In this document: positions 1-64,000 of the stretch, piece after piece | Position numbering within the stretch: position 1 is the first letter of the stretch | Layout of the letters: every line of letters begins with the position of its first letter | Assembly: GCF_002854065.1 (NCBI RefSeq) | Contig: NZ_CP024147.1 | Source of the DNA: Escherichia coli | Lineage (GTDB): Bacteria > Pseudomonadota > Gammaproteobacteria > Enterobacterales > Enterobacteriaceae | Length of the DNA stretch: 64,000 nt | Strand: one strand, 5' to 3' | Program-made: the position numbers and the translations under genes | Notes under the pieces: generated by a model | The model's input: only the letters and a program-made list of their open reading frames with translations | What the model was told of the DNA's origin: nothing | Database searches by the model: none

Positions 1-163
1 AACCAGACCGGGAGGAATGTTAGCCCCGCGCCGTCGTTAACCAAATCCCACGCCAGGGGAACAGACTGGCGGACCTTCAAAGACGGTCGCACACCGTGTT
101 TGACATAATTTATTGTTTTTTGCTTGCTCTTATTATTGCAGCCGTTAGGGTAATGACTCCAAC

Positions 164-667
164 TTATTGATAGTGTTTTATGTTCAGATAATGCCCGATG
201 ACTTTGTCATGCAGCTCCACCGATTTTGAGAACGACAGCGACTTCCGTCCCAGCCGTGCCAGGTGCTGCCTCAGATTCAGGTTATGCCGCTCAATTCGCT
301 GCGTATATCGCTTGCTGATTACGTGCAGCTTTCCCTTCAGGCGGGATTCATACAGCGGCCAGCCATCCGTCATCCATATCACCACGTCAAAGGGTGACAG
401 CAGGCTCATAAGACGCCCCAGCGTCGCCATAGTGCGTTCACCGAATACGTGCGCAACAACCGTCTTCCGGAGACTGTCATACGCGTAAAACAGCCAGCGC
501 TGGCGCGATTTAGCCCCGACGTATCCCCACTGTTCGTCCATTTCCGCGCAGACGATGACGTCACTGCCCGGCTGTATGCGCGAGGTTACCGACTGCGGCC
601 TGAGTTTTTTAAATGGCGGAAAATCGTGTTGAGGCCAACGCCCATAATGCGGGCGGTTGCCCGGCAT
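164..667 (-). CDS. insB: IS1 InsB (C-terminal part of InsAB' transposase, made by -1 frameshift)
   Basis: 167-aa ORF overlapping insA 3' end in the -1 frame; A6C slippery motif present. Confidence 0.9.
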
Positions 668-861
668 CCAACGCCATTCATGGCCATATCAATGATTTTC
701 TGGTGCGTACCGGGTTGAGAAGCGGTGTAAGTGAACTGCAGTTGCCATGTTTTACGGCAGTGAGAGCAGAGATAGCGCTGATGTCCGGCAGTGCTTTTGC
801 CGTTACGCACCACCCCGTCAGTAGCTGAACAGGAGGGACAGCTGATAGAAACAGAAGCCAC
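586..861 (-). CDS. insA: IS1 InsA (transposition repressor / N-terminal part of InsAB' transposase)
   Basis: 91-aa [25 protein letters not shown]... recognised as IS1 InsA. Confidence 0.93.
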
Positions 862-988
862 TGGAGCACCTCAAAAACACCATCATACACTAAATCAGTA
901 AGTTGGCAGCATCACCAGCTTTACTAATATATTGCAGCTGGACCGCTTACCCTGAATATTCAGGGTAAGCGTGAGAGTTAAAAAAGAA

Positions 989-3268
989 TTACAGCGGTTG
1001 GGTTTGCGCTTCAACCACGGCCAGCGCCACCATGTTGACGATACGACGTACCGATGCGATCGGCGTTAACACGTGAACCGGTTTCGCCACGCCCATCAGC
1101 ACCGGACCGACAGTCACACCTTCCGAGCTGGAAACGCGCAGTAAGTTGTAACTAATGCGGGCAGCTTCCATGTTTGGCATTACCAGAATATTGGCAGAAC
1201 CTTTCAAAGGGCTGTCCGGCATACGGTCGTTGCGAATCGCTTCCACCAGCGCTGCATCGCCGTGCATTTCACCATCAATCATCAGTTCTGGCGCACGTTC
1301 CCTGACCAGTTCCAGCGCCTGACGCATTTTGCTCGACGACGGACAGTCAGAAGAACCAAAGTTGGAGTGCGACAACAGAGCAACGCGCGGCTCAATACCA
1401 AAACGACGGACAGTTTCTGCCGCCATCAAGGTGATCTCCGCCAGCTCTTCTGCGTCTGGTTCGTCATTGACGTAGGTATCGGCAATAAAGGTGTTACCAC
1501 TCGGCAGCAGCAGCGCGTTCATTGCACCTGCGGTGTGAACGCCATCGCGATAACCAAAGACATTTTTCACCACGCTAAAATGTTCATGATAATCACCCAC
1601 CGTACCGCAAATCATTGCATCGGCTTCGCCACGCTGAACCATGATCGCGCCGATCACTGTCGGGTTACTGATCAACGCCCGCTGCGCCTGTTCCTGAGTG
1701 ACGCCGCGACGCTTCATGATCTGGAAGTATTCGGTCCAGTACTCTTTAAAGCGCGGATCGGATTCGTTATTGACGATCTCAAAATCAACGCCCGCTTTGA
1801 TCTGCAAGCCCAGTTTCTGAATGCGCATTTCGATCACGTTCGGACGACCGATAAGGATCGGTTTCGCCAGTCCCAGCGTTACCAGTTCCTGAGTGGCATG
1901 TAGAACGCGCGCCTCTTCCCCTTCCGGCAGAACTACGCGCTTCGGCGCTTTGCGAGCCTGGGAGAAAATCGGCTTCATAAACAGGTTGGTTTTGTAAACG
2001 AACTCAGTCAGCTTGTCGATGTAGACGTCGAAATCAGCAATCGGACGCGTCGCCACGCCCGACTCCATCGCCGCTTTCGCGACCGCAGGAGCGATCTTAA
2101 CGATCAAGCGCGGATCAAACGGTTTTGGAATGATGTATTCCGGACCAAAGCTCAGATCCTGATCGCCATACGCTGAAGCCACCACTTCGCTCTGTTCCGC
2201 ATGGGCCAGTTCTGCAATCGCGCGTACCGCCGCCAGTTTCATCTCTTCGTTGATGGCGGTTGCGCCAACGTCCAGCGCGCCACGGAAGATGAACGGGAAG
2301 CAAAGGACGTTGTTGACCTGGTTTGGATAGTCAGAACGACCGGTGCAGATGATGGCATCCGGACGCACTTCTTTCGCCAGCGGCGGCAGAATTTCCGGTT
2401 CCGGGTTCGCCAGCGCCAGGATCATTGGCGCTCGAGCCATTTTCTTCACCATTTCCTGGGTCAGCACTTTCGGGCCGGAACAGCCGAGGAAAATATCCGC
2501 GCCTTCAATCACATCATCGAGGGTACGTTTGCCGTCATCCACTACCGCATATGCGGCTTTGGTTTCCGCCATGTTTGGCTCACGGCCCTGATAGATAACG
2601 CCTTTTGAATCGCAAACCACGATGTTATGTTTTTGCAGACCCAGCGCGACCAGCAGGTTCATACAGGCGATTGCTGCAGCACCCGCGCCGGAAACCACCA
2701 TACGCACGTCAGAGATGTTTTTCTCCACCACGCGCAAGCCGTTGAGGATGGCGGCAGTGCTGATGATTGCCGTGCCGTGCTGATCGTCGTGGAATACCGG
2801 AATATTCATCCGCTCGCGCAGTTTCTGTTCAATATAGAAACATTCTGGCGCTTTAATGTCTTCGAGGTTGATTCCGCCGAAGGTCGGTTCGAGCGCAGCG
2901 ACGACTTCAATAAATTTGTCCGGGTCGAGTTCATCAACTTCAATGTCAAATACATCAATCCCGGCGAATTTCTTAAACAGAACGCCCTTGCCTTCCATCA
3001 CCGGTTTGCCTGCCAGCGCGCCAATGTTGCCTAACCCCAGCACCGCCGTACCGTTAGAGATCACCGCCACCAGGTTACCGCGCGCGGTATATTTGTAGGC
3101 TTTTAACGGGTCTTTTTCGATTTCAAGACAAGGTGCGGCAACGCCTGGTGAGTAGGCCAGCGCCAGATCGCGCTGCGTTGCCAGAGGCTTGGTTGGAGAA
3201 ACCTGGATTTTCCCTGGAACTGGAAATTCATGGAAATCAAGTGCACTTTGTTTTAACTGGTCATCCAT
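989..3268 (-). CDS. maeB: NADP-dependent malic enzyme (with phosphotransacetylase-like C-terminal domain)
   Basis: 759-aa [26 protein letters not shown]... recognised as MaeB; length matches. Confidence 0.95.
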
Positions 3269-3556
3269 TTGGTTGTTCCTTTCACGTAACGTTCACAAAT
3301 AAAGTGTGTGGGCAACAGCCCCTGCCCACAACGTGGCGCACATTATTACCTTGCCGGAGTCTACAGACTTTGAGCAAGTCCAAACTCTCACCATTAATAT
3401 AATGTTTTGGTAATAATCCTATAACACTGATGTTACCTGCTTAATCCAGCAATACCATGCCTGTCTGCTATGCTTTTTTGATGCGTTTAGCGAAATTTCT
3501 CAGAAGTGTGAATTAACGCACTCATCTAACACTTTACTTTTCAAGGAGTATTTCCT

Positions 3557-4507
3557 ATGAACGAGTTAGACGGCATCAAACAGTTCACCACTGTCGTGGC
3601 AGACAGCGGCGATATTGAGTCCATTCGCCATTATCATCCTCAGGATGCCACCACCAATCCTTCGCTGTTGCTCAAGGCTGCCGGATTATCACAATATGAG
3701 CATTTAATAGACGATGCTATCGCCTGGGGTAAAAAAAATGGCAAGACCCAGGAACAACAGGTGGTCGCAGCGTGTGACAAACTGGCGGTCAATTTCGGTG
3801 CTGAAATCCTCAAAATCGTACCCGGTCGCGTGTCAACAGAAGTTGATGCACGCCTCTCTTTTGATAAAGAAAAGAGTATTGAGAAGGCGCGCCATCTGGT
3901 GGACTTGTATCAGCAACAAGGCGTTGAGAAATCACGCATTCTGATCAAGCTGGCTTCGACCTGGGAAGGAATTCGCGCGGCAGAAGAGTTGGAAAAAGAA
4001 GGTATTAACTGCAACCTGACGCTGCTGTTTTCTTTTGCACAGGCCCGGGCCTGTGCGGAAGCAGGCGTTTTTCTGATTTCGCCGTTTGTCGGGCGTATTT
4101 ATGACTGGTATCAGGCACGCAAGCCGATGGACCCGTATGTGGTGGAAGAAGATCCAGGCGTTAAATCGGTGCGCAATATCTACGACTACTATAAGCAACA
4201 CCACTATGAAACCATTGTGATGGGCGCGAGCTTCCGTCGCACCGAACAAATCCTCGCCTTAACCGGCTGCGATCGACTAACTATCGCACCGAATTTGCTG
4301 AAGGAGCTGCAGGAAAAAGTTTCGCCAGTGGTACGTAAATTAATCCCACCTTCTCAGACGTTCCCACGCCCAGCTCCCATGAGCGAAGCGGAGTTCCGTT
4401 GGGAGCACAATCAGGATGCGATGGCGGTAGAAAAACTGTCTGAAGGCATTCGTCTGTTCGCCGTTGATCAACGCAAACTGGAAGATCTTCTTGCCGCCAA
4501 ACTATAA
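3557..4507 (+). CDS. talA: Transaldolase A
   Basis: 316-aa [26 protein letters not shown]...; transaldolase family; followed by tktB as in K-12. Confidence 0.95.
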
Positions 4508-4526
4508 ACCAGCCACGGAGTGTTAT

Positions 4527-6530
4527 ATGTCCCGAAAAGACCTTGCCAATGCGATTCGCGCACTCAGTATGGATGCGGTACAAAAAGCCAATTCTGGTCA
4601 TCCCGGCGCGCCGATGGGCATGGCTGATATTGCCGAAGTGCTGTGGAACGATTTTCTTAAACATAACCCTACCGACCCAACCTGGTATGATCGCGACCGC
4701 TTTATTCTTTCCAACGGTCACGCGTCGATGCTGCTCTACAGTTTGCTACATCTGACCGGTTACGACCTGCCGCTGGAAGAGCTGAAGAACTTTCGTCAAC
4801 TGCATTCGAAAACCCCTGGCCACCCGGAAATCGGCTATACGCCCGGAGTTGAAACCACCACCGGTCCTCTTGGACAAGGTTTGGCGAACGCCGTCGGGCT
4901 GGCGATAGCGGAACGTACACTGGCGGCGCAGTTTAACCAGCCGGATCATGAAATTGTCGATCACTTCACCTATGTGTTTATGGGCGACGGCTGCCTGATG
5001 GAAGGTATTTCCCACGAAGTCTGTTCGCTGGCGGGCACGCTGGGACTGGGCAAGCTGATTGGTTTTTACGATCACAACGGTATTTCGATTGATGGAGAAA
5101 CCGAAGGCTGGTTTACCGACGATACGGCAAAACGTTTTGAAGCCTATCACTGGCATGTGATCCATGAAATCGACGGTCACGATCCGCAGGCGGTGAAGGA
5201 AGCGATCCTTGAAGCGCAAAGCGTGAAAGATAAGCCGTCGCTGATTATCTGTCGTACGGTGATTGGCTTTGGATCGCCGAATAAAGCAGGTAAGGAAGAG
5301 GCGCACGGCGCACCGCTGGGGGAAGAAGAAGTGGCGCTGGCACGGCAAAAACTGGGCTGGCACCATCCGCCATTTGAGATCCCTAAAGAGATTTATCACG
5401 CCTGGGATGCCCGCGAAAAAGGCGAAAAAGCGCAGCAGAGCTGGAATGAGAAGTTTGCCGCCTATAAAAAGGCTCATCCGCAACTGGCAGAAGAGTTTAT
5501 CCGTCGGATGAGCGGTGGTTTACCGAAGGACTGGGAGAAAACGACTCAGAAATATATCAATGAGTTACAGGCAAATCCGGCGAAAATCGCTACCCGTAAG
5601 GCTTCGCAAAATACGCTTAACGCTTACGGGCCGATACTACCGGAGCTGCTCGGCGGTTCGGCGGATCTGGCGCCCAGCAACCTGACCATCTGGAAAGGTT
5701 CTGTTTCGCTGAAGGAAGATCCGGCGGGCAACTACATTCACTACGGGGTGCGTGAATTTGGCATGACCGCTATCGCCAATGGCATTGCGCACCACGGTGG
5801 CTTTGTGCCGTATACCGCGACGTTCCTGATGTTTGTTGAATACGCCCGTAACGCCGCGCGGATGGCGGCACTGATGAAAGCGCGGCAGATTATGGTTTAT
5901 ACCCACGACTCAATTGGCCTAGGCGAAGATGGTCCGACGCACCAGGCTGTTGAGCAACTGGCCAGCCTGCGCTTAACGCCAAATTTCAGCACCTGGCGAC
6001 CGTGCGATCAGGTGGAAGCGGCGGTAGGCTGGAAGCTGGCGGTTGAGCGCCACAACGGACCGACGGCACTGATTCTCTCCAGGCAGAATCTGGCCCAGGT
6101 GGAACGTACGCCGGATCAGGTTAAAGAGATTGCTCGTGGCGGTTATGTGCTGAAAGACAGCGGCGGTAAGCCAGATATTATTTTGATTGCCACCGGTTCA
6201 GAGATGGAAATCACCCTGCAAGCGGCAGAGAAATTAGCGGGAGAAGGTCGCAATGTTCGCGTAGTTTCCCTGCCCTCGACCGATATTTTCGACGCCCAGG
6301 ATGAGGAATATCGGGAGTCGGTGTTGCCTTCTAACGTTGCGGCTCGCGTGGCGGTGGAAGCAGGTATTGCCGATTACTGGTACAAGTATGTTGGTCTGAA
6401 AGGGGCAATTGTCGGGATGACGGGTTATGGGGAATCTGCTCCGGCGGATAAGCTGTTCCCGTTCTTTGGCTTTACCGCCGAGAATATTGTGGCAAAAGCG
6501 CATAAGGTGCTGGGAGTAAAAGGTGCCTGA
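4527..6530 (+). CDS. tktB: Transketolase 2
   Basis: ORF-track start 4464 is over-extended into talA; start set at ATG 4527 ([27 protein letters not shown]...) preceded by ggag 4517-4520; 667 aa. Confidence 0.94.
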
Positions 6531-6540
6531 TGGTGATCGC

Positions 6541-6610
6541 CGGATGCTGATTGCCGGATGCGACGCTGACGCGTCTTATCCGGCCTACAGCGTCTTATCC
6601 GGCCTACATG
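6541..6610. repeat. REP/BIME palindromic element cluster between convergent tktB and ypfG
   Basis: gccggatgcgacgctgacgcgtcttatccggcctaca matches REP family; 20-bp unit (g)cgtcttatccggcctaca repeated in tandem at 6571-6590 and 6591-6610. Confidence 0.8.
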
Positions 6611-6624
6611 TCCCGCCATTTTGT

Positions 6625-7668
6625 TTAACGGGTGATCCACAACGTGGGCCAGGCGTCTGGCCCATGCCAGTTATCGCAGGTGGGCTCTGCGGCGTAACGC
6701 ACCAGGCGAAAACGCTGACCGTCAAAGCGCCAGCGCGCCTGAATGCCACAATCGCTTAATCCGCGCCCTTTCGCTAAGGTCACCAGTTCACGCGATTTCT
6801 CATCAAATGTTGCGTTCATCAGTTCCAGTTCATTCGTCTCCTGCCCGTTGTTGAACGGCAAACGCAACCGAACCGGACGCGAGGCCAGTGGCTTTTTACG
6901 CGACACAATCCATGCCAAATCAATGGTGTTATAGGCCCCTGCCTCACAGCTAATCATCATCAGCGCTTTATCATCAGTCAGCGCAGTGACATTCACCTCA
7001 CGACGTAACGGATCAAGCGAGCAGCGCAGACCATTCATCCGCCAGTTTCCATAATCCAGCAAATCGTTGCGTTCTTCGAGTGAGAGTGGCGTCGGCGTTG
7101 GGTTAACCACCGCGACCTCTTTCAGCGCAGGCGCGGGCGGTACGCTGAGCGGCGGTTCGTCCCCTTTCTTTATCCACGCGGTTTCACTGCCAACGCGCTT
7201 TTGCTGAGCATCAATAAACAACAACGCCGCTTTTAAGCCACTCAGAGAAATGGTCTGATTGCCGTCGCGTAAGGTGATCGCCTTCCCTTCCTGAATCATC
7301 TGCAAAAACGCGGTGATGGTTGCCGTATCATCGGTTACTAGTAACCATGGTGAAATCCGCCACTTGTCACCACTTAACGCCAACGGCTCACCATCTAACA
7401 GCAGCCGTGGCGCAATTTCCCCTTCAGACGCATCCGGCGACTTCAACCCGCCGCGCTCAATACGTAAAACGGCATCGGTATGCGCCCCGGCGCTGCGGCT
7501 CAGGGTCATCACCAGTCCATTATGATCGCCCGTATTACGCGCCACGCAGAAGTTTTGGTTATTACAGGTGACCTGCCAGTCGGAAAACGCCCGTTGCGCT
7601 GGTGCCGCCCACACCAAAGACGTCGGCAACAAAGCGAAAAAAAAGAGAAGGAAAATGCGATAGCGCAT
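6625..7668 (-). CDS. ypfG: Secreted DUF1176-family protein YpfG
   Basis: 347-aa ORF with N-terminal signal peptide MRYRIFLLFFFALLPTSLVWA; position matches K-12. Confidence 0.88.
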   Translation of the reverse strand: MRYRIFLLFFFALLPTSLVWAAPAQRAFSDWQVTCNNQNFCVARNTGDHNGLVMTLSRSAGAHTDAVLRIERGGLKSPDASEGEIAPRLLLDGEPLALSGDKWRISPWLLVTDDTATITAFLQMIQEGKAITLRDGNQTISLSGLKAALLFIDAQQKRVGSETAWIKKGDEPPLSVPPAPALKEVAVVNPTPTPLSLEERNDLLDYGNWRMNGLRCSLDPLRREVNVTALTDDKALMMISCEAGAYNTIDLAWIVSRKKPLASRPVRLRLPFNNGQETNELELMNATFDEKSRELVTLAKGRGLSDCGIQARWRFDGQRFRLVRYAAEPTCDNWHGPDAWPTLWITR

Positions 7669-7793
7669 GGACGGTACGACCCCAGAAGTTCAAACAAACA
7701 GCACAAGTCGTATCTTCGTTGCGCAGGTAGCGCGGCTCAATCGGATTTGTCGGATTGAGCCAACAATAAACAACGAAATATTATTGTTATTTT

Positions 7794-8369
7794 TCAGTCC
7801 ATTAAATGTGACGTTTGCAAATAGTTAAGCAATAACACCGTCTTACCGTCACGTATCTCGCCGGTTTTGATCATCTCCAGCGCCTGGCTGAACGACAGCT
7901 CGAGCACTTCAATATCTTCATCTTCGACACCGCCACCGGCGTTAGCGCGCTGATTGTCACTGTATTCGGCGATAAAAAAGTGGATTAGCTCAGTCACACC
8001 GCCTGGCGACATATACAGTTCAAATAATTTGCGCACTTCACCCACTTCATAGCCCGTCTCTTCAATCGCTTCTTTGCGAATGCACACTTCCGGTTCGTCG
8101 TTATCCAGCAGCCCGGCGCAGGTTTCAATCAGCTGCCCGCTTTCATTGCCATTAACCCAAGTAGCGACACGGAACTGACGAATCAGAACCACGGTCTTTT
8201 TCTTCGCGTTGTACAGGAGGATCGTCGCACCATTACCGCGATCGTAAACTTCACGTTTATGGCGGATAACTTCGCCATCTTTGCGCGTGAGATCGTAAGT
8301 AATGTTGTGCAGGGTGAAATAGTTATCGGAGAGAATTTTGTCTTTAATGAGGGTGATTTGTTGCGTCAT
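7794..8369 (-). CDS. nudK: GDP-mannose pyrophosphatase (Nudix hydrolase)
   Basis: Start set at [11 protein letters not shown] (191 aa); ORF track extends 9 codons upstream; Nudix motif region present ([10 protein letters not shown]...E). Confidence 0.9.
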
Positions 8370-8436
8370 ACCGACTCCACAGCGCGAAATGAACAATTAT
8401 CTTACGCTGTGAAGTCGGGTTTGTCTGCGCAGGCTA

Positions 8437-10416
8437 TCAGTGAGATTTGACTGATTTTACCCCCAGCCAGTCAATAATCCCCTGTGCCGCATGACGTCCT
8501 TCTGCCATTGCGGTAACCACCAGATCCGCACCACGCACGGCGTCGCCACCGGCGAAGATTTTCGGATTGGTGGTCTGGTAACGGTACTGGCTTTCCACAT
8601 CCGCGATGATGCGGCCCCATTTGTCTACCGTTACACCGTGCGACTCCAGCCACGGCATCCCGTGCGGATTGAAGCCAAACGCCATAATCACCGCGTCGGC
8701 TGGCATGACAAATTCACTGCCTTCCACCGGTACTGGACGCCGACGCCCCTGGGCATCCGGCTCGCCAAGACGCGTACGCAGGAAACGAATCCCGCAAACG
8801 TGACCTTGTTCATTCAGCTCAAGCGCCACCGGCTGGACGTTAAATTCGAAGTTGGCCCCCTCTTCGCGGGCGTTCTTCACCTCTTTCTTCGAGCCTGGCA
8901 TGTTAGCTTCATCACGACGATAAGCGCAGGTGACGTTACTCGCGCCGTGGCGCAGCGCAGTACGCACACAGTCCATCGCGGTGTCGCCGCCGCCCAGTAC
9001 CACGACGTTAAGTCCGGCGGTATTGATAAACGGCTCTTCCGGTAGCTCTTCGAGCCCCATCACCTGTTTAGTGTTGGCGATGAGGAACGGCAGCGCGTCA
9101 TAAACGCCCGGCGCATCTTCATTGGGTAAACCCGCTTTCATGGAACGGTAAGTGCCTACGCCAACGAAGACCGCGTCGTATTGTTCCAAAAGCGAATCCA
9201 AAGAGACATCTTTACCCACTTCACAATTGAGTTCGAAGTGAATCCCCATCGCGCTGAAGATTTCCCGACGGCGTGCCAGCAGGGATTTATCCAGTTTGAA
9301 AGAAGGAATGCCGAAAGTGAGCAAGCCACCGATTTCTGGATGGCGATCATACACCGTCACCGCCACGCCATTGCGGGTCAGAACATCCGCACAGGCCAGC
9401 CCTGCCGGACCTGCACCGATAATCGCCACCCGCTTGTCCACTTTGGTGACATGGCTTAAGTCAGGGCGCCAACCTTTCGCCAACGCCTGATCTGAAATGT
9501 AGCGTTCAATGTTGCCGATAGTTACCGCACCGTGCTCATCGCGAATAGTACAGGCACCTTCACACAAACGGTCTTGCGGACAAACGCGTCCGGTAATTTC
9601 CGGCAGGGTGTTGGTCAGGTGAGAAAGCTCGACGGCGGCGTCGATGTTTCCGGCTTTCACCAGTTCAATCCACTGCGGTATATGGTTATGCAGCGGGCAG
9701 GTCCATTCACAAACGCTGTGCTCGCCGCATTTAAGGCAGCGCGAGGCTTCCCGTTGTGCCTGATCGGCACGGAATGGCAGATAAATTTCATCAAAACTGG
9801 TTTTGCGCGCTTCAATCGCCAGTTTATCCGGCTCGCCACGCGCGGGCGTTGCCTGCATTTGTTCGACTTTACTCATTACCGGCATTTCTTGTGCAGCGGT
9901 ACTGGCATGCCACGGTTGATGTTCCTGACGTGCGGTACGCAAGCGGCGGGATTTCGCCATGCCTGAGAGTGCGGCGTCAGTGACCAGCTGCAGCGCGTCC
10001 GCCGGGCAATTCTCGACACAGGCAGGACCGTTTTCGCGCCCTGCACAAAGGTCGCATTTATGCGCCGTGGCTTTAACCTTGCCCGCTGCGACGGGTGTCA
10101 GGACGATTTGCATCGTACCAAACGGACAGGCCACCACGCAGGATTTACAGCCAATACACTTTTGCTGATTGACCTGAATGCTGTCATCAACGTGGCTGAT
10201 TGCGCCATTAGGGCAGCTACGGGCGCAGGGCGCATCTTCACAATGGTGACAGGTCACTGCACTACGTTGCTGCTGATGTTTGATAACCGTAATTCGGGGA
10301 TGAAAATGATGTTGGCTCAGGACATGTTGCTCATCATTGTGAGCCATGACACAAGCGATTTCACAAGCATGACAACCCAGACATTGCTGACTGTTGGCCA
10401 TAATAAAACGATTCAT
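8437..10416 (-). CDS. aegA: Putative Fe-S / FAD-NAD(P) oxidoreductase AegA (GltD-like with N-terminal ferredoxin domains)
   Basis: 659-aa ORF; multiple CxxCxxCxxxCP ferredoxin motifs at N-terminus, GltD-like nucleotide-binding domain (IIGAGPAGLACA). Confidence 0.92.
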   Translation of the reverse strand: MNRFIMANSQQCLGCHACEIACVMAHNDEQHVLSQHHFHPRITVIKHQQQRSAVTCHHCEDAPCARSCPNGAISHVDDSIQVNQQKCIGCKSCVVACPFGTMQIVLTPVAAGKVKATAHKCDLCAGRENGPACVENCPADALQLVTDAALSGMAKSRRLRTARQEHQPWHASTAAQEMPVMSKVEQMQATPARGEPDKLAIEARKTSFDEIYLPFRADQAQREASRCLKCGEHSVCEWTCPLHNHIPQWIELVKAGNIDAAVELSHLTNTLPEITGRVCPQDRLCEGACTIRDEHGAVTIGNIERYISDQALAKGWRPDLSHVTKVDKRVAIIGAGPAGLACADVLTRNGVAVTVYDRHPEIGGLLTFGIPSFKLDKSLLARRREIFSAMGIHFELNCEVGKDVSLDSLLEQYDAVFVGVGTYRSMKAGLPNEDAPGVYDALPFLIANTKQVMGLEELPEEPFINTAGLNVVVLGGGDTAMDCVRTALRHGASNVTCAYRRDEANMPGSKKEVKNAREEGANFEFNVQPVALELNEQGHVCGIRFLRTRLGEPDAQGRRRPVPVEGSEFVMPADAVIMAFGFNPHGMPWLESHGVTVDKWGRIIADVESQYRYQTTNPKIFAGGDAVRGADLVVTAMAEGRHAAQGIIDWLGVKSVKSH

Positions 10417-10621
10417 AACGACCTTCTTTTTTGGTTGTAAAAACCTTATTCTTTATATGAGTGTTGTTATTACCCGACTTACAGGGGAATCGGCAATGTT
10501 CATGTGCCCAGAATAAGTAACTATTTCGCTATAAACTGTGGCAGATCAAATAATCCCATCATTGACTAAATTGCGTTTCAGCGAACTGGAACATTAATGA
10601 TTTTTTGTGGAGAAGACGCGT

Positions 10622-12322
10622 GTGATTGTTAAACGACCCGTCTCGGCCAGTCTGGCCCGGGCCTTTTTTTACATTGTGCTGCTGTCGATTCTTTCCACGG
10701 GTATCGCTCTGCTAACTCTGGCGAGCAGTTTGCGCGACGCTGAGGCTATCAATATTGCCGGATCGCTGCGTATGCAGAGTTACCGCCTGGGCTACGACTT
10801 GCAAAGTGGCAGTCCACAACTCAATGCACATCGCCAGTTATTTCAGCAGGCACTGCATTCACCGGTATTAACCAACCTCAACGTCTGGTATGTGCCAGAG
10901 GCAGTAAAAACTCGCTATGCGCATCTGAATGCTAACTGGCTGGAGATGAATAATCGTCTCAGCAAGGGCGACTTGCCGTGGTATCAGGCCAATATTAATA
11001 ACTATGTTAATCAGATAGACCTGTTCGTGCTGGCTTTACAGCACTACGCTGAACGCAAAATGCTGCTGGTGGTGGCGATTTCCCTGGCTGGCGGCATCGG
11101 TATTTTCACGCTGGTCTTTTTTACTTTGCGCCGCATACGCCATCAGGTGGTTGCCCCGCTGAATCAGCTGGTTACCGCCAGTCAGCGTATTGAACACGGA
11201 CAGTTCGACTCGCCACCGCTGGATACCAGCCTGCCGAATGAGCTTGGCCTGCTTGCAAAAACCTTTAACCAGATGTCGAGCGAGCTGCATAAATTGTACC
11301 GTTCGCTGGAGGCGTCAGTAGAAGAAAAGACCCGCGATCTCCACGAGGCCAAGCGTCGTCTGGAGGTGTTGTATCAATGTTCGCAGGCGCTGAACACCAG
11401 CCAGATTGATGTGCATTGTTTCCGCCATATTTTGCAGATTGTTCGCGACAATGAAGCGGCTGAATATCTGGAGTTAAATGTCGGTGAAAACTGGCGGATT
11501 AGCGAAGGGCAACCAAACCCGGAATTGCCGATGCAGATTTTACCGGTGACAATGCAAGAGACGGTTTACGGCGAACTGCACTGGCAAAATAGTCACGTTT
11601 CATCATCAGAACCGCTGCTTAACAGCGTTTCGTCGATGCTGGGACGCGGTTTGTACTTTAATCAGGCGCAGAAGCATTTTCAGCAGTTATTGTTGATGGA
11701 AGAACGTGCAACCATCGCCCGCGAATTGCACGACTCGCTGGCTCAGGTACTTTCTTACTTACGTATCCAGTTGACGTTACTTAAGCGTTCGATACCGGAA
11801 GATAACGCCACCGCACAAAGTATCATGGCCGATTTTTCCCAGGCGTTGAATGATGCTTATCGGCAGTTACGCGAGCTGTTGACTACTTTTCGCCTGACGC
11901 TGCAGCAGGCGGATCTCCCCTCCGCGTTGAGGGAAATGCTGGATACGTTACAAAATCAAACCAGCGCCAAACTGACCCTCGACTGCCGTCTGCCAACCCT
12001 GGCACTGGATGCGCAAATGCAGGTGCATTTGTTGCAAATTATTCGCGAAGCGGTGCTGAATGCGATGAAGCACGCCAACGCCAGCGAAATCGCCGTCAGT
12101 TGCGTCACCGCGCCGGACGGCAATCACACGGTTTATATCCGTGATAACGGGATTGGTATCGGTGAACCGAAAGAACCCGAAGGTCATTATGGTCTGAATA
12201 TCATGCGCGAACGCGCGGAACGGCTAGGTGGGACGCTGACTTTTTCACAACCTTCCGGCGGCGGTACGTTAGTGAGTATTAGCTTTCGCTCTGCGGAGGG
12301 TGAGGAAAGTCAGTTAATGTAA
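10622..12322 (+). CDS. narQ: Nitrate/nitrite sensor histidine kinase NarQ
   Basis: ORF-track start is GTG 10607; I recall NarQ beginning MIVKRPVSASLA (GTG 10622, 566 aa); HAMP and histidine kinase regions recognisable. Confidence 0.9.
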   Translation: MIVKRPVSASLARAFFYIVLLSILSTGIALLTLASSLRDAEAINIAGSLRMQSYRLGYDLQSGSPQLNAHRQLFQQALHSPVLTNLNVWYVPEAVKTRYAHLNANWLEMNNRLSKGDLPWYQANINNYVNQIDLFVLALQHYAERKMLLVVAISLAGGIGIFTLVFFTLRRIRHQVVAPLNQLVTASQRIEHGQFDSPPLDTSLPNELGLLAKTFNQMSSELHKLYRSLEASVEEKTRDLHEAKRRLEVLYQCSQALNTSQIDVHCFRHILQIVRDNEAAEYLELNVGENWRISEGQPNPELPMQILPVTMQETVYGELHWQNSHVSSSEPLLNSVSSMLGRGLYFNQAQKHFQQLLLMEERATIARELHDSLAQVLSYLRIQLTLLKRSIPEDNATAQSIMADFSQALNDAYRQLRELLTTFRLTLQQADLPSALREMLDTLQNQTSAKLTLDCRLPTLALDAQMQVHLLQIIREAVLNAMKHANASEIAVSCVTAPDGNHTVYIRDNGIGIGEPKEPEGHYGLNIMRERAERLGGTLTFSQPSGGGTLVSISFRSAEGEESQLM

Positions 12323-12397
12323 TGCCTCCTACTGACCAAAGAATGCTTGCACTTAAGGTTCAGTATAAAAGGGCATGATAATTTACATTAACTCCTT

Positions 12398-12415
12398 TTT
12401 TTCTCCACGATTGGC
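12398..12415 (+). promoter_or_regulatory. BaeR-box-like sequence upstream of acrD
   Basis: tttttctccacgattggc closely matches the BaeR consensus TTTTTCTCCATDATTGGC as I recall it; about 70 bp upstream of acrD start. Confidence 0.55.
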
Positions 12416-12485
12416 TCGTACCTTGCCGCTACAGTGAAGCAAGTCAAGCCTACAACGATACGCAGAAACACGAGGTCCTCTTTTA

Positions 12486-15400
12486 ATGGCGAATTTCTTT
12501 ATTGATCGCCCCATTTTTGCCTGGGTGCTGGCAATCCTGTTGTGTCTGACAGGTACCCTGGCGATTTTTTCATTGCCCGTTGAACAATACCCCGATCTCG
12601 CGCCACCGAATGTGCGAGTGACCGCTAACTATCCCGGCGCATCGGCCCAGACGCTGGAAAACACCGTGACCCAGGTTATCGAGCAAAATATGACTGGCCT
12701 CGATAATCTCATGTATATGTCATCTCAGAGCAGTGGCACCGGTCAGGCATCTGTCACTTTAAGTTTTAAAGCAGGCACCGATCCGGACGAAGCCGTGCAG
12801 CAAGTACAAAACCAGCTGCAATCAGCCATGCGAAAGTTACCGCAGGCGGTGCAAAATCAGGGCGTGACGGTGCGTAAAACCGGCGATACCAACATTCTGA
12901 CCATTGCCTTCGTCTCTACCGATGGTTCGATGGATAAACAGGATATTGCTGATTATGTTGCCAGTAATATTCAGGACCCGTTAAGCCGCGTGAATGGCGT
13001 CGGGGATATCGATGCCTATGGTTCGCAATATTCCATGCGTATCTGGCTGGACCCGGCGAAACTCAACAGTTTCCAGATGACGGCTAAAGATGTCACTGAT
13101 GCCATTGAGTCACAGAACGCGCAGATTGCGGTTGGGCAACTTGGGGGTACACCTTCCGTCGATAAGCAGGCGCTCAACGCCACCATTAACGCCCAGTCAC
13201 TGCTGCAAACACCAGAACAGTTCCGCGATATCACCTTGCGGGTGAATCAGGACGGCTCAGAGGTAAGGCTGGGCGATGTCGCCACCGTCGAAATGGGGGC
13301 GGAGAAATACGATTATCTTAGCCGCTTCAATGGTAAGCCAGCCTCCGGGCTGGGGGTAAAACTGGCCTCCGGCGCTAACGAAATGGCGACAGCGGAGCTG
13401 GTGCTCAATCGTCTCGACGAGCTGGCGCAGTATTTCCCGCATGGACTGGAATACAAGGTGGCGTATGAAACCACCTCGTTTGTTAAAGCCTCCATTGAAG
13501 ACGTGGTGAAAACGCTGCTGGAAGCTATCGCTCTGGTTTTCCTCGTTATGTATCTGTTCCTGCAAAACTTCCGCGCCACGCTGATACCCACTATCGCCGT
13601 GCCGGTGGTGTTGATGGGAACCTTCTCCGTACTTTACGCCTTCGGTTACAGCGTCAACACCTTAACCATGTTCGCGATGGTGCTGGCGATCGGTCTGCTG
13701 GTGGATGACGCCATCGTGGTGGTGGAAAACGTCGAACGTATTATGAGTGAGGAAGGACTCACTCCTCGCGAAGCCACACGTAAATCGATGGGGCAGATCC
13801 AGGGGGCACTGGTCGGGATTGCGATGGTGCTTTCGGCGGTATTTGTACCAATGGCCTTCTTCGGCGGCACCACCGGTGCCATCTATCGCCAGTTCTCTAT
13901 TACCATTGTTGCGGCGATGGTGCTGTCAGTACTGGTAGCGATGATCCTCACTCCGGCTCTGTGTGCCACACTACTTAAGCCACTGAAAAAAGGTGAGCAT
14001 CACGGGCAAAAAGGCTTTTTTGCCTGGTTTAACCAGATGTTTAACCGCAACGCCGAACGCTTCGAAAAAGGGGTGGCGAAAATTCTCCACCGCAGCCTGC
14101 GCTGGATTGTGATTTATGTCCTGCTGCTTGGCGGCATGGTGTTCCTGTTCCTGCGTTTGCCGACGTCGTTCTTACCGCTGGAAGACCGTGGCATGTTTAC
14201 TACCTCGGTACAATTGCCCAGCGGTTCAACCCAACAACAGACCCTGAAAGTCGTTGAGCAAATCGAGAAATATTACTTCACCCATGAAAAAGACAACATC
14301 ATGTCGGTGTTTGCCACTGTTGGTTCTGGCCCTGGGGGTAACGGGCAAAACGTGGCGCGAATGTTTATCCGCCTGAAAGACTGGAGCGAACGCGACAGTA
14401 AGACCGGCACCTCATTTGCCATTATCGAGCGTGCAACGAAGGCGTTTAACAAGATTAAAGAAGCTCGCGTTATCGCCAGCAGCCCGCCAGCAATTAGCGG
14501 TCTTGGTAGTTCTGCGGGTTTTGATATGGAGTTGCAGGACCACGCTGGAGCAGGTCACGATGCGCTGATGGCAGCACGTAACCAGTTGCTGGCGCTGGCG
14601 GCGGAAAACCCGGAGCTAACCCGTGTGCGCCATAACGGCCTCGACGACAGTCCGCAGTTGCAGATTGATATCGACCAGCGTAAAGCTCAGGCGCTGGGCG
14701 TTGCTATCGACGATATTAACGACACACTGCAAACCGCCTGGGGTTCGAGCTATGTGAATGACTTTATGGATCGCGGTCGCGTGAAGAAAGTCTATGTGCA
14801 GGCAGCTGCGCCGTATCGCATGCTGCCAGATGACATCAATCTCTGGTATGTCCGAAATAAAGATGGCGGCATGGTGCCCTTCTCTGCTTTCGCGACCTCA
14901 CGCTGGGAGACAGGCTCGCCGCGTCTGGAACGCTATAACGGTTATTCTGCGGTTGAAATTGTTGGGGAAGCCGCACCGGGGGTCAGTACCGGTACGGCGA
15001 TGGATATTATGGAATCGTTAGTGAAGCAGCTGCCAAACGGCTTTGGTCTGGAGTGGACGGCGATGTCGTATCAGGAGCGGCTTTCCGGCGCGCAGGCTCC
15101 GGCGCTGTACGCCATTTCCTTGCTGGTGGTATTCCTGTGTCTGGCTGCATTGTATGAAAGCTGGTCGGTACCGTTCTCGGTAATGCTGGTCGTGCCGCTG
15201 GGGGTAATCGGCGCGCTGCTGGCAACCTGGATGCGCGGGCTGGAAAACGACGTTTACTTCCAGGTGGGCCTGTTAACGGTCATTGGTTTATCGGCGAAAA
15301 ACGCCATCCTGATCGTCGAGTTTGCTAACGAGATGAACCAAAAAGGCCACGACCTGTTTGAAGCAACGCTCCACGCCTGCCGTCAGCGTTTACGCCCGAT

Positions 15401-15599
15401 TCTGATGACCTCGCTGGCATTTATCTTCGGCGTATTGCCAATGGCAACCAGCACGGGTGCCGGTTCCGGTGGTCAGCATGCGGTGGGTACTGGCGTAATG
15501 GGCGGGATGATTTCAGCTACTATTCTGGCTATTTACTTCGTGCCGCTGTTCTTTGTGCTGGTGCGCCGCCGCTTCCCGCTGAAGCCGCGCCCGGAATAA
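12486..15599 (+). CDS. acrD: RND-family aminoglycoside efflux pump AcrD
   Basis: 1037-aa [26 protein letters not shown]...; RND transporter; length and neighbours match AcrD. Confidence 0.95.
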
Positions 15600-15610
15600 G
15601 CAATAAAAAA

Positions 15611-15637
15611 GGCGACATGCTAATGTGTCGCCTTTTT
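15611..15637 (+). terminator. Rho-independent terminator after acrD
   Basis: GC stem ggcgac...gtcgcc followed by ttttt immediately after acrD stop. Confidence 0.7.
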
Positions 15638-15707
15638 CAACTTTTTTCAACTTTCCGATTAAGAACCTGCTCAGCGGGTTCTTGCTGTTTGTACTTTGTC
15701 TCAGGAA

Positions 15708-15767
15708 TTACTTACGAAGCATAACTTCGATAAAGTCTTTCCAGTTCCCCAGTTCACGTTCAATCAT
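15708..15767 (-). CDS. ypfM: Very small protein YpfM (19 aa)
   Basis: Minus strand atgattgaacgtgaactggggaactggaaagactttatcgaagttatgcttcgtaagtaa translates MIERELGNWKDFIEVMLRK; strong SD (agagagg) upstream; below ORF-track size cutoff. Confidence 0.75.
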   Translation of the reverse strand: MIERELGNWKDFIEVMLRK

Positions 15768-16129
15768 AACAACCTCTCTTATAATTATGGGTATTCTACG
15801 GAAACAATATACCGTGGTGAAGCTAATTTACTCGATTGCTGCGATGACTACCTCCGGGGGACAAACCTTATGTAAATACTATGGTCCTGCGGTGATGATT
15901 TGTATGTGATACACAGCAACATTTCGAGATATTCATACGGCATCTAATACTGATTTAATTCTGGTTAAAATACAGACAGATAACAAGATGAATATTCTTA
16001 ATGTTTACGTTAAAAATGTTTAATATTATTTAATAGTTGTTAATTTGAATACTTCGATAATGTTATATTTCCTGATAATCATTTGCAGGCAAAATGTTTT
16101 CACTCTTAAATGAGTATTTATTCTCATAA

Positions 16130-16504
<375 letters not shown>

Positions 16505-16507
16505 TCT

Positions 16508-17635
16508 ATGTCGTGCCCGGTTATTGAGCTGACACAACAGCTTATTCGCCGCCCTTCCCTGAGTCCTGATGACGCAGGATGCCAGGCTTTGTTGATTGAA
16601 CGTTTGCAGGCGATCGGTTTTACCGTTGAACGCATGGATTTTGCCGATACGCAGAATTTTTGGGCATGGCGTGGGCAAGGTGAAACATTGGCCTTTGCCG
16701 GGCATACCGACGTGGTGCCGCCTGGCGACGCCGATCGTTGGATCAATCCGCCGTTTGAACCAACCATTCGTGACGGCATGTTATTCGGGCGCGGTGCGGC
16801 AGATATGAAAGGCTCGCTGGCGGCGATGGTGGTAGCTGCAGAACGTTTTGTCGCACAACATCCCAACCATACGGGGCGACTGGCATTTCTGATCACCTCT
16901 GATGAAGAAGCCAGTGCCCACAACGGTACGGTAAAAGTCGTCGAAGCGTTAATGGCACGTAATGAGCGTCTCGATTACTGCCTGGTCGGCGAACCGTCGA
17001 GTATCGAAGTGGTAGGTGATGTGGTGAAAAATGGTCGTCGTGGATCGTTAACCTGCAACCTAACCATTCATGGCGTTCAGGGGCATGTTGCCTACCCACA
17101 TCTGGCTGACAATCCGGTACATCGCGCAGCACCTTTCCTTAATGAATTAGTGGCTATTGAGTGGGATCAAGGCAATGAATTCTTCCCGGCGACCAGTATG
17201 CAGATTGCCAATATTCAGGCGGGAACGGGCAGTAACAACGTTATTCCGGGTGAACTGTTTGTGCAGTTTAACTTCCGCTTCAGCACCGAACTGACTGATG
17301 AGATGATCAAAGCGCAGGTGCTTGCCCTGCTTGAAAAACATCAACTGCGCTATACGGTGGATTGGTGGCTTTCCGGGCAGCCATTTTTGACCGCGCGCGG
17401 TAAACTGGTGGATGCGGTCGTTAACGCGGTTGAGCACTATAATGAAATTAAACCGCAGCTACTGACCACAGGCGGAACGTCCGACGGGCGCTTTATTGCT
17501 CGCATGGGGGCGCAGGTGGTGGAACTCGGGCCGGTCAATGCCACTATTCATAAAATTAATGAATGTGTGAACGCTGCCGACCTGCAGCTACTTGCCCGTA
17601 TGTATCAACGTATCATGGAACAGCTCGTCGCGTGA
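16508..17635 (+). CDS. dapE: Succinyl-diaminopimelate desuccinylase
   Basis: 375-aa ORF; M20 peptidase family motifs ([17 protein letters not shown]). Confidence 0.95.
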
Positions 17636-17662
17636 TGAGTGGTTCTGCAAGAGGAAATAAGC

Positions 17663-17863
17663 ATGGACTGGCTGGCTAAATATTGGTGGATTCTGGTGAT
17701 TGTCTTTTTGGTAGGCGTCCTGCTGAACGTGATTAAAGATCTCAAGCGCGTCGACCATAAGAAATTTCTCGCCAACAAGCCGGAGCTTCCCCCGCATCGT
17801 GATTTCAACGATAAGTGGGACGATGACGACGACTGGCCGAAAAAGGATCAACCGAAGAAGTAA
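17663..17863 (+). CDS. ypfN: Small membrane protein YpfN
   Basis: Start set at [19 protein letters not shown] (66 aa); ORF track starts 8 codons upstream. Confidence 0.85.
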
Positions 17864-17870
17864 GCTGAGT

Positions 17871-17902
17871 GGCCGGATAAGGCGTTCACGCCGCATCCGG
17901 CC
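17871..17902. repeat. REP element
   Basis: ggccggataaggcgttcacgccgcatccggcc, canonical REP palindrome. Confidence 0.85.
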
Positions 17903-17943
17903 ATGATGTCTGATACGGTCTTATCAGCCCTACCCGGCTATTA

Positions 17944-18642
17944 TTACATCATTTCAATCACATCATCATCGCCAGGCTTACCGCCACTTAGCGCTTCGTC
18001 GAAATAATGTTTCGGAATGGTATAACGCAAGTGATCCAGGGCAAATTGCATACTGCGATTGTCGATCGCATGGCCTAAATCCTCCACGATATCCAGCGTC
18101 ACGTCACCACCAGCACTGATTAATGCTTCCTGCGCCGCAACCGCATGCGCCAGATCGATAACCGGATCTTCACCACCATGAATCAAGTGAATTGTCGTGG
18201 CTGTAGACGCGGTTTCCGGCAGGCTCGCATAGCGTCCGTTAAAGGCAATGACGCGCGAAGCAAGGCCCGGTTCGGCTTTAATGCTCTCCAGCGCCATAAT
18301 CGCGCCTTGTGAGAAACCAATTAGCGCCGTGGCGTTAGCCCCTACTCCACTCTGTTTCTGCCAGTAGCGTACCGTTTCAATAAACGTCGGCATGATCGCA
18401 TCCACACGCGCCTGGCGATTATCTTCCGTAATACCCTGCACCGAAAACCACTGACGCCCCGCCGGATTACCGCTCGGCTCCGCGCCTCCGACACTCACCA
18501 CCAGCGCATCCGGGAACAACGGTGCAAACCAACTGCCAATCTCCCCCATCGCTACCGGGTTATCACCGACGCCGTGAAAAAGCAGCAATAACTGTTGCGC
18601 AGGTTTATCCGGGCTTTGAACAACAAAATGGTCATGTTTCAT
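17944..18642 (-). CDS. ypfH: Putative esterase / alpha-beta hydrolase YpfH
   Basis: Start set at MKHDHFVVQSPDKP (232 aa); GFSQG serine-hydrolase motif. Confidence 0.88.
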   Translation of the reverse strand: MKHDHFVVQSPDKPAQQLLLLFHGVGDNPVAMGEIGSWFAPLFPDALVVSVGGAEPSGNPAGRQWFSVQGITEDNRQARVDAIMPTFIETVRYWQKQSGVGANATALIGFSQGAIMALESIKAEPGLASRVIAFNGRYASLPETASTATTIHLIHGGEDPVIDLAHAVAAQEALISAGGDVTLDIVEDLGHAIDNRSMQFALDHLRYTIPKHYFDEALSGGKPGDDDVIEMM

Positions 18643-18715
18643 GGCGAACTCCTTAACTGATGTCATTAATTTTACGCCGCTGACTCACAATGACCATGGG
18701 AGAAAATTGAAGGAG

Positions 18716-20731
18716 TCAGTGAAAAAATTGCCATTGCGTTATGCGATCGCGCAGACGCTCAGTGCGAACATCATTAAGTGCGAACAGCGCCTGCGCGGCC
18801 TCTTCCCGCTGACGGACCAGTAACATCTTGCGGCCTGAAAGTTTAAGTGTGGTACATAACTGCGCGTCGCTGACGTTTTTCTGTAAACGCCCACGCAGCG
18901 CCGGTAATGCCAGTTCACTGGTTTGTAGCAGACGCAATAAGCAACCTAACGATGTTAATAGCGGACGATGAGCGAAAGCAAAACCGGCCAGCTCAAGCCA
19001 GTCGTCGTCAGAAAGCACGATATCGTTTAGTGGATCAACAGGAAGCATTTCGCCATTCCACTGCGCGAGAGCTTGCGCATCGCGACGTAAACGGAAATGC
19101 TCACGTTCAGCCAGCTGTTTACCCGCATCACTCATCGGTAACAGCGCCATCGCCGTATAGCAACCGCTGCTGGCTTCACGATGATTACCCATTCGCACCA
19201 GCACAAAACCGCAGCGTTGCCAGAAACGCCATAACTCCCCGGTGTAACCAAAACTCACCGAAAGATAGTCGAGGCCAGGCCTATATTGCAAAGCGCTGGC
19301 AATGAGCTGTTGCCCAACGCCTTCGCGCTGACGCGCCGGATGAACTGCTATCCGGCTGACCCGCCGTCCACGCAATGTCGCCGCCAGTGGATTGCTGCCG
19401 TGCGCCGCCAGCGACTGGGCCACCAGATTACCCCGCGGGCGACGAAAACCTGCCCATACCGCCTGACTGAGTTCTTGAGATAATCCACCCTCATCCACCA
19501 GCCACAGCGCTCCGGCAATCTCGTTTTCGCCAGCCGCCTGTAAAAAATGTTGCCCTGGTGCATCCATCATGCGGCGTAAATCCAGTGGCGAAGTCCGGTA
19601 GTGCGCACCAGACAATAACTGATAAACCTTTAACGGCGTTTCTGGCTCGATTCGCCATAACGTCTGTTCAAATGCGGAAATGACAATATTGCCTTGTGGT
19701 GTATGGGTGAAGTTTTCATCGTCAAAAACCAGTGCATTACTAACCATTTTTTCCAGCGGGCATCCCTGTGCCCAGCGGATCGGCTGTTGCAGTTCAAAAC
19801 GGTGTAAATGCGGAAAGCGAGCGCAAAATTTCAGCAAAAAACCACGTCCGGTGCCTTCGTAGCCCTGCACCGTAGTGGTTAACAACGTTCGAGGAAAACG
19901 CGATACCAGTTGATGCAACAACGGCGCAGGTATGGCTGCGGCTTCGTCGACCACCAGCCAGTCGGCTTGCTCATCGCTGGCTAACAAGGCATCCGGCGCA
20001 ATAAAGCGAAACTTCTCGCCCGCAAATTGTGCCAGTACATCCGTTGCCGCTTTTGCGGGCGCAGTGACAATCGCACTACCCGCAATACGAGAAATGAGTT
20101 GCCCTGCCAGCGCCGATTTACCGCGCCCACGCGCAGCAGTTACCGCTGCCACGCCCGACGGCATGGTCAGTAGCTGCTGTAAGATTTGCTGTTGTTCTGG
20201 TTGTGGTGCGCCGGTCGCGGGGTGCCAGTCAGTACGGGGAGTAAAATGCGCCAACGAGAACGGCTGGTTTTGCCGCCAGAGGATAGCGTCGTTATCCGCC
20301 GTAAGTACGCGTTTGAAATGCTGGACAAAATGCGGCGTCGCAATAGGGTCAGGGCAATCACTCCAGCGCAGCGAGTCGGCATCAGGTTGGTTTTCCCACT
20401 CTTCCCATACAGGGAGTAACAAAACCAGCCAGCTTCCCGCTTTCAACGTTCCGCTAAGTGCGGCAAAGGCAGCGGCATCAAAGCCGTGGCGGGCGTCGAA
20501 TACCGCATGCCGGAACTCGCGCCCAAGTAAAGTTTGTAGTGCCGAGGGAGAACAGTGGTTTTCAGCATCTGGCTGCGGCGAAATCCACAGCCAGTCGCCA
20601 GGTAAGGCATCACGTAACTTAAGCGCATGATCAAAACACCAACCCTCTTCCCCGCTCAACACCAGCAAGCGGCGGATCCCTTCACGTTTCATTTGCGCTG
20701 TTAATGTGTGAAGCGCAGTCAGTTCAGCCAT
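18716..20731 (-). CDS. tmcA: tRNA(Met) cytidine acetyltransferase TmcA
   Basis: 671-aa ORF MAELTALHTLTAQMKREGIRRLLVLSGE...; helicase-like ATPase (ARGRGKSA) plus GNAT domain. Confidence 0.92.
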   Translation of the reverse strand: MAELTALHTLTAQMKREGIRRLLVLSGEEGWCFDHALKLRDALPGDWLWISPQPDAENHCSPSALQTLLGREFRHAVFDARHGFDAAAFAALSGTLKAGSWLVLLLPVWEEWENQPDADSLRWSDCPDPIATPHFVQHFKRVLTADNDAILWRQNQPFSLAHFTPRTDWHPATGAPQPEQQQILQQLLTMPSGVAAVTAARGRGKSALAGQLISRIAGSAIVTAPAKAATDVLAQFAGEKFRFIAPDALLASDEQADWLVVDEAAAIPAPLLHQLVSRFPRTLLTTTVQGYEGTGRGFLLKFCARFPHLHRFELQQPIRWAQGCPLEKMVSNALVFDDENFTHTPQGNIVISAFEQTLWRIEPETPLKVYQLLSGAHYRTSPLDLRRMMDAPGQHFLQAAGENEIAGALWLVDEGGLSQELSQAVWAGFRRPRGNLVAQSLAAHGSNPLAATLRGRRVSRIAVHPARQREGVGQQLIASALQYRPGLDYLSVSFGYTGELWRFWQRCGFVLVRMGNHREASSGCYTAMALLPMSDAGKQLAEREHFRLRRDAQALAQWNGEMLPVDPLNDIVLSDDDWLELAGFAFAHRPLLTSLGCLLRLLQTSELALPALRGRLQKNVSDAQLCTTLKLSGRKMLLVRQREEAAQALFALNDVRTERLRDRITQWQFFH

Positions 20732-20745
20732 CCCTGCCCCGGAAG

Positions 20746-21609
20746 TTAAATGCTTTTACCAAAAGTATTGCATTGTGCCGGATCGCCGCTGTCGAAACCA
20801 CGTTTAAACCAGCTGTAGCGTTGCTGAGAAGTGCCATGAGTGAAACTGTCTGGTACTACTCGCCCCTGACTTTGCTGTTGTAAACGGTCATCGCCGATGG
20901 CCTGCGCCGCGTTCAGCGCCTCTTCCAGATCGCCGGTTTCCAGAACGCCTTGCTGCTGCATACTATGCCCCCAGACACCGGCAAAACAGTCGGCCTGGAG
21001 TTCCATACGCACAGATAAGCGGTTCACTTCCGCCTGCGTCGCGTTTTGTTGCAGTTGACGAACTTTCGGCTCGATGCCTAACAGTTTCTGCACATGATGA
21101 CCGACTTCATGGGCGATAACGTACCCCTGGGCAAAATCGCCATCCGCGCCAAGTTTGTCTTTCATGTCATCATAGAAGGAGAGATCGATATAAACCGTGC
21201 CATCCGCCGGGCAATAGAACGGCCCCATTATGGACTGGCCCGCCCCGCATCCGGTACGCGTCATTCCACGGTACATGACCAGCTTCGGTTGCTGATAGGT
21301 CTTACCCATCTTCTCGAACTGTTGTCCCCAGGTGTCTTCCGTGGTTGCCAGAATCACCGAGGTGAATTTTGCGGCTTCGTCTTCATTTGGGCTAATTGAC
21401 CGCGTTGATTGCAGTTGAGAAACCGGCTGCCCGGTCATCAACCCGGTTAAATCAACGCCATAGTAGCCTGCAACCAGCACGACTATCAGTAAAATCAGCC
21501 CGCCTTTACCGCTCGGCAGACGGAAACCGGGACCGCCCATTGACGGACCGCCGGAGCTATTGCGCCTGTCTTCAACATTGTCACTTTCACGTCGCCCTTG
21601 CCAACGCAT
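20746..21609 (-). CDS. ypfJ: Putative membrane-anchored zinc metallopeptidase YpfJ
   Basis: 287-aa ORF; HExxH motif ([10 protein letters not shown]); N-terminal transmembrane segment. Confidence 0.88.
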
Positions 21610-21776
21610 AGATACCTCAACAATATATTCATTATAGAAATGATCGTAGGTGGTTCAGAGGAAGATTACCACAGGAAAACGGGATGAAATGGCGGAGGAA
21701 TGAGCGTTCAATGCACATCTTACGAGAATGGTTGTCTTGCCGTGCTAGCAGCACGGCAAGATGATGAACAGAAAAA

Positions 21777-22490
21777 TCAGTCCAGCTGTACACCCAGGCG
21801 GCGGGCGACGGCTTCATAGGCCTCGATCAGGCCACCGAGGCTCTGGCGGAAACGGTCTTTGTCCATTTTCTCCAGCGTTTCTTTGTCCCACAGGCGGCTA
21901 CCGTCCGGGGAGAACTCATCACCCAGTACCACTTCGCCTTTGTACAGACCAAATTCCAGCTTGAAGTCGACCAGAATCAGACCAGCATCATCGAACAGTT
22001 TTTTCAGCACGTCGTTCGCTTTGTAGGTCAGCTCTTTCATACGCGCCAGGTTCTCTTTGCTCACCCAGCCAAAGGTTTCGCAGTAAGATTCGTTGACCAT
22101 CGGATCGTGCATGGCGTCGTTTTTCAGGAACAGATCGAACAGCGGCGGGTTCAGCTCAATACCTTCTTCGATTCCAAGACGTTTCACCAGAGAGCCCGCA
22201 GCACGGTTACGCACGACACACTCAACCGGTACCATATCCAGCTTTTTCACCAGACATTCGGTATCAGAGAGCAGACGCTCCATTTGAGTCGGGATACCCG
22301 CTTCAGCCAGTTTGCTCATAATGAAGTAGTTGAACTTGTTGTTCACCATACCTTTGCGATCAAACTGCTCAATGCGCGCGCCATCCCCTGCTGACGTATC
22401 ATTGCGGAATTCGAGCACCAACAGGTCCGGGTTTTCCGTGCTGTATACGGTTTTCGCTTTACCACGATACAACTCAGCTTGCTTTTGCAT
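21777..22490 (-). CDS. purC: SAICAR synthetase
   Basis: Start set at [24 protein letters not shown] (237 aa). Confidence 0.95.
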
Positions 22491-22542
22491 CTTTATCACT
22501 CCTGGGTGTGAATTAACGTTTTAAAATCTTTTGCTGTCTGGT

Positions 22543-22596
<54 letters not shown>

Positions 22597-22643
22597 CAAA
22601 CAAATTTCGTGCGAATTACCGCTAAAATCGCGTTTTCCTGCCG

Positions 22644-22659
22644 ACGCACACGTTTGCGT
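22644..22659. promoter_or_regulatory. PurR-box-like palindrome upstream of purC
   Basis: acgcacacgtttgcgt, one mismatch from a perfect 16-bp pur-box-type palindrome; about 155 bp upstream of purC start. Confidence 0.45.
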
Positions 22660-22702
22660 ATCATATCAGAAAAAAGGGCCGGATGATTCCAGCCCTGTAT
22701 TT

Positions 22703-23737
22703 TTACTTGCTAAACGCAGCCTGGAAGACAGCTACCAGCGCGTCGTTCTGACTCTGAGTCAGAGTATGACCTTTCGGATCGATGAACTGTAGGCTGCTGC
22801 GGTTATCTAAATCACCAACCTGCAGTTTATAGTCACCGGATGCCAGGCCTGGATCGCTCGCGCCCAGTTCCTGCCAGTCGCTGTCAGACAGCGGCTTATA
22901 AGTTACGGCCATGTTGCCCTGCGAACGGGTGCTGTCGGTCACTTTCATGCCCACTTTTTCCAGCGCCGCTGGCAGACGTTGCCAAACCACATTGAACGGC
23001 CCGCGTACGACCAGCATTGGTAAACCGGTGTCATCAGCTGCACTTTGTACGTCCATAGTGGTGGAGGCACGATTTTGCGCAGCGTTCGCGGCGTCAGTGG
23101 CAGATTTATCCAGACCAGCGGAAATAACGTTCATCATCTCCGTGTTGTAACGCTGCATGGAAGCCGCGTCTGCAACCGGTTTGCCCGCCTGTTCCAGGTT
23201 CAGCAGTTTAACCGTAACCGCCTGCTGATAACCCTGCGGCTTAACAGAGATTTGATAACGACCACGATACTGCTCGTCTTCGTCCAGACGGTTCCATTGT
23301 ACCCAATCGGTGGTCAGTGTCTGACCAGCATCATCACGTTGGGTAATGGTGTAGTTTTTCGCCTGCAGCACGCTAACCACCTGCGGCCACAGAGTATTGC
23401 CACGACCATTTTCCACCAGCAATGAAGCGGTATCGCCCGTGAACTGGGTACGCGCGCCAGAAACCAGTGCCAGCGGCTGGGCTGGTGGACGAATGTCCAG
23501 CGCCTTACCGACAGCACCACTACCGTTGGTCACCGGGATTGCATAATCACCGGAGGTCACCGGCAAAATCATTCCAGCCGGGGCATGAAGCTCCGCAAGC
23601 GGTGCCGCTTCCAGGTAGGCTTCATCACCACTGACCTGACGCTTATAGCGTGAGTCAGAACTACAGGCAGCGAGTAATAAAACAAGCGAAACACCCGCAA
23701 CCTTTGCCAGGCGCGACTTTTGAACAGAGTAAGCCAT
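22703..23737 (-). CDS. bamC: Outer membrane protein assembly lipoprotein BamC (NlpB)
   Basis: Start set at [27 protein letters not shown] (lipobox LAAC), 344 aa. Confidence 0.93.
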
Positions 23738-23753
23738 CAAATCTCCCTAAACT

Positions 23754-24632
23754 TTACAGCAAACCGGCATGCTTAAGCGCCGCTCTGACCGTCTCACGAC
23801 CACTGTCGGTGATTGGTGTCATTGGCAGGCGCAGCGTATCGGTCGCCACAAGACCCAGTTCCTTACATGCCCATTTCACCGGGATTGGATTGGGTTCGAC
23901 AAATAGTTTGTTGTGTAATGGCATCAGACGCTGATTAATAACGCGTGCCTCGGCAAAATGCCCTTCTGCTGCCAGTTTGCACATCTGGGCCATATCACGC
24001 GCTGCGACGTTAGCCGTAACGGAAATAACCCCATGACCGCCTAATTGCATGAAGTCCAGCGCGCTCGCATCATCGCCGCTCAGCAGAACAAAATCATCTG
24101 AAACCAGCTCTTTGATCTGGTTTACACGCGTTAAGTTCCCTGTTGCCTCTTTGATTCCGATAATATTTTTTACTTTCGCCAGACGGCCCACCGTTTCCGG
24201 GAGCAGATCGCAGCCAGTACGGGACGGCACATTATACAGAATTTGCGGCAGGTCAGTATGCTCAGCGATGGCTTTGAAATGCTGATACAAACCTTCTTGC
24301 GACGGACGATTGTAGTAAGGGGTTACCGTCAGGCAGCCGACGATACCACTGTCATTGAAGCGCTGCGTCAGGCTAATGGCTTCCGCAGTAGCGTTAGCAC
24401 CGGTCCCGGCAATCACCGGAATGCGCCCGTCAGCCAGCTCCAGCGTCATCATCACCACATCAGCATGTTCGTCATGATTTAAGGTAGCGGACTCGCCAGT
24501 GGTGCCAACAGAAACGATCGCCGAAGTACCGCTGGCGACATGATAATCAATCAGTTTTTTCAAGCTAGCCCGACAGACATTACCTTTTTCATCCATCGGA
24601 GTAACAATCGCGACAATACTTCCCGTGAACAT
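23754..24632 (-). CDS. dapA: 4-hydroxy-tetrahydrodipicolinate synthase
   Basis: Start set at [19 protein letters not shown] (292 aa). Confidence 0.95.
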
Positions 24633-24777
24633 GGGCCATCCTCTGTGCAAACAAGTGTCTCAATGGTACGTTTGGTATGGCATTAAAAGCAAGCAGACAG
24701 AACCGTTCTGATTGTTGTATGCATGTTTTTTTTATGCTTTCCTTAAGAACAACTCACCCCTTAAAGGAATAACCAGT

Positions 24778-25350
24778 TTGACACTGTCATCGCAACATTA
24801 TCTGGTGATCACTGCGTTGGGTGCCGATCGCCCTGGAATTGTGAACACCATCACCCGTCATGTCAGTAGTTGCGGCTGTAATATTGAAGACAGTCGCCTG
24901 GCGATGCTGGGAGAAGAGTTCACGTTTATCATGCTGCTTTCCGGTTCATGGAATGCCATTACTCTGATTGAATCAACGTTACCGTTGAAAGGTGCCGAAC
25001 TGGATCTTTTAATCGTGATGAAGCGCACGACGGCGCGTCCGCGTCCGCCAATGCCAGCATCTGTCTGGGTTCAGGTCGATGTTGCAGACTCCCCGCATTT
25101 AATTGAACGCTTCACAGCACTTTTCGACGCGCATCATATGAACATTGCGGAGCTGGTGTCGCGCACACAACCTGCTGAAAATGAACGGGCTGCGCAGTTG
25201 CATATTCAGATTACTGCCCACAGCCCCGCATCTGCGGACGCAGCAAATATTGAGCAAGCGTTCAAAGCCCTATGTACAGAACTCAATGCACAAGGCAGTA
25301 TTAACGTCGTCAATTATTCCCAACATGATGAACAGGATGGAGTTAAGTAA
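24778..25350 (+). CDS. gcvR: Glycine cleavage system transcriptional repressor GcvR
   Basis: TTG start giving (M)TLSSQHYLVITALGADRPGIV (190 aa); ORF-track ATG 24712 over-extended; stop overlaps bcp start (taATGa at 25348-25352). Confidence 0.88.
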   Translation: MTLSSQHYLVITALGADRPGIVNTITRHVSSCGCNIEDSRLAMLGEEFTFIMLLSGSWNAITLIESTLPLKGAELDLLIVMKRTTARPRPPMPASVWVQVDVADSPHLIERFTALFDAHHMNIAELVSRTQPAENERAAQLHIQITAHSPASADAANIEQAFKALCTELNAQGSINVVNYSQHDEQDGVK

Positions 25351-25820
25351 TGAATCCACTGAAAGCCGGTGATATCGCACCGAAATTTAGCTTGCCGGAT
25401 CAAGACGGAGAACAAGTTAATTTGACCGACTTCCAGGGACAGCGTGTTCTGGTTTATTTCTACCCGAAAGCCATGACCCCCGGCTGTACCGTACAGGCCT
25501 GCGGCTTACGCGATAACATGGATGAGTTGAAAAAAGCGGGCGTTGATGTGCTGGGTATCAGCACCGATAAACCCGAAAAACTCTCCCGTTTTGCGGAAAA
25601 AGAGCTGCTTAACTTTACGCTCCTGTCTGATGAGGACCACCAGGTGTGCGAGCAATTCGGCGTCTGGGGGGAAAAGTCCTTCATGGGCAAAACCTACGAT
25701 GGTATTCATCGCATCAGCTTCCTGATTGACGCTGATGGCAAAATCGAACATGTCTTTGACGATTTCAAAACCAGCAATCACCACGACGTTGTGCTGAACT
25801 GGCTGAAAGAACACGCCTGA
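25350..25820 (+). CDS. bcp: Thiol peroxidase / bacterioferritin comigratory protein Bcp
   Basis: 156-aa ORF MNPLKAGDIAPKFSLPDQDGEQVNLTDF...; peroxiredoxin motif PGCT. Confidence 0.95.
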   Translation: MNPLKAGDIAPKFSLPDQDGEQVNLTDFQGQRVLVYFYPKAMTPGCTVQACGLRDNMDELKKAGVDVLGISTDKPEKLSRFAEKELLNFTLLSDEDHQVCEQFGVWGEKSFMGKTYDGIHRISFLIDADGKIEHVFDDFKTSNHHDVVLNWLKEHA

Positions 25821-26015
25821 TTACTTTGCTCCATTCCGTGCTGGCTGCGCTTGCGGTCAGCACACCTCACTTATCGTGATCAAGATCACATTCTCGCTTT
25901 CCCCTGCGACACGGGTGTCGAATCCATTTTTTGCTGAACGTTAATGACCATCATTTTTGTACCGTTCAGAATCCAGTTAATTCATAAATTATTGAATATA
26001 TTAAATTAATCAGAC

Positions 26016-26031
26016 TGGCATCCTTTATGCA
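26016..26031 (+). promoter_or_regulatory. Sigma-54 (-24/-12) promoter of the hyf operon
   Basis: tggcatcctttatgca matches TGGCAC-N5-TTGCA spacing (GG at 26017-26018, GC at 26029-26030); HyfR, a sigma-54 activator, is encoded downstream. Confidence 0.65.
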
Positions 26032-26033
26032 AT

Positions 26034-26690
26034 ATGAAATGCAATGTTTCATATCATTTTCAAGGAGCCGACATAAACCGCTTTGTGGTGGCCGAACCAC
26101 TGTGGTGTACAGGATGTAATACCTGTCTCGCTGCCTGTTCGGACGTGCATAAAACGCAAGGTTTACAGCAACACCCGCGCCTGGCCCTGGCGAAGACGTC
26201 AACACTCACTGCCCCTGTCGTGTGTCATCACTGTGAGGAAGCCCCTTGCCTGCAGGTCTGCCCGGTCAATGCCATCTCCCAGAGGGATGATGCGATCCAA
26301 CTCAACGAAAGCCTCTGTATTGGCTGCAAGCTTTGCGCCGTGGTCTGCCCATTTGGCGCAATCAGCGCTTCAGGAAGCCGTCCGGTGAATGCCCCTGCGC
26401 AATATGTTTTTCAGGCTGAAGGCTCACTCAAAGACGGCGAAGAAAACGCGCCAACCCAACATGCTTTGCTGCGCTGGGAACCGGGTGTCCAGACCGTCGC
26501 GGTGAAATGCGACCTGTGTGATTTCTTGCCACAAGGTCCGGCCTGCGTTCGCGCTTGCCCGAATCAGGCGTTACGGCTGATCACCGACGATAGCCTGCAA
26601 CGTCAGATGAAAGAAAAACAGCGCCTTGCCGCAAGCTGGTTTGCCAATGGCGGGGAGGATCCCCTTTCCCTCACTCAGGAGCAACGCTAA
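26034..26690 (+). CDS. hyfA: Hydrogenase-4 ferredoxin-type subunit HyfA (start codon uncertain)
   Basis: Four-cluster ferredoxin (CxxCxxCxxxC motifs); ORF-track ATG 26034 has no SD and lies upstream of the predicted sigma-54 start site; strong SD aaggag (26062-26067) precedes an ATA codon at 26073 where I recall the protein (MNRFVVAEP..., 205 aa) beginning. Confidence 0.85.
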   Translation: MKCNVSYHFQGADINRFVVAEPLWCTGCNTCLAACSDVHKTQGLQQHPRLALAKTSTLTAPVVCHHCEEAPCLQVCPVNAISQRDDAIQLNESLCIGCKLCAVVCPFGAISASGSRPVNAPAQYVFQAEGSLKDGEENAPTQHALLRWEPGVQTVAVKCDLCDFLPQGPACVRACPNQALRLITDDSLQRQMKEKQRLAASWFANGGEDPLSLTQEQR

Positions 26691-28708
26691 TGGATGCCCT
26701 GCAATTATTAACCTGGTCGCTGATCCTCTATCTGTTTGCCAGTCTGGCTTCGCTGTTTTTACTCGGTCTGGACAGACTGGCTATTAAGCTTTCCGGCATC
26801 ACATCGCTGGTGGGCGGCGTGATTGGCATTATCAGCGGAATTACGCAATTACATGCAGGCGTAACTTTAGTCGCCCGTTTTGCCACCCCTTTTGACTTTG
26901 CCGATTTAACCCTGCGAATGGATAGCCTCTCGGCATTTATGGTGCTGGTTATCTCCTTGCTGGTGGTGGTTTGTTCGCTCTATTCATTGACTTATATGCG
27001 CGAATACGAGGGCAAAGGCGCGGCGGCGATGGGCTTCTTTATGAATATTTTCATCGCATCGATGGTTGCCCTGCTGGTGATGGACAACGCTTTTTGGTTC
27101 ATCGTGCTGTTTGAAATGATGTCACTGTCTTCCTGGTTTCTGGTCATTGCCAGGCAGGATAAAAGGTCGATCAACGCTGGCATGCTCTACTTTTTTATCG
27201 CCCACGCCGGATCGGTGCTGATAATGATCGCCTTCTTGCTGATGGGGCGCGAAAGCGGCAGCCTCGATTTTGCCAGTTTCCGCACGCTTTCACTTTCTCC
27301 GGGGCTGGCGTCGGCGGTGTTCCTGCTGGCCTTTTTCGGTTTTGGCGCGAAAGCCGGGATGATGCCGTTGCACAGCTGGTTGCCGCGCGCTCACCCTGCC
27401 GCACCATCGCACGCTTCGGCGTTGATGTCTGGCGTAATGGTCAAAATCGGTATTTTCGGCATCCTGAAAGTGGCGATGGATCTGCTGGCGCAAACGGGTT
27501 TGCCGCTGTGGTGGGGCATTCTGGTGATGGCGATCGGCGCAATCTCCGCGCTCCTGGGCGTGCTGTATGCGCTGGCGGAACAGGATATCAAACGGCTGCT
27601 GGCCTGGAGTACCGTCGAAAACGTCGGCATTATTTTGCTGGCAGTCGGTGTGGCGATGGTCGGTCTGTCACTGCACGACCCGCTGCTCACCGTGGTTGGA
27701 CTGCTCGGCGCACTGTTTCATCTGCTCAACCATGCGCTGTTCAAAGGGCTGCTATTTCTCGGCGCGGGCGCGATTATTTCGCGTTTGCATACCCACGACA
27801 TGGAAAAAATGGGGGCACTGGCGAAACGGATGCCGTGGACAGCCGCAGCATGCCTGATTGGTTGCCTCGCGATATCAGCCATTCCTCCGCTGAATGGTTT
27901 TATCAGCGAATGGTACACCTGGCAGTCGCTGTTCTCACTAAGTCGTGTGGAAGCCGTAGCGCTACAACTTGCGGGTCCTATTGCTATGGTAATGCTGGCA
28001 GTCACTGGTGGGCTGGCAGTAATGTGCTTCGTCAAAATGTACGGTATTACTTTCTGTGGTGCGCCGCGCAGTACACACGCTGAAGAGGCACAGGAAGTGC
28101 CAAATACGATGATCGTCGCCATGCTACTGCTCGCGGCACTCTGCGTATTAATTGCGCTTAGTGCCAGTTGGCTGGCACCGAAGATAATGCATATTGCCCA
28201 TGCGTTTACCAATACCCCTCCCGTCACTGTCGCCAGCGGAATAGCACTTGTACCCGGCACGTTTCATACACAGGTCACCCCCTCATTACTGTTGCTGTTA
28301 CTACTGGCGATGCCTTTGCTGCCTGGCCTTTACTGGCTGTGGTGTCGTTCGCGCCGCGCAGCGTTTCGTCGCACAGGAGATGCCTGGGCATGCGGCTACG
28401 GCTGGGAAAATGCGATGGCCCCGTCAGGCAATGGCGTGATGCAGCCGCTGCGTGTGGTCTTTTCTGCGCTATTTCGTCTACGACAACAGCTCGACCCTAC
28501 GCTGAGGCTAAATAAAGGCCTTGCGCACGTCACCGCCAGGGCTCAGAGCACAGAACCCTTCTGGGATGAGCGGGTGATCCGCCCCATCGTGAGCGCCACC
28601 CAACGGCTGGCCAAAGAAATACAGCATCTGCAAAGCGGCGACTTTCGTCTCTATTGCCTGTATGTGGTTGCCGCACTGGTTGTGCTGCTAATCGCTATTG
28701 CCGTCTAA
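26690..28708 (+). CDS. hyfB: Hydrogenase-4 membrane subunit HyfB (NuoL/MrpA antiporter-like)
   Basis: 672-aa polytopic membrane ORF; start overlaps hyfA stop (taATGg). Confidence 0.93.
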   Translation: MDALQLLTWSLILYLFASLASLFLLGLDRLAIKLSGITSLVGGVIGIISGITQLHAGVTLVARFATPFDFADLTLRMDSLSAFMVLVISLLVVVCSLYSLTYMREYEGKGAAAMGFFMNIFIASMVALLVMDNAFWFIVLFEMMSLSSWFLVIARQDKRSINAGMLYFFIAHAGSVLIMIAFLLMGRESGSLDFASFRTLSLSPGLASAVFLLAFFGFGAKAGMMPLHSWLPRAHPAAPSHASALMSGVMVKIGIFGILKVAMDLLAQTGLPLWWGILVMAIGAISALLGVLYALAEQDIKRLLAWSTVENVGIILLAVGVAMVGLSLHDPLLTVVGLLGALFHLLNHALFKGLLFLGAGAIISRLHTHDMEKMGALAKRMPWTAAACLIGCLAISAIPPLNGFISEWYTWQSLFSLSRVEAVALQLAGPIAMVMLAVTGGLAVMCFVKMYGITFCGAPRSTHAEEAQEVPNTMIVAMLLLAALCVLIALSASWLAPKIMHIAHAFTNTPPVTVASGIALVPGTFHTQVTPSLLLLLLLAMPLLPGLYWLWCRSRRAAFRRTGDAWACGYGWENAMAPSGNGVMQPLRVVFSALFRLRQQLDPTLRLNKGLAHVTARAQSTEPFWDERVIRPIVSATQRLAKEIQHLQSGDFRLYCLYVVAALVVLLIAIAV

Positions 28709-28718
28709 GGAAATCACC

Positions 28719-29666
28719 ATGAGACAAACTCTTTGCGACGGATATCTGGTCATTCTTGCGTTAGCACAGGCCGTGATTCTGCTGATGCTAACCCCACTTT
28801 TTACGGGTATTTCCCGGCAGATACGCGCGCGAATGCACTCCCGCCGCGGACCGGGGATCTGGCAGGATTATCGCGATATCCACAAACTGTTTAAACGCCA
28901 GGAAGTTGCGCCGACATCTTCAGGTCTGATGTTCCGCCTGATGCCGTGGGTATTAATCAGCAGCATGCTGGTGCTGGCGATGGCCCTACCACTATTTATT
29001 ACCGTTTCCCCTTTTGCGGGCGGCGGCGATCTGATCACCCTTATCTATCTTCTTGCCCTGTTTCGTTTTTTCTTTGCTCTTTCAGGGCTGGATACCGGAA
29101 GCCCGTTTGCGGGAGTCGGTGCCAGTCGCGAGTTGACGCTCGGCATTCTGGTCGAACCCATGCTCATTCTCTCACTGCTGGTATTGGCGCTGATAGCGGA
29201 TTCCACGCATATCGAGATGATCAGCAATACGCTGGCGATGGGCTGGAACTCGCCGCTAACCACCGTACTGGCGTTACTGGCCTGTGGTTTTGCCTGCTTC
29301 ATTGAGATGGGAAAAATTCCCTTTGATGTTGCTGAAGCAGAACAGGAATTACAGGAAGGCCCGCTGACAGAATATTCCGGTGCCGGGCTGGCGCTGGCGA
29401 AATGGGGGCTGGGGCTGAAACAGGTCGTGATGGCAGCACTGTTTGTGGCCCTGTTTCTGCCCTTTGAGCGCGCGCAAGAACTTTCTCTCGCCTGCCTGCT
29501 GACTTCACTTGTCGTTACGCTGCTCAAGGTTTTGCTGATTTTTGTACTGGCCTCAATCGCAGAAAACACGCTGGCACGCGGGCGTTTTTTACTCATTCAC
29601 CATGTGACCTGGCTTGGCTTCAGCCTTGCTGCGCTTGCATGGGTCTTCTGGTTAACCGGTCTGTAA
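28719..29666 (+). CDS. hyfC: Hydrogenase-4 membrane subunit HyfC (NuoH-like)
   Basis: Start set at MRQTLCDGYLVILALAQ (315 aa). Confidence 0.92.
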   Translation: MRQTLCDGYLVILALAQAVILLMLTPLFTGISRQIRARMHSRRGPGIWQDYRDIHKLFKRQEVAPTSSGLMFRLMPWVLISSMLVLAMALPLFITVSPFAGGGDLITLIYLLALFRFFFALSGLDTGSPFAGVGASRELTLGILVEPMLILSLLVLALIADSTHIEMISNTLAMGWNSPLTTVLALLACGFACFIEMGKIPFDVAEAEQELQEGPLTEYSGAGLALAKWGLGLKQVVMAALFVALFLPFERAQELSLACLLTSLVVTLLKVLLIFVLASIAENTLARGRFLLIHHVTWLGFSLAALAWVFWLTGL

Positions 29667-29682
29667 GGAGCACTGACGGAAT

Positions 29683-31122
29683 ATGGAAAATCTTGCTCTG
29701 ACGACGTTAATGCTGCCTTTTATCGGCGCACTGGTCGTTTCGTTTTCGCCACAACGTCGGGCCGCCGAATGGGGGGTTTTGTTCGCCGCGCTGACCACGC
29801 TGTGCATGTTGTCGCTGATCTCCGCGTTTTATCAGGCCGATAAAGTTGCCGTCACGTTGACGTTGGTCAACGTGGGGGATGTGGCATTGTTTGGCCTGGT
29901 CATTGATCGCGTGAGTACGCTGATTCTGTTTGTGGTGGTGTTTCTCGGTTTGCTGGTCACGATCTACTCCACGGGTTATCTGACGGATAAAAATCGCGAA
30001 CACCCGCATAACGGCACGAATCGTTATTACGCATTTTTGCTGTTGTTTATCGGCGCGATGGCGGGACTGGTACTCTCCTCGACGCTGCTCGGTCAGTTGT
30101 TGTTTTTTGAAATTACGGGCGGCTGCTCCTGGGCGTTGATCAGTTATTACCAGAGCGATAAAGCACAGCGTTCAGCACTAAAAGCGTTACTTATCACTCA
30201 TATCGGCTCGTTGGGGTTGTATCTTGCCGCCGCCACGCTGTTTTTGCAGACCGAAACGTTTGCGCTTAGCGCGATGAGCGAGTTACACGGCGACGCACGT
30301 TATCTGGTTTATGGCGGCATCCTGTTTTCCGCGTGGGGGAAATCGGCCCAGCTACCGATGCAAGCGTGGCTACCGGACGCAATGGAAGCGCCAACACCGA
30401 TCAGCGCCTATCTCCACGCCGCATCGATGGTGAAAGTGGGCGTTTACATTTTTGCCCGCGCCATTATCGACGGCGGCAATATCCCGCATGTGATTGGCGG
30501 CGTTGGCATGGTCATGGCGCTGGTCACCATTCTTTATGGCTTCCTGATGTATTTGCCACAGCAGGATATGAAGCGGTTGCTGGCCTGGTCGACCATCACT
30601 CAACTTGGCTGGATGTTCTTCGGCTTGTCGCTCTCCATCTTCGGCTCGCGGCTGGCGCTGGAGGGCAGCATCGCCTACATCGTCAACCACGCGTTCGCTA
30701 AAAGCCTGTTTTTCCTTGTAGCAGGTGCGCTGAGTTACAGCTGCGGCACGCGCTTGTTGCCGCGTCTGCGTGGCGTATTGCACACCCTGCCGTTGCCAGG
30801 CGTGGGTTTCTGCGTGGCAGCGCTGGCGATTACCGGCGTACCGCCGTTCAACGGCTTCTTCAGTAAATTCCCGCTGTTTGCTGCCGGTTTTGCGTTGTCA
30901 GTGGAGTACTGGATCCTGCTGCCCGCCATGATTCTGCTGATGATTGAATCGGTCGCCAGTTTCGCCTGGTTTATTCGCTGGTTTGGTCGCGTCGTCCCCG
31001 GCAAACCGAGCGAGGCCGTCGCCGATGCCGCACCGCTGCCAGGGTCAATGCGCCTGGTGCTGATTGTACTGATTGTGATGTCGCTGATTTCCAGCGTAAT
31101 CGCCGCGACCTGGTTGCAGTAA
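29683..31122 (+). CDS. hyfD: Hydrogenase-4 membrane subunit HyfD (antiporter-like)
   Basis: 479-aa membrane ORF, NuoM/N-like. Confidence 0.92.
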   Translation: MENLALTTLMLPFIGALVVSFSPQRRAAEWGVLFAALTTLCMLSLISAFYQADKVAVTLTLVNVGDVALFGLVIDRVSTLILFVVVFLGLLVTIYSTGYLTDKNREHPHNGTNRYYAFLLLFIGAMAGLVLSSTLLGQLLFFEITGGCSWALISYYQSDKAQRSALKALLITHIGSLGLYLAAATLFLQTETFALSAMSELHGDARYLVYGGILFSAWGKSAQLPMQAWLPDAMEAPTPISAYLHAASMVKVGVYIFARAIIDGGNIPHVIGGVGMVMALVTILYGFLMYLPQQDMKRLLAWSTITQLGWMFFGLSLSIFGSRLALEGSIAYIVNHAFAKSLFFLVAGALSYSCGTRLLPRLRGVLHTLPLPGVGFCVAALAITGVPPFNGFFSKFPLFAAGFALSVEYWILLPAMILLMIESVASFAWFIRWFGRVVPGKPSEAVADAAPLPGSMRLVLIVLIVMSLISSVIAATWLQ

Positions 31123-31133
31123 GGAGATGATGA

Positions 31134-31784
31134 ATGACCGGTTCTATGATCGTAAATAATCTGGCGGGACTGATGATGCTGACATCGCTGTTTGTGATTA
31201 GCGTCAAAAGCTATCGCCTGTCATGCGGATTTTACGCCTGCCAGTCGCTGGTGCTGGTGTCTATTTTCGCCACTCTCTCGTGCCTGTTCACCGCAGAGCA
31301 ACTGCTGATCTGGTCCGCCAGCGCCTTTATCACCAAAGTGCTGCTGGTACCGTTAATCATGACTTACGCTGCACGAAATATTCCCCAGAACATCCCGGAA
31401 AAAGCGTTATTCGGTCCGGCAATGATGGCACTGCTCGCGGCGTTAATTGTCCTGCTTTGCGCATTTGTCGTTCAGCCCGTGAAGCTACCGATGGCTACCG
31501 GACTGAAACCGGCGCTGGCGGTGGCGTTAGGTCATTTTCTGCTTGGCCTGCTGTGCATTGTTAGCCAGCGCAATATCCTGCGGCAAATTTTTGGTTACTG
31601 CCTGATGGAAAACGGCTCCCATCTGGTGCTGGCGCTTCTAGCCTGGCGTGCACCGGAACTGGTGGAAATTGGTATCGCTACCGACGCCATCTTCGCCGTC
31701 ATTGTGATGGTGTTACTGGCAAGAAAAATATGGCGTACCCACGGCACGCTGGACGTGAACAACTTGACCGCGCTGAAGGGATAA
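31134..31784 (+). CDS. hyfE: Hydrogenase-4 membrane subunit HyfE
   Basis: 216-aa membrane ORF in operon position. Confidence 0.9.
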
Positions 31785-31788
31785 TGAG

Positions 31789-33369
31789 ATGAGTTATTCT
31801 GTGATGTTCGCTTTACTCCTGCTCACGCCGCTGCTTTTTTCGCTGCTCTGTTTTGCCTGCCGGAAACGGGGGCACTCTGCGACTCGCACGGTGACAGTAT
31901 TACATTGCTTAGGGATCACACTGCTGCTGATTCTGGCACTCTGGGTGGTCCAAACTGCCGCTGATGCAGGAGAAATATTCGCTGCGGGACTGTGGCTTCA
32001 TATTGATGGTCTGGGCGGTTTGTTCCTCGCCATTCTTGGTGTGATTGGCTTTCTCACCGGTGTTTACTCGATTGGCTACATGCGTCATGAAGTGGCACAC
32101 GGCGAGCTTTCACCCGTTACGCTGTGCGATTACTACGGTTTCTTCCATCTGTTTTTGTTCACCATGCTGCTGGTTGTTACCAGCAATAACCTGATTGTGA
32201 TGTGGGCGGCGATCGAAGCCACCACCTTAAGCTCGGCGTTTCTGGTAGGCATTTACGGTCAGCGTTCATCGCTGGAAGCAGCATGGAAGTACATCATTAT
32301 TTGTACTGTTGGTGTCGCTTTTGGTCTGTTCGGTACCGTGCTGGTATACGCCAACGCCGCCAGCGTTATGCCGCAGGCAGAAATGGCGATATTCTGGAGC
32401 GAGGTTCTTAAGCAATCGTCCTTGCTTGACCCAACATTAATGCTGTTGGCCTTTGTGTTTGTGCTAATTGGCTTTGGCACTAAAACCGGGCTATTCCCCA
32501 TGCACGCCTGGCTGCCAGATGCTCACAGTGAAGCGCCGAGTCCGGTCAGCGCCCTGCTCTCCGCCGTATTGCTGAACTGCGCGCTGTTGGTGCTTATTCG
32601 CTATTACATCATTATTTGCCAGGCCATCGGCAGCGATTTCCCCAACCGGTTATTGCTCATCTTCGGCATGTTGTCGGTTGCCGTGGCGGCATTTTTCATT
32701 CTGGTACAGCGGGACATTAAGCGTCTGCTGGCGTACTCCAGCGTGGAGAACATGGGACTGGTCGCGGTGGCGTTAGGCATTGGCGGGCCGCTGGGAATTT
32801 TTGCCGCGCTGCTGCACACCTTAAACCACAGTCTGGCAAAAACGCTGCTGTTCTGCGGTTCCGGCAATGTACTGCTCAAGTACGGCACACGCGATCTCAA
32901 CGTCGTCTGTGGGATGCTCAAAATCATGCCATTTACCGCCGTGCTGTTTGGCGGCGGTGCGCTGGCGCTGGCAGGGATGCCGCCCTTCAACATTTTTCTT
33001 AGCGAATTTATGACCGTTACCGCCGGACTGGCACGTAATCATCTGCTGATTATCGTCCTGCTGTTATTGCTGTTAACGCTGGTGCTGGCGGGCCTGGTAC
33101 GGATGGCTGCGCGGGTGTTAATGGCGAAACCGCCGCAGGCCGTTAACCGGGGTGATCTCGGCTGGTTGACCACCTCGCCAATGGTGATTCTGCTGGTCAT
33201 GATGCTGGCGATGGGAACGCATATTCCACAACCTGTCATCAGGATCCTGGCGGGCGCTTCCACTATAGTCCTCTCAGGGACGCACGACCTGCCTGCACAA
33301 CGTAGCACCTGGCATGATTTTTTGCCTTCAGGCACCGCATCTGTTTCGGAGAAACACAGTGAACGTTAA
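31789..33369 (+). CDS. hyfF: Hydrogenase-4 membrane subunit HyfF (antiporter-like)
   Basis: 526-aa membrane ORF, NuoN-like. Confidence 0.92.
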
Positions 33370-35074
33370 TTCATCGTCAAATCGTGGCGAAGCGATTCTC
33401 GCCGCCCTGAAAACGCAGTTCCCCGGCGCGGTGCTGGATGAAGAGCGACAAACGCCTGAACAGGTCACCATTACGGTGAAAATCAATCTGCTGCCTGACG
33501 TTGTACAGTATCTTTATTATCAACATGATGGCTGGCTTCCGGTCCTGTTTGGCAACGACGAGCGGACACTTAACGGTCATTACGCGGTTTATTATGCCCT
33601 TTCTATGGAAGGGGCCGAAAAATGCTGGATCGTGGTGAAGGCACTGGTCGATGCCGACAGTCGGGAGTTTCCGTCAGTCACACCGCGCGTCCCTGCCGCG
33701 GTCTGGGGCGAGCGAGAAATTCGCGATATGTACGGGCTGATTCCGGTTGGCCTGCCGGATCAGCGTCGCCTGGTGTTGCCCGATGACTGGCCGGAAGATA
33801 TGCATCCGCTGCGCAAAGATGCGATGGATTATCGACTGCGCCCTGAACCGACGACTGATTCCGAAACGTATCCGTTTATCAATAAGGGCAACAGCGATGC
33901 GCGGGTGATCCCTGTCGGCCCGCTGCATATCACCTCCGATGAACCGGGTCACTTCCGCTTGTTTGTGGATGGCGAGCAAATTGTCGATGCTGATTACCGC
34001 CTGTTTTATGTCCATCGCGGCATGGAGAAACTGGCAGAAACGCGGATGGGCTACAACGAAGTGACCTTCTTATCGGACCGCGTGTGTGGGATTTGCGGTT
34101 TTGCCCACAGTGTGGCCTATACCAACTCGGTTGAAAATGCACTGAGGATTGAGGTGCCGCAACGAGCGCATACCATTCGCTCGATTCTGCTGGAAGTCGA
34201 ACGGTTACACAGTCATTTGCTCAACCTTGGCCTCTCCTGCCATTTTGTTGGTTTTGATACCGGCTTTATGCAATTTTTCCGCGTGCGGGAAAAGTCGATG
34301 ACAATGGCGGAATTGCTGACCGGGTCGCGTAAAACCTACGGTCTGAATCTGATTGGTGGTGTTCGCCGCGATATTCTCAAAGAGCAACGTCTGCAAACGC
34401 TGAAACTGGTGCGCGAGATGCGCGCCGACGTGTCGGAGCTGGTAGAAATGCTGCTTGCCACGCCGAATATGGAACAACGCACTCAGGGCATTGGCATTCT
34501 CGACCGACAAATCGCCCGTGATTATAGCCCTGTAGGGCCGCTGATCCGCGGCAGTGGTTTTGCCCGTGATTTGCGCTTTGATCACCCCTACGCCGACTAC
34601 GGCAATATTCCAAAAACACTGTTTACCTTCACCGGCGGCGATGTTTTCTCCCGCGTGATGGTCCGTGTCAAAGAGACGTTTGATTCGCTGGCAATGCTGG
34701 AATTTGCTCTCGACAACATGCCGGATACCCCACTGCTGACCGAAGGCTTTAGCTATAAACCTCACGCATTCGCGCTCGGCTTTGTTGAAGCGCCACGCGG
34801 TGAAGACGTGCACTGGAGCATGCTCGGTGATAACCAAAAATTGTTCCGCTGGCGCTGTCGTGCCGCCACCTACGCCAACTGGCCGGTGCTGCGTTACATG
34901 CTACGCGGCAATACCGTTTCTGACGCACCGCTGATTATCGGTAGCCTTGATCCCTGCTACTCCTGTACCGACCGTGTGACGCTGGTTGATGTGCGCAAGC
35001 GCCAGTCAAAAACCGTGCCGTATAAAGAGATCGAACGCTACGGCATTGATCGTAACCGTTCGCCGCTGAAGTAA
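33359..35074 (+). CDS. hyfG: Hydrogenase-4 large (NiFe catalytic) subunit HyfG
   Basis: GTG 33359 preceded by ggaga (33347-33351); ORF-track ATG 33314 lacks SD; N-terminal RxCGxC-type motif ([11 protein letters not shown]) and C-terminal DPCYSCTDR Ni-binding motif. Confidence 0.9.
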
Positions 35075-35083
35075 GGACAGAAG

Positions 35084-35629
35084 ATGCTGAAGTTACTGAA
35101 AACTATTATGCGCGCCGGAACCGCGACGGTGAAATATCCCTTCGCGCCACTGGAGGTCAGCCCAGGCTTTCGCGGGAAACCGGACCTGATGCCCAGCCAA
35201 TGTATTGCCTGCGGTGCCTGCGCCTGTGCTTGTCCGGCAAATGCGCTGACTATCCAGACCGACGACCAGCAAAATTCGCGCACCTGGCAGCTCTATCTGG
35301 GGCGTTGTATTTACTGCGGACGTTGTGAAGAAGTGTGCCCGACCAGAGCCATCCAGCTTACCAATAACTTTGAACTGACCGTCACCAATAAAGCCGATCT
35401 CTATACCCGCGCGACGTTCCATCTACAACGTTGCAGCCGTTGCGAACGCCCGTTTGCCCCGCAAAAAACCGTCGCACTGGCTGCTGAATTGTTGGCACAG
35501 CAACAAAATGCGCCACAAAACCGCGAAATGTTGCGGGCGCAAGCGAGCGTCTGCCCGGAGTGCAAACAACGCGCGACGCTGATCAACGACGATACAGATG
35601 TACCGCTGGTGGCTAAGGAGCAGCTATGA
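35084..35629 (+). CDS. hyfH: Hydrogenase-4 ferredoxin subunit HyfH
   Basis: 181-aa ORF with two 4Fe-4S motifs ([24 protein letters not shown]). Confidence 0.92.
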
Positions 35630-36384
35630 GTCCAGTGCTTACACAACATGTCAGCCAGCCCATCACGCTAGACGAGCAAACGCAAAAGATGAAGCGGCAT
35701 TTGCTACAGGATATCCGTCGCTCAGCCTACGTTTATCGCGTCGATTGCGGCGGCTGCAACGCCTGTGAAATCGAAATTTTTGCCGCCATCACACCAGTAT
35801 TCGACGCAGAACGTTTTGGCATTAAGGTTGTTTCATCACCGCGTCACGCCGATATTTTGTTATTTACTGGCGCAGTCACCCGGGCGATGCGTATGCCTGC
35901 ACTTCGGGCGTATGAGTCTGCCCCCGATCATAAAATCTGTGTTTCCTACGGCGCGTGCGGTGTCGGCGGCGGTATTTTCCACGATCTCTACAGCGTCTGG
36001 GGCGGCAGCGACACCATTGTCCCCATTGATGTTTGGATCCCCGGCTGCCCGCCAACACCGGCCGCCACCATTCACGGTTTCGCCGTGGCGCTCGGTTTGC
36101 TGCAACAGAAGATTCACGCGGTGGATTATCGCGATCCCACCGGGGTGACTATGCAACCGCTGTGGCCGCAGATCCCGCCATCACAGCGTATCGCCGTTGA
36201 GCGAGAAGCGCGGCGGCTGGCGGGCTATCGTCAGGGGCGAGAAATTTGCGATCGTCTCCTGCGCCATTTAAGCGATGATCCTACAGGAAATCGGGTTAAC
36301 ACCTGGTTGCGCGAAGCCGACGATCCGCGTCTCAATAGTATCGTTCAGCAACTCTTTCGCGTACTCCGGGGGTTACATGACTGA
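35626..36384 (+). CDS. hyfI: Hydrogenase-4 small subunit HyfI (NuoB-like)
   Basis: 252-aa ORF; start overlaps hyfH stop; NuoB-like Cys motifs. Confidence 0.92.
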
Positions 36385-36790
36385 AGAGTGCGGGGAAATT
36401 GTTTTCTGGACGCTGCGAAAAAAGTTTGTCGCCAGTAGCGACGAGATGCCGGAACACAGCTCTCAGGTAATGTATTACTCACTGGCTATCGGTCATCACG
36501 TTGGCGTGATTGATTGTCTGAATGTCGCCTTCCGCTGCCCACTGACGGAATACGAAGATTGGCTTGCACTGGTCGAAGAGGAGCAAGCCCGACGTAAGAT
36601 GCTGGGGGTGATGACTTTTGGTGAGATTGTTATTGACACCAGCCACACCGCCCTGTTGACCCGGGCATTCGCGCCACTGGCGGATGACGCGACGTCTGTG
36701 TGGCAGGCGCGTAGCATTCAATTCATTCATCTGTTGGATGAAATTGTGCAGGAACCGGCCATCTATCTGATGGCCAGAAAAATTGCGTGA
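36377..36790 (+). CDS. hyfJ: Hydrogenase-4 component HyfJ (HycH-like)
   Basis: Start set at [16 protein letters not shown] (137 aa), overlapping hyfI stop (ATGACTGA); ORF track over-extended. Confidence 0.88.
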
Positions 36791-36819
36791 GAAGGATTTC
36801 TCATTAATAAGGACTGTTG

Positions 36820-38832
36820 ATGGCTATGTCAGACGAGGCGATGTTTGCCCCGCCACAAGGAATAACAATTGAAGCGGTAAACGGAATGCTCGCGGAGCGG
36901 TTAGCACAGAAACACGGCAAGGCGTCTTTATTACGCGCCTTCATCCCGCTGCCGCCGCCGTTCAGCCCGGTACAACTTATTGAACTGCATGTTCTCAAAA
37001 GCAACTTCTATTACCGCTACCATGATGATGGCAGCGATGTGACGGCAACAGTAGAGTATCAGGGCGAGATGGTCGATTATTCGCGTCACGCCGTCCTTCT
37101 CGGCAGTAGAGGAATGGCGGAGCTACGCTTTATACGTACCCACGGCAGCCGTTTTACTCCCCAGGATTGCACACTGTTTAACTGGCTGGCACGCATTATC
37201 ACCCCGGTTCTGCAATCATGGCTCAATGATGAAGAACAACAGGTGGCGCTGCGTTTGCTGAAGAAAGATTGCGATCATCATCGGGTACTGGTGGATATCA
37301 CTAATGCAGTGCTGTCACATCTTGATCTCGACGATCTGATCGCTGACGTCGCTCGTGAGATCCATCATTTTTTCGGTCTGGCTTCAGTCAGTATGGTACT
37401 GGGCGATCATCGAAAGAACGAGAAGTTCAGCCTGTGGTGCAGCGATCTTTCTGCCTCACATTGTGCGTGTCTGCCACGCAATATGCCTGGCGACAGTGTA
37501 TTGCTGACACAAACGCTACAAACCCGACAACCGACCTTGACGCACCGTGCAGACGATCTGTTTCTCTGGCAACGCGACCCGTTATTACACTTACTTGCAT
37601 CTAACGGCTGCGAATCTGCGCTCCTTATACCGCTTACCTTTGGCAACCATACACCGGGTGCATTGTTGCTGGCGCATACCTCTTCCACTCTCTTTAGTGA
37701 GGAAAACTGCCAGCTACTACAACACATAGCCGATCGCATCGCTATTGCCGTTGGCAATGCCGATGCCTGGCGTAGCATGACCGATTTGCAGGAAAGTTTG
37801 CAGCAAGAAAACCACCAGCTTAGCGAGCAGCTCCTTTCGAATCTGGGCGTCGGTGACATTATCTATCAAAGCCAGGCAATGGAAGACCTGCTCCAGCAGG
37901 TAGATATTGTGGCGAGGAGCGACAGTACGGTGTTGATTTGCGGTGAAACCGGAACTGGCAAAGAGGTGATCGCCAGAGCGATCCATCAACTTAGCCCGCG
38001 ACGCGACAAGCCGCTGGTCAAAATCAACTGCGCTGCCATCCCCGCCAGTCTTCTGGAAAGTGAGTTATTCGGTCATGACAAAGGGGCGTTTACTGGTGCG
38101 ATTAATACCCATCGTGGTCGTTTTGAAATTGCCGATGGCGGCACGTTGTTTCTCGATGAAATTGGCGATCTGCCGTTAGAACTTCAGCCTAAACTGCTGC
38201 GCGTATTGCAGGAGCGGGAGATTGAGCGTCTCGGCGGGAGTAGAACGATCCCGGTGAATGTCAGAGTCATTGCCGCCACCAACCGTGATTTGTGGCAAAT
38301 GGTTGAAGATCGCCAGTTTCGCAGCGATCTCTTTTATCGCCTGAATGTCTTCCCACTGGAATTGCCGCCGCTACGCGACCGTCCGGAAGATATCCCTCTT
38401 TTAGCAAAACATTTCACGCAAAAAATGGCGCGCCATATGAATCGCGCAATTGACGCCATCCCGACCGAGGCACTACGCCAGTTGATGTCGTGGGATTGGC
38501 CGGGCAACGTGCGCGAGCTGGAAAACGTGATTGAGCGGGCGGTACTGCTGACTCGCGGTAACAGTCTGAATTTACATCTAAATGTCCGACAAAGCCGTTT
38601 ACTGCCGACGCTAAATGAAGATTCAGCGCTTCGCAGTTCAATGGCGCAGTTGCTGCACCCGACGACGCCAGAGAATGACGAAGAAGAACGTCAGCGCATT
38701 GTTCAGGTATTGCGAGAAACCAATGGCATTGTTGCCGGGCCCCGTGGCGCGGCGACACGATTAGGGATGAAGCGCACCACGCTGCTGTCACGAATGCAGC
38801 GTCTGGGGATCTCGGTTCGCGAGGTGTTGTAA
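36820..38832 (+). CDS. hyfR: Sigma-54-dependent transcriptional activator HyfR (FhlA homologue)
   Basis: GAF-type N-terminal region, AAA+ sigma-54 interaction domain ([14 protein letters not shown]), C-terminal HTH. Confidence 0.93.
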
Positions 38833-38853
38833 TCTGCTTTTGCAGGAGTATGC

Positions 38854-39702
38854 ATGAGAAATAAACTCTCTTTCGACTTGCAGTTGAGCGCCAGAAAAGC
38901 GGCAATCGCTGAACGGATTGCCGCCCATAAAATTGCCCGCAGTAAAGTGTCGGTCTTTTTAATGGCGATGTCCGCTGGCGTGTTTATGGCGATTGGATTT
39001 ACTTTTTACCTTTCCGTTATCGCCGATGCCCCGTCTTCACAGGCATTAACCCATCTGGTGGGCGGCCTTTGCTTTACACTCGGCTTTATTTTGCTGGCGG
39101 TTTGCGGCACCAGCCTGTTCACCTCGTCGGTAATGACGGTGATGGCAAAAAGTCGGGGCGTTATTAGTTGGCGAACTTGGCTGATTAACGCACTTCTGGT
39201 GGCCTGCGGTAATCTGGCAGGTATTGCCTGTTTCAGTTTGTTAATCTGGTTTTCCGGGCTGGTGATGAGTGAAAACGCGATGTGGGGAGTCGCGGTTTTA
39301 CACTGCGCCGAGGGCAAAATGCATCATACATTTACTGAATCTGTCAGCCTCGGCATTATGTGCAATCTGATGGTTTGCCTGGCGCTGTGGATGAGTTATT
39401 GCGGGCGTTCGTTATGCGACAAAATCGTCGCCATGATTTTGCCCATCACCCTGTTTGTCGCCAGTGGCTTTGAGCACTGTATCGCCAATTTGTTTGTGAT
39501 TCCGTTCGCCATTGCCATTCGCCATTTCGCCCCTACCTCCTTCTGGCAACTGGCGCACAGTAGCGCAGACAATTTTCCGGCACTGACGGTAAGCCATTTT
39601 ATTACCGCCAATCTGCTCCCGGTGATGCTGGGTAATATTATCGGCGGTGCAGTGCTGGTGAGTATGTGTTATCGGGCTATTTATTTACGTCAGGAATCCT
39701 GA
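38854..39702 (+). CDS. focB: Formate channel FocB (FNT family)
   Basis: 282-aa membrane ORF; formate/nitrite transporter family; follows hyfR. Confidence 0.92.
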   Translation: MRNKLSFDLQLSARKAAIAERIAAHKIARSKVSVFLMAMSAGVFMAIGFTFYLSVIADAPSSQALTHLVGGLCFTLGFILLAVCGTSLFTSSVMTVMAKSRGVISWRTWLINALLVACGNLAGIACFSLLIWFSGLVMSENAMWGVAVLHCAEGKMHHTFTESVSLGIMCNLMVCLALWMSYCGRSLCDKIVAMILPITLFVASGFEHCIANLFVIPFAIAIRHFAPTSFWQLAHSSADNFPALTVSHFITANLLPVMLGNIIGGAVLVSMCYRAIYLRQES

Positions 39703-39739
39703 AAAATCAGCCCGGCGAAACAGTTCGTCGGGCTGAAGA

Positions 39740-40801
39740 TTATTCTTGCGCTATTTGCCCATCGGGCCAGGCGTGGATCACGGCTTTGATCAGCGTCGCC
39801 AGTGGAATGGCGAAGAATACGCCCCAGAATCCCCACAAACCACCGAAGATCACCACCGATAAAATAATCACCAGCGGATGCAGGTTAACCGCTTCGGAGA
39901 ACAACACCGGTACTAACAGGTTGCCGTCCAGCGCCTGAATAATCAGATACACTGCGAAGCAGCTCCAGAATTCCGTGCCTGCACCAAACTGGAATAGCGC
40001 CACGCCAACCACCGGAATGGTCACCACAAATGCGCCAATGTACGGAATAAGTACCGAGAAGCCGACCAGCACCGCCAGCAGCAGCGAATAGTTCAGCCCA
40101 AAGAGCAAGAACCCCAGCCAGGTGGCGATCCCCACCACGATCATCTCCAGCACTTTGCCGCGGATATAGTTGGTGATTTGTTGATTCATCTCCTTCCACA
40201 CCTGTCCTGCCAGTCCACGGTTACGCGGCAGCACCCGGCGAACGGCATTCAGCATCTGCTCTTTGTCTTTCAGCAGGAAGAAGACCATCAATGGCACCAG
40301 CACCAGATAGACAGCTATGGTCAGCAAACCGACCAGCGAGGCGAGGGAAATTTTCACCACCGAATCGCCCATGGTCAGCATCCGACTGCGCATATTTTCG
40401 GCCATTGCATCAATAATGCCCGCATCCATTAACGCCGGATAGCGGCGCGGCAACGTGGCGGCAAAGTCAGAAAGCTTATTGAGCATCCCCGGCATATCGC
40501 GGATTAAGTAGATGCCCTGTTGCCAGGCGATAGGCAGTACCACGAACGCCATCAGTAGCAATATACCGACAAAAACCACCAATACAATCGACGTCGCCCA
40601 GCGGCGGGAGCAGCCAATAGATTGCAGGCGCACGGTTGGCCATTCCAGCAAATAGGCCAGCACAATAGCCACCAGCAACGGAGCAAGCAGGCCACTAAAG
40701 AAAAAGATAATGCCAAATCCGGCAACTAAAATAACCAGCAAGGCAATCGCTTCCGGGTCGCTAAAACGGCGGCGATACCATTGCATCAACATTTCGAGCA
40801 T
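39740..40801 (-). CDS. yfgO: Putative permease YfgO (PerM / AI-2E family)
   Basis: 353-aa polytopic membrane ORF MLEMLMQWYRRRFSDPEAIALLVILVAG... Confidence 0.88.
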   Translation of the reverse strand: MLEMLMQWYRRRFSDPEAIALLVILVAGFGIIFFFSGLLAPLLVAIVLAYLLEWPTVRLQSIGCSRRWATSIVLVVFVGILLLMAFVVLPIAWQQGIYLIRDMPGMLNKLSDFAATLPRRYPALMDAGIIDAMAENMRSRMLTMGDSVVKISLASLVGLLTIAVYLVLVPLMVFFLLKDKEQMLNAVRRVLPRNRGLAGQVWKEMNQQITNYIRGKVLEMIVVGIATWLGFLLFGLNYSLLLAVLVGFSVLIPYIGAFVVTIPVVGVALFQFGAGTEFWSCFAVYLIIQALDGNLLVPVLFSEAVNLHPLVIILSVVIFGGLWGFWGVFFAIPLATLIKAVIHAWPDGQIAQE

Positions 40802-41013
40802 AAAGACCTTCCCTGAACCTCAAGAGCGGGATTGCGATCCGCAATTGTATCGAAATGTCACAAAAAAGACTTCGCTTTTTATGACGGATTCAGGAAACTG
40901 AAAAGTCATTTGAGTGGGCTAATCTTCGCCGTTACACTCAAAGGCGGCGCGGTGGGAACGATATTTCACAGTATCGGTCAAATGACTATCTTCAGAAATA
41001 CAGGATAGAGGTT

Positions 41014-42477
41014 ATGTTCAGGCAGTTGAAAAAAAACCTGGTTGCAACCCTCATTGCTGCTATGACCATTGGTCAGGTAGCCCCGGCGTTTGCCGACAGC
41101 GCAGACACCTTGCCGGATATGGGAACCTCCGCAGGAAGCACGCTTTCCATTGGTCAGGAAATGCAGATGGGCGACTATTATGTCCGCCAGTTACGCGGCA
41201 GCGCGCCGTTAATTAATGACCCGCTGTTAACGCAATATATTAATTCGCTGGGGATGCGTCTGGTTTCGCATGCCAATTCGGTTAAGACACCGTTTCATTT
41301 CTTTCTGATCAACAACGACGAAATTAACGCCTTTGCTTTCTTTGGCGGCAACGTGGTGCTGCACTCTGCCCTGTTCCGTTATTCCGATAACGAAAGTCAA
41401 CTGGCTTCAGTTATGGCGCACGAAATCTCCCACGTCACCCAACGTCACCTGGCGCGAGCGATGGAAGATCAGCAGCGCAGCGCGCCGCTGACCTGGGTCG
41501 GCGCGTTAGGTTCTATTTTACTGGCGATGGCCAGTCCGCAGGCGGGGATGGCGGCGCTGACCGGTACACTGGCGGGAACGCGCCAGGGGATGATCAGTTT
41601 CACCCAGCAAAATGAACAGGAAGCGGACCGCATTGGTATTCAGGTGCTGCAACGCTCAGGATTCGATCCGCAGGCGATGCCGACCTTCCTCGAAAAATTA
41701 CTCGATCAGGCGCGTTACTCCTCCCGTCCGCCGGAAATTTTATTGACTCACCCGTTGCCGGAAAGTCGTCTGGCAGATGCCCGCAACCGTGCTAATCAGA
41801 TGCGCCCGATGGTGGTGCAGTCGTCGGAAGATTTCTATCTGGCGAAAGCGCGCACACTGGGGATGTATAATTCCGGACGTAACCAGCTCACCAGTGATTT
41901 GCTGGATGAATGGGCGAAAGGAAACGTTCGTCAGCAACGAGCGGCGCAATATGGTCGTGCTTTACAGGCGATGGAAGCCAATAAATACGACGAGGCGCGA
42001 AAAACGCTGCAACCGTTACTGGCGGCAGAACCTGGCAACGCATGGTATCTCGATCTGGCTACCGATATCGATCTTGGGCAAAACAAAGCCAATGAGGCGA
42101 TCAATCGCCTGAAAAATGCCCGTGATTTGCGCACCAATCCGGTGTTGCAGCTCAACCTGGCAAACGCTTATCTGCATGGCGGTCAACCACAAGAAGCGGC
42201 CAATATTCTCAATCGCTACACTTTTAACAATAAAGATGACAGCAACGGCTGGGATTTACTGGCACAGGCGGAAGCCGCGCTAAATAACCGCGATCAGGAA
42301 CTGGCTGCGCGAGCAGAAGGTTATGCGCTCGCCGGGCGACTCGATCAGGCCATTTCGCTGTTGAGTAGCGCCAGTTCGCAGGTGAAATTAGGCAGCCTGC
42401 AACAAGCGCGTTACGATGCGCGCATCGACCAGTTGCGCCAGCTGCAGGAACGCTTTAAGCCTTATACCAAGATGTAA
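41014..42477 (+). CDS. bepA: Periplasmic M48 metalloprotease/chaperone with TPR domain, BepA (YfgC)
   Basis: 487-aa ORF, signal peptide, HExxH ([12 protein letters not shown]), C-terminal TPR-like region. Confidence 0.93.
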
Positions 42478-42497
42478 TTCGCATTAAAGGAAGAACA

Positions 42498-42857
42498 ATG
42501 ACCAAACAGGTAAAAATCTACCATAACCCACGCTGTTCAAAGAGCCGGGAAACGCTGAACCTGCTGAAAGAAAACGGCGTGGAGCCAGAAGTGGTGCTCT
42601 ACCTTGAGACACCCGCCGATGCGGCAACGCTGCGCGATTTGCTGAAAATGCTGGGGATGAATAGCGCCCGTGAATTGATGCGCCAGAAAGAGGATCTTTA
42701 TAAAGAACTGAACCTGGCTGACAGTTCGCTTAGCGAAGAGGCGCTGATTCAGGCAATGGTGGATAATCCGAAGCTAATGGAGCGCCCGATTGTGGTCGCG
42801 AATGGCAAAGCGCGGATTGGTCGTCCACCGGAGCAGGTACTGGAAATCGTGGGTTAA
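42498..42857 (+). CDS. yfgD: ArsC-family protein YfgD
   Basis: 119-aa ORF MTKQVKIYHNPRCSKSRETLNLL...; arsenate-reductase-like fold. Confidence 0.9.
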   Translation: MTKQVKIYHNPRCSKSRETLNLLKENGVEPEVVLYLETPADAATLRDLLKMLGMNSARELMRQKEDLYKELNLADSSLSEEALIQAMVDNPKLMERPIVVANGKARIGRPPEQVLEIVG

Positions 42858-42887
42858 GATGTGCTCCATCGCTAGTTGAAGCACATT

Positions 42888-42980
42888 GCCGGATGCGACG
42901 CTTGCCACGTCTTATCCGGCCTACGAATATTATGGATTAACTTCGCGTAGTTCGGATAAGGCGTTCGCGCCGCATCCGAC
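42888..42980. repeat. BIME: two inverted REP elements between yfgD and hda
   Basis: gccggatgcgacgcttgccacgtcttatccggcctac and gtagttcggataaggcgttcgcgccgcatccgac in opposite orientation. Confidence 0.85.
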
Positions 42981-42994
42981 AATAAACACCTTAT

Positions 42995-43696
42995 CTACAA
43001 CTTCAGAATTTCTTTCACAAACGGAATGGTCAGCTTACGTTGCGCGGTAATCGACGCACGATCCAACTGATCCAACGTCATAAATAGCGTGCGCATTTCT
43101 CTGTCGAGCCGCTTCAGCAAGAAACGCCCAACATCTTCCGGCAGTTCAAAACCACGCAAACGCGCGCGTAACTGTAGCGCCTGCAACTTATCTTCATCAG
43201 AAAGTGGCTGCAATTTGTAGATCTGCCCCCAGTCGAGTCGCGACGCGAGATCCGGTAATCCCAGATTCAACTGCCGCGGTGGACGATCGCCGGTGATCAA
43301 CAACCGTGTTTTGCCCGATTCCAGAATTCGATTGTAGAGATCGAAAATCGCCATCTCCCACAACTCATCGCCTGCAATACACTCAATGTTGTCGATACAG
43401 ACCAGCGACAAATGCTCCATACCGTCGAGCACTTCCGGAACAAACCAGGTGCGTTTATCCAGCGGGACATAGCCCACCGCATCGCCACGCTGCGACAATT
43501 CCGCGCAAGCCGCGTGCAGCAGATGGCTGCGCCCCGCGCCTTCGCGTGCCCAGAGATAGATGTAACCGCTATGTTCCTGACGCAGCACGTTTTGCAGCGC
43601 GGCCAGTAAAGAGGAGTTATCCCCCGGCCAGAAACTTGCAAAGGTTTCGTCGTCAGGAAGATAAAGTGGCAAAGAGAGCTGTGCCGGTGTGTTCAG
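42995..43696 (-). CDS. hda: DnaA-inactivating (RIDA) protein Hda
   Basis: AAA+ DnaA-like; start set at the CTG codon beginning (L/M)[18 protein letters not shown] (233 aa), as reported for Hda; ORF-track GTG 43741 is the older over-extended annotation. Confidence 0.85.
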
Positions 43697-43790
43697 AGAT
43701 ACCTCAACCAGGATTTCACAAAATCGCGAGAAGTTTACCACAGAATCCCATGATGTTTGAACCGGGCAGCAACACTGCCCGGTCGGTACA

Positions 43791-45080
43791 TTATTTGTCT
43801 GTTATATCCGCGTCTTCTGCGTCCAGCACCACTTCTTCAGGGCGCAGCACACTGATCAGTTTGAAAATCAAACTTAAGCCGATACCGACGATGGTCGCCA
43901 GCGCCATACCTTTCAACTCCGCCGCGCCGATGTTTACCTTCGCGCCACTGACGCCGATGATCAAAATCACGGAAGTCAGGATCAGGTTCTGTGCTTTGTT
44001 GTAATCCACTTTCGATTCGATCAAAACACGAATACCGGAAGCACCGATGACACCATAAAGCAGCAGCGAAACGCCGCCCATTACCGGCAATGGGATCATC
44101 TGGATAGCGGCAGCCAGTTTACCGACGCAGGAAAGCAGGATAGCGAAAATCGCCGCCCCGCCGATAACCCAGGTACTGTAAACACGGGTGATCGCCATCA
44201 CGCCAATGTTTTCTCCGTAAGTGGTATTTGGCGTAGAGCCAAAGAAGCCGGAGATCACGGTCGACAGGCCGTTAGCAAACATCGAACGGTGCAGACCTGG
44301 ATCGCGCAGCAGATCTTTTTTGACGATATTAGCCGTTACTACCAGGTGCCCTACGTGTTCGGCAATAACCACTAACGCCGCTGGCAGAATAGTCAGAATG
44401 GCAAACCACTCGAAGCGCGGCGTATAGAGGGTTGGCAGCGCAAACCAGTGAGCATTAATAATCGGCGTGGTATCGACAATTCCCATTGCGAAAGAGAGCG
44501 CGTACCCCACCAGCACGCCAATTAAAATCGGGATAATTGCCATGAAACCACGGAACAGCACGGAACCTAAAACCGTGACCGCCAGGGTGGTAATAGAGAT
44601 GATGATGGTTTTGGAGTCTGGCGTTTGCCCTTCAGCCGGGAGCAAACCCGCCATACCGGCAGCTACGCCCGCCAGCTCCAGACCGATGACGGCAACGATT
44701 GCGCCCATTGCCGCAGGTGGAAACAGCACGTCCAGCCAGCCGGTCCCCGCTTTCTTCACGATAAAAGAAACAAGGCAGAACAGCACGCCGCACATAATAA
44801 AGCCGCCCAGCGCGACTTCATACCCCAACGGCAACAGTAGCAATACCGGTGAAATAAAGGCAAAGCTGGAACCAAGATAAGCCGGAATTTTCCCTTTACA
44901 GATGAAGAGATACAGCAGCGTTCCAATACCGTTAAATAACAGTACAGTCGCCGGGTTAATATGAAATAAGACGGGCACCAGGACGGTTGCACCAAACATG
45001 GCGAACAAATGTTGCAAACTAAGCGGGATTGTCTGTAAAAGTGGCGGTCTTTCACTCACCCCGATAGCACGGCGCGTCAT
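43791..45080 (-). CDS. uraA: Uracil:H+ symporter UraA
   Basis: Start set at [33 protein letters not shown] (429 aa); NCS2 family. Confidence 0.95.
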
Positions 45081-45165
45081 AGTATTATCCTCTGTATTAT
45101 GTGTTATAGGCGCTTTACTCAAAAAAAAGCCGACTCTTAAAGTCGGCTTTAATTATTTTTATTCT

Positions 45166-45792
45166 TTATTTCGTACCAAAGATTTTGTCACCGGCATCGC
45201 CGAGGCCCGGAATAATGTATCCGTGCTCGTTCAGTCCCTGATCAATCGATGCGGTATACAGTTCGACGTCCGGGTGCGCTTTTTCCAGCGCAGCGATACC
45301 TTCTGGCGCAGCTACCAGCACCAGAACTTTGATGCTGCTGCAGCCCGCTTTTTTCAGCAGGTCGATGGTCGCGATAACGGAACCACCGGTTGCCAGCATT
45401 GGGTCAACGATCAGCGCCATACGCTCATCGATGTTAGAAACCAGTTTCTGGAAGTACGGTACCGGCTCCAGCGTTTCTTCATTACGGTACATACCGACAA
45501 CGCTGATGCGCGCGCTCGGAACGTTTTCCAGCACACCGTCCATCATCCCCAGACCCGCACGCAGAATTGGCACAACGGTAATTTTCTTACCTTTGATCTG
45601 GTCGATTTCTACCGGGCCGTTCCAGCCTTCGATAGTTACTTTTTCCGTTTCGAGGTCGGCGGTCGCTTCGTAAGTCAGCAGGCTACCCACTTCGGAAGCG
45701 AGTTCGCGAAAGCGCTTGGTGCTGATATCTTGCTCACGCATCAGTCCCAGCTTGTGTTTGACGAGTGGGTGTTTGACTTCCACGATCTTCAT
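45166..45792 (-). CDS. upp: Uracil phosphoribosyltransferase
   Basis: Start set at [21 protein letters not shown] (208 aa). Confidence 0.95.
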
Positions 45793-45819
45793 ACTCTTTC
45801 TCCTTTGAGGGGCAGCCAC

Positions 45820-45840
45820 AAAAAAAATCGACGGATTATA
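45820..45840 (-). promoter_or_regulatory. upp promoter -10 and initially transcribed T8 tract (UTP-sensitive reiterative transcription)
   Basis: Minus strand reads tataat then ccgtcGATTTTTTTTGTGG; the T8 run (plus-strand A8 at 45820-45827) matches the described upp leader. Confidence 0.7.
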
Positions 45841-46036
45841 CCTCCTTTCTTCAAGGCGGCAATATTATTTTCGTTGACTTTAGTCAAAATGATAACGGTT
45901 TGAGATAAAGTTATTTTATATTCAAATGGTTATGAAAGAAGATTATTCCATCCGAAAACTAACCTTTGCCCTGGCACAAGTCTTCTTTCGCCGCGCGCCT
46001 GGGGAAAAGACGTGCAAAAAGGTTGTGTAAAGCAGT

Positions 46037-46052
46037 CTCGCAAACGTTTGCT
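46037..46052. promoter_or_regulatory. PurR operator (pur box) of purMN
   Basis: tcgcaaacgtttgctt, close match to the pur-box palindrome ACGCAAACGTTTGCGT; 65-80 bp upstream of purM start. Confidence 0.7.
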
Positions 46053-46098
46053 TTCCCTGTTAGAATTGCGCCGAATTTTATTTTTCTACCGCAAGTAA

Positions 46099-47153
<1,055 letters not shown>

Positions 47154-47154
<1 letters not shown>

Positions 47155-47792
47155 TGAATATTGTGGTGCTTATTTCCGGCAACGGAAGTAATTTACAGGC
47201 AATTATTGACGCCTGTAAAACCAACAAAATTAAAGGCACCGTACGGGCAGTTTTCAGCAATAAGGCCGACGCGTTCGGCCTTGAACGCGCCCGCCAGGCG
47301 GGTATTGCAACGCATACGCTCATCGCCAGCGCGTTTGACAGTCGTGAAGCCTATGACCGGGAGTTGATTCATGAAATCGACATGTACGCACCCGATGTGG
47401 TCGTGCTGGCTGGTTTTATGCGCATTCTCAGCCCGGCGTTTGTCTCCCACTATGCCGGGCGTTTGCTGAACATTCACCCTTCTCTGCTGCCGAAATATCC
47501 CGGATTACACACCCATCGTCAGGCGCTGGAAAATGGCGATGAAGAGCACGGTACATCGGTGCATTTCGTCACCGATGAACTGGACGGTGGCCCGGTTATT
47601 TTACAGGCGAAAGTCCCGGTATTTGCTGGTGATACGGAAGATGACGTCACCGCCCGCGTGCAAACCCAGGAACACGCCATTTATCCACTGGTGATTAGCT
47701 GGTTTGCCGATGGTCGTCTGAAAATGCACGAAAACGCCGCGTGGCTGGATGGTCAACGTCTGCCGCCGCAGGGCTACGCTGCCGACGAGTAA
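47154..47792 (+). CDS. purN: Phosphoribosylglycinamide formyltransferase
   Basis: 212-aa ORF MNIVVLISGNGSNLQAIIDACK...; start overlaps purM stop. Confidence 0.95.
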
Positions 47793-47806
47793 TGCCCCGT
47801 AGTTAA

Positions 47807-47834
47807 AGCGCCAGCTCTGCCGCTGGCGTTTTTC
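47807..47834 (+). terminator. Rho-independent terminator after purN
   Basis: agcgccagc-tctgcc-gctggcg hairpin followed by ttttt. Confidence 0.8.
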
Positions 47835-47962
47835 AATTCACCTGTAAATCGCAAGCTCCAGCAGTTTTTTTCCCCCTTTTCTGGCATAGTTGGACATCTG
47901 CCAATATTGCTCGCCATAATATCCAGGCAGTGTCCCGTGAATAAAACGGAGTAAAAGTGGTA

Positions 47963-51575
<3,613 letters not shown>

Positions 51576-51580
51576 TGCTT

Positions 51581-51609
51581 TGCGGGCCGACGAGAAATGT
51601 CGGCCCGCA
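51581..51609. terminator. Bidirectional hairpin terminator between convergent ppx and yfgF
   Basis: tgcgggccgac-gagaaat-gtcggcccgca, 11-bp perfect stem. Confidence 0.75.
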
Positions 51610-51613
51610 TTAT

Positions 51614-53857
51614 TCAGGCACTTTCGCGAATGGGTTCGATTTCATTCAGCGTATCAATTAACGGTTGCGGCTTACCAATAAGATAACCCTGCATATAATC
51701 GATCCCCAAAGAGAGCACTGCCTCGCGGATCTCTTCGTTTTCAACGTACTCTGCCACTACCAGCATTTTCTTCATTCGCGCCAGGTGGCAAATCGATGCC
51801 ACTATCTGATAATCCAGACTATTTGACACAATATTGCGGATAAAACTGCCGTCAATTTTAAGCAGATCGGCATTCACATTTTTAAGCCGCGCATAGCTGG
51901 CGTAGCCGGTGCCGAAATCATCAATCGCAATCTGGCAGCCTAATTCCTGAAGATGCTGCAAGGTGATTTGCGCCTGCTTAACATTGGTCAGAGCATTACT
52001 TTCGGTGACTTCAAAAATAAGTTGCCACGCTTCAATCTGATATTTAGCCAGCAACTGACTGACTTCAACAGGAAAACGAGCCTGACATACCGAGGTTGGA
52101 GACAGATTAATAGCAAAACGGTGAGCGGGCATCTTCGCTCTGTTTTCAGCCATAAATTGCAGCGTATGCTCAATGACCCACATGTCGATACTCGACGATA
52201 AACCAAATTCGTGCGCGACCGGCAAGAAGCTATCGGGGCTGATCAGTTCATCATTCTCACCTTTCATGCGCAGAAGAATTTCATGGTAAACATCACCACG
52301 CATACCTGTAATCGGCTGGGCCATCAGGAAAAAATGGTTGTGTTCCAGCGCCTGCTGTAGTCGATTCATCATCGCGACTTTATCTTTCAATTCGCGTTGC
52401 AAATACATTGCCCCGCGACGCTGCATATTTTCCGGGGCGTTGGTCACGATGGAAAGTTCGGCGACCGTATTTAGCTCTCCCAGCAGCAGGTAGATATGAT
52501 TCACTGGCGAGCGCACATAGCAGTAACTGACGCCAATCTGCGGTTGCATCGGCATGCCATCCCAAAAGAAACGAAATTGCTTGAGATGGCTATCCAGTGC
52601 GGTAATGCGCTCCTGGTGCGATTCTGTATTCAGTCGCAGCGCGAGATCGTTACCCGAAAGCTGATAAACATCTTCACCCGGTTCCAGCAATGGTGACAGC
52701 CAGTGAGAAAGTTTTTGCTTGTATTGAATCCGCAGCATGATGCCATAGTTTTTAACCAGCATTTCCATGCCAGGGATGCGTAAATAACAAAGCGCAGACC
52801 AGGGGGCATCACGCAACGCGCGATTCAGGGCGCGAACATTTGGCAGATGAACCACCGGGTCCACATACGCAAGCCGTTGAATGCGTCTGACTACCGCTCT
52901 CTGACGGGTTGCCAGTACAGCCATATAATTGACAATAAAAGAGAATACCAGATAACTTGAGGAGGTTATGGTCAGCTGCGTGGTATAGCCAGGATAAATG
53001 GGAATGTAATTTTGATAGCTGTGGATGCTGATCATCAACACGACCGCCCAGAGCAGTGAAATCAGCTTATAACCATAGCGCATCGCTCCCCACATCATCA
53101 GGGGCAGCAATAATGACAAGGTATAATTGGTGCTAAAAATTGTGCTTTTTTCATTTAACGGCATGCATAACAGCAACAGTAAAGCACCTAATGCCAGTAG
53201 CCAGAGTGCGAACTCTTTTTTGGTGACTTTGACATCAACCTGCTGTTTTAATTGCGAATAATAACTACGTAAATAAAACGGATTTCGAACTACCCGAATG
53301 ATGAAGTAGCACAGCGGGACACCAATCAGATTGCCCACCAGTAAGGCCTGATAATTGATTAAGGTCCCGAGGTTAAAAGGCATGACGCCGACCAGATTTT
53401 CTCTGCTCGCCAGTAATCCTACAAACGCAGCAAACTGGAAAAGTATCAGAAACAGCGTTGCAGGAAACACAATCTGCCAGAATATACGCTGGGAAATTAA
53501 ACGGGTATCACCATGTGAAACGTTGTTACGCCGGGGAGTAAAGACCCTGTAACCGCCCCAACAGAGAATGATAATGATAATAAAATTAGCCGTTAATGAG
53601 AGCGTTTCGTAAAAACCCAGCTCTGCATATTTGCGGACAAAAATCCCTAAGGCGATCCCTGGCAATGCCGCCCAGCTGAAAAACATCATCATGCTGATCA
53701 TCAGTGCCAAAGGCAGATAAAAGAGAAAAACCTCACCGGAAGAAATATGCGCGAAAGTATTAATGTGGGCGAAAATGGGCAAGATTAAAGAAGGCAGGAA
53801 CAGCGGAAGCCCCCACCATTTATCACGTATTTTTATATAAGTTGCATTCAGTTTCAT
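51614..53857 (-). CDS. pdeF: c-di-GMP phosphodiesterase PdeF (YfgF): MASE1 membrane domain, degenerate GGDEF, EAL
   Basis: 747-aa ORF; N-terminal polytopic membrane region; C-terminal EAL-domain motifs. Confidence 0.92.
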   Translation of the reverse strand: MKLNATYIKIRDKWWGLPLFLPSLILPIFAHINTFAHISSGEVFLFYLPLALMISMMMFFSWAALPGIALGIFVRKYAELGFYETLSLTANFIIIIILCWGGYRVFTPRRNNVSHGDTRLISQRIFWQIVFPATLFLILFQFAAFVGLLASRENLVGVMPFNLGTLINYQALLVGNLIGVPLCYFIIRVVRNPFYLRSYYSQLKQQVDVKVTKKEFALWLLALGALLLLLCMPLNEKSTIFSTNYTLSLLLPLMMWGAMRYGYKLISLLWAVVLMISIHSYQNYIPIYPGYTTQLTITSSSYLVFSFIVNYMAVLATRQRAVVRRIQRLAYVDPVVHLPNVRALNRALRDAPWSALCYLRIPGMEMLVKNYGIMLRIQYKQKLSHWLSPLLEPGEDVYQLSGNDLALRLNTESHQERITALDSHLKQFRFFWDGMPMQPQIGVSYCYVRSPVNHIYLLLGELNTVAELSIVTNAPENMQRRGAMYLQRELKDKVAMMNRLQQALEHNHFFLMAQPITGMRGDVYHEILLRMKGENDELISPDSFLPVAHEFGLSSSIDMWVIEHTLQFMAENRAKMPAHRFAINLSPTSVCQARFPVEVSQLLAKYQIEAWQLIFEVTESNALTNVKQAQITLQHLQELGCQIAIDDFGTGYASYARLKNVNADLLKIDGSFIRNIVSNSLDYQIVASICHLARMKKMLVVAEYVENEEIREAVLSLGIDYMQGYLIGKPQPLIDTLNEIEPIRESA

Positions 53858-54208
53858 AGATGCTCAGCAGAATCCCCCACATCCTGAAGGAGGTGTATTC
53901 AGACAGGCATCCCACCTGACTTCGAATGATGATTATTCATCACTATAGAGAGCATTGATTCTAAGTGTCATATGAAAGTTCCAATTGATATATATCAAAC
54001 AAAATAACCCTGATTAATGAATTATTACGTTTATCATGTTAATTCATCATTATTACATCATCATTGTAAATAATTAAATTAACTTCCATAACATTAAAAT
54101 ATGTATCCACTGACGCTTTTTTACATAACGAAGAATTGACCATTTTGTCCTGTTGTGCCTTAATGTAAGTACCGTCCACAGCGTGGGACATACTTCAAGG
54201 AACCTTTT

Positions 54209-54400
54209 GTGAGTCAGGCAACCAGTATGCGAAAACGACACCGATTTAACAGTCGCATGACCCGTATCGTACTGCTCATCAGCTTTATCTTCTTCTTTGG
54301 CCGTTTTATCTACTCGTCCGTCGGTGCCTGGCAGCACCATCAGAGCAAAAAAGAAGCTCAGCAATCCACACTCTCCGTCGAATCACCGGTACAACGTTAG
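54209..54400 (+). CDS. yfgG: Small membrane protein YfgG
   Basis: 63-aa ORF MSQATSMRKRHRFNSRMTRIVLLISFIFFFGRF...; one hydrophobic segment; position matches K-12. Confidence 0.8.
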   Translation: MSQATSMRKRHRFNSRMTRIVLLISFIFFFGRFIYSSVGAWQHHQSKKEAQQSTLSVESPVQR

Positions 54401-54710
54401 CGGTTACCTTCTCCACTTTCACAGAACATAACGGCACTTCGCTGTCGGATGCTTTTGCTCTTTGGGATTATCAAAGCGGCAGATATTCTTTCATCTTAAA
54501 TTTTACGTCTTTGTCCTGACTGATGTTTATCCTGTTTGGCTGCGAAATAAATATAAAATTAATATATATGTTGTAATGATATATTTTTATAAATTATTCC
54601 CTGCGTGAATTTTAATAAATTTAATCTATCCCTTTATACGCAATACATTTACTTTCCTCTTTTGATGATCTTAAATGTCTTATTTTTCGTAATGTGTATA
54701 ACAAGGAATA

Positions 54711-55229
54711 GTGATGAAATTTAAAAAATGTCTTCTGCCTGTGGCAATGTTAGCGTCATTCACTCTTGCAGGATGCCAGTCAAATGCTGACGATCATGCC
54801 GCCGATGTTTATCAAACCGATCAACTGAATACCAAACAAGAAACTAAAACCGTTAATATTATTTCCATTCTTCCCGCAAAAGTTGCCGTAGACAACTCCC
54901 AAAATAAACGGAACGCACAAGCCTTCGGCGCGCTTATTGGCGCAGTCGCTGGCGGTGTTATCGGCCACAACGTCGGGTCTGGCAGCAATTCCGGAACGAC
55001 GGCAGGTGCAGTTGGCGGCGGAGCTGTAGGCGCGGCAGCGGGTTCTATGGTGAATGATAAAACCTTAGTGGAAGGTGTTTCTTTAACGTATAAGGAAGGC
55101 ACCAAAGTGTATACCTCTACTCAGGTGGGTAAAGAGTGCCAGTTTACGACAGGTTTAGCCGTTGTTATTACCACGACGTATAACGAAACGCGTATTCAGC
55201 CAAATACCAAATGTCCTGAAAAGAGCTAA
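54711..55229 (+). CDS. yfgH: Outer-membrane lipoprotein YfgH (glycine-zipper type)
   Basis: 172-aa ORF with lipobox LAGC and Gly-rich GxxxG zipper region (GALIGAVAGGVIGHNVGSG). Confidence 0.85.
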   Translation: MMKFKKCLLPVAMLASFTLAGCQSNADDHAADVYQTDQLNTKQETKTVNIISILPAKVAVDNSQNKRNAQAFGALIGAVAGGVIGHNVGSGSNSGTTAGAVGGGAVGAAAGSMVNDKTLVEGVSLTYKEGTKVYTSTQVGKECQFTTGLAVVITTTYNETRIQPNTKCPEKS

Positions 55230-55244
55230 TAATCAGGAGGAGTC

Positions 55245-55784
55245 ATGAAGAAAGTTTTTCTTTGCGCCATCTTAGCCTCCTTAAGCTATCCGGCTATCGC
55301 CTCATCATTGCAGGATCAACTCTCTGCTGTCGCAGAAGCGGAACAGCAAGGTAAAAATGAAGAGCAAAGGCAGCATGACGAATGGGTCGCGGAGCGCAAC
55401 AGGGAAATCCAGCAAGAGAAGCAACGTCGCGCAAATGCCCAGGCCGCCGCTAACAAAAGAGCGGCAACGGCAGCGGCAAATAAGAAAGCTCGTCAGGATA
55501 AACTGGACGCCGAAGCCACTGCGGACAAAAAACGCGATCAAAGTTATGAAGATGAGCTACGCAGCTTAGAGATTCAGAAACAAAAACTGGCGCTGGCAAA
55601 AGAAGAAGCCCGCGTTAAGCGAGAAAACGAATTTATCGATCAGGAACTGAAGCACAAAGCTGCGCAAACCGATGTGGTGCAATCTGAAGCTGACGCCAAC
55701 AGAAATATGACTGAAGGCGGTCGCGATCTGATGAAAAGCGTGGGCAAAGCAGAAGAGAACAAATCGGACAGCTGGTTTAATTAA
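55245..55784 (+). CDS. yfgI: Secreted coiled-coil protein YfgI
   Basis: 179-aa ORF with signal peptide MKKVFLCAILASLSYPAIA and charged Ala/Lys/Glu-rich low-complexity region. Confidence 0.85.
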   Translation: MKKVFLCAILASLSYPAIASSLQDQLSAVAEAEQQGKNEEQRQHDEWVAERNREIQQEKQRRANAQAAANKRAATAAANKKARQDKLDAEATADKKRDQSYEDELRSLEIQKQKLALAKEEARVKRENEFIDQELKHKAAQTDVVQSEADANRNMTEGGRDLMKSVGKAEENKSDSWFN

Positions 55785-55822
55785 TCGATGTTACTAACTT
55801 CAATCCTATGATTCGTGAGTAT

Positions 55823-55854
55823 AAAAAACCCTCTGTAGTAACAGAGGGTTTTGT
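55823..55854. terminator. Bidirectional terminator between convergent yfgI and guaA
   Basis: aaaaaccctctg-tagtaa-cagagggtttt hairpin flanked by A and T runs. Confidence 0.8.
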
Positions 55855-55876
55855 TCATTCATAGTGCAGGGTCAAA

Positions 55877-57454
55877 TCATTCCCACTCAATGGTAGCTGG
55901 CGGCTTGCCGCTGATGTCATACACCACGCGGGAAATACCGTTCACTTCATTGATAATGCGGTTGGAAACGCGACCGAGGAAATCGTACGGCAGGTGCGCC
56001 CAGTGTGCGGTCATGAAGTCGATGGTTTCGACAGCACGCAGAGAGACAACCCAGTCGTATTTACGACCATCGCCCATTACGCCAACAGAACGTACCGGCA
56101 GGAAGACAGTGAACGCCTGGCTGACTTTGTCGTACAGATCCGCTTTACGCAGCTCTTCAATGAAGATGGCATCAGCACGGCGCAGCAGGTCACAGTACTC
56201 TTTCTTCACTTCGCCCAGTACACGAACGCCGAGGCCCGGTCCCGGGAACGGGTGACGGTAGAGCATGTCGTACGGCAGGCCCAGCTCCAGACCAATCTTA
56301 CGCACTTCGTCTTTGAACAGCTCTTTCAGCGGTTCAACCAGGCCCATCTTCATCTCTTTCGGCAGGCCGCCCACGTTGTGGTGAGATTTGATGACGTGTG
56401 CTTTACCGGTTGCAGACGCCGCAGATTCGATAACGTCAGGGTAGATGGTGCCCTGTGCCAGCCACTTCACGTCTTCCAGTTTCAGCGCTTCTTCATCGAA
56501 TACTTCAACGAAAACGCGACCGATGATTTTACGTTTTGCTTCCGGATCGTTTTCGCCAGCCAGCGCTGACAGGAAGCGATCTTCTGCCGGAACGTGAACA
56601 ATGTTCAGACCAAAGTGATCGCCAAACATATCCAGAACCTGCTCTGCTTCGTTGAGACGCAGCAGGCCGTTGTCGACGAATACGCAAGTCAGGTTTTTAC
56701 CGATAGCGCGGTGCAGCAGCATTGCGGTTACGGAGGAATCCACACCACCAGAGAGGCCGAGGATAACTTTATCGTCGCCTACCTGCTCGCGGATGCGAGC
56801 TACAGCATCGTCGATAATTTTCGCTGGCGTCCACAGGGCTTCACACTGGCAGATATCACGCACAAAACGCTCCAGCATGCGCATACCCTGGCGGGTGTGA
56901 GTCACTTCCGGGTGGAACTGTACGCCATAGAAGCGTTTTTCTTCGTTAGCCATAATGGCAAACGGGCAGCTTTCGGTGCTGGCTACGGTGATGAAGTCGG
57001 ACGGGATAGCGGTAACTTTATCGCCGTGGCTCATCCAGACATCGAGCAGCGGTTTACCGTCTGCGGTCAGCGCATCTTCGATACCGCGAACCAGTGCGCT
57101 GTCGTTTACGACTTCAACCTGCGCGTAGCCAAATTCACGTTCGTTAGAGGCTTCAACGTGACCGCCCAACTGCATTGCCATGGTCTGCATGCCATAGCAA
57201 ACGCCGAATACCGGTACGCCTGCTTCAAAGACATACTGCGGCGCACGCGGGCTGTTTTCTTCAGTAGTACTTTCCGGGCCGCCGGAAAGAATAATGCCGC
57301 TTGGATTGAAGTCACGAATTTGTGCTTCTGTCACATCCCACGCCCACAGTTCGCAGTAAACACCCAGCTCACGCACGCGGCGCGCAACCAGTTGAGTGTA
57401 CTGAGAACCGAAGTCCAGAATGAGGATGCGATGCTTATGAATGTTTTCCGTCAT
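55877..57454 (-). CDS. guaA: GMP synthase (glutamine-hydrolysing)
   Basis: 525-aa [36 protein letters not shown]... Confidence 0.96.
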
Positions 57455-57522
57455 TGACGCTTATTCCGAGGCAAGTGAAACAGATAATATAAATCGCCCG
57501 ACATGAAGTCGGGCGAAGAGAA

Positions 57523-58989
57523 TCAGGAGCCCAGACGGTAGTTCGGGGACTCTTTAGTAATGGTCACGTCGTGAACGTGGCTTTCCTGAATGCCCGCACC
57601 GCTGATACGTACAAACTCCGCTTTAGTACGCAGTTCGTCGATAGTACCACAGCCGGTCAAACCCATACAGGAGCGCAGGCCGCCCATCTGCTGGTGAATG
57701 ATCTCTTTCAGGCGACCTTTATAAGCTACGCGACCTTCGATACCTTCCGGCACCAGTTTGTCGGCAGCGTTATCGCTCTGGAAATAACGGTCAGAGGAAC
57801 CTTTGGACATCGCGCCCAGAGAGCCCATCCCACGGTAAGATTTGTAAGAACGGCCCTGGTAGAGTTCAATTTCACCCGGAGATTCTTCAGTACCTGCCAG
57901 CATGGAACCCACCATTACCGCGCTTGCGCCAGCGGCGATAGCTTTGGCGATGTCGCCAGAGAAACGGATACCGCCGTCAGCGATAACCGGAATGCCGGTG
58001 CCTTCCAGCGCTTCAACTGCGTCAGCAACGGCAGTGATCTGCGGAACACCTACGCCAGTCACGATACGAGTCGTACAGATAGAGCCAGGGCCGATACCGA
58101 CTTTAACCGCGCTGCAACCAGCTTCTGCCAGAGCGCGTGCACCTGCAGCTGTTGCCACGTTGCCGCCGATGATTTGCAGATCCGGATATTTAGCACGGGT
58201 TTCACGGATACGCTGCAAAACGCCTTCTGAGTGACCGTGGGAGGAGTCGATCAGCAGAACGTCAACGCCAGCGGCAACCAGCGCGTCAACACGCTCTTCG
58301 TTACCCGCACCTGCGCCAACTGCAGCACCAACACGCAGACGGCCTTGCTCGTCTTTACAGGCGTTCGGTTTACGTTCCGCTTTCTGGAAATCTTTCACGG
58401 TGATCATGCCGATCAGGTGGAATTCGTCATCAACCACCAGCGCTTTTTCAACGCGTTTTTCGTGCATTTTTGCCAGCACCACTTCACGGGCTTCACCTTC
58501 ACGCACGGTGACCAGACGCTCTTTCGGCGTCATGTAAACGCTAACCGGCTGGTTCAGGTCGGTAACAAAACGCACGTCACGACCGGTGATAATACCCACC
58601 AGTTCGTTTTCTTCGGTAACGACCGGATAGCCCGCAAAACCGTTACGCTCGGTCAGTTCTTTCACTTCGCGCAGCGTCGTGGTTGGCAGAACAGTCTGCG
58701 GATCAGTCACCACACCAGATTCGTGTTTTTTCACACGGCGAACTTCTTCTGCCTGGCGTTCAATGGACATGTTTTTGTGGATAAAGCCGATACCGCCTTC
58801 CTGAGCCAGAGCAATAGCCAGGCGCGCTTCCGTTACGGTATCCATTGCTGCGGAAAGCATAGGGATATTCAGACGAATAGTTTTCGTCAGCTGGGTGCTG
58901 AGGTCAGCAGTATTCGGCAGAACGGTAGAATGAGCAGGAACGAGGAGAACGTCGTCAAACGTCAGAGCTTCTTTAGCGATACGTAGCAT
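57523..58989 (-). CDS. guaB: IMP dehydrogenase
   Basis: Start set at [21 protein letters not shown] (488 aa); ORF track extends 23 codons upstream. Confidence 0.95.
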
Positions 58990-59120
58990 GGGCAATATCT
59001 CGACCAGAGTGGTTAATAAATATTGCCGCGGCATTATACAGAGCGTAACCGATTGCATCTACCCCTTTTTGCAAAAAATGCTTGCTATCCCCGAAGGGCG
59101 GGTTACTATCGACTGAATAA

Positions 59121-60527
<1,407 letters not shown>

Positions 60528-60595
60528 GCCGGAAAAGAGGCGCCAGCATCGCATTAGGCAATAGCGCCCAGGCTACGCCAAATGCGCTCCCCTCG

Positions 60596-62507
60596 TCACT
60601 GGAAACAAGTAACCAGACCAGGTTTATTGGCTAACGTGATACTACAATCCTCTGTGCCAGTGCTCTCGTCCATCCCACACCGTTGAGAGGACAAGTAAGG
60701 GAAACTTGGCGAAGCTGGCCATCCCAGCGAATTAAACACAGCATACAATGTCTCTAACTCATTGTATGTCGGTGCATTTTCTATATTTCCACACTGCTTC
60801 GAGATATCCCATTTGCTGGCATCAGTAATATGCGCAGAAGCCCAGTTTTCGTAGTTAATAATCGGTGAGGATACGGGATTGGCCCCGGACGGTAATTCAG
60901 TTGTCAGTATCGGTCGATGTAATGTTTTTCCATTCACCACTGCCGTGTCTGCCATATGCCCCCAGAAGTGAGCAGAAGATACATTTGGGCTGGTCAATAC
61001 GGTGAAAATAGTGTCCATCATTGCAGTCACTGTTGGGTATTTATCCAGCGTTACCGTCAGCGGCGTTTTATAACCCGGCGTATTGTCCTGACGAACAGTA
61101 AAGTTTGCCGTGCCGTCTGCCCCCGTCACGCCACTGATCTCGTTCCCACTAACCGCTAATAGGGTAGCCGCCCCCGATGATGGCTGGATGGTAATATCAT
61201 CCATAGCCGCCACATCGCCATATAGCGTCGCCCCACTATTACGCGGAGAGGCATCACCACGTCGCAGAGTAAACGCCACATTTGGCACAGGTTTCCCGGC
61301 GCTGTCTTTCACCGTCACGGTGACTGGCATTGCCTCGCCCTTCTTCACTTTCGCCGCCTGAGTGGTGGAGTCAAATGCCGTTGACGTCAGGGTGACGGTA
61401 GAAACCGTTGAGTGAGGGTGCACCAGGCACGCCTGGAAGGCGCGGCTTTTAGATACAGTAACAATTTGACCTGTATTGAAGTCAAATGATTCACAAGAAT
61501 TCGCGCCCGCAGGACAATCTGCATTTGTCCACCACACATAGCTATTCTGTTTCACCGGCCAGCCAATCTCATTGACGATAGAGCCATTCGGATAGCGGTT
61601 GTATAAAGATTGAAGCTCATCCAACGATGGATATCGTGCGCTTTCACAAGGGGTAAGCTCCGGCAAATATCGCTGGGTAATATATGGCGCAGGCCAGCTT
61701 TCATTATTTATATTCACTTTAGTGAGCGAATAACCGCCACCGCTGGTTGCCCCCATTTCGGTCCACAGTTTCATCCGCTCAAACTGCGTTCCGTCTGCTG
61801 AGCTTACCGTTTCTGGCATATGTCCCCAGAAATTGGCTTTGGGCGTATCCGGGCTTGTTACTACGGTATACATCAGGTCGAGATCTGACTTTACCCCTGT
61901 GTCACGTGCAAGCGTCGCCGTAAACGGTGTTACCAGTCCCCAGGTATTATCCTGCGTAGCGGTTAACGTGATGATGCCATTACCGTCCGTAACCCCGTTC
62001 CAACTGGCGTTATCATCTGCAAATTTGTAATTGGCTTGCGCAACCGGCGTCAGGAACTGTAGCAGTAGATCATCTGCTGTCGAGCTTTTGAAATCACTCG
62101 TAGTGCGCACTTGTGCTGTCGCACGCGACAACGTGACGCTTTCATAGGCGGCAGGTCTGCCCGCATCATCCGTGACCTTGATGGTTAACGGTATTGATTC
62201 GCCCTTCTTCGCCCATGCGGTCGGACGGTTGTCGTTGATGCCTGTTTTGTCCGCATTCAGCAACGTAGAGGTCAACTCAATCTTCGTTGCCTCAGTGTGC
62301 GGGGTCAACCAGGCAGAGCATTAAATTGCCCGCCGTCGATGTTGTGCTTTCGTTGCGGATAGCACCGTCCATCAGATTAAGCACCTGGTTATACCATGTT
62401 GAACTTGAAACAGTTTGATCGTACGCCCACCAGTAATTACCTGCGTTAAGAGGCAGCCCCAAATCAGTTTCCAGCGCACCATTTGGATGGTCGTTGTAAA
62501 GCCCCAT
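60596..62507 (-). pseudogene. RatA/RatB-invasin-like repetitive Ig-domain protein, C-terminal part, reading frame broken
   Basis: ORFs 62292-62507 and 60596-62308 share the repeat architecture of the upstream ORF (WGHM motif, LYN...GWP motif, VTVKD..G.P....FTL.RGD Ig-like motif); frames joined only by a 1-nt shift in the G4 run at 62301-62304. Confidence 0.55.

Positions 62508-64000: not shown

Follow-up and report, generated by a model that had tools for sequence, protein, structure and literature searches.

A complete IS1 without target-site duplication next to maeB marks an approximately 13-kb deletion of a prophage end and twelve eut genes in Escherichia coli

Copies of IS1 are normally bordered by a direct repeat of 9 bp (occasionally 8 bp or longer), and the copy that lies next to the 3' end of maeB in the Escherichia coli DNA studied here is not. 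We asked what this missing target-site duplication means for the order of genes around the element, at the left edge of the 64-kb stretch that was analysed (below, the window). The first-pass annotation had suspected an IS-mediated deletion or recombination between two IS copies, and had warned that bases 1 to 148 might not be the original neighbor of maeB, which normally adjoins the eut operon. Features of the region are collected in Table 1, where coordinates with the prefix L001 refer to the corresponding locus of the IS-free strain 13TMH22.

Table 1. Features at the left edge of the window (positions in the window)
Feature	Position	Strand	Remarks
Prophage gene, 3' end	1..40	+	TAA stop at 38-40; L001:20001-20040, end of BWI85_RS15535 of 13TMH22
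Prophage intergenic DNA to left breakpoint	41..148	+	Collinear with L001:20041-20148; last 9 bp AGCCGTTAG
IS1 (IS1B-like)	149..916	-	768 bp; 767/768 identity to RefSeq-annotated IS1B of CUWW06 and 100416
IRR, insB-end terminal inverted repeat	149..171	+	Adjoins the variable, deletion-side junction
insB reading frame	164..667	-	167-aa ORF, expressed as InsAB'
insA	586..861	-	91 aa, GTG start
A6C (AAAAAAC) -1 frameshift site	604..610	-	Shift gives 232-aa InsAB'
IRL, insA-end terminal inverted repeat	894..916	-	Adjoins the conserved anchor junction; weak IS1 promoter inside
Rest of eutS-maeB spacer	917..988	+	72 bp, starts AGCTTTACT (anchor-side flank); collinear with L001:33176-33247
maeB	989..3268	-	Intact, 759 aa

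The element is an ordinary, IS1B-like IS1, complete and exactly 768 bp long, with its transposase genes on the minus strand. Its IRR-type end (GGTAATGACTCC...; first bases GGTAATGACTCCAACTTATTGATAG) starts at 149 and its IRL-type end (GGTGATGCTGCC... on the reverse strand; last bases the reverse complement of GGTGATGCTGCCAACTTACTGATTTAG) finishes at 916; each end motif has one match in the whole window (0 expected by chance), making this the only IS1 found there by the end-motif scan. Its terminal inverted repeats, of 23 nt, are imperfect (78% complementary). A -1 shift modelled at AAAAAAC gives an InsAB' of 232 aa, the canonical length for the A6C-type organization of IS1 (PMC12428005). Both open reading frames match the NCBIfam profile NF033558, "IS1 family transposase": InsB with 141.9 bits (cut-off, 100) over profile positions 76 to 199, and InsA, as one half of the split protein, with 90 bits over positions 1 to 81; the zinc-binding domain NF050000 was matched in the same profile search. 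Length, 23-nt repeats, insA/insB, A6C site and 232-aa InsAB' are thus those of the known IS1 of E. coli and Shigella (IS1B per RefSeq), in line with the complete IS1 of the first-pass annotation, and the element differs from these in lacking the 9-bp duplication. With inverted repeats, insA, insB, frameshift site and InsAB' all intact, the copy looks functional, judged by its sequence. It departs from the copies of two sister genomes (CUWW06 and 100416, below) by one nonsynonymous change at element nucleotide 325 (window 473), where InsB reads ...AYDSLRK... in the window and ...AYDRLRK... in the sisters (Ser for Arg). An IS1A-type copy (L008) likewise has the A variant at this position.

The 9 bp on either side of the element are AGCCGTTAG on the left and AGCTTTACT on the right (context, ...TGCAGCCGTTAG-IS1-AGCTTTACTAAT...). 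They share their first three bases (AGC), differ at six of nine positions and hold no 8- or 9-bp direct repeat, in keeping with what had been noticed at first reading. Under the same definition of the boundaries, perfect 9-bp duplications were recovered around the IS1 copies that three unrelated E. coli lineages have in this spacer (A30, CAAACCGCT; 504211, CTTTTTTTA; PRO_A-1374, CTTACCCTG), and we therefore attribute the missing duplication to a secondary rearrangement and not to an element foreign to the family.

The two flanks, aligned separately to reference genomes, have different origins and are not contiguous in IS-free relatives. The right one belongs where it stands: bases 917 to 1300 (the 3' end of maeB with the eutS-maeB spacer) were matched in 5,423 of the 5,426 complete E. 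coli genomes. The IS1 ends 72 bp from the maeB stop codon. The left one is prophage interior, so the doubt about bases 1 to 148 was justified. This segment equals L001:20001-20148 (100% of its length, 99.3% identity), inside a CPZ-55-like prophage between eutB and eutA, and was matched in 46 of the 5,426 genomes, always within a prophage. The gene that ends at window position 40 is 2,181 bp long in full and is annotated as a hypothetical protein or, for some genomes, a tape measure protein. In 13TMH22 the prophage has intZ beside eutB and yffS beside eutA; it occupies the CPZ-55 integration site of K-12, and the site between eutA and eutB is a known prophage hot spot (PMC6652756). The window-type prophage shares this site, with intZ toward eutB and yffS toward eutA, with CPZ-55 of K-12; unlike CPZ-55, it is a rarer variant (the 46 genomes above), has a 2.2-kb tape-measure-like gene and, here, has lost its eutA-proximal end.

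In 13TMH22 the two flank points (L001:20148 and L001:33176) are collinear and on the same strand, with eutA to eutS between them, which agrees with the expected neighborhood of maeB and supports the suspected IS-mediated rearrangement. Beyond the left breakpoint 13TMH22 continues with AGTTGGCG..., which is missing from the window. Measured against this strain, which diverges from the window by 1.7% in the maeB region, the missing DNA is L001:20149-33175, or 13,027 bp with about 15 genes: two hypothetical genes and yffS from the 3' part of the prophage, and twelve eut genes (eutA, eutH, eutG, eutJ, eutE, eutN, eutM, eutD [pta], eutT, eutQ, eutP and eutS). The region upstream of eutS, with the main eut promoter, is gone too. 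The IS1 marks where about 13 kb, comprising the end of a prophage and twelve eut genes, was deleted beside maeB. Ethanolamine utilization would have been lost with them, and the lineage probably does not grow on ethanolamine. The window holds 148 bp to the left of the IS1; further left, the sister genomes lead us to expect the remaining prophage and then eutB to eutR.

Two complete genomes, both deposited as E. coli, are near-clonal with the window. In the 15,384 bp that follow the IS1 on its right, 1 SNP separates the window from CUWW06 (wastewater, Thailand) and 6 SNPs separate it from 100416 (stool, Gambia), compared with 1.7% divergence for 13TMH22 over the same stretch. All three isolates share the right junction to the base (...GCATCACC/AGCTTTACT, or ...GCATCACC/AGCTTTACTAAT at greater length), with the IS1 in the same orientation, while each has a left junction of its own: L001:20148 in the window, L001:19951 in CUWW06 (197 bp deeper into the prophage, inside the 2,181-bp gene) and L001:16446 in 100416 (3,702 bp deeper, inside the upstream 543-bp gene). 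The deletions of 13,027, 13,224 and 16,729 bp, respectively, are nested and have one end in common. Leftward, both sisters continue with prophage to intZ and then eutB, eutC, eutL, eutK and eutR. The phylogeny of the three is a star in which every SNP is a singleton, and outgroup polarizing was uninformative; the window's state, the smallest deletion, may or may not precede the two larger ones, and all three may have arisen independently. Whichever state is ancestral, at least three rearrangements have occurred at this end of the IS1.

An element left without duplication is known to arise by two routes, adjacent deletion or recombination between two IS copies (PMC11708052). We consider it probable that the first applies here, that is, an IS1 adjacent deletion by intramolecular transposition anchored in the eutS-maeB spacer. 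An IS1 would first have inserted in the spacer, duplicating AGCTTTACT. Replicative transposition of this copy to a target on the same chromosome would then have produced the adjacent deletion: the DNA from the IS end to the target would be lost as a nonreplicating circle together with one IS copy. The other copy would stay in the chromosome with a single copy of the old duplication on one side and of the new target on the other, which would leave no direct repeat to be seen. In the sister isolates this IS end would have acted once more, extending the deletion further into the prophage. The dependence on transposase is inferred; so is this order, with the spacer insertion first, since no genome in the presumed ancestral state was found: an IS1 with AGCTTTACT on both sides, searched for as a synthetic junction of spacer, AGCTTTACT and IS1 end, is absent from the 5,426 complete E. 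coli genomes, where the full-coverage matches to the query were IS1 copies about 30 bp away. An exact scan of JGI metagenome contigs for the anchor junction gave 0 matches.

Adjacent deletion is favored because one fixed and several variable junctions occur within a clone of less than 0.05% divergence, the classical mark of such deletions and the pattern expected when one IS end acts repeatedly. It is favored, too, because the element has everything that activity would need and IS1 transposes mainly replicatively (PMC12428005). Step-wise growth of IS-adjacent deletions has been observed directly in a long-term evolution experiment (PMC11708052), and the likeness extends to the retained IS, the absent duplication, the fixed junction and the outward movement of the other junction. 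Unlike that laboratory time series, the present isolates are natural ones from different places (Gambian stool, Thai wastewater and the source of the window), and their simple-insertion ancestor was not found among the complete genomes.

RecA-dependent recombination between an IS1 in the spacer (at AGCTTTACT) and another, in direct orientation, in the prophage at L001:20148 (at AGCCGTTAG) is the less likely of the two routes, though it keeps an appreciable chance. It would leave a hybrid IS1 in exactly the observed structure, which is also the product of adjacent deletion; missing duplications usually have one of two causes, of which this is one (PMC11708052), and the many IS1 copies of the lineage (at least 40 pieces) would offer substrates. 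However, the three left junctions would call for three co-oriented IS1 insertions within 3.7 kb of prophage, each of them fresh and each then recombined, against a single step per junction for intramolecular transposition, and among the complete E. coli genomes none was found with an IS1 joined at the left junction of the window (0 records reached 80% coverage). The difference at element position 325 could derive from a second parental copy, but it comes without other IS1A-type variant-specific differences and could just as well be a point mutation; it does not help to decide whether the element is a hybrid.

Two further readings are very improbable, to about the same degree. Since IS copies are classic sites of mis-joins, an assembler could have collapsed a prophage copy and a spacer copy into one and falsely dropped the eut segment between them; yet two independently assembled complete genomes of the clone show the same succession of prophage, IS1 and maeB without eutA-eutS. 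Intramolecular transposition can also yield inversions, and the eut segment might have been inverted or moved to another chromosomal site with no loss; yet both flanks are in reference orientation, one of which an inversion would have flipped. Evidence from the whole genome of CUWW06 speaks against both. A 10,225-bp eutA-eutS query, found essentially whole in one place in 4,575 of the 5,426 complete genomes, has in CUWW06 only an 86-bp match of 90.7% identity elsewhere (1% of the query; the weakest record in the ranking), so in that genome the segment was lost and not moved.

A simple insertion with a duplication eroded by point mutations, or with wrongly placed boundaries, has next to no probability left, despite the common AGC and a 9-mer present on both sides, because the flanks lie 13 kb apart in IS-free genomes, which already refutes it, and mismatch at six of nine positions. 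That 9-mer, TATTGCAGC (134 to 142 and 930 to 938), is the sole exact one common to both flanks and was the only candidate when alternative boundaries were checked for an 8- or 9-bp duplication. Its copies do not adjoin the IS ends (they stand 6 and 13 bp off) and are each native to their own locus in IS-free 13TMH22; because it pre-exists at both loci, the 9-mer is coincidental, and it was rejected as a hidden duplication.

The place where the adjacent deletion is anchored is itself a natural, recurrent IS1 target. A+T content is 72% around the anchor, compared with 47% for the whole region, and 41 of the 5,426 complete genomes have an IS1 in this neighborhood. In the spacer, four or more additional positions of independent insertion were confirmed (L005, L006, L007 and L008). 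The copies in A30, 504211 and PRO_A-1374 are simple insertions at different positions. O177:H21, in turn, has an IS1 without duplication that removed eutS together with the 5' part of eutP and clipped maeB by its last 5 nt; EC12 and EC15, judged by identical match patterns, have the same rearrangement. It is conceivable, though we rate it as rather unlikely, that the window's IS1 is an unusually active "deletion engine" and the spacer an IS1 hot spot, with eut being eroded repeatedly in unrelated E. coli lineages. This reading draws on the three or more rearrangements within a clone of less than 0.05% divergence, the independent eutS/eutP loss of the O177:H21 type and the 41 genomes with IS1 nearby; if it were true, erosion of eut could be favored by selection against ethanolamine catabolism in some niches.

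Under this reading, transcription from maeB could bear on the activity of the element. The IS1 is co-oriented with maeB and lies 72 bp downstream, and between them there is only a hairpin without a U tract, so read-through from maeB could raise insAB' expression. The hairpin is a perfect 13+13 palindrome at 945 to 970, intact in the window, which as RNA has a minimum free energy of -24 kcal/mol (z-score, -4.2) and, having no U tract, was not called an intrinsic terminator; a terminator scan of window positions 1 to 1300 found no canonical terminator. In PRO_A-1374 the IS1 is inserted within this palindrome. A promoter scan of the same 1,300 bases gave 2 promoter-like matches, no more than chance (1.3 expected). 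One, on the minus strand (909 to 882), lies at IRL. The other spans the junction on the plus strand (903 to 930; -35 TTGGCA inside IRL, -10 TAATAT in the flank) and is directed outward, antisense to maeB; such matches are at chance level in the region.

The rearrangement is a standard, textbook IS-mediated deletion at a known prophage-bearing locus and is not new in kind. A literature search for IS1-mediated eut deletion returned nothing specific and no paper on this deletion, and one for strain CUWW06 returned no paper. For annotation, the result means that the gene order at the left edge of the window is not ancestral, that the missing duplication is explained and that most of the eut operon has been lost in this lineage. 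Three near-identical isolates from different places would illustrate cleanly, and in nature, how one anchored IS1 copy gives rise to adjacent deletions step by step; such nested series are usually documented only in laboratory evolution, and no known concept changes.

IS-driven gene loss is known in Shigella and enteroinvasive E. coli, and the first-pass annotation had called a high IS1 load Shigella-like. The load of this lineage is indeed high: CUWW06 and 100416 each had at least 40 matching pieces to an IS1-containing query, compared with a median of 11 places per genome. The loss of a catabolic operon through IS is a further likeness. The comparison does not extend to the identity of the strains, as the nearest relatives of the window, unlike Shigella and enteroinvasive E. 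coli, were deposited as E. coli.

Elsewhere in the window, the hyf operon is intact (28630 to 31368; compared with L004:13152-13961). In CUWW06 an IS26 replaces approximately 2.7 kb of hyf (hyfC, hyfD and the 5' part of hyfE), which is a second, independent IS-associated deletion in the same clone. Two lesions interrupt a giant adhesin gene on the minus strand of the window (60596 to 64000; compared with L004:43190-49609), whose product has 2,139 aa in CUWW06: a deletion of 835 bp at about 62544 to 62550, at a short CCTGAG microhomology, and one additional G within the G-run at 62304. Together they alter the length by 834 bp, which keeps the frame overall; the 240 nt separating them are read out of frame and contain stops at 62509, 62374 and 62323; the gene is either a real pseudogene or the product of a homopolymer sequencing error.

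Follow-up and report, generated by a model that had tools for sequence, protein, structure and literature searches.

The first 148 nucleotides of the stretch of Escherichia coli DNA analysed here (64,000 nt, the window) are, very probably, a stump from the right part of a CPZ-55-family element, consisting of the 3′ end of a tape-measure gene and the start of a conserved module, bounded by IS1 and lacking 13,027 bp by comparison with the intact arrangement. What this sequence is, in which frame it is read, where the two junctions lie, how much DNA is missing and how the left junctions of two sister genomes are nested are direct observations. The features at this end of the window are as follows:

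1-40, plus strand (frame 2): 3′ end of the tape-measure gene, with TRPGGMLAPRRR encoded at 2-37 and the TAA stop at 38-40
41-148, no strand assigned: truncated start of a conserved module, the first 108 nt of roughly 300 nt, cut by IS1
149-916, minus strand: intact IS1 (IS1B-like), 768 bp, with inverted repeats at 149-171 and 894-916
164-667, minus strand: insB′, 167 aa
586-861, minus strand: insA, 91 aa
917-988, no strand assigned: rest of the maeB-eutS intergenic region (72 nt), with a palindrome at 944-971 close behind the maeB stop; the side towards eutS is deleted
989-3268, minus strand: intact maeB (NADP-dependent malic enzyme), the chromosomal anchor to the right of the deletion

A megablast search with positions 1-148 gave matches in 46 of 5,426 complete E. 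coli genomes, the best at 99.3% identity and none of them exact. The matching places examined lie just past a long ORF and, where the flanks were fetched, between eutB and eutA; the match of strain 13TMH22 (L001) occupies 12001-12148. The tape-measure protein of the window lineage was predicted by joining the 697 N-terminal residues from the genome CUWW06 (L003) to the 29 C-terminal residues from 13TMH22, and this predicted protein was found exactly in 132 blocks of a public assembly collection. Six of the contigs (L013-L018) coincide with the window from position 1 to positions 176-273 with 0 mismatches, the IS1 junction included, and end inside IS1, as draft assemblies stop at repeats. They add 12,141 bases to the left, which contain eutR-K-L-C-B, intZ, seven small ORFs and the tape-measure gene. 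An exact scan for the junction among the GTDB species representatives returned 0 matches.

The gene that ends at 38-40 is predicted to encode a tail length tape-measure protein, a label that rests on PHROGs and tblastn. Base 1 of the window is the last base of the Ser codon preceding TRPGGMLAPRRR, and the corresponding 726-aa ORF of 13TMH22 (L001, 9860-12040) ends at the equivalent of window base 40 with ESTRPGGMLAPRRR followed by the stop; the same end of the 726-aa ORF is present in the six exact extensions. This protein matches PHROG 1538 over residues 1-455 (E 9e-103) and phrog_1107 over residues 412-725 (E 1.7e-57), so the homology reaches its last residues, and tblastn relates it to annotated tape-measure proteins of Cronobacter, Citrobacter and Salmonella siphophages (32-36% identity, E 4e-35). 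The Pfam model TMP_2 scored 19.5 bits, below its curated cut-off of 30.2, PhageMin_Tail gave a weak hit, and no NCBIfam profile matched the 726-aa protein; because TMP_2 falls below threshold and NCBIfam offers no match, RefSeq mostly carries the gene as a ‘hypothetical protein’. Like the tape-measure proteins of siphophages (PHROG 1538/1107; for example, that of Cronobacter phage ENT47670), it shows strong profile matches over its whole length, C-terminus included, whereas its gene resides in an element about 10 kb long in which neither tail nor head nor lysis genes are recognisable around it. The two small ORFs upstream of it (95 and 76 aa) have no family match, no other tail gene could be recognised around it, and none was found downstream in any variant examined.

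The 3′ end of the gene behaves as a coding sequence under constraint. The C-terminal motif RPGGMLxxRRR and the position of the stop that follows it are kept in all nine homologues aligned, among which the last 157 nt of the gene diverge by a pairwise mean of 0.286. The differences within window positions 2-37 fall 85, 36 and 192 times on the first, second and third codon positions of frame 2, a third-position bias, and dN/dS over the last 100 codons is 0.17 between the window lineage and MB19. A preliminary description of the window had proposed that a gene cut off at the window edge might have its 3′ end in this flank, which was right in kind, although it placed the gene in frame 1 with a stop at 109-111 instead of in frame 2 with a stop at 38-40. 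Its other proposal, a gene fragment orphaned by a rearrangement associated with IS1, holds insofar as the stretch is bounded by such a rearrangement, but the tape-measure gene is complete in the extended contigs.

The element that carries this gene sits at a well-defined chromosomal site. In 13TMH22 it lies between eutB and eutA and comprises intZ, an HTH gene, several unknown genes, the 726-aa ORF, two unknown genes and yffS. In the window lineage, the six extended contigs pass from the eutR-K-L-C-B genes into a gene for a 401-aa integrase, which PGAP names intZ in L001-L003. The counterpart of K-12, the cryptic prophage CPZ-55 (intZ, yffL-yffS), and its site have been described (PMC6379469). 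The two share the same eutB/eutA site, an integrase end (eutB-intZ) with about 93% DNA identity and, in the undeleted 13TMH22, a yffS/eutA end that is 94% identical. On the other hand, the DNA in the middle is unlike that of K-12: between the integrase and the tape-measure gene only short patches match the K-12 cargo yffL-yffS, K-12 has neither a tape-measure gene nor any match to 1-148, and the right end, yffS and attR included, is deleted in the window lineage. Pfam and PHROGs recognise the integrase and an AlpA-like HTH protein among the other ORFs of the element, and nothing else. The K-12 gene order, with eutS beside maeB, had also made eutS or the eut promoter a candidate for the DNA to the left of IS1; the translations do not fit, and megablast leads to the CPZ-55-like element.

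Elements of this family (L001 4975-14582; L006 2364-12416; L015 4128-12181) contain an intact tape-measure gene of 726-790 aa as their sole recognisable virion gene, together with the integrase and the AlpA-like HTH gene. In the variant of MB19 (L006) these are joined by an HNH endonuclease and a small-terminase-like gene, a combination that resembles a satellite gene set.

The element that interrupts the stump at position 149 has the length and ends of IS1, with terminal inverted repeats of 23 nt each that are 78% complementary. An A6C frameshift site (TTTAAAAAAC) is present on the minus strand at about 603-612; PGAP annotates the identical IS1 of L002 and L003 with ‘programmed frameshift’, and the same element in L022 has reported DDE_Tnp_IS1, Zn_ribbon_InsA and HTH_Tnp_IS1 domains. 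A simple IS1 insertion is flanked by a direct target-site duplication of 8-9 bp, and there is none here: the left flank reads AGCCGTTAG and the right one AGCTTTACT. As this absence is expected if IS1 has mediated a deletion, it was not counted against the identification. A 9-nt repeat, TATTGCAGC, at 134-142 and 930-938 was considered as a target duplication or microhomology and discarded, as it lies away from the IS1 ends and about one such repeat would be expected by chance, by our own estimate. To the right of IS1 come maeB and talA, and the remainder of the window is core chromosome, collinear past the hyf operon as far as ppk/ppx. In unrelated E. coli genomes, the eutS-maeB spacer bears IS1 at several nearby positions, which suggests a local hotspot of insertion.

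The extent of the loss was read from 13TMH22. Window position 148 corresponds to position 12148 of L001 (2,998,636 of the 13TMH22 record), and window position 917 to position 4109 of L004 (2,985,608 of the record), 72 nt past the maeB stop, with eutS starting at 4330 of L004; the 13,027 bp that separate these points in 13TMH22 are absent between 148 and 917 of the window. They comprise the rest of the element (yffS included), eutA-H-G-J-E-N-M-D(pta)-T-Q-P-S and the greater part of the eutS-maeB spacer, in which the eut promoter region lies. Two close relatives share the right end of this deletion. Among complete genomes CUWW06 comes closest to the window, with 99.99% identity over 9,952 bases, and strain 100416 is 99.96% identical over about 10 kb; the junction between IS1 and maeB is the same base for base in all three, and their left IS1 junctions differ, as located on L001:

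12148: the window
11951: CUWW06, 197 bp further left
8446: strain 100416, 3,702 bp further left

The window is the least-deleted state of the three. In CUWW06 (L003 6909-9005) the deletion end-point falls inside the tape-measure gene and creates a 698-aa ORF in which the tape-measure protein is fused to IS1 sequence. The window-type state occurs in 132 blocks of the assembly collection and the CUWW06-type fusion in 118, and since both are present in more than 100 blocks, they mark established sub-lineages.

Regarding the origin of the deletion, IS1 would first have inserted at one of the two junctions, and its intramolecular transposition (adjacent deletion) would then have removed neighbouring DNA. 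The right IS1 end is fixed and the left end-points are variable and nested among close relatives. Adjacent deletions by IS1 classically leave this pattern, in which one end of the element stays constant and the end-points at the other are nested, and the shared right junction with nested left junctions fits such deletions. The formation of deletions by IS1 was reportedly a subject of classical work by Reif and Saedler in 1975, in the gal region. The present case resembles the classical ones in its intact IS1 at the deletion point, in the lack of a target duplication and in the fixed end with nested end-points opposite, and differs from them in that the event is read from sequence rather than observed as it happened, and in that the ancestor was not found. 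A synthetic junction representing the ancestral IS1 insertion, with its 9-bp duplication and an intact eutS, had no counterpart among the 5,426 complete genomes; the full-length matches in a single piece were about 87% identical with some 21 extra nucleotides, and the matches, in one piece or in two, correspond to IS1 insertions at other nearby sites. As no precursor was found, we infer the order of events and the mechanism.

The lack of a target-site duplication is a recognised mark both of recombination between insertion sequences and of adjacent deletion (PMC11708052). Homologous recombination between a copy of IS1 that followed the tape-measure gene and a second, in direct orientation, downstream of maeB is an unlikely origin of the junction, even though it would leave the same product, one IS1 with no duplication and the intervening DNA lost (PMC11708052), and even though IS1 occupies the eutS-maeB spacer at several sites in other strains. 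With three close genomes showing three left junctions and one right junction, recombination would need three separate IS1 insertions in the same orientation on the left, and no genome with IS1 at the left site was found.

IS1, tape-measure proteins, CPZ-55 and deletions mediated by insertion sequences are all well known, and the case is one of ordinary genome erosion by insertion sequences. Its consequences are chiefly two: a widespread lineage would have lost 12 of the 17 eut genes together with the eut promoter region, and would accordingly be predicted not to use ethanolamine, and in its close relatives IS1 would still be eroding the neighbouring cryptic element. For annotation, the left edge of the window is better described as a prophage tape-measure 3′ end and an IS1 deletion junction than as an unknown gene; otherwise the distinction matters little.

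The remaining 108 nt of the stump, between the tape-measure stop and IS1, belong to a module whose conservation is out of proportion to that of the gene before it. Its mean pairwise divergence is 0.024 in 41-148, as against the value given above for the last 157 nt of the gene, and elements that share only about 40% identity in their tape-measure proteins agree in the module to 97.6-98.7%. The drop in divergence, from 28.6% to about 1-2%, falls exactly at the tape-measure stop codon (window 38-148; L001 12041-12340). For positions 36-148 and the module of L001, Rfam gave no match, nothing resembling a terminator or a promoter was detected, and the predicted RNA folding is unremarkable (fold z-score of -0.8). 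A search for the module in phage genomes gave no match, and one fragment of 4.8 kb, from an element of this kind, came up in a scan of IMG/VR. In most genomes 41-148 is unannotated; in MB52, MB19 and OW1E2 (L005, L006 and L009), PGAP places here a hypothetical ORF of 86 or 106 aa that starts at the GTG of 96-98. The module also holds a hydrophobic ORF of 31 aa, MRRLIYLVFMLFAIGQAIIFITMLICLMLFG (L001 12213-12308), which the IS1 deletion has removed from the window. None of the small ORFs downstream of the tape-measure gene has a Pfam or NCBIfam match. Positions 41-148 are treated here as a truncated remnant without an assigned function, and the whole of 1-148 would have no function as a unit.

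A more speculative reading, to which we give a low probability, is that the module of about 300 nt starting at window position 41 is a functional unit, for example a leader followed by the gene of a putative 31-aa membrane peptide (MRRLIYLVFMLFAIGQAIIFITMLICLMLFG), and that the CPZ-55 family would perhaps consist of small satellite-like elements, with an intact tape-measure gene as their sole virion gene and, in some members, HNH and small-terminase-like genes in addition. If so, the IS1 deletion would have disabled this unit in the window lineage. It is quite unlikely that 96-148 is instead the 5′ end (18 codons from the GTG at 96) of a real small gene cut by IS1, in which case it would be the orphaned fragment of the preliminary description: this ORF has the PGAP annotation in three genomes and the high conservation of the DNA in its favour, but a 2-nt insertion in a T-run of AR_0061 (L008) shifts the frame right after the start, its length and C-terminus vary (86 versus 106 aa) where the DNA diverges, it has no Pfam or NCBIfam match, and the 31-aa hydrophobic ORF that overlaps it in another frame appears to be an equally good or better candidate, the substitutions being too few for a coding test.

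The two open frames on which the preliminary description had based its reading are chance ORFs. Plus frame 1 is indeed open from position 1, as had been reported, and continues through 105 (35 codons from the window edge), with its TAA at 106-108 and not at 109-111; the minus-strand frame, described as open across most of the stretch, is so across all 48 codons of 1-148 when read from 146 downward. Plus frame 2 contributes just 12 codons to the window before its TAA, a reminder that short frames left open by a window edge may be misleading: here the real gene was the one of 12 codons, in a frame that had not been listed. Leftward extension had been proposed as a check, stop codons just upstream in all frames being the mark of a non-coding stretch; with the exact extension L015 joined to the window, such stops appear in frames 1 and 3, but frame 2 stays open over hundreds of codons:

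Plus frame 2: 741 open codons, ending with the TAA at 38-40
Plus frame 1: 50 open codons, with an upstream stop at -47 to -45
Plus frame 3: 15 open codons
Minus frame: 76 open codons, from inside IS1 (stop at 207-209) to the stop at -22 to -24

As a null model, the 148-mer (G+C content of 51%) was shuffled 20,000 times; 51% of the shuffles left 35 or more codons open from the edge in a plus frame, 25% left a minus frame fully open, and 13% did both. The peptides of frame 1 and of the minus frame show no conservation where the DNA diverges among the nine homologues, in which a 2-nt insertion (AR_0061, L008) and two 1-nt deletions (EFF60, L011) shift both frames. Neither of them combines a long ORF in the extension with a conserved protein, as a protein-coding gene would. 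To take plus frame 1 (position 1 to the TAA near 106-111) for the 3′ end of a genuine gene that the window edge truncates is hardly credible despite its 35 open codons from the edge, since the stop 47 nt upstream in the exact extension leaves it 50 codons in all, it runs out of frame across the 3′ end of the tape-measure gene, its peptide varies where that gene diverges and is shifted by the 1-nt deletions of EFF60, an equally long frame arises in about half of the shuffles, and no genome has it annotated. Just as remote is the minus frame (148 to 1) as a real gene, or as the 3′ part of a gene whose start was removed by IS1, for although all of its 48 codons are open and its equivalent in 13TMH22 has 99 aa from a GTG, it is never annotated and overlaps the 3′ end of the tape-measure gene in antisense, indels shorten it to 64 codons in AR_0061 and 87 in EFF60, its C-terminal part varies freely along with the diverged tape-measure sequence, the start seen in 13TMH22 is lost in the window, where the frame begins inside IS1, and a quarter of the shuffles give a minus frame as open.

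Two minor sequence differences accompany these results. Window position 102 is a G unique to the lineage, present in the six exact-match contigs (6/6), where all nine homologues (9/9) have an A. This G creates a TTGACA at 100-105, which was considered as a promoter element and set aside, as no -10 hexamer follows at a spacing of 16-18 nt. Much farther to the right, the window and CUWW06 differ at 28631-31367, from the 3′ end of hyfB to the 5′ end of hyfE: these 2,737 bp are absent from CUWW06, which has an IS26 in their place, while the window has no IS26 at this site, and the two are otherwise 99.97-99.99% identical over 49 kb.

Follow-up and report, generated by a model that had tools for sequence, protein, structure and literature searches.

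A Perfect 28-bp Palindrome Downstream of Escherichia coli maeB Is Probably a Degenerate maeB Terminator or 3'-End-Forming Hairpin

RESULTS AND DISCUSSION

The palindrome lying between maeB and a neighboring IS1 copy is probably the terminator of maeB, or a hairpin that forms the 3' end of its transcripts, and in either case it would act on the sense RNA. It was studied in a 64,000-nucleotide stretch of E. coli DNA, referred to here as the window, together with the corresponding loci of other genomes. The reading draws on the position of the element, its conservation, its strand asymmetry and the 3' end mapped at the same place in K-12, all of which are documented below. With this, the palindrome receives a function and corrected coordinates, and it is assigned to maeB rather than to IS1. 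Beyond annotation the significance is small, and nothing here should surprise a specialist. The features of the locus are as follows.

1 to 148, no strand assigned: fragment of a CPZ-55-like island, normally between eutB and eutA, apparently joined to IS1 by an IS1 adjacent deletion
149 to 916, minus strand: IS1, 768 bp, with insA/insB co-directional with maeB (open reading frames; IS1B-family transposase annotated in identical DNA)
917 to 943, no strand assigned: remaining 27 bp of the native 292-bp maeB-eutS spacer (alignment to K-12)
936 to 943, minus strand: 3' tail of the hairpin, sense GTCCAGCT, a decayed U-tract (comparison with other alleles)
944 to 971, minus strand: perfect 28-bp inverted repeat with 14-bp arms, the probable maeB terminator or 3'-end hairpin (fold, conservation and simulation)
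972 to 988, minus strand: the 17 nt that separate the hairpin from the maeB stop codon, sense TTCTTTTTTAACTCTCA (related genera have a similar offset of 17 to 20 nt)
989 to 3268, minus strand: maeB, NADP-dependent malic enzyme, 759 amino acids, stop codon at 989 to 991 (open reading frame; RefSeq annotation of identical DNA)

A long inverted repeat just past the maeB stop codon

The first-pass annotation of this DNA had described a 24-bp palindrome, cttaccctgaat/attcagggtaag, at positions 943 to 966. The 24-mer exists and its 12-bp arms pair perfectly, but it occupies positions 946 to 969 and forms the inner part of a longer inverted repeat, CGCTTACCCTGAAT/ATTCAGGGTAAGCG, at 944 to 971. The longer repeat has 14-nt arms with 100% complementarity and a spacer of 0, so that the dyad is perfect through its center, AATATT. 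The distance to the maeB stop codon, given earlier as 23 bp, was measured as 17 nt from the 28-mer and 19 nt from the 24-mer. The distance of 27 bp to the end of IS1 holds when it is counted from the 28-mer; from the 24-mer it is 29 nt.

Among the perfect short-spaced inverted repeats of the window, the 28-mer is the longest. In 200 simulated 64-kb windows (first-order Markov), the longest arm averaged 9.4 and never exceeded 13. Arms of at least 14 were found in 0 of the 200, and the repeat is thus not a product of chance. Two other short-spaced inverted repeats of the window were recorded, one at 21735 to 21761 whose 12-nt arms pair perfectly around a 3-nt loop (TCTTGCCGTGCT/AGCACGGCAAGA) and one at 4032 to 4061 with 15-nt arms of 87% complementarity.

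In the maeB-sense RNA, the repeat is predicted to fold into a 12-bp stem with an AUAU loop (-20.4 kcal/mol) that begins 17 nt past the stop codon. The centroid structure of the region has an energy of -22 kcal/mol, with a z score of -4.7 against shuffled sequences. A stable sense stem-loop shortly past the stop codon, as intrinsic terminators have, is therefore present in the window, where the hairpin is equally stable on either strand.

The palindrome in E. coli genomes

Comparison with a reference free of the insertion, which had been proposed as a check, located the hairpin in K-12 (DH1 and MG1655) within a 292-bp maeB-eutS spacer. A count over 5426 complete E. coli genomes gave 4049 with the perfect 28-mer and a further 1195 with the 13-bp-arm form of K-12, which has lost the outermost C-G pair, in each case at one locus per genome. 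Present in IS-free K-12 and in nearly all E. coli genomes, the palindrome is native to the maeB-eutS spacer and older than the neighboring IS1. Across the diverse strains sampled (O157, B2 UM146 and divergent isolates), the stem is invariant.

A search of the window with up to 3 mismatches gave no second copy of the palindrome. An Rfam search of positions 1 to 1300 at permissive E-values gave no family above threshold; the best match on the palindrome was a miRNA at chance level (21.5 bits, where the gathering score is 86). A REP/BIME or other mobile repeat was rejected on these grounds: a single copy in the window, one locus per E. coli genome and no Rfam family.

In K-12, maeB is followed on its own strand by eutS, so the two units are in tandem, without convergence, and about 250 bp separate the hairpin from the start codon of eutS. 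Given this arrangement, an element between the genes has to stop maeB transcripts ahead of the eut promoter, which is inducible by ethanolamine. Separate maeB and eut transcription units are also consistent with proteomic data in which MaeB was not coinduced with the Eut proteins (PMC11334477).

Mapped maeB 3' ends in K-12

Full-length maeB (b2463) transcripts of MG1655 have been mapped by SMRT-Cappable-seq, from transcription start sites at 2578443, 2578498 and 2578531 to termination sites at 2576049/2576050 (Yan et al. 2018, Supplementary Data 1, PMC6131387). In the same coordinates (NC_000913.3), maeB ends at 2576098 and the hairpin spans 2576055 to 2576080. The mapped ends thus fall in GC-AGUUUA, 5 to 6 nt past the stem. 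In M9, 52 reads were counted at the start sites, of which 11 ended at the maeB termination site, 0 read through and 12 ended up to 50 bp downstream (PMC6131387). In a later sheet, the counts in the same order are 62/37/3/2 and 62/21/4/7; the other condition of that paper is Rich medium (PMC6131387).

The first-pass annotation had suggested mapping of maeB 3' ends as a test. In these published data, which concern the K-12 allele, the MG1655 ends lie at the hairpin with few read-through reads, although they may be processed ends. We infer that the maeB 3' end is made by termination and not by processing. A maeB-eutS-eutP read-through variant is also listed in the operon table (PMC6131387), and the K-12 site is accordingly somewhat leaky.

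The maeB termination site at 2576049/50 was typed as "novelTTS," that is, as matching no earlier known termination site (PMC6131387). It is the same element as the window palindrome, with 13-bp arms followed by GUUUAG in K-12 and 14-bp arms followed by GUCCAG in the window. The hairpin was therefore already known from the 2018 catalogue, in which the site is listed without discussion (PMC6131387). In the accessible parts of the Term-seq supplements of Adams 2021, there was no entry for maeB, b2463 or its coordinates, and the accessible parts of the TERMITe supplements likewise contained no entry for the maeB site.

Terminators at the same position in related species

Eighty orthologous maeB loci from other species were retrieved, and 21 of these carried the eut promoter motif downstream of maeB. 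In 20 of these 21 related loci, a hairpin was present with 5 or more T among the next 8. In 19 of the 20, the hairpin started 17 to 20 nt past the stop codon; at the remaining locus (L006), the script selected a second one, 51 nt away. Citrobacter, Klebsiella, Yokenella and Pseudocitrobacter have a short GC stem of unrelated sequence with a T-run, for example, GGCGCGGGTTTCTCCCGCGCC followed by TTTTTATTT. Two Salmonella loci, outside the 21-locus count, have a similar GC hairpin and T-run by eye. The eut promoter block farther downstream remains conserved across genera, and the stem beginning with CGCTTACCC was found in Escherichia only.

One locus (L060, CACSKA010000009.1) is labeled Chryseobacterium sp. 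18061, but the C terminus of its MaeB is 88% identical to that of E. coli, and repeat elements of the Enterobacter type come next. Mislabeling or contamination of this assembly is probable.

Within the genus, Escherichia sp. MOD1-EC7003 has the hairpin CGCTTACTCTGGATTATTCGGGGTAAGCG with the tail GTTTTATT (also given as GUUUUAUU), and Escherichia whittamii has the hairpin CGCTTACCCTGAGTAATTCGGGGTAAGCG with the tail ATTTTTAT. The terminator scan accepts both hairpins, but only on the strand of maeB. Neither site is a DNA palindrome, since both are of odd length and have 7 and 5 self-complement mismatches, respectively. At the substituted positions (5 of 5), the sense RNA retains a G-U pair and the antisense RNA has an A-C mismatch. 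The fold energies of the two sites were -16.3 kcal/mol (sense) versus -7.5 kcal/mol (antisense) and -19.6 kcal/mol versus -15.6 kcal/mol. No double compensatory changes were seen among the 5 distinct sequences. The 80-locus set is without E. albertii and E. fergusonii, and the within-genus covariation covers three non-E. coli lineages. In this small sample, the changes point in a consistent direction, suggesting that the structure is kept as RNA of the maeB strand and not as a DNA dyad.

Because the sister species and the other genera have full T-runs at this place, the ancestral state at the hairpin position would be a classical terminator. The earlier proposal of a maeB terminator is supported by three results: the positional match with canonical terminators in related genera, the sense hairpin with T-run in the sister species and the MG1655 3' ends 5 to 6 nt past the stem.

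We propose that RNA polymerase moving past the maeB stop codon would produce a moderately G+C-rich hairpin of 12 to 13 bp, 17 nt downstream. In most Escherichia, a short U-stretch follows, at which transcripts would end. Such an ending would separate the constitutive transcription of maeB from the inducible eut promoter that originally lay downstream on the same strand.

The element resembles the intrinsic terminators of maeB in Citrobacter, Klebsiella and Salmonella in having a sense stem-loop 17 to 20 nt past the stop codon. The K-12 transcripts also end a few nucleotides past the stem, and the sister Escherichia have a full T-run. However, the E. coli stem has 12 to 13 pairs, 7 of them G-C, whereas the stems in the related genera have 7 to 11 pairs, nearly all of which are G-C. 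Moreover, the U-tract of E. coli has 3 to 4 U, and that of the window allele has 1 to 2 U.

Apparent decay of the U-tract in E. coli

The tail that follows the stem varies within E. coli. GTTTAG is the allele of most sampled strains, GTTTGG, GTTTTC and GTTAAG also occur, and the window has GTCCAG. The common E. coli tail is GTTTAGCT, compared with GTTTTATT or ATTTTTAT in the sister species. T accounts for 3 to 4 of 8 tail positions in K-12 and for 2 of 8 in the window, whose tail, GTCCAGCT, is essentially without a U-tract. The terminator scan, for which a T-run is at least 5 T in 8, flagged neither the window site nor the K-12 site, the tails of which are short of T, and no E. coli tail allele among those sampled reached this threshold. 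The GTCCAG tail was found without IS1 at the junction in about 200 E. coli genomes and is therefore a natural polymorphism.

From these comparisons, we infer that the U-tract is being lost in E. coli from an ancestral canonical terminator while the stem is still constrained. Within one species, a canonical terminator can thus apparently be seen losing its U-tract while its stem stays fixed. Since the window allele fails the U-tract threshold, we class it not as a textbook intrinsic terminator but as a degenerate one or as a 3' hairpin. As its U-stretch has decayed to GUCCAG, termination there would probably be weak, leaky and inefficient. RNA that read through in the window would enter IS1 in the sense direction, and 3' exonucleases would then shorten it as far as the hairpin.

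The window hairpin may therefore act mainly as a stop for 3' exonucleases that stabilizes maeB mRNA. For a fixed stem with a variable tail, protection of the 3' end of the RNA is no worse an explanation than a classical terminator. The element shares with the protective 3' stem-loops of Rho-dependent or leaky terminators, such as REP elements, a hairpin in the 3' untranslated region that lacks a good U-tract, with a conserved stem and drifting flanks. Unlike REP/BIME elements, the window hairpin is single copy and descends from a canonical terminator.

A stronger form of this idea holds that the hairpin only blocks 3' exonucleases. Transcription would then stop downstream, through Rho or, in this strain, inside IS1, and PNPase or RNase II would trim the RNA to the stem, setting its 3' end and stabilizing the message. 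A stem-trimmed pattern of 3' ends was reportedly described for Rho-dependent transcripts by Dar and Sorek in 2018. The invariant E. coli stem beside a U-tract that drifts through GUUUAG, GUUUGG, GUUUUC and GUCCAG agrees with such a barrier, as does the failure of the E. coli alleles to reach the T-run threshold. The M9 reads also suggest diffuse ends, with 12 up to 50 bp downstream versus 11 at the mapped end (PMC6131387). Against this stand the full T-runs at the hairpin position in the sister species and other genera, and the K-12 ends that fall exactly within UUU. Rho loading sites are C-rich, and the spacer downstream of the hairpin, with 66% A+T, is not obviously so. On balance, a hairpin that serves purely as a barrier is the main rival but is unlikely, and a maeB terminator or 3'-end-forming hairpin is preferred.

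Roles at the DNA level and on the opposite strand

The dyad of E. coli is perfect through the loop center in more than 4000 genomes, and the adjoining U-tract drifts and is gone entirely in about 200 genomes, the window included. A fixed dyad with a drifting U-tract could mean that the hairpin ends transcripts without a U-tract, or that it has gained a second role at the DNA level (for example, as a protein or cruciform site between maeB and the eut promoter). We regard this as very improbable.

Still less credence is given to the palindrome as a DNA operator for a dimeric regulator, for example, of the eut promoter or of maeB. Such a protein-binding site would explain why the dyad continues through the center AATATT, although an RNA loop has no need of this, and why the palindrome is fixed in E. 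coli. In addition, genomic SELEX with the RpoS holoenzyme gave a peak in the eutS-maeB spacer at 2574144 in older coordinates, at a resolution too low to connect it with the hairpin (PMC5493296). However, the dyad symmetry that an operator would need is lost in the sister species, with their odd-length sites and 7 and 5 self-complement mismatches. The other genera have a GC hairpin of unrelated sequence in its place, and yet they conserve the eut promoter block farther downstream. The element is also downstream of maeB and about 250 bp ahead of the eutS start, and a full-text search of the accessible papers with the palindrome core returned none containing the sequence. The operator, which the first-pass annotation had offered as a second option, was rejected because its symmetry is not conserved outside E. 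coli.

That the hairpin is a bidirectional terminator, which would also stop plus-strand transcripts arriving from the eut/IS1 side, had likewise been suggested and has next to no probability in our judgment. The equal stability of the hairpin on both strands in the window speaks for it, but eutS is co-directional with maeB, and therefore no convergent unit ends at the hairpin. The plus-strand tail, TGAGAGTTAAAAAAG, has no T-run; the sense strand upstream of the hairpin carries a T-run and not an A-run. In the sister species, the antisense hairpin is weakened by its A-C mismatches and folds much worse. The palindrome is thus best read as a maeB terminator or 3'-end hairpin that acts on one strand.

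IS1 insertion and deletion of eut genes

The proximity of IS1 had raised the question of whether hairpin or cruciform DNA attracted the element, and the answer appears to be negative. IS1 is 27 bp from the palindrome in the window, and in another genome (L092) the 9-bp duplication CAAACCGCT of an IS1 copy overlaps the outer 4 bp of the palindrome. Nevertheless, other strains carry independent insertions, each with its own duplication, at distances of 7, 59 and 213 nt from the 24-mer, additional genomes have IS1 elsewhere within the spacer or past it, and the window junction occurs in only 2 of 5426 genomes. IS1 prefers A+T-rich targets, and the spacer is 66% A+T, which accounts for recurrent insertion without any need for the hairpin. 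Hairpin-targeted insertion, for which we see almost no likelihood, was rejected since the insertion sites are scattered over the spacer.

IS1 has entered the 292-bp maeB-eutS spacer repeatedly, as four E. coli loci (L091 to L094) illustrate. The IS1 duplications of 8 to 9 bp in this set, CAAACCGCT, CTTTTTTTA and CAATTTTT, belong to the insertions at 7, 59 and 213 nt, respectively. Another deletion junction in these loci lies 14 nt from the 24-mer, with eutE-like DNA on its far side.

The window IS1 has no target-site duplication; its left flank is AGCCGTTAG and its right flank is AGCTTTACT. The right junction corresponds to K-12 ...CAGTAATA/AGCTTTACT..., with the slash marking the point of insertion. 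When window positions 1 to 916 were compared with L002, L096 and L098, the right junction was common to the window and the E. coli genomes L002 and L096, and the left flank differed in each. The three left flanks are in the same orientation and map to different points of the CPZ-55-like island between eutB and eutA, namely 9148 (window), 8951 (L096) and 5446 (L002) in the coordinates of the MB52 locus. When one end of an insertion sequence stays fixed and the other side varies, the pattern is classically that of nested adjacent deletions promoted by IS1.

The locus therefore looks like the outcome of recurrent IS1 insertion in the spacer followed by nested adjacent deletion of eut genes. In the window, the deletion would have taken out the remainder of the island together with eutA through eutS and the eut promoter, ending 27 bp short of the hairpin; its size is about 13 kb as estimated from gene sizes. 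With eutA to eutS and the eut promoter gone, the window strain should have lost the ability to use ethanolamine. For this genome, the IS1-mediated eut deletion is a more consequential event than the hairpin, and any maeB read-through would now enter IS1.

Minor features of the junction

Two minor features were noted at the junction. A promoter-like site on the plus strand at 903 to 930 (TTGGCA, 16 nt, TAATAT; 9 of 12 matches) has its -35 element within the IS1 end and its -10 element in the flank, and it aims into the palindrome, antisense to maeB. Across the scanned region, 4 promoter-like hits were found versus 3.3 expected, which is no excess over chance. In IS-free strains, a weak, A+T-rich second hairpin, GCAAUAUAUUAGUAAAGCUUAUUACUGAGUUUGC, is predicted just past the terminator (L001, 1484 to 1520). 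The window IS1 junction (region 917 to 935 of the window) coincides with the loop of this second hairpin, AGCT/TA with the slash at the junction, probably by coincidence.

Follow-up and report, generated by a model that had tools for sequence, protein, structure and literature searches.

A strain-variable 19-bp tandem repeat of a REP arm in the tktB–ypfG spacer of Escherichia coli

The tktB–ypfG spacer and its tandem arrays

In the window, by which we mean the whole 64-kb (64,000-nt) stretch of E. coli DNA that was analysed, tkt, encoding transketolase (K-12 b2465, tktB), ends at position 6530 according to RefSeq and is followed by the convergent gene ypfG, with its stop codon at 6625–6627. 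The spacer between them is 94 bp long and contains one complete REP, into which the 3' untranslated region of ypfG extends. A preliminary description had placed a tandem duplication within a REP cluster between these two genes, and RefSeq annotation of the orthologous loci confirmed that location. The features of the spacer, with the basis for each, were as follows.

6525–6538, + strand: first 14-bp unit, GCCTGATGGTGATC, a degenerate start of a REP left arm (repeat finder and TRF period-14 row)
6528–6530, + strand: tktB stop codon TGA, inside a REP-like left-arm fragment (GCC TGA TG...) (RefSeq orthologous loci and sequence)
6539–6552, + strand: second 14-bp unit, GCCGGATGCTGATT, an orphan left half-arm whose copy number differs among strains
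6553–6566, + strand: true REP left arm, GCCGGATGCGACGC, third member of the 14-bp array
6553–6589, − strand: the sole complete REP, 5'-T GTAG GCCGGATAAGACGC GTCA GCGTCGCATCCGGC-3' (inverted repeats, folds and the definition in PMC3333891)
6571–6589, + strand: 19-bp copy 1, comprising the REP 3' arm (6571–6584), CTAC (6585–6588) and A
6590–6608, + strand: 19-bp copy 2, identical to copy 1 and missing in 1,286 single-copy genomes
6609–6624, + strand: short spacer TGTCCCGCCATTTTGT (comparison with aligned Escherichia whittamii and another non-coli Escherichia genome)
6625–7668, − strand: ypfG (b2466), a DUF1176 protein gene convergent with tktB (ORF list and RefSeq annotation)

A REP is defined by a GTAG 5' of the hairpin foot and an imperfect palindrome with a two-base mismatch (PMC3333891). 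The element at 6553–6589, lying between the tktB and ypfG stop codons, has both: GTAG (6588–6585) stands directly 5' of the foot and is followed by the stem GCCGGATAAGACGC, and the arms of the palindrome, which falls in the 30–40 nt range, are GCCGGATGCGACGC and GCGTCTTATCCGGC, pairing except at a 2 × 2 mismatch (AA vs GC) and enclosing a 4-nt loop, TGAC on the + strand. The element is also extragenic and of high copy number, as a Python scan located other REPs in the window at about 17880–17935, 22550–22590 and 42890–42985. A BIME consists of a REP and an inverted REP (iREP) with a linker; the E. coli spacer has one complete REP, and its second right arm points the same way as the first instead of being inverted. 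Judged from its sequence, the E. coli locus is best described as one REP flanked on either side by direct repeats of arm fragments and not as a BIME. The term 'REP cluster' was thus an overstatement for one complete REP (6553–6589) accompanied by partial arm copies.

An Rfam scan of the spacer returned only a sub-threshold match to naRNA4 (RF02564; 6532–6585), with 38 bits against a gathering score of 59.5. Since the naRNA4 family is itself derived from a REP array, this match did not indicate a separate RNA gene. Promoter and intrinsic-terminator scans of the spacer found nothing, and no T-run follows the hairpin. The NC_000913.3 record as used carried no repeat features at 2581500–2581900 or at 5200–6000. 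Positions ~5,565–5,669 of that genome are a known REP site, annotated in the public record; the missing REP annotation was therefore uninformative, as the record used was unannotated even there.

The 19-bp unit GCGTCTTATCCGGCCTACA occurs twice head-to-tail, at 6571–6589 and 6590–6608. The two copies are identical in register at 38 of 38 positions, as judged by the sequence, the repeat finder and TRF (period 19, 2.0 copies, 100% matches, score 76), and thus have the head-to-tail arrangement of one unit that characterizes a VNTR. The duplication reported earlier at 6571–6610 is real and correctly placed, and it does repeat a REP half-site: the unit corresponds to the 3' arm and CTACA tail of the spacer's one complete REP. 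Its period, however, is 19 bp rather than 20, and its copies are perfect rather than near-perfect; the near-perfect 20-mers resulted from reading the array one base out of register. A second GTAG and arm (− strand) lie within copy 2, at 6607–6590. The chance expectation for a perfect 19-mer tandem is about 64,000 × 4^-19 (roughly 2e-7) per window, indicating that the array is not a product of chance.

Only this array and the adjoining 14-bp array reached a TRF score of at least 50 in the 64-kb window. The 14-bp array, made of REP left-arm units at 6525–6566, is older and less perfect than the 19-bp array, its left-arm copies being alike at only 9–11 of 14 positions. The tktB reading frame ends within the unit GCCTGATGGTGATC, which overlaps its final Ala codon and its stop.

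Alleles in E. coli and related species

With a 321-bp query the locus was recovered, in several length classes, from all but one of the 5,426 complete E. coli genomes (5,425). Thirteen alleles were read, and the classes were then counted with junction-specific queries across the 5,426 genomes. The two-copy form was the commonest (60%), with at least two copies of the 19-mer present in 3,288 of 5,426 genomes. A 35-nt query seeded only by arrays of at least three copies identified 8 genomes with three or more, and the sequence was verified in O111 RM9322. One copy was found in 1,286 genomes (24%), 267 with a K-12-type REP and 1,019 with a divergent REP (GTCGGATGTGACGCTGGT GCGTCTTATCCGGTCTACA). 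Strains with the divergent REP include uk_P46212, LF82 and APEC O1:K1:H7, which are phylogroup B2 strains. In 831 genomes (15%), ATCC 25922 for example, the REP is replaced by a BoxC/TMECO triplex-motif element of about 80 bp. This occupant, CCCTCGCCCCTCGGGGGAGAGGGTTAGGGTGAGGGG on the − strand, fits the BoxC/PIT/TMECO consensus CCCTCNCCC-N3-6-GGGNGAGGG-N3-GGGNGAGGG (PMC4666352). Together the allele classes account for 5,405 of the 5,426 genomes. An assembly artefact was ruled out by the presence of the two-copy junction in 3,288 complete genomes.

Copy number among strains, the comparison proposed in the preliminary description, is thus 1, 2 or 3 across the 5,426 complete genomes. This is the opposite of the outcome that had been set against the duplication, namely a standard BIME organized in the same way in every strain: copy number varies, and no standard BIME is found.

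The BoxC/PIT/TMECO element at tktB–ypfG is of type A and occupies the same site as window positions 6550–6615, so that two unrelated repeat families, REP and BoxC, alternate at one intergenic site. In E. coli uk_P46212, tkt (tktB) is annotated as a frameshifted pseudogene, through either a sequencing error or real inactivation.

The 14-bp unit GCCGGATGCTGATT was present once, twice (CUWW10, 88-3493) or four times (ECZP248). Extra copies occur in ~30 + ~190 genomes, or about 220 of 5,426, the figure of ~190 being approximate as it was taken from identity bands of 95% or more. E. coli 88-3493 carries, in addition, a different 10-bp tandem, CTACATGTCC × 2, which starts at the CTAC of the REP and has a 2-nt CC microhomology. 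In one phasing, its left edge and its joint both fall at the type II site of the REP transposase TnpA_REP, GGCC/TACA (a slash marks a cleavage position or a junction throughout).

Related species were covered by a protein-anchored scan with one genome per species, followed by inspection of the spacer. In many Citrobacter and Pseudescherichia genomes nothing separates the two genes; in these, tktB ends ...GTG CTT AAC GCG TGA and overlaps the stop of the opposite-strand ypfG. In several lineages a BIME is inserted between the two genes. In C. youngae CCUG 30791 and Escherichia SCPM-O-B-8794, the GCC TGA of the REP is the last codon and stop of tktB, and in sister Escherichia the GCC TGA at the tktB end forms the first bases of the z2-type REP. 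REP/BIME insertion appears to have rebuilt the tktB C-terminus (from …KVLNA to …KVLGVKGA), with the last codon and stop coming from the REP, and to have separated tktB from ypfG.

In E. whittamii and SCPM-O-B-8794 the BIME is complete: a z2-type REP, which has one right arm only, is joined by a linker to an inverted y-type REP. E. whittamii and a second non-coli Escherichia contain 39 more bases (GTAGGGCGGATAAGGCGTTTACGCCGCATCC) at the site of 6609–6624. Relative to sister Escherichia, the E. coli alleles lack 39 nt (the y REP) and carry 28 nt more of left-arm repeats. On this alignment, TGTCCCGCCATTTTGT (6609–6624) is the putative remnant left by loss of the inverted y-type REP of the ancestral BIME. 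As the outgroups are single-armed in a full BIME, the single right arm is ancestral and the 19-bp duplication derived within E. coli; this polarity is based on E. whittamii, one further non-coli Escherichia and the divergent-REP alleles, the scan having returned no locus from E. albertii, E. fergusonii or E. marmotae. The BoxC allele was also found in Escherichia sp. E1V33, and the BoxC occupant, being common to this genome and E. coli, is old as well.

The spacer is most probably a decayed BIME, composed of a z2-type REP and an inverted y-type REP and intact in sister Escherichia, in which E. coli dropped the y REP and retained one REP. Direct duplication of the REP 3' arm and its CTACA tail (19 bp) would have taken place in the lineage from which most non-B2 strains descend.

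Slippage and alternative explanations

We compared the flanks of the array over 2,012 bp of tktB and 2,400 bp of ypfG-nudK-aegA. CFSAN061772 (one copy), K-12 MG1655 (two copies) and LF3-1 (three copies) showed 0 SNPs across these 4.4 kb, and the third copy in LF3-1 carries one substitution. O103 RM8385 (two copies) and O111 RM9322 (three copies) differed by 1 + 3 SNPs in the flanks. The three-copy strains BS-04, YA-1 and ij001 share a third haplotype, with 33 SNPs from O111 in tktB. Three-copy alleles therefore lie on at least three haplotypes (O111 RM9322, BS-04/YA-1/ij001 and LF3-1), indicating that expansion to three copies happened at least three times among the 8 genomes. The haplotypes also point to loss to one copy on backgrounds that otherwise carry two. 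Single-copy K-12-type genomes (267) far outnumber three-copy genomes (8), the counts being of genomes and not of events. Copy number thus varies at one locus with independent changes, which is the second hallmark of a VNTR. Recombination could shift alleles among backgrounds and inflate the apparent recurrence, but three copy numbers on identical 4.4-kb flanks are hard to explain in this way.

The array is very probably a short VNTR made from half a REP in a decayed BIME, with its copy number varied by slippage; the slippage is inferred from recurrent gain and loss in the population pattern. Adjacent identical 19-bp copies would permit slipped-strand misalignment during replication, whether by RecA-independent slippage or by sister-strand misalignment, and this probably deleted a copy repeatedly (2 to 1) and more rarely added one (2 to 3). 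REP hairpins are known polymerase pause sites, and the hairpin here probably promotes slippage. Small variable REP (palindromic unit) segments have been attributed to slippage between short repeats (PMC2884548), and copy-number change in tandem arrays by RecA-independent slippage or sister-strand exchange is established (cited in PMC2884548). The spacer is generally unstable, since the 14-bp array varies too (1, 2 or 4 middle units) and 88-3493 has its 10-bp duplication.

The earlier suggestion of a slippage product holds well for the changes in copy number, which were seen on identical haplotypes, but less well for the founding duplication, which has zero junction microhomology: the array is exactly 38 bp long and, in contrast to the 10-bp duplication of 88-3493, is bordered by bases that do not match the ends of the unit. 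Simple slippage usually leaves a few shared bases.

With respect to its effects, we infer that the variation in copy number is near-neutral. RNA folds of either strand predicted that copy 2 pairs with the orphan left half-arm (6539–6549 with 6588–6591 and 6597–6603), giving an 11-bp outer helix stacked under the 14-bp REP stem, that is, a two-tier hairpin. The predicted minimum free energies were as follows.

Two-copy allele, 82 nt folded: MFE −40.9 (+) / −42.2 (−) kcal/mol
One-copy allele, 63 nt folded: MFE −30.3 (+) / −32.5 (−) kcal/mol

All folds were well beyond the shuffled controls (z-scores of −4.7 and −6.7 vs shuffles). Both convergent transcripts would thus carry, at their 3' ends, a two-tier hairpin formed by copy 2 and the older orphan half-arm. 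We treat this predicted structure as a side-effect of arm copying, because copies of a palindrome arm pair by construction and because the numbers of left and right units are uncorrelated.

An alternative is that selection keeps the two-copy form, the longer hairpin better protecting or terminating the 3' ends of the convergent tktB and ypfG mRNAs. REP hairpins are established stabilizers of mRNA 3' ends. Stabilization of mRNA 3' ends is among the roles of REPs given in PMC3479197. A stabilizing role for the tktB and ypfG 3' ends is possible, in line with the improvement in predicted MFE from one copy to two, and the two-copy majority (60%), which is stable across large clades, could reflect selection and not neutrality. 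We nevertheless consider such selection unlikely. The extra helix is expected without it, left and right units show no covariation (left × right combinations of 1×1, 1×2, 1×3, 2×1, 2×2, 4×2 and 0×1 were observed), and strains with one copy (24% of genomes) or lacking a REP altogether (15%) fare well. A broader version, in which half-REP arrays would remodel REP hairpins, orphan half-arms would gain partners and the resulting two-tier hairpins would be selected, so that the 60% frequency reflects selection, seems to us distinctly improbable; the arm duplication could in that case come from REP-transposase-primed copying or from flap misprocessing at a stalled fork.

Another possibility is that TnpA_REP (RAYT), a tyrosine transposase, cleaved single-stranded REP DNA by the hairpin and rejoined it or primed its copying, leaving the array as a footprint. 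TnpA_REP cuts the CTAC-bearing strand at C/T, in TGCC/TGAT and GGCC/TACA (PMC3333891). GGCC/TACA is present inside every 19-bp unit, and TGCC/TGAT is found at 6524–6531, at the tktB stop; published models of BIME diversification and amplification predict local REP addition, and no microhomology of the kind that slippage should leave marks the founding event. On the − strand, moreover, the junction between copies, GACGC/TGTAG, is a C/T step one base before GTAG. This C/T, however, arises at the joint only after duplication. The boundaries in the single-copy form, GAC/GCG and ACA/TGT, are not C/T on either strand, and neither is the novel + strand joint, ACA/GCG; with boundaries at C/G and A/T and a new joint at A/G, the array does not have its joints at the cleavage sites. 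Its unit is half a REP, neither a REP nor a BIME, and the occurrence of 1, 2 and 3 copies on one haplotype, together with the variation of the 14-bp array, requires no enzyme. We therefore hold a transposase footprint to be very improbable.

The two right arms might also be remnants of two REPs, tandem or nested, with the second left arm lost or degraded to 6539–6552. In favour of this are the symmetrical order of the parts (left half, left arm, loop, right arm, right arm) and the nesting of the two-tier hairpin in the predicted fold. In addition, removal of the inner 37-nt REP leaves GCCGGATGC-TGATT-GCGTCTTATCCGGCCTACA, a sequence similar to a REP that has lost 5 nt. Against this, the right arms are identical at 38 of 38 positions whereas the left-arm copies agree at 9–11 of 14. 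Sister species and divergent-REP alleles have the orphan left half or its equivalent with one right arm, indicating that the orphan half predates the second right arm, and the K-12 haplotype is found with one copy as well as with three. None of the 13 E. coli alleles and 24 outgroup loci inspected showed a pair of complete, directly oriented REPs at the site. An origin from two REPs is thus extremely unlikely.

Copy 2 reproduces the right arm's own mismatch bases (TT), indicating that it is a direct copy and not a fold-back of the left arm. A quasipalindrome fold-back template switch was rejected on the same grounds, as it would yield GCGTCGCATCCGGC, whereas copy 2 has the right-arm sequence GCGTCTTATCCGGC.

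Relation to known repeats

Bachellier and Gilson are said to have described E. coli REP/BIME tandem copy number differing among strains. Strains differ in how many tandem REP/BIME units a given locus contains (Ton-Hoang et al., 2012; PMC3333891). The tktB–ypfG repeat shares with these elements the 5' GTAG, the imperfect palindrome with a 2-base mismatch, the z2-like core, the intergenic position between convergent genes and the strain-variable copy number, and in sister species a genuine BIME occupies the orthologous position. It differs in that its unit is a direct half REP of 19 bp, whereas the BIME-2 unit is a whole REP/iREP pair with a linker, and in that the E. coli locus has one complete REP only and no BIME.

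Most catalogued E. coli minisatellites are REP-derived, and REP loci are recognized small variable segments (Touzain et al., 2010; PMC2884548). Like these, the array is a short head-to-tail intergenic repeat with 1–3 copies and recurrent gain and loss on the same background; unlike these, it has a very small allele range dominated by two states, and its 19-bp unit belongs to a hairpin, so that the array alters secondary structure. BoxC/TMECO sites are also known to be variable (Holder et al., 2015; PMC4666352). They are a variable intergenic repeat class as well and lie exactly in the tktB–ypfG spacer in 831 E. coli genomes and E1V33, but they belong to a sequence family unrelated to REP and are absent from the allele of the window.

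Literature searches returned no description of the tktB–ypfG repeat locus or of its use as a typing marker, and nothing specific on regulation involving tktB and a REP near its stop or on half-REP duplications. What is slightly different here is the unit, a directly repeated half REP rather than a REP pair.

The 19-bp repeat matters little by itself. It provides a cheap, PCR-sized length polymorphism with four structural classes (BoxC and 1, 2 or 3 copies), to which the 14-bp array adds alleles, and it roughly separates divergent-REP or BoxC strains from two-copy strains. The proposal that it could serve as a polymorphic marker is thus supported as far as variation is concerned, but the marker is homoplasic, mostly bi-allelic and of low resolving power, and therefore weak for typing. 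The locus is also a compact natural example of BIME decay, in which one REP was lost, arms were partially duplicated on either side and an unrelated repeat took over the site. It is a possible model for hairpin-associated slippage and for any part played by the REP transposase in local REP remodelling.

Elsewhere in the window, a partial left-arm copy in direct orientation, GCCGGATGTTTT (22547–22565), stands ahead of the REP GTCGGATGCGGCGTGAACGCCTTATCCGAACTAC within 22547–22590, and partial arm repeats beside REPs may be common. The two other REP loci are ordinary: 42890–42985 is a complete BIME (iREP ...CTAC, a 23-nt linker and GTAG... REP), and 17870–17935 is a REP pair with a degenerate partner.

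Follow-up and report, generated by a model that had tools for sequence, protein, structure and literature searches.

The minus strand of the acrD-yffB spacer almost certainly carries a genuine translated gene, the 19-codon ypfM, at 15708-15767 of the window, by which we mean the whole 64,000-nucleotide stretch of Escherichia coli DNA analyzed here. The explanation we favor for the locus as a whole, with a probability of roughly 85%, is that ypfM is an independently transcribed gene for a 19-residue protein. The gene is an already catalogued E. coli small-protein gene, and the initial annotation, which recognized it from the sequence alone, was right about it without its being a new finding. 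Wassarman et al. had predicted the E. coli ORF in 2001, going by the citation in PMC2515195, and that prediction, the RefSeq annotation, an NCBIfam family, and mass spectrometric detection all precede the present analysis.

Identity of the reading frame and its expression signals

The exact minus-strand frame described in the initial annotation is present, with an ATG at 15767-15765, 19 sense codons, and a TAA stop at 15710-15708, encoding MIERELGNWKDFIEVMLRK. At 19 residues, the product falls below the 20-residue minimum of the program-made ORF list, and hence the gene is missing from that list, as had been noted. Of 5426 complete E. coli genomes, all but one (5425) were matched by the 641 bases around the site, and the RefSeq features within the match were acrD, ypfM, and yffB. 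In a record 100% identical to the window, the 60-nt coding sequence is annotated as 'ypfM, protein YpfM, WP_001386977.1'. The counterpart in K-12 MG1655 is b4606 (YP_001165325.1), which RefSeq lists as 'uncharacterized protein YpfM', and alignment with K-12 revealed that the promoter, Shine-Dalgarno sequence (SD), and ORF of ypfM are nucleotide-identical.

The name given in the initial annotation is likewise in keeping with the NCBIfam equivalog NF033843 (small_YpfM), which was matched over profile positions 1-19 of 19 with a score of 59.2 bits, well over the cutoff of 33 (E = 2.4e-16). The window copy has the features of this family, being a 19-codon ORF with an ATG start, divergent from and upstream of yffB, and tail-to-tail with acrD. 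The family and PDB queries were made with a 20-residue translation, comprising the peptide and the preceding codon. No Pfam family matched YpfM, and the PDB sequence search returned no match, even at E <= 10.

An ORF with a Shine-Dalgarno sequence is not, by itself, beyond chance. The 64-kb window holds 831 ATG ORFs of 10-50 codons; a well-placed SD core precedes 22 of them, and in 8, ypfM included, the SD duplex is -7 kcal/mol or stronger. Because the combination of ORF and SD is unexceptional when taken alone, the case for ypfM rests on annotation and on comparative evidence, and what raises it above chance is its conservation across genera with a coding signature.

A consensus scan of the region revealed a single sigma-70-like site, TTCACC-17-TAGAAT (15821-15793, minus strand). 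The -35 hexamer TTCACC, at 15816-15821, is conserved across genera, and the -10 hexamer TAGAAT, at 15793-15798, is represented by TAGAAT, TATAAT, or TAAAAT in the orthologues. Identical hexamers were listed for ypfM by Shimada 2014 following genomic SELEX with the RpoD holoenzyme (PMC3946193). From the promoter spacing, we infer a transcription start near 15786 and, with it, a 5'UTR of about 19 nt. The initial annotation had placed a strong SD 6 nt upstream of the gene. Its strength was upheld, as AAGAGAGG (15773-15780, minus strand) has a predicted anti-SD duplex of -9.1 kcal/mol, but the distance needs correction, since the GAGG core lies 5 nt from the ATG with TTGTT as the spacer. The element AAGAGAGG is retained in most of the 73 ypfM orthologues.

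Downstream of ypfM is a bidirectional intrinsic terminator (15601-15639, both strands), common to ypfM on the minus strand and to the convergent acrD on the plus strand, the stop codon of which lies at 15597-15599. The terminator consists of a 14-pair GC-rich stem (15604-15639) with U-runs on both strands, and it folds at -18.7 and -18.0 kcal/mol on its two strands (z about -5.5). A hairpin followed by a T-run was found 51-205 nt past the ypfM stop in 73 of 74 orthologues, and the stem underwent the compensatory change of GGCGAC/GTCGCC to GGCGGC/GCCGCC among them. With its ends set by the promoter and this terminator, the predicted ypfM transcript is monocistronic and about 185 nt long (15601-15786, minus strand). 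Across genera, the -35, the -10, the SD, the ORF, and the terminator stem are conserved, and the 3'UTR at 15640-15705 is not. It is directly supported that the 19 codons are translated under the control of the sigma-70 promoter (TTCACC-17-TAGAAT) by way of a short leader bearing a good SD, and that transcription of ypfM stops at the hairpin and U-run that likewise terminates the convergent acrD.

Variation of the gene within E. coli was surveyed with a 96-nt query that started in the 5'UTR, took in the whole ORF, and reached 8 nt into the 3'UTR. This query was at least 99% identical in 3902 genomes and 95-99% identical in 1523; in the one variant inspected, the single difference lay in the 3'UTR and left the protein accession unchanged. 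At the ypfM locus, differences from K-12 are confined to the flanks, where the 3'UTR and terminator have a tandem duplication of 10 nt and a single loop SNP, and two further SNPs lie upstream. The duplicated 10-mer is AAAGTTGAAA (15635-15654, minus strand), present as one copy in the aligned K-12 sequence, and the duplication sits in the ypfM 3'UTR directly ahead of the terminator. It is a minority allele, because over 15560-16200 an identity of at least 99% to the window is reached by just 12 of the 5426 complete E. coli genomes. E. coli Z1323HEC0009 (NZ_CP148398.1) carries a 54-nt deletion that removes the ypfM -10, the SD, the ATG, and the first four codons, and ypfM is therefore dispensable at least in this strain. 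PGAP still annotates a 19-residue 'protein YpfM' (WP_338909275.1) at 1489-1548 of this locus (L085), which is probably an annotation artifact on a dead allele.

Conservation of the coding sequence

The conservation sample was anchored on the neighboring YffB and comprised 80 loci, one per species, from about 30 genera, among them Escherichia, Citrobacter, Enterobacter, Klebsiella, Kosakonia, Cedecea, Buttiauxella, Erwinia, Dickeya, and Yersinia. Of the 80 loci, 73 contained a YpfM-like ORF that lay upstream of yffB and ran divergently from it, in every case with an ATG start and in all but two with exactly 19 codons. The ORF match scores of these hits were 66-100, and control scans of the other strand never gave a score above 20. 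Ten YpfM residues are invariant (M1, E5, W9, K10, F12, I13, M16, L17, R18, and K19). Conservation of the peptide across the Enterobacteriaceae had been suggested in the initial annotation as a check on the gene, and the peptide proved to be kept there and beyond.

The 56 distinct nucleotide versions of ypfM had mean entropies of 0.21, 0.21, and 0.71 at codon positions 1, 2, and 3, respectively. Five or six different codons are in use for each of Leu6 and Leu17, and TAA, TGA, and TAG all occur as the stop across orthologues. The Nei-Gojobori dN/dS was 0.10 in the ypfM frame; in the two sense frames shifted from it, the values were 1.87 and 1.85. When the 5'UTR and ORF of 18 diverse orthologues were subjected to RNAalifold, no consensus RNA structure was obtained. 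The periodicity at the wobble position, the low dN/dS, and the lack of an RNAalifold structure together show selection on the translated peptide, and its target is the amino acid sequence of YpfM and not an RNA structure.

Two of the homologues depart from the usual form. The Yersinia nurmii homologue, MVDVELNTWKEFIESMLRKA, has 20 residues and is found about 1.5 kb from yffB, and that of Lelliottia nimipressuralis has the substitution K19N and reads through the usual stop.

Near-invariant synonymous sites were observed in codons 5-10 (15738-15755), where Glu5 is GAA in 56 of 56 sequences, Asn8 is AAC in 49 of 49, and Lys10 is AAA in 55 of 56. Gly7 is the rare GGG in 50 of 54 sequences and never GGT or GGC. 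Unlike codons 5, 7, 8, and 10, codons 11-19 show free wobble variation. The codon 5-10 stretch also holds the near-repeat GAACTGG-G-GAACTGG. The frozen synonymous sites of codons 5, 7, 8, and 10 give hints of an additional constraint at the nucleotide level, and they could stem either from constraints on the mRNA close to the start codon or from a site of RNA interaction.

The 3'UTR, STnc250, and a possible second role for the RNA

A hairpin had been described in the initial annotation at 15662-15684, just downstream of the gene. The hairpin is real and was placed correctly to within 1 nt, the stem being at 15661-15683 on the minus strand with the core GAACCTGCTCAGCGGGTTC at 15663-15681, but it is not the ypfM terminator, since no U-run follows it on that strand. 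It folds at -9.6 kcal/mol on the ypfM strand, where it contains a C.A mismatch, versus -14.5 kcal/mol on the plus strand. The hairpin is found in E. coli and also in E. albertii, in which the mismatch is repaired, and is missing in Citrobacter, Yokenella, Enterobacter, and Klebsiella; the segment is entirely missing in Citrobacter, and unrelated sequence lies at that place in the other genera. The 3'UTR conservation profile falls near zero at 15661-15683. The hairpin was also rejected as a conserved element, as it is unique in the window and constitutes a genus-specific insertion in the 3'UTR.

A match to the Rfam family RF01409 (STnc250) was detected at 15599-15728, with scores of 35.9 bits in the window and 37.5 bits in K-12, both under the gathering threshold of 42. 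The same model scored 94.3 and 82 bits at orthologous loci of Citrobacter and 42.9 bits in Enterobacter. The scores of the window and K-12 fall below the threshold because of the genus-specific 3'UTR insertion and not because the locus is a different one. STnc250 is encoded at the orthologous locus. Its model comprises the last seven ypfM codons along with the 3'UTR and terminator, and both model ends are matched in the window. The difference lies in the Escherichia 3'UTR, which has about 50-60 extra nt, including the 15661-15683 hairpin, where Salmonella and Citrobacter have a short stem instead. STnc250 was recovered from Salmonella by Sittka et al. 2008 in an Hfq co-immunoprecipitation (24 versus 6 reads, 4-fold), and Northern blotting revealed an RNA of about 220 nt that was dependent on growth phase (PMC2515195). 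The association with Hfq pertains to Salmonella only and was seen by co-immunoprecipitation, and the authors concluded that STnc250 is the small mRNA of ypfM (PMC2515195).

These properties raise the question of a dual-function RNA, in which the ypfM transcript, or a 3' fragment of it corresponding to STnc250, would also be an Hfq-dependent base-pairing regulator. We consider this unlikely. The 4-fold recovery of a stable short RNA with Hfq in Salmonella is in its favor, but the enrichment is modest, and the authors of the co-immunoprecipitation study themselves called STnc250 a small mRNA (PMC2515195). Rfam labels the family 'Hfq binding RNA', and the Citrobacter loci score highly against it, whereas the window and K-12 remain under the gathering score. 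The transcript ends at a strong terminator with a U-run and an A-rich tract before it, which speaks for such a regulator, but the A-tract is explained by the terminator being bidirectional, and the 3'UTR between stop and terminator, 51-205 nt in length, is poorly conserved and has no conserved single-stranded seed. Finally, the near-frozen synonymous sites of codons 5-10 would fit with a role for the RNA, but conservation of the ORF shows wobble periodicity, and a consensus structure is absent.

A combined form of this idea seems to us just as improbable. Here, ypfM would be bifunctional, with a partner-docking peptide and an Hfq-associated transcript that regulates other mRNAs, the codon 5-10 sites serving as the RNA interaction surface; in a variant, YpfM would act on the product of a syntenic neighbor (AcrD or YffB/DapE).

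The search for structured RNAs also returned matches to Rfam naRNA4 in Citrobacter, downstream of dapE (L006, 4240-4307, and L035, 4222-4300), which at 41.1 bits were below the gathering score of 59.5. naRNA4 is a REP-derived nucleoid-associated RNA, and these naRNA4-like matches are probably REP elements.

The YpfM peptide, its neighborhood, and comparable systems

Intact YpfM was detected in K-12, in which its sequence is identical, by top-down mass spectrometry with 100% coverage and with the formyl-methionine kept (PMC12529367). This 2025 study repeated the detection by DIA and PRM, found it to be reproducible in low-Mn minimal medium, and makes mention of a prior detection of YpfM by Schmidt et al. 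(PMC12529367). Accumulation of the YpfM peptide in cells, with its formyl-methionine kept, is directly supported. Synthesis of YpfM was also reportedly confirmed by Hemm et al. 2008 with a chromosomal SPA tag. The gene was still described as 'of unknown function' in a 2025 review (PMC12093975).

Another reading holds that the act of translation alone matters, with ypfM as a cis-acting mini-ORF or leader peptide and YpfM as a by-product, and this we find very improbable. YpfM is similar in length to known leader peptides, and a 19-residue chain fits wholly within the exit tunnel of the ribosome, in agreement with the formyl group being kept. On the other hand, no gene lies downstream on the same strand, as the terminator is about 70 nt past the stop and acrD is convergent, and the dN/dS of 0.10 and the 10 invariant residues are marks of selection on the sequence. 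Free YpfM, moreover, reaches levels detectable by mass spectrometry (PMC12529367).

The plus strand carries a GTG ORF of 94 residues (15625-15909) that overlaps ypfM. The initial annotation called this ORF spurious, and we agree. No family match was obtained for it in NCBIfam or Pfam searches, the dN/dS was 0.25 in the antisense frame versus 0.10 in the ypfM sense frame, and from one species to another its stop-to-stop extent ranges between 35 and 170 codons. The antisense frame is open across the ypfM stretch in 74 of 74 orthologues, because stops in that frame arise only opposite Tyr codons, or opposite His or Gln codons preceded by NNT, of which YpfM has almost none; ypfM contains no Tyr codons and few His or Gln codons preceded by NNT. 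The third positions of the antisense frame coincide with the ypfM wobble positions. These points mark the 94-residue ORF as a shadow frame of ypfM. That ypfM itself is the chance frame, and the 94-residue ORF or a purely non-coding RNA the real feature, is scarcely credible, for although the window holds eight ORF and SD combinations of similar quality and the plus-strand frame is open over ypfM in every orthologue, that openness follows from ypfM codon content, the antisense frame has the higher dN/dS, a variable extent, and no family, and mass spectrometry has yielded the sequence of YpfM itself (PMC12529367).

We now return to the reading favored here, in which YpfM would act as a docking peptide. 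YpfM has four acidic and four basic residues, and thus 8 charged residues of 19 with no net charge, and the mean Eisenberg hydrophobicity is -0.118. It has no uninterrupted hydrophobic run of the kind found in a membrane-spanning segment of the AcrZ or MgrB type. With 8 of the 19 residues charged and a mean hydrophobicity of -0.12, YpfM is ruled out as a membrane helix. Plotted as an alpha-helix (100 degrees), it has a hydrophobic moment of 0.546, as compared to 0.265 +/- 0.133 in shuffled sequences, 2.8% of which reached 0.546, and the amphipathicity statistic is only moderately significant. The variability vector lies 157 degrees from the hydrophobic vector, with a marginal variability moment (5.7%). 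AF2 modeling of a YpfM-linker-YffB fusion with a 44-row paired alignment predicted a helix at YpfM residues 9-17, at low confidence (pLDDT of 42-49).

We propose that YpfM would be a soluble peptide without net charge that forms one amphipathic alpha-helix. The invariant hydrophobic face, made up of I2, L6, W9, F12, I13, M16, and L17, would together with the likewise invariant K10, R18, and K19 dock onto a larger protein, leaving residues 4, 8, 11, and 15, which vary, exposed to the solvent. The opposition of a hydrophobic face and a variable face is the pattern to be expected when one side of a helix is buried against a partner. Once docked, YpfM would modulate the larger protein, as other bacterial small proteins do. 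We give this mechanism, with YpfM as a trans-acting modulator of a larger protein, about an even chance of being correct. YffB was considered as a candidate partner and gained no support, as YpfM had a pLDDT of 42-49 in the AF2 fusion and no confident docking was obtained, although this is a weak test, made without PAE.

The spacer between ypfM and yffB is 202-1044 bp long between genera. The GC content is 0.20-0.32 across 15900-16199, versus 0.5-0.6 in the flanking genes. The initial annotation had noted a markedly AT-rich region downstream of ypfM, at 15900-16140; the AT-richness is evident, but the region is downstream only in plus-strand coordinates and is in fact upstream of the minus-strand ypfM. 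A yffB promoter, TTCATA-16-TTTAAT, was reported by Shimada 2014 (PMC3946193) and is located at 15932-15959 on the plus strand. Because the promoter maps to this position, the AT-rich stretch can be ascribed to the divergent yffB promoter and leader, and 15940-16147 seems to represent the 5' leader of yffB, about 180 nt in length. The ypfM<>yffB spacer is also recorded as having an H-NS site (Shimada 2014, PMC3946193), and a MarA ChIP peak is found at ypfM<>yffB in Salmonella (PMC10268841).

Two blocks of the spacer are conserved across genera, at 15905-15937 and 15872-15883, reading TGAATATCTCGAAATGTTGCTGTGTATCACATAC and CATAGTATTTAC, respectively, on the minus strand. The block at 15905-15937 overlaps the yffB -35 (TTCATA, 15932-15937, plus strand) together with the preceding 25 bp, where activators typically bind. 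No regulator was identified for this block, which is at best a poor CRP-like half-site.

In the yffB-anchored loci, acrD and ypfM were both present in 71 and both absent in 7, and in none was acrD present alone. This co-occurrence was set aside as functional evidence; given that acrD and ypfM are neighbors and that yffB served as the anchor of the sample, we judge it uninformative. In Dickeya oryzae, ypfM lies between a cold-shock-domain gene and yffB, without acrD. Three loci from Enterobacteriaceae (L053, L065, and L070) have neither acrD nor ypfM upstream of yffB; in their place, L053 carries a CAAX-protease-like gene and L070 three tandem DUF6708 genes. The notion that yffB of the window is unusually divergent was rejected, as it is 98% identical to that of K-12; a yffB match of 91% identity belongs to a more divergent genome labeled E. 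coli.

The ypfM gene constitutes a clean positive control, in that a reader working without tools recovered a 19-codon gene missed by ORF callers. It is validated unambiguously by simple comparative tests, namely wobble periodicity, dN/dS relative to the shifted and antisense frames, and conserved expression signals. YpfM is among the shortest and most conserved bacterial proteins without known function, and the pattern of a conserved and a variable face, together with synteny, could steer the search for its partner.

Two small proteins offer comparisons. AcrZ is a 49-residue partner of the RND pump AcrB and has a transmembrane helix. The likeness is that of a small protein tied to an RND pump, as ypfM and acrD are arranged tail-to-tail and are found together in 71 loci. 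AcrZ is, however, a transmembrane protein, whereas YpfM is unable to span the membrane, and the co-occurrence with acrD is explicable by adjacency alone. AzuC, encoded by AzuCR of E. coli, is a 28-residue amphipathic-helix protein made from a short RNA that was first catalogued as an sRNA. AzuC has no sequence relationship to YpfM, and its partner and RNA targets are known, as those of YpfM are not. As a working analogy, YpfM may nonetheless resemble AzuC in being a very small, non-transmembrane, amphipathic peptide produced from a short, monocistronic, Hfq-associated transcript. AzuC and YpfM were detected together in low-Mn minimal medium (PMC12529367).

Follow-up and report, generated by a model that had tools for sequence, protein, structure and literature searches.

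A stem-loop without a U-tract very probably sets the 3' end of purC mRNA in Escherichia coli

At an intrinsic terminator the U-tract is where the RNA is released, 7-9 nt past the stem, and release driven by the hairpin requires a U-rich hybrid. Transcripts ended by Rho may also carry a terminal stem-loop, the classic case reportedly being trp t/t', studied by Mott, Galloway and Platt in 1985. For Rho-dependent transcripts as a class, ends have been described at a stable stem-loop with few uridines, no upstream A-tract and more C than G downstream; the transcripts are trimmed back to the stem-loop by PNPase and RNase II, and possible mixed or transitional cases were mentioned (Dar & Sorek 2018, PMC6061677). 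The hairpin behind purC that is described here is an ordinary member of this known class of hairpins, which have no U-run and stand at the ends of transcripts probably terminated by Rho. It has in common with the class a GC-rich stem-loop directly upstream of a precise steady-state 3' end, and an end with neither a U-rich tail nor an upstream A-tract and with C in excess of G downstream; the difference is that at purC we infer both the Rho dependence and the exonuclease trimming.

Two other kinds of element invite comparison. A canonical terminator, such as that of bamC (22675-22696), likewise has a GC-rich hairpin of similar length and energy just past a stop codon, and the hairpins of purC orthologues in Cedecea, Erwinia, Providencia and others bear U-tracts. 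The purC hairpin of E. coli differs from such terminators in that it has no U-tract, that the 3' end lies 2 nt instead of 5-9 nt from the stem and that about 22% of purC transcripts run into the next gene. Like the REP/BIME elements that stabilise mRNAs, it is a palindrome outside the coding sequence, in a 3' UTR, where it could block exonucleases, but it is single-copy in every genome and has neither the REP consensus nor an Rfam match.

Over the region tested, the window, i.e. the whole 64,000-nt stretch of E. coli DNA that was analysed, matched strain 100416 at 100% identity and O157:H7 strains at 99.7%. Around the hairpin the genes, dapA, bamC, purC, ypfJ (start at 21609) and tmcA, are all encoded by the minus strand, and the features of the region are collected in Table 1. 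PurR-like boxes were found at only two places in the 64-kb window, 22644-22659 and 46038-46053 (TCGCAAACGTTTGCTT); when projected onto K-12 coordinates the second site is presumably near purMN. The purC transcription start site used for Table 1 is K-12 position 2597781 (Yan 2018, PMC6131387).

Table 1. Coordinates of features in and around the purC-ypfJ spacer of the window.
Feature	Position	Strand	Description
purC CDS (SAICAR synthetase)	21777..22490	minus	ORF; annotated in RefSeq on E. coli sequence that is identical to it or nearly so; K-12 CDS 714 bp
purC 3' UTR stem-loop	21735..21761	minus	12-bp perfect stem UCUUGCCGUGCU / AGCACGGCAAGA, 3-nt loop GCU
Projected purC mRNA 3' end	21733	minus	transfer of K-12 2596861, 2 nt 3' of stem base
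38-nt allele-specific segment	21731..21768	minus	TTCATCAT + hairpin + CAAC; swapped for about 790 nt
Relic of ancestral enterobacterial purC hairpin	21691..21725	minus	loop, 3' arm and tail kept; 5' arm lost
C-rich, G-poor stretch	21631..21708	minus	26 C and 8 G in 78 nt; candidate rut region just past hairpin
Conserved block upstream of ypfJ	21627..21678	minus	TTTCCTGTGGTAATC-N-AACCACCTACGATC, then TATAAT
PurR box ACGCAAACGTGTGCGT	22644..22659	minus	overlaps projected purC transcription start 22653

The original prediction had placed an 11-bp stem, cttgccgtgct-agc-agcacggcaag at 21736-21760, 16 nt beyond the purC stop codon and had noted that no T run follows it. The letters were confirmed exactly, the distance was borne out (TGA at 21779-21777 on the minus strand) and the minus-strand hairpin is indeed followed by ACAACCATTCTCG. 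The perfect stem is, however, 12 bp long rather than 11 bp, with arms at 21735-21746 and 21750-21761; the stem-loop starts 15-16 nt 3' of the purC stop and 8 of its pairs are G-C. In RNA folding of 46 nt the hairpin had a free energy of -20.6 kcal/mol (z = -5.6), and none of 200 shuffled sequences was as stable. Perfect stems of at least 11 bp with loops of 3-8 nt occurred at five sites in the 64-kb window, compared to a mean of 0.05 in 40 dinucleotide shuffles of the window, which indicated that the purC hairpin is not due to chance. The stem-loop is real and stable. Besides this one, the window has four perfect inverted repeats with 11 bp or more, at 944-971, 15607-15636, 51581-51609 and 55825-55852, and that at 944-971 is a palindrome of 14+14 bp without a spacer.

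With its GC-rich stem-loop soon after the gene, purC has one element of a canonical intrinsic terminator, but another, a U-tract of about 7-8 nt directly 3' of the stem, is missing from the tail CAACCAUU. On the minus strand UUUUUCUGUUCAUCAU precedes the stem and CAACCAUUCUCG comes after it (CAACCGCUCUCG is the K-12 counterpart of this tail), and the number of uridines in the 8 nt 3' of the stem is 1-3. Such a shortage of uridine 3' of the stem, with no A-tract on its 5' side, is as described for the ends of Rho-dependent transcripts. A scan for the terminator pattern (hairpin plus T-run) gave no match at the purC hairpin and found the bamC terminator at 22696-22675. No U-run was present on either strand beside the purC hairpin. 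On the plus strand an A-rich stretch comes after the hairpin; a plus-strand terminator was ruled out, since a T-run is missing there as well and the neighbouring genes are all encoded by the minus strand. An Rfam search of 20500-23000 with a permissive E-value gave no match at the hairpin. In the purC 5' UTR of about 150 nt there is a sub-threshold match (22543-22587, minus strand; 30.9 bits against a gathering threshold of 59.5) to the Rfam family naRNA4, which we take to be a REP-derived RNA, and this match points to a REP-like element in the stretch from the purC start site to the coding sequence. The bamC terminator is itself of the canonical intrinsic type (22675-22696, minus strand; AGGGCTGG-AATC-ATCCGGCCCT followed by TTTTTT), with 3' ends at 2597797 (Yan 2018, PMC6131387) and, in Adams 2021, at 2597798/9, and it shows condition-dependent read-through towards purC.

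A high-confidence transcript end at the base of the hairpin is recorded in K-12. In the SMRT-Cappable-seq data of Yan 2018 (PMC6131387, Supplementary Data 1, M9_TTS), obtained from full-length primary transcripts of E. coli K-12 in M9 medium, purC (b2476) has a "novel TTS" at 2596861 of NC_000913.3 (row 'NC_000913.3 2596861 2597781 reverse 88 58 19 8 1077 novelTTS NA NA b2476'), a position that is not among the known termination sites compared in that study. Among 88 reads from the purC promoter (start 2597781), 58 stop at 2596861, 8 end at most 50 bp downstream of it and 19 (about 22%) read through, with a median of 1077 nt, an extension that is long enough to span ypfJ (Yan 2018, PMC6131387). 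The K-12 stem occupies 2596863-2596889 and the 3' end is therefore 2 nt beyond the stem base (...GGCAAGA-CA). There were no indels over the hairpin stretch between K-12 and the window, and as a check on the transfer of coordinates the reported purC start site fell within the purC PurR box in both. The 3' capture of the method is indirect, ends lying no more than 5 bp apart are reported as one and terminal A residues are blurred by poly(A) tailing (PMC6131387), so the projected position 21733 is good to about +/-2 nt. The original prediction was to fail if no transcript 3' ends mapped near 21730-21740, and the K-12 end projects into this interval.

A precise 3' end directly downstream of a stable stem-loop is a feature of the class of Dar & Sorek; at a canonical terminator the end would lie inside a U-tract about 7-9 nt after the stem, and the distance found was 2 nt. 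The hairpin very probably defines the 3' end of the purC mRNA, and with it the purC transcription unit gains a defined 3' boundary, at 21733 in the window and about 2596861 in K-12. The read-through indicates that ypfJ receives roughly one fifth of the transcription from the purC promoter. This 3' end is already in a high-throughput table, and there is no individual study of the hairpin; a literature search on purC and ypfJ 3' ends found nothing relevant. In two passages of the Term-seq lists of Adams 2021, apparently from the lists of different conditions, no purC 3' end is given and the entries go from acrD or ypfG to the bamC terminator, which may reflect stringent thresholds or repression of purC in rich medium. 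Nor was purC among the entries of the TERMITe supplement.

Given the missing U-tract and an end only 2 nt from the stem, the mapped 3' end should be a trimmed end. It is possible, though unlikely in our judgement, that the hairpin acts as a weak non-canonical intrinsic terminator, perhaps aided by NusA or NusG, with release a few nucleotides downstream without Rho and a tail that is nibbled to 2 nt. The purC stem is as stable as the stems of true terminators; two-thirds of the transcripts share a single end point and about 22% run on past it, a pattern common at leaky terminators; the orthologous hairpin carries a U-tract and looks canonical in several related genera; and mixed or transitional cases may exist (Dar & Sorek 2018, PMC6061677). 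Against this stands the tail, which is nearly free of U (CAACCAUUCUCG; CAACCGCUCUCG in K-12) when textbook release needs a U-rich hybrid, and the letters just 3' of the stem vary freely within E. coli. In addition, the rule of the terminator scan does not apply to the site and the mapped end is 2 nt, not 7-9 nt, from the stem. The missing U-tract, the negative scan and an end too near the stem also uphold the original statement that this is not a canonical intrinsic terminator.

Improbable, in our estimate, is a scheme without any dedicated termination, in which one transcript covers purC and ypfJ, an endonuclease cleaves it within the spacer and the hairpin only stops exonucleases, as a stability or processing element within an operon. 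An end 2 nt from the stem is what trimming would leave in that case too. By textbook standards RNase III needs a stem longer than these 12 bp, which speaks against such processing, and an RNase III site was ruled out on the same grounds. Moreover, ypfJ has its own strongly conserved upstream block and a TATAAT, which suggests separate transcription. Read-through transcripts spanning ypfJ do exist and a "dapA-ypfJ operon" is named in Yan 2018 (PMC6131387), wording that agrees with leakage across the hairpin site; however, SMRT-Cappable-seq selects 5'-triphosphate primary transcripts, which were argued to be RNase E-resistant, and few of its sites coincide with RNase III sites (Yan 2018, PMC6131387).

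The lack of a U-tract, the end 2 nt from the stem and the C-rich, G-poor spacer together favour termination by Rho downstream of the hairpin, after which the tail is trimmed as far as the hairpin, which protects the purC mRNA at its 3' end, and we hold this to be the probable account, with some reserve. The C/G ratio of the spacer, 3.25, ranks among the highest 0.06% when every 78-nt window of the minus strand is counted (sliding C/G ratio), compared to 0.5-0.8 in the flanking coding sequence, and such an enrichment of C over G downstream of the stem-loop is again as described for the Rho-dependent class. The strong skew is specific to Escherichia among the species compared. The composition of the spacer may have other reasons than selection for a rut site, since it overlaps the block conserved upstream of ypfJ, in which CCTACGATC is invariant in an alignment of 24 sequences from about 12 genera; this block is probably the promoter or regulatory region of ypfJ, set apart from purC by the hairpin.

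According to the proposed mechanism, the ribosome would leave at the purC stop and the untranslated C-rich, G-poor spacer would most likely load Rho. Release of RNA polymerase would probably not be caused by the hairpin itself; termination by Rho would be diffuse and farther on, around the start of ypfJ, and PNPase and RNase II would then degrade the tail as far as the stem base. The hairpin would in this way be the 3'-terminal stem-loop of the purC mRNA, setting its steady-state 3' end, and most likely shields the message from 3'-to-5' exonucleases, while about one fifth of the transcripts get past the site and run on through ypfJ. From the likeness to the class of Dar & Sorek we infer Rho as the releasing factor, the exonucleolytic trimming and the stabilisation of the purC mRNA. 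The original suggestion that the element may be a Rho-dependent or RNase-protective stem-loop gains support from this likeness, its Rho part being arrived at by the same comparison.

The end of purC was also compared among other species. A stable hairpin was found within about 100 nt of the purC stop in almost all of about 80 species, a few of the hairpins being weak (e.g. L049 at -4.4 kcal/mol), and the sequences are unrelated although the position is the same. By a crude count, U-tracts follow the purC hairpin in Cedecea, Pluralibacter, Providencia, Photorhabdus, Rheinheimera and others, whereas few uridines follow it in Escherichia, Citrobacter, Pseudocitrobacter, Leclercia and Kluyvera, and the pyrimidine-rich tails of Enterobacter are borderline; among the species compared the lowest count was that of Escherichia. 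In a set of 12 homologous hairpins of the Enterobacter type, pre-selected for folding and in that respect biased towards structure, 6/11 pairs showed double changes and 88.6% of cells were paired, compared to 40-50% with the partners slid, and 0/500 shuffles reached the score.

A stretch between the Escherichia hairpin and ypfJ is homologous to the loop, 3' arm and tail of the Leclercia hairpin (23/28 nt identical; 0/2000 shuffles scored as high). The stretch is unstructured (-3.7 kcal/mol, z = 0.2), and among the pairwise comparisons only that with Leclercia was significant, whereas those with six hairpins of Enterobacter, Pseudocitrobacter or Citrobacter type were not. The ancestral hairpin is intact and covarying in Enterobacter, Leclercia and Pseudocitrobacter, with U-tracts in Pluralibacter and relatives, and in the alignment the Escherichia hairpin lies within about 45 extra nt that are absent from other genera. 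Taken with the comparisons among species, the relic, the extra nucleotides and the skew specific to Escherichia suggest hairpin turnover, possibly with a shift from intrinsic termination to Rho. Tentatively, a replacement of about 70 nt in Escherichia could have broken the 5' arm of the ancestral hairpin and introduced a hairpin of unrelated sequence that lacks a U-tract, along with a C-rich spacer of greater length, so that an end of intrinsic type became one made by Rho plus a protective hairpin; we give this switch a rather low probability.

Within Escherichia the stem is invariant and changes occur only at the loop-closing positions, save for a single C-to-U in E. albertii that preserves a G.U pair. 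The loop-closing positions are A..G in K-12, where the hairpin has an 11-bp stem and a 5-nt loop, U..G in O157:H7 and S88, and U-A in the window; this loop-closing T-A pair is specific to the lineage of the window strain. At most 81 of 5426 genomes are 2 or 3 changes away from the K-12 38-mer, the class to which the window belongs. The most polymorphic part of the spacer in Escherichia is the 15-20 nt just after the stem, which argues against a sequence requirement there.

In E. coli the purC-ypfJ spacer exists as two mutually exclusive alleles, the 38-bp hairpin segment and a vapBC toxin-antitoxin cassette of about 790 bp. Among 5426 complete E. coli genomes the hairpin allele was found in 3805-3806 and the cassette between purC and ypfJ in 1620-1622 (about 30%), these being the only two classes; a third allele without any hairpin was not found in the 5426 genomes. 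Both alleles have TGATTTTTCTG on the purC side, and on the ypfJ side homology returns around CATTC...GTAA. The cassette of about 790 nt consists of a different hairpin, vapB and vapC, and its own hairpin adjoins the purC stop (UUUAGCCGGAG-GGUA-CUCCGGCUAAA, -19.3 kcal/mol). The exchange of a 38-bp module for a cassette equipped with another hairpin hints that any sequence arriving behind purC may have to provide a 3' stem-loop. A literature search for vapBC and purC found no paper linking vapBC to the purC-ypfJ site.

This exchange also bears on whether the palindrome might act as DNA, e.g. as a protein operator, a cruciform or a recombination scar or target of vapBC, the RNA hairpin being incidental. 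The palindrome is near-perfect over 27 bp, and the 38-bp segment that contains it is the exact piece swapped for the vapBC cassette in 30% of the genomes. A function in DNA is nevertheless highly improbable: the transcript end maps to the base of the palindrome, the hairpins at the same place in other genera are unrelated in sequence and have compensatory changes, which fits an RNA structure, the palindrome is single-copy with no PurR box and no Rfam or REP match, and by eye the junction alignment showed no obvious target-site duplication flanking the vapBC cassette.

Several readings of the palindrome were rejected. A PurR operator was ruled out because the 16-bp PurR box ACGCAAACGTTTGCGT was not matched at the hairpin, and another operator because other genera have unrelated sequences in this place. 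A dispersed repeat, REP or MITE, was ruled out by the hairpin being single-copy: with up to 3 mismatches no further copies were found in the window, and in 3805 genomes the hairpin occupies one locus per genome, where REP/BIME elements are multi-copy. Genomes with the K-12 loop gave a second matching place, which is most likely due to this palindrome being matched on the other strand too.

The purC hairpin is a clean, checkable case of the rule by which mRNAs of E. coli have a protective stem-loop at their 3' end even when there is no intrinsic terminator. Its practical value is small and it opens no new question; the hairpin allele, the vapBC allele and the orthologues with U-tracts form a natural comparison for what the end of a gene needs.

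As a minor observation, E. coli purC is itself repressed by PurR and has no PurR-box-like 16-mer past its stop, whereas many Enterobacterales outside Escherichia, Citrobacter and Enterobacter have such a 16-mer (ACGCAAtCGtTTaCGT) 0-30 nt past the purC stop, upstream of the terminator hairpin. It was located in L022 (3220-3233), L024, L039, L040, L045-L047, L049, L060, L062 and L063, and by eye in L020, L030, L034, L038, L042, L052 and L072.

Follow-up and report, generated by a model that had tools for sequence, protein, structure and literature searches.

A derived ATG-to-ATA change at the hyfA start codon in a small Escherichia coli clade, consistent with a knock-down of HyfA in the hydrogenase-4 operon

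We analyzed a 64,000-nt stretch of an Escherichia coli chromosome (GCF_002854065.1, NZ_CP024147.1), referred to here as the window, with positions counted from its first nucleotide. At 25350 to 25820 lies bcp, which is followed by a 252-nt spacer and then by hyfABCDEFGHIJ-hyfR-focB, such that hyfA, downstream of bcp, is the first gene of the hyfABCDEFGHIJR-focB series. Sequence comparison identifies this locus as the E. coli hydrogenase-4 (hyf, FHL-2) operon; the locus, its promoter, and the gene were all already known. The nearest complete genome was that of strain 100416 (NZ_CM128593.1; human stool, Gambia), to which positions 148 to 61722 aligned with 12 substitutions and no indels (61.6 kb aligned). 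At the left end of the window, an IS1 copy (148 to 916) adjoins maeB, and the first 147 nt had no match in strain 100416. That strain carries an additional 768-bp IS1 in a large adhesin gene at the equivalent of 61715 to 61722, which is absent from the window.

The hyfA coding region (26073 to 26690, plus strand) comprises 205 codons. Codons 2 to 205 encode a sequence identical to RefSeq HyfA WP_001400729.1, and the four Cys-rich 4Fe-4S motifs are undamaged. At the nucleotide level, the gene equals hyfA of strain 100416 except at position 26075, and the HyfA protein with its initial methionine restored was present in the protein collection under the name HyfA. Because these matches are exact, the identity of hyfA is settled. 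Downstream, hyfB to hyfJ, hyfR, and focB (26690 to 39702, plus strand) are all full-length open reading frames (ORFs) of the annotated lengths. The ATG of hyfB overlaps the hyfA stop codon (TAATG) and has its own AGGAG (26677 to 26681) 8 nt ahead of it. A Shigella-like decay of the hyf locus was rejected, given that every hyf ORF is full length and that only the 12 single nucleotide polymorphisms (SNPs) separate 61.6 kb of the window from strain 100416.

The spacer contains a sigma-54 (RpoN) −24/−12 promoter at 26015 to 26031 on the plus strand, read directly from the sequence as CTGGCATCCTTTATGCA and made up of TGGCAT (26016 to 26021), a 5-nt gap (CCTTT), and ATGCA (26027 to 26031). The spacing was judged from the second G of the GG to the G of the GC, a distance of 11 nt in a TGGCAC-N5-TTGCW-like context, and the GG at 26017 to 26018 and the GC at 26029 to 26030 are canonically spaced. 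The element is equal in 16 of 17 bases to the K-12 motif ATGGCATCCTTTATGCA, which is sigma-54 ChIP-seq site OS23 (PMC4591121, Table 1). Thus, the near-consensus element that a preliminary description had placed at 26016 to 26031 corresponds to the known hyf promoter. Only the first base differs (C in the window, A in K-12), and the C belongs to a common E. coli haplotype found on 23 of 73 metagenome contigs. OS23 is flagged as an experimentally confirmed promoter, with the transcript start predicted 19 bp past the motif center and 31 bp upstream of hyfA (PMC4591121). In addition, the K-12 bcp-hyfA spacer gave the top RpoN holoenzyme gSELEX peak (PMC8743547). Binding of the sigma-54 holoenzyme has thus been published for the K-12 sequence, with which the window shares 16 of 17 motif bases.

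The window has the same start geometry as the K-12 site: the motif center at 26023 plus 19 nt gives a predicted start for the hyfABCDEFGHIJ transcript at 26042 to 26043 on the plus strand, 31 nt before 26073. This is the position (about 26042) proposed in the preliminary description, and it does not fall upstream of 26034, a placement that would have undone that proposal. Primer extension by Skibinski et al. in 2002 reportedly put the transcript start 30 bp upstream of hyfA. A TGGCA[CT]-N5-[AT]TGC element also occurs 54 to 99 nt upstream of hyfA orthologues in Citrobacter, Kosakonia, Atlantibacter, Sodalis, Dickeya, Morganella, and Providencia. The heptamer ATGCAAT is present twice, 12 nt apart (26027 to 26033 and 26039 to 26045); the −12 TGCA is within the first copy, and the predicted transcript start is within the second. 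This duplication may be due to chance in AT-rich DNA.

Other elements of the spacer lie farther upstream. A GC-rich hairpin just past the bcp stop codon (25838 to 25863; GTGCTGGCTGC...GCGGTCAGCAC) had a predicted energy of −20.2 kcal/mol (z = −4.2) with no T-tract after it, and it may act as a 3' stabilizer or terminator element of bcp. The sequence CGACAcgggTGTCGAA (25907 to 25922) was flagged as terminator-like by our scan. It resembles TGTCG/CGACA pairs that precede hyf by comparable distances in Citrobacter, Kosakonia, Atlantibacter, Morganella, Providencia, and Dickeya. On account of this resemblance, CGACAcgggTGTCGAA is more likely a candidate FhlA/HyfR enhancer site, of the kind expected about 100 to 150 bp upstream, than a terminator. 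Next to it, GAACGTTAATGACC (25937 to 25950) matches the FhlA consensus (taken from PMC7658346) at 10 of 14 positions by hand count, and the block AATGACCATCAtTTTTGT (25937 to 25963), adjacent to CGACAcgggTGTCGAA, is nearly identical in Citrobacter and Kosakonia.

A perfect 8-bp inverted repeat surrounds the predicted transcript start (26032 to 26054), with arms ATATGAAA (26032 to 26039) and TTTCATAT (26047 to 26054) separated by 7 nt. The preliminary description had reported a 7-bp repeat within the leader. The repeat itself is present, with arms 1 bp longer on each side, but its location must be revised: its center at 26043 coincides with the transcript start and its left arm lies upstream of it, so the repeat straddles the start rather than sitting in the leader. 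Since the left arm would not be transcribed from the sigma-54 start, the repeat is not a leader RNA hairpin, and the predicted fold of the 69-nt leader beginning at that start is no more stable than those of shuffled sequences (z = −0.3). A role as a conserved operator was also unsupported. Perfect inverted repeats with arms of at least 8 bp occurred in 4% of 2,000 dinucleotide shuffles of the 252-nt spacer (P ~0.04), which is only marginally nonrandom, and the 280 nt searched contained five inverted repeats in all, this palindrome included. Six E. coli spacer haplotypes and 71 of 73 metagenome contigs share the repeat without change; the remaining 2 contigs carry an uncompensated T-to-A change at 26033 in the left arm, which breaks the repeat, and no sequence conservation of the palindrome was found in Citrobacter or Kosakonia. 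The palindrome is probably incidental.

A strong Shine-Dalgarno (SD) sequence, AAGGAG, was read directly at 26062 to 26067 on the plus strand, 5 nt upstream of the hyfA start position, and a GGAG-type equivalent was found in hyfA orthologues. At that position, codon 1 (26073 to 26075, plus strand) is ATA in place of ATG through a G-to-A change at 26075 (M1I), so that the canonical start expected at the conserved MNRF position is missing from the window. The RefSeq gene (WP_001400729.1, 205 amino acids [aa]) begins as ATG at exactly the equivalent of 26073 in 100416, CUWW06, and XH990. This agrees with two points of the preliminary description, namely, that the SD points to an ATA at 26073 and, put there as a condition, that HyfA starts with MNRFVV. 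It also disposes of a reference start at another in-frame position, which would have left an intact canonical codon here; the orthologues open at the same MNRF behind an SD. An alignment of 25960 to 26110 to 100416 and CUWW06 showed ATG versus ATA as the only difference, and across 25821 to 26220 the change at 26075 is likewise all that separates the window from these two nearest genomes. Compared with the hyf locus of K-12, the window has the same bcp-hyfABCDEFGHIJR-focB order, the same motif-to-gene distance, the same SD, and the same coding sequence from codon 2 onward; apart from the first base of the 17-bp promoter motif, it is unlike K-12 in its codon 1.

We polarized the 12 SNPs by means of 100416 together with TUM18780 and Santai. 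The window allele was the odd one out at 14062 (acrD Y526F), 23145 (bamC S-to-N), 26075 (hyfA M1I), and 36255 (hyfI, synonymous), and codon 1 of hyfA was ATG in all three compared genomes. To gauge rarity, we scanned the complete RefSeq E. coli genomes carrying hyfA (n = 4,297) for the exact 61-mer at 26045 to 26105. The ATG version was found exactly in 4,281 of them and the ATA version in none. An exact-pattern scan of metagenome contigs likewise returned 76 with ATG and 0 with ATA. In about 40 orthologous loci from species of other genera, the start codon is ATG (GTG in hycB-like loci), followed by AAY CGY TTY. These comparisons indicate that the hyfA ATG is essentially invariant and that ATA is derived. 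Of the two alternatives offered in the preliminary description, the first, a G-to-A mutation of the start codon, is the one that stood. No other canonical in-frame start lies at SD distance on the predicted transcript, and by sequence comparison the gene in the window is still hyfA, in a start-lost form. The hyfA segment as a whole was lacking from 1,129 of 5,426 complete E. coli genomes (~21%).

The ATA codon was not confined to the window. It was carried by GCA_035821435.1 (2 differences from the window in 20,657 positions), by GCA_036586275.1 (0 differences across 2486 to 27237, 24.7 kb), and by the Logan assembly of run ERR10376543 (1 SNP in 14,135 positions). With at least three other assemblies at 0 to 2 SNPs from the window, the allele is, as judged from these alignments, inherited in a small natural clade that several projects have sampled. 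Since it recurs in assemblies with SNPs of their own, we regard it as heritable and not as an assembly artifact.

The explanation that best accounts for these observations, and that we hold with good though not complete confidence, is the loss of the hyfA start codon in a small clade, producing a strong and tolerated knock-down of HyfA within a known hyf operon. Around the mutation, nothing has changed in the sigma-54 promoter, in the geometry of the transcript start, in the SD, or in the sequence from hyfA codon 2 through codon 205 to focB. The predicted leader is unstructured and its predicted fold is the same with ATG or ATA; therefore, the mutation would act through codon-anticodon recognition and not through structure. 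Ribosomes would still bind the strong SD and would have to initiate on the near-cognate AUA. Initiation on AUA in vivo was 1 to 2% of that on AUG in one reporter and 0.02 to 3% in others (bioRxiv 10.1101/063800), a range at which HyfA synthesis would fall to traces and leave FHL-2 functionally knocked down. Translation of HyfB and the subsequent proteins could continue from the ribosome-binding sites of their own genes, although lost coupling or polarity might lower its level; this is expected because hyfB has its own AGGAG and the downstream ORFs retain their annotated lengths. Two in-frame GTG codons at 26085 to 26090 (plus strand, HyfA codons 5 and 6; read directly) are possible weak fallback starts, although the one at 26085 is 17 nt and the one at 26088 is 20 nt from the SD, far past the usual spacing. 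The preliminary description had spoken of hyfA being silenced. "Strong knock-down" is the better term, because some initiation on AUA persists and each downstream gene can rely on a ribosome-binding site of its own. The mutation itself is of an ordinary knock-down kind, a single G-to-A change, and the rare, derived, heritable hyfA allele is the only new item here.

The consequence for FHL-2 depends on what HyfA does. HyfA has been modeled with a surface 4Fe-4S cluster in contact with FdhF, and native expression of Hyd-4 in E. coli is poor (PMC7384014). In this model, HyfA is a ferredoxin-like subunit that would wire formate dehydrogenase H to the hydrogenase, and its presumed requirement is based on that FHL-2 model and on the part played by HycB in FHL-1. 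HycB of formate hydrogenlyase-1 resembles HyfA in its N terminus (MNRF...), in its 4Fe-4S Cys motifs, in being encoded by the first gene after a sigma-54 promoter, and in its modeled link of FdhH to the hydrogenase (PMC7384014). Unlike HyfA, HycB is a paralogue in a separate, well-expressed operon. The allele would be tolerated because E. coli expresses hyf poorly and about a fifth of complete genomes do without it. In leaving a lineage without effective Hyd-4, it would be similar to the loss of hyf from many natural E. coli strains and to its cryptic state in K-12, where it is poorly expressed; it differs in that a point mutation at the translation start leaves the structural genes intact, with no deletion.

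A broader reading, which we consider unlikely, is that the start loss is one step in a recurrent, perhaps adaptive, convergent silencing of hyf in natural E. coli. Within the ATA clade, the ERR10376543 assembly has further acquired a G-to-A change at 26017, which turns the −24 GG into AG (TAGCAT) and is its sole SNP relative to the window in 14 kb. The position is nearly invariant, with G in 184 of 186 characterized RpoN promoters (PMC7658346, Table 2). The identical change was found in four complete genomes (O145:H28 strains RM12761 and RM13516, FDAARGOS_943, and LH50-c) on three spacer haplotypes, and 1 of the 73 metagenome contigs has it on yet a fifth haplotype, which places it on at least four haplotypes other than that of the clade. 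In FDAARGOS_943, hyfB is also annotated as frameshifted, making two hits in one hyf operon, and the ~21% of complete genomes without hyfA fit the same picture. However, the numbers are tiny (4 of ~3,800 genomes) and the choice of site was post hoc. Other spacer variants (26022 C-to-T and 26033 T-to-A) also occur on two haplotypes each; therefore, the recurrence may reflect recombination or ordinary mutation, and the same pattern would be expected from the neutral decay of an operon already dead or cryptic. Neutral decay and selection against hyf expression would each accommodate the −24 recurrence, and we do not claim selection. If the reading were true, hyf would represent the ongoing convergent silencing of an energy-converting hydrogenase. 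Even taken only as a hint, the ATA allele and the recurrent −24 G-to-A change point to relaxed or negative selection on hyf in E. coli, which bears on the long-running question of the role of hydrogenase-4 in this species.

It is improbable, in our view, that ATA is instead a genuine and adequate non-canonical start, with enough HyfA being made for the allele to be silent or a mild down-tuning. The initiation region is favorable for such a start, with a strong AAGGAG at 5-nt spacing and an unstructured leader, and in vitro an AUA mRNA with an optimized initiation region was translated as well as an AUG mRNA at 20 to 40°C (PMC5499595). Given this in vitro parity, the strong and well-spaced SD, and the open leader, residual HyfA could exceed the reporter values. 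Several isolates have inherited the allele with all downstream hyf ORFs intact, and its persistence to a divergence of a few SNPs with no second disabling coding mutation would also be expected of a gene that still functions. Set against this are the low in vivo efficiency of AUA relative to AUG and the fact that the other E. coli genomes, metagenome contigs, and orthologues use only ATG or GTG at this codon, so that there is no sign of selection ever having favored ATA.

Native near-cognate starts offer a useful comparison. The infC gene of E. coli has a native near-cognate AUU start, and starts of this kind are reported to be shared among species and to serve in regulation. Like infC, the hyfA allele has an AUN near-cognate codon behind a functional SD at the required initiation position. 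Unlike infC, its ATA is private to the clade and derived, without any conservation: a conservation test for a native non-canonical start failed, with ATA in 0 of 4,297 genomes, on 0 metagenome contigs compared with 76 for ATG, and in 0 of about 40 orthologues. The strong knock-down remains our preferred reading. The two alleles form a natural pair, ATG versus ATA, set in the same native surroundings with a strong SD and an open leader, and they would allow near-cognate initiation to be measured in living cells. The same pair could be used to ask whether Hyd-4 activity in E. coli needs HyfA.

Translation from the ATG at 26034 to 26036 (plus strand), which would give a 218-aa HyfA with a 13-residue N-terminal extension (MKCNVSYHFQGAD), is very improbable. 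This codon is the sole canonical in-frame start upstream, and the 218-aa product appeared as gene calls on four contigs of the protein collection, where no source gives it a name or accession. The ATG is located between the −12 element and the predicted +1, 8 nt upstream of the predicted transcript start, with no SD upstream of it in the sequence, and it falls outside the sigma-54 transcript because the predicted start at about 26042 matches the published K-12 site. The hairpin just past bcp would make read-through transcription into it less likely, and the genomes in which hyfA has its ATG start all possess this upstream ATG as well, which RefSeq passes over. We accordingly rejected the 218-aa ORF as the likely HyfA product. 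The ATG at 26034 is probably not used, which is what the preliminary description had expected of the only in-frame upstream ATG, and neither this codon nor the palindrome has a part in any new mechanism.

Gene callers treated the start-lost allele in different ways. In GCA_036586275.1, the gene call opens at the ATA itself and yields a normal-looking 205-aa product, which could be taken to favor a functional ATA start, while other callers moved to 26034 and reported the 218-aa ORF. The annotation conceals the loss of the start codon in this manner, and pan-genome surveys would count hyfA as intact in the ATA clade.

A sequencing or assembly error in one genome, which a one-base difference from the closest complete genome and the absence of the exact sequence among RefSeq complete genomes might have suggested, is effectively refuted by the recurrence of ATA in two NCBI drafts produced by separate projects and in a Logan assembly made independently, whose mutual SNPs at other positions argue against a single read set.

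Among the other derived alleles of the window, the bamC S-to-N change was discarded as a clade-private marker, as it also occurs in diverged lineages bearing ATG. The Y526F change in the RND efflux pump AcrD (14062), derived relative to the three comparison genomes, was found as F526 on 8 contigs of the protein collection, including those of GCA_036586275.1 and ERR3985283. The former has the hyfA ATA, and the ERR3985283 contig ends short of hyfA.

What the first reader, a model, noticed from the sequence alone, without database searches (positions are those of the whole stretch)
26034..39702. Intact hydrogenase-4 locus with dedicated sigma-54 activator and formate channel
All ten hyf structural genes plus hyfR and focB are present with tight or overlapping junctions (hyfA/B, hyfH/I, hyfI/J), implying translational coupling. 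Unlike hyc, this complex carries three antiporter-like membrane subunits (HyfB, HyfD, HyfF), consistent with a proposed energy-conserving formate hydrogenlyase. No maturation endopeptidase gene lies in the locus. The operon is reported as poorly expressed in K-12, which makes its complete conservation here, beside the possible hyfA start defect, worth noting.
Basis: partly seen in the sequence, partly recalled or inferred. Interest (0 to 1): 0.35.

Follow-up and report, generated by a model that had tools for sequence, protein, structure and literature searches.

The report
Known E. coli hydrogenase-4 (hyf) operon
This is the well-known 12-gene E. coli hyf operon for a second, complex-I-like formate hydrogenlyase: every reading frame is intact and its catalytic subunit is the full-length ancestral form that the K-12 reference lacks, but its first gene has lost its ATG start codon through a mutation seen in no other sequenced E. 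coli.

Summary
[quoted passage not shown] All 12 frames are open, with the expected domains and catalytic motifs. The real hyfA start is 26073, and there the window has ATA instead of ATG. This G>A is private: 0 of 4297 complete E. coli genomes, and 0 metagenome contigs against 76 with ATG. The nearest genome differs by 12 substitutions in 61.6 kb and has ATG. AUA initiates at about 1-2% of AUG, so HyfA is probably strongly under-produced. K-12 hyfG carries a 48-bp deletion between 10-bp direct repeats. It removes 16 residues, including the arginine equivalent to HycE Arg395 of the conserved proton pathway. About half of hyf-bearing E. coli share this deletion, and many also carry shared frameshifts in hyfB, hyfD and hyfI. 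The window has none of these. Verdict: an already known operon of the ancestral, intact type with one private start-codon lesion. The K-12 deletion is a testable lead on why hydrogenase-4 activity was not detected in engineered K-12 strains.

The parts
26016..26031 (+). sigma-54 type -24/-12 promoter element TGGCATCCTTTATGCA (GG and GC 10 nt apart), 42-57 nt upstream of the hyfA start
   Evidence: Pattern match (13 matches in the window against 7.4 expected, so the motif alone is not significant). Sequence identical to K-12 across the element. K-12's mapped sigma-54 promoter and a transcript start about 30 nt upstream of hyfA are recalled from Skibinski et al. 2002, which was not readable here.
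26073..26690 (+). hyfA, 205-codon 4x[4Fe-4S] ferredoxin (HycB homologue). Start codon is ATA instead of ATG (G>A at 26075). Shine-Dalgarno AAGGAG at 26061-26066.
26690..28708 (+). hyfB, antiporter-like membrane subunit (PF00361), 672 aa
28719..29666 (+). hyfC, NuoH-like membrane subunit (PF00146), 315 aa
29683..31122 (+). hyfD, antiporter-like membrane subunit (PF00361, PF00662), 479 aa
31134..31784 (+). hyfE, membrane subunit with NuoK-like C-terminal half (PF00420), 216 aa; specific to FHL-2
31789..33369 (+). hyfF, antiporter-like membrane subunit (PF00361, PF00662), 526 aa
33359..35074 (+). hyfG, [NiFe] large subunit (NuoC-NuoD-like), 571 aa, GTG start. Motifs [10 protein letters not shown] (241), SDEPGH (193), GPLIRGSG (393), DPCYSCTDR (531).
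34514..34561 (+). 48-bp segment of hyfG that is absent in K-12. It is bounded by the 10-bp direct repeat GCCCGTGATT and encodes [16 protein letters not shown], including Arg397 (= HycE Arg395).
35084..35629 (+). hyfH, 2x[4Fe-4S] ferredoxin (NuoI/HycF-like), 181 aa
35626..36384 (+). hyfI, hydrogenase small subunit (NuoB-like, PF01058), 252 aa
36377..36790 (+). hyfJ, HycH-family assembly protein (PF07450), 137 aa
36820..38832 (+). hyfR, sigma-54 enhancer-binding activator: GAF + AAA+ sigma-54 interaction domain, GAFTGA at residue 422, 670 aa
38854..39702 (+). focB, formate/nitrite transporter family channel (PF01226), 282 aa
39707..39736 (.). 13-bp-stem hairpin between convergent focB and yfgO; likely bidirectional terminator closing the operon

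Best explanation
The region is the chromosomal E. coli hyfABCDEFGHIJR-focB operon. It encodes hydrogenase-4, the core of formate hydrogenlyase-2 (FHL-2), a group-4a [NiFe] hydrogenase built like complex I.

Expected working (inferred from family knowledge, not tested here):
- Transcription starts at a sigma-54 promoter (26016-26031), driven by formate-responsive activators (HyfR from this operon, FhlA from elsewhere).
- FocB moves formate across the membrane.
- FdhH, encoded elsewhere, oxidises formate.
- Electrons pass HyfA > HyfH > HyfI to the [NiFe] site of HyfG, where protons are reduced to H2.
- The membrane arm (HyfC and HyfE plus three antiporter-like subunits HyfB, HyfD and HyfF) may couple this to ion translocation.
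- Maturation depends on Hyp proteins and the HycI protease, both encoded elsewhere.

Shown here:
- This copy is the ancestral type. All frames are open and HyfG is full length with every catalytic motif. It has none of the loss-of-function alleles common in other E. coli.
- Its single lesion is a private G>A that turns the hyfA start codon ATG into ATA.

Most likely consequence (inferred): HyfA, the ferredoxin that should link FdhH to the hydrogenase, is made at a few percent of normal or less. FHL-2 would then be knocked down in this strain even when the operon is transcribed.
For: Identity and integrity:
- Synteny and 98-100% identity to annotated hyf operons.
- Gene-by-gene comparison with K-12 shows no stops or frameshifts.
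- Pfam domains are as expected for all 12 products.
- Ni-binding, proton-relay and GAFTGA motifs are present.

Start codon:
- ATA sits exactly where K-12 has ATG, 6 nt after AAGGAG. HycB Met1 aligns to the same codon.
- No complete genome matches the 61-bp stretch perfectly (0 of 4297).
- The ATA 40-mer is in 0 metagenome contigs; the ATG 40-mer is in 76.
- All 16 other sampled loci have G at 26075.
- The nearest genome differs at only 12 sites in 61.6 kb and has ATG.
- AUA initiates at about 1-2% (range 0.02-3%) of AUG in E. coli reporters (10.1101/063800).
- The upstream in-frame ATG at 26034 lies 4 nt after the -12 GC of the promoter and has no Shine-Dalgarno sequence. It is probably not on the sigma-54 transcript.
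- The next in-frame GTGs (codons 5 and 6) are 18 and 21 nt from the Shine-Dalgarno sequence.

The operon type is functional in nature: dN/dS is 0.08-0.15 among lineages with intact operons.
Against: - There is no expression or activity data for this strain.
- In the papers read here, FHL-2 activity had not been directly demonstrated in E. coli. The engineered strains tested were K-12 derivatives (PMC7654741).
- The single base could be a sequencing or assembly error.
- Weak initiation at ATA, or at the downstream GTGs, might give enough HyfA.
- HycB from the hyc operon might substitute for HyfA.
- The transcript start used to exclude the 26034 ATG is recalled from Skibinski et al. 2002. It could not be read here.
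Confidence: 0.85

Rival explanations
1. The operon in this lineage is already dispensable and has begun to decay. The start-codon loss is the first neutral hit in a gene set that E. coli as a species is losing, not a knock-down of a working enzyme.
For: - hyf is absent from 1128 of 5426 complete genomes.
- Shared loss-of-function alleles are common among hyf-bearing genomes: hyfG 48-bp deletion in about 2113, hyfB 1-bp deletion in at least 1257, hyfD 1-bp deletion in at least 994, hyfD 208-bp deletion in about 930, hyfI 1-bp deletion in at least 683.
- These alleles occur in mosaic combinations and are also seen in metagenome contigs.
- No Hyd-4 activity was found in any engineered K-12 strain (PMC7654741).
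Against: - Lineages with intact operons show clear purifying selection (dN/dS 0.08-0.15).
- The other two hyf differences from the nearest genome are synonymous.
- One private SNP cannot distinguish the onset of decay from a recent deleterious mutation.
Confidence: 0.3
2. The A at 26075 is a sequencing or assembly error. The operon is fully wild type, identical in function to that of strain 100416.
For: - It is a single base and is unique among more than 4000 genomes.
- The window otherwise differs from strain 100416 at only 11 other substitutions in 61.6 kb.
Against: - Eleven other substitutions spread over the window show that this is a distinct, slightly diverged isolate.
- The site is not in a homopolymer, nor in a GATC or CCWGG methylation motif (sequence).
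- G>A transitions are an ordinary mutation class.
Confidence: 0.12
3. HyfA is still made in useful amounts, and FHL-2 in this strain is functionally normal. Routes would be initiation at ATA helped by the strong AAGGAG, initiation at GTG codons 5 or 6 (losing four residues ahead of the first Cys motif at residue 12), or the upstream ATG on read-through transcripts from bcp.
For: - A strong Shine-Dalgarno sequence lies 6 nt upstream of ATA.
- The first cluster motif starts at residue 12, so a 4-residue truncation might be tolerated.
- PGAP accepts ATA-class starts under table 11. Near-cognate starts do give measurable protein.
Against: - AUA gave only 0.02-3% of AUG.
- The GTGs lie 18-21 nt from the Shine-Dalgarno sequence.
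- A hairpin followed by a T-run lies after bcp (25907-25920).
- The 26034 ATG has no Shine-Dalgarno sequence and overlaps the promoter.
- No natural E. coli uses a non-ATG start here.
Confidence: 0.2

Closest known systems
E. coli K-12 MG1655 hyfABCDEFGHIJR-focB (b2481-b2492)
   Same: Same locus, flanking genes, gene order, junction architecture and promoter element. Eleven of the 12 products have the same length, with 1-10 amino-acid differences each.
   Different: - K-12 has ATG at hyfA; the window has ATA.
- K-12 hyfG lacks 48 bp (16 aa, [16 protein letters not shown]) that the window retains. The retained segment raises the PF00346 score from 129.6 to 170.7 bits.
- The base just before the -24 TGGCA is C here and A in K-12.
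E. coli hyc operon / formate hydrogenlyase-1 (cryo-EM structure 7Z0S/7Z0T)
   Same: HyfG aligns to HycE without gaps from residue 7 to the end (E = 2e-291). HyfA aligns to HycB from its Met1. The Ni-binding and proton-pathway residues are the same.
   Different: FHL-1 has two membrane subunits (HycC, HycD). hyf adds HyfD, HyfE and HyfF. hyc carries its own protease gene (hycI) and a repressor (hycA). hyf carries an activator (hyfR) and a formate channel (focB) instead (PMC7654741).
Active FHL-2 of Pectobacterium atrosepticum and Trabulsiella guamensis
   Same: Same subunit set hyfA-J. The large subunits are 75-88% identical, with the full ARD..GP..R.SG segment. These enzymes do evolve H2 from formate (PMC7384014; 10.1101/563510).
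   Different: Those operons encode a HycI-type protease, HyfK. The E. coli operon does not and must rely on hycI elsewhere (PMC7654741).
Respiratory complex I (NuoB, CD, H, I, K, L/M/N)
   Same: Homologous modules: PF00346/PF00329 (HyfG), PF01058 (HyfI), PF00146 (HyfC), PF00420 (HyfE), PF00361 (HyfB, D, F).
   Different: A [NiFe] site replaces the quinone pocket. There is no NADH-input module; formate dehydrogenase H is the electron donor.

Membership tests
E. coli hyf operon (hydrogenase-4 / FHL-2, group 4a [NiFe]-hydrogenase) | Twelve cistrons in the order hyfA-B-C-D-E-F-G-H-I-J-R-focB between bcp and yfgO | tested here: met
E. coli hyf operon (hydrogenase-4 / FHL-2, group 4a [NiFe]-hydrogenase) | Large subunit with N-terminal RxCGxCxxxH and C-terminal DPCxxCxxR nickel-binding motifs and a C-terminal assembly peptide | tested here: met
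   [10 protein letters not shown] at 241 and DPCYSCTDR at 531, followed by 32 residues. Aligns gaplessly to HycE.
E. coli hyf operon (hydrogenase-4 / FHL-2, group 4a [NiFe]-hydrogenase) | FHL-2-specific extra membrane subunits (HyfD, HyfE, HyfF) beyond the HycC/HycD pair | tested here: met
   PF00361 in HyfB, HyfD and HyfF; PF00420 in HyfE; PF00146 in HyfC
E. coli hyf operon (hydrogenase-4 / FHL-2, group 4a [NiFe]-hydrogenase) | A usable canonical start codon for every cistron | tested here: not met
   hyfA has ATA where all other E. coli have ATG. The other 11 start with ATG or GTG, as in K-12.
E. coli hyf operon (hydrogenase-4 / FHL-2, group 4a [NiFe]-hydrogenase) | Sigma-54 -24/-12 promoter upstream of hyfA | tested here: met
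   TGGCAT-N5-ATGCA at 26016-26031, identical to K-12. Promoter activity itself is not testable here.
E. coli hyf operon (hydrogenase-4 / FHL-2, group 4a [NiFe]-hydrogenase) | Formate-dependent H2 evolution | not testable with these tools
   Needs physiology. Not detected in K-12 derivatives (PMC7654741).
Energy-converting (ion-translocating) complex-I-like hydrogenase | Antiporter-like subunits and a NuoH/NuoK-like connecting module | tested here: met
Energy-converting (ion-translocating) complex-I-like hydrogenase | Actual coupling of H2 formation to ion translocation | not testable with these tools
   Proposed in the literature (Andrews 1997, cited in PMC13277316). Not shown for E. coli.
Sigma-54 bacterial enhancer-binding proteins (HyfR) | AAA+ sigma-54 interaction domain with GAFTGA loop, plus a sensory domain and C-terminal helix-turn-helix | tested here: met
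   PF00158 (E = 6.7e-75), GAF domain, GAFTGA at 422. The C-terminal helix-turn-helix was not separately scored.
Formate/nitrite transporter family (FocB) | PF01226 over the full length | tested here: met
   E = 5.3e-64, residues 20-273
HycI-type maturation endopeptidase in the locus | A protease gene (HycI/HyfK) within the operon | tested here: not met
   No unassigned coding space on the + strand. HyfJ is HycH family. The seven largest antisense ORFs have no family.

The most novel reading that the evidence does not exclude
The window's full-length hyfG exposes the K-12 reference allele as a derived 48-bp deletion between direct repeats. About half of hyf-bearing E. coli share it.

The deletion removes 16 residues that are invariant in length and nearly invariant in sequence across Enterobacterales HyfG/HycE. 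They include the arginine equivalent to HycE Arg395 of the conserved proton pathway.

Together with shared frameshifts in hyfB, hyfD and hyfI in the same population, this may be why Hyd-4/FHL-2 activity has never been detected in K-12, even after promoter replacement. On this reading, active E. coli FHL-2 should be sought in strains with the ancestral operon, such as this haplotype with ATG restored, or O157:H7.

I found no mention of the deletion or of these pseudogene alleles in the searchable literature. The key older papers and reviews could not be read.
Probability: 0.3. Interest if true: 0.65.

Novelty: already known. Interest (0 to 1): 0.35.

Why it matters
As a locus this is textbook material. 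It matters in two modest ways.

First, the strain carries a natural start-codon knock-down of the first cistron of an otherwise ancestral hyf operon. It would be a ready-made near-isogenic pair with strain 100416, which has ATG.

Second, and more generally, comparing it with K-12 shows that the laboratory reference may be a poor model for this enzyme. K-12 HyfG lacks a conserved 16-residue segment containing a proton-pathway arginine. Much of the A/B1-like E. coli population carries further frameshifts. Lineages with intact operons, by contrast, show purifying selection.

A preprint from the field calls E. coli FHL-2 a 'long-standing mystery' (10.1101/563510). This comparison turns it into a direct experiment: restore the 48 bp in K-12, or assay a strain with the ancestral operon.

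Tried and rejected
- The 218-codon frame from ATG 26034 as the true hyfA was rejected. HycB Met1 and the K-12 start align to codon 14. The ATG lies inside the promoter, 4 nt after the -12 GC, and has no Shine-Dalgarno sequence.
- A 16-aa insertion in the window's hyfG was rejected. The segment is collinear with HycE and is present in 114 of 120 homologue clusters. The six without it are E. coli/Shigella-type proteins: five show the K-12-type deletion junction, and one is a truncated Shigella protein in which the region was not located.
- The frameshifts in other genomes as sequencing errors or homopolymer slippage were rejected for the main ones. Several are not in homopolymers. They are linked to neighbouring SNPs, recur across unrelated assemblies and appear in metagenome contigs.
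- A hidden protease or other gene on the opposite strand was rejected.
- Literature searches for a prior description of the hyfG deletion or hyf pseudogenes found nothing relevant. One search was badly specified and useless.
- Skibinski 2002 and Self 2004 are not held. The transcript start and the 'silent operon' data therefore rest on memory and on citations in PMC7384014 and PMC7654741.
- Not attempted: AlphaFold models of the two HyfG alleles (judged not decisive), phylogroup typing, and a genome-by-genome count of fully intact operons.
Full report
**What is there.**
Window 26034-39702 matches 4298 of 5426 complete E. coli genomes over essentially its full length, always on the chromosome. 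The best hit is strain 100416, at 100.0%. The annotations of that genome and of K-12 MG1655 give the same layout: bcp, then hyfA-B-C-D-E-F-G-H-I-J-R-focB, then convergent yfgO. The window genes were translated at the homologous coordinates and aligned to K-12. All 12 frames are open and have no internal stops. Each product differs from K-12 by 1-10 amino acids. There is a single length difference, in hyfG.

Pfam assigns the expected families:
- HyfA and HyfH: 4Fe-4S ferredoxins.
- HyfB, HyfD and HyfF: PF00361, antiporter-like.
- HyfC: NuoH-like.
- HyfE: NuoK-like.
- HyfG: PF00329 + PF00346 + NiFeSe_Hases.
- HyfI: NuoB-like.
- HyfJ: HycH family.
- HyfR: GAF + sigma-54 AAA+ domain.
- FocB: formate/nitrite transporter family.

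The catalytic and regulatory motifs are in place:
- Hyf[25 protein letters not shown] and DPCYSCTDR followed by a 32-residue tail.
- HyfR: GAFTGA.
- HyfA and HyfH: CxxCxxCxxxC motifs.

Junctions are tight. hyfA/B overlap by 1 nt, hyfF/G by 11 nt, hyfH/I by 4 nt and hyfI/J by 8 nt. Other gaps are 4-29 nt. The 12 genes leave no room for a protease gene, and the seven largest antisense ORFs match nothing. A 13-bp-stem hairpin at 39707-39736 closes the operon against yfgO.

**The hyfA start.**
The gene starts at 26073. K-12 starts there, 6 nt after AAGGAG. Met1 of HycB in the FHL-1 structure aligns to exactly that codon, which is residue 14 of the 218-codon frame. In the window this codon is ATA.

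The change is private:
- A 61-bp query centred on it hits 4297 genomes, none of them perfectly.
- All 16 loci fetched for comparison have G at 26075.
- The 40-mer with ATA occurs in no metagenome contig. The ATG version occurs in 76.
- The nearest genome differs from the window at 12 substitutions in 61.6 kb. Three are in hyf: this one and two synonymous changes in hyfC and hyfI.

So this is a slightly diverged sister isolate, and the base is probably real. A single-base error cannot be excluded.

AUA supports initiation at about 1-2% of AUG (range 0.02-3% across constructs) in E. coli reporters (10.1101/063800). The alternatives look poor:
- The upstream ATG at 26034 begins 4 nt after the -12 GC of the sigma-54 element TGGCATCCTTTATGCA (26016-26031) and has no Shine-Dalgarno sequence.
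- From memory of Skibinski et al. 2002, which could not be read here, the transcript starts about 30 nt upstream of hyfA. That is downstream of this ATG.
- A hairpin with a T-run lies after bcp, which argues against read-through transcripts.
- The in-frame GTGs at codons 5 and 6 are 18 and 21 nt from the Shine-Dalgarno sequence.

I infer a strong reduction of HyfA. HyfA is the HycB-like ferredoxin that in FHL-1 links formate dehydrogenase H to the hydrogenase (PMC9474812).

**The hyfG length difference is a lesion in K-12, not in the window.**
K-12 lacks 48 bp (window 34514-34561) bounded by the 10-bp direct repeat GCCCGTGATT. This is the signature of a slippage or microhomology deletion. The missing peptide is [16 protein letters not shown].
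- It is collinear with HycE ARDFSNVGPMVRASGH in the solved structure.
- Of 120 homologue clusters, 114 keep ARD[YF]S[PN]VGP..R.SG. The six that do not are E. coli/Shigella-type proteins: five show the same deletion junction, and one is a truncated Shigella protein.
- The deletion costs K-12 HyfG 41 bits on the PF00346 profile.
- Allowing for the 12-residue tag offset in 7Z0S, the arginine in the segment is HycE Arg395. The FHL-1 structure paper places this residue, with His284 and Glu437, in a proton pathway conserved in FHL, MBH, soluble hydrogenases and complex I (PMC9474812).

A 100-bp query across the site is fully covered in 2179 genomes and only 36% covered in the remaining roughly 2113. 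All eight partially covered genomes inspected (seven fetched from that search, plus K-12) have the 48-bp deletion, and none of the eight fully covered ones has it.

**hyf is decaying in much of E. coli.**
The fetched loci show recurrent lesions:
- 1-bp deletions in hyfB (27280), hyfD (29771, 30116), hyfI (35973) and focB (39534).
- A 208-bp deletion in hyfD (30440).
- Internal stops in hyfF and hyfG.
- An IS element in focB.

The lesions occur in mosaic combinations. They are linked to nearby SNPs, and several are not in homopolymers. They are therefore inherited alleles shuffled by recombination, not sequencing errors.

Allele-specific searches give these counts among complete genomes:
- At least 1257 with the hyfB frameshift.
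- At least 994 with the hyfD frameshift.
- At least 683 with the hyfI frameshift.
- About 930 without the 208-bp hyfD segment.
- 1128 without hyf at all.

The same alleles appear in metagenome contigs. In my sample, 5 of 8 genomes with full-length hyfG are otherwise intact: strain 100416, O157:H7 PV15-279, 2D, 3347558 and 100117. Among genomes with the deletion, only K-12 and AF51 have no further lesion.

Concatenated dN/dS is 0.08-0.15 among intact lineages and 0.13-0.22 among decayed ones. The operon type in the window has therefore been under purifying selection. Constraint in the decayed group is only mildly relaxed, so the lesions are recent relative to total divergence.

**Comparison with what is known.**
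This is the hyf operon of Andrews et al. 1997. Its closest relatives are the K-12 copy, FHL-1 (hyc), and the active FHL-2 enzymes of Pectobacterium and Trabulsiella, which carry their own protease gene hyfK (PMC7384014, PMC7654741, 10.1101/563510). Finney et al. 2020 built 15 K-12 strains with new promoters and HyfG-HycE C-terminal fusions. They saw no Hyd-4 activity and concluded that protease supply is not the sole limit. Neither that paper nor any other I could search mentions the 16-residue deletion or the pseudogene alleles. Older closed-access papers and reviews were not available, so novelty is not established.

**Verdict.**
The finding is a correct description of an already known operon, so its intrinsic interest is low. 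Two additions are worth keeping:
1. The start-codon defect is real, private to this sequence and probably disabling for HyfA.
2. The window's operon is the ancestral, selected form. The K-12 reference and a large part of the species carry lesions. This gives a concrete, testable lead on the old puzzle of silent hydrogenase-4.

I give the combined reading (true and not yet reported) a probability of about 0.3.

Noticed in passing
window 34514-34561 (hyfG); K-12 locus L003 near 11641: K-12 hyfG carries a 48-bp deletion between 10-bp direct repeats (GCCCGTGATT). It removes 16 conserved residues, including the HycE Arg395 equivalent. About 2113 of 4292 hyf-bearing complete genomes share it.
   Followed up: yes
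window coordinates 27280 (hyfB), 29771, 30116 and 30440-30647 (hyfD), 35973 (hyfI), 39534 (focB); loci L007, L008, L011, L013-L018: Shared frameshift and deletion alleles, plus internal stops in hyfF and hyfG, segregate in mosaic combinations in other E. coli. Each is present in hundreds to more than a thousand complete genomes. The window has none of them.
   Followed up: partly
window 35214 (hyfH) and 32958 (hyfF), relative to L008, L016, L013, L014: In-frame 6-bp indels (a 6-bp deletion in hyfH within GCCTGCGGTGCCTGCGCC; a 6-bp insertion in hyfF) are shared by several strains. Their effect is unknown.
   Followed up: no
window 25907-25920: Perfect inverted repeat CGACAC-GGGTGTCG followed by a T-run, between bcp and the hyf promoter. 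It could be the bcp terminator or an activator (FhlA/HyfR) binding site. It is invariant in all 17 sequences compared.
   Followed up: no
window 26015: The base just before the -24 TGGCA is C in the window and other E-type haplotypes but A in K-12-type haplotypes. C fits the sigma-54 consensus (YTGGCAC) better. There are further haplotype differences in the AT-rich stretch 25982-26005.
   Followed up: partly
window 148-916 and about 61715-61722; L004/L005: An IS1 copy lies at window 148-916. The nearest genome (strain 100416) has an extra IS1 splitting an adhesin gene at the position matching window ~61722, where the window is uninterrupted. There is also a 1-nt indel at window 62301 in that adhesin region.
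   Followed up: no
L011 (O145 RM8995-C1), locus 14056-15501: ISEc20 is inserted in focB at the alignment position (window 39534) where ET915 and CI5 have a 1-bp deletion. This may be coincidence or an alignment effect.
   Followed up: no
window 39707-39736: A strong 13-bp-stem hairpin sits between convergent focB and yfgO. It is likely a bidirectional terminator.
   Followed up: partly
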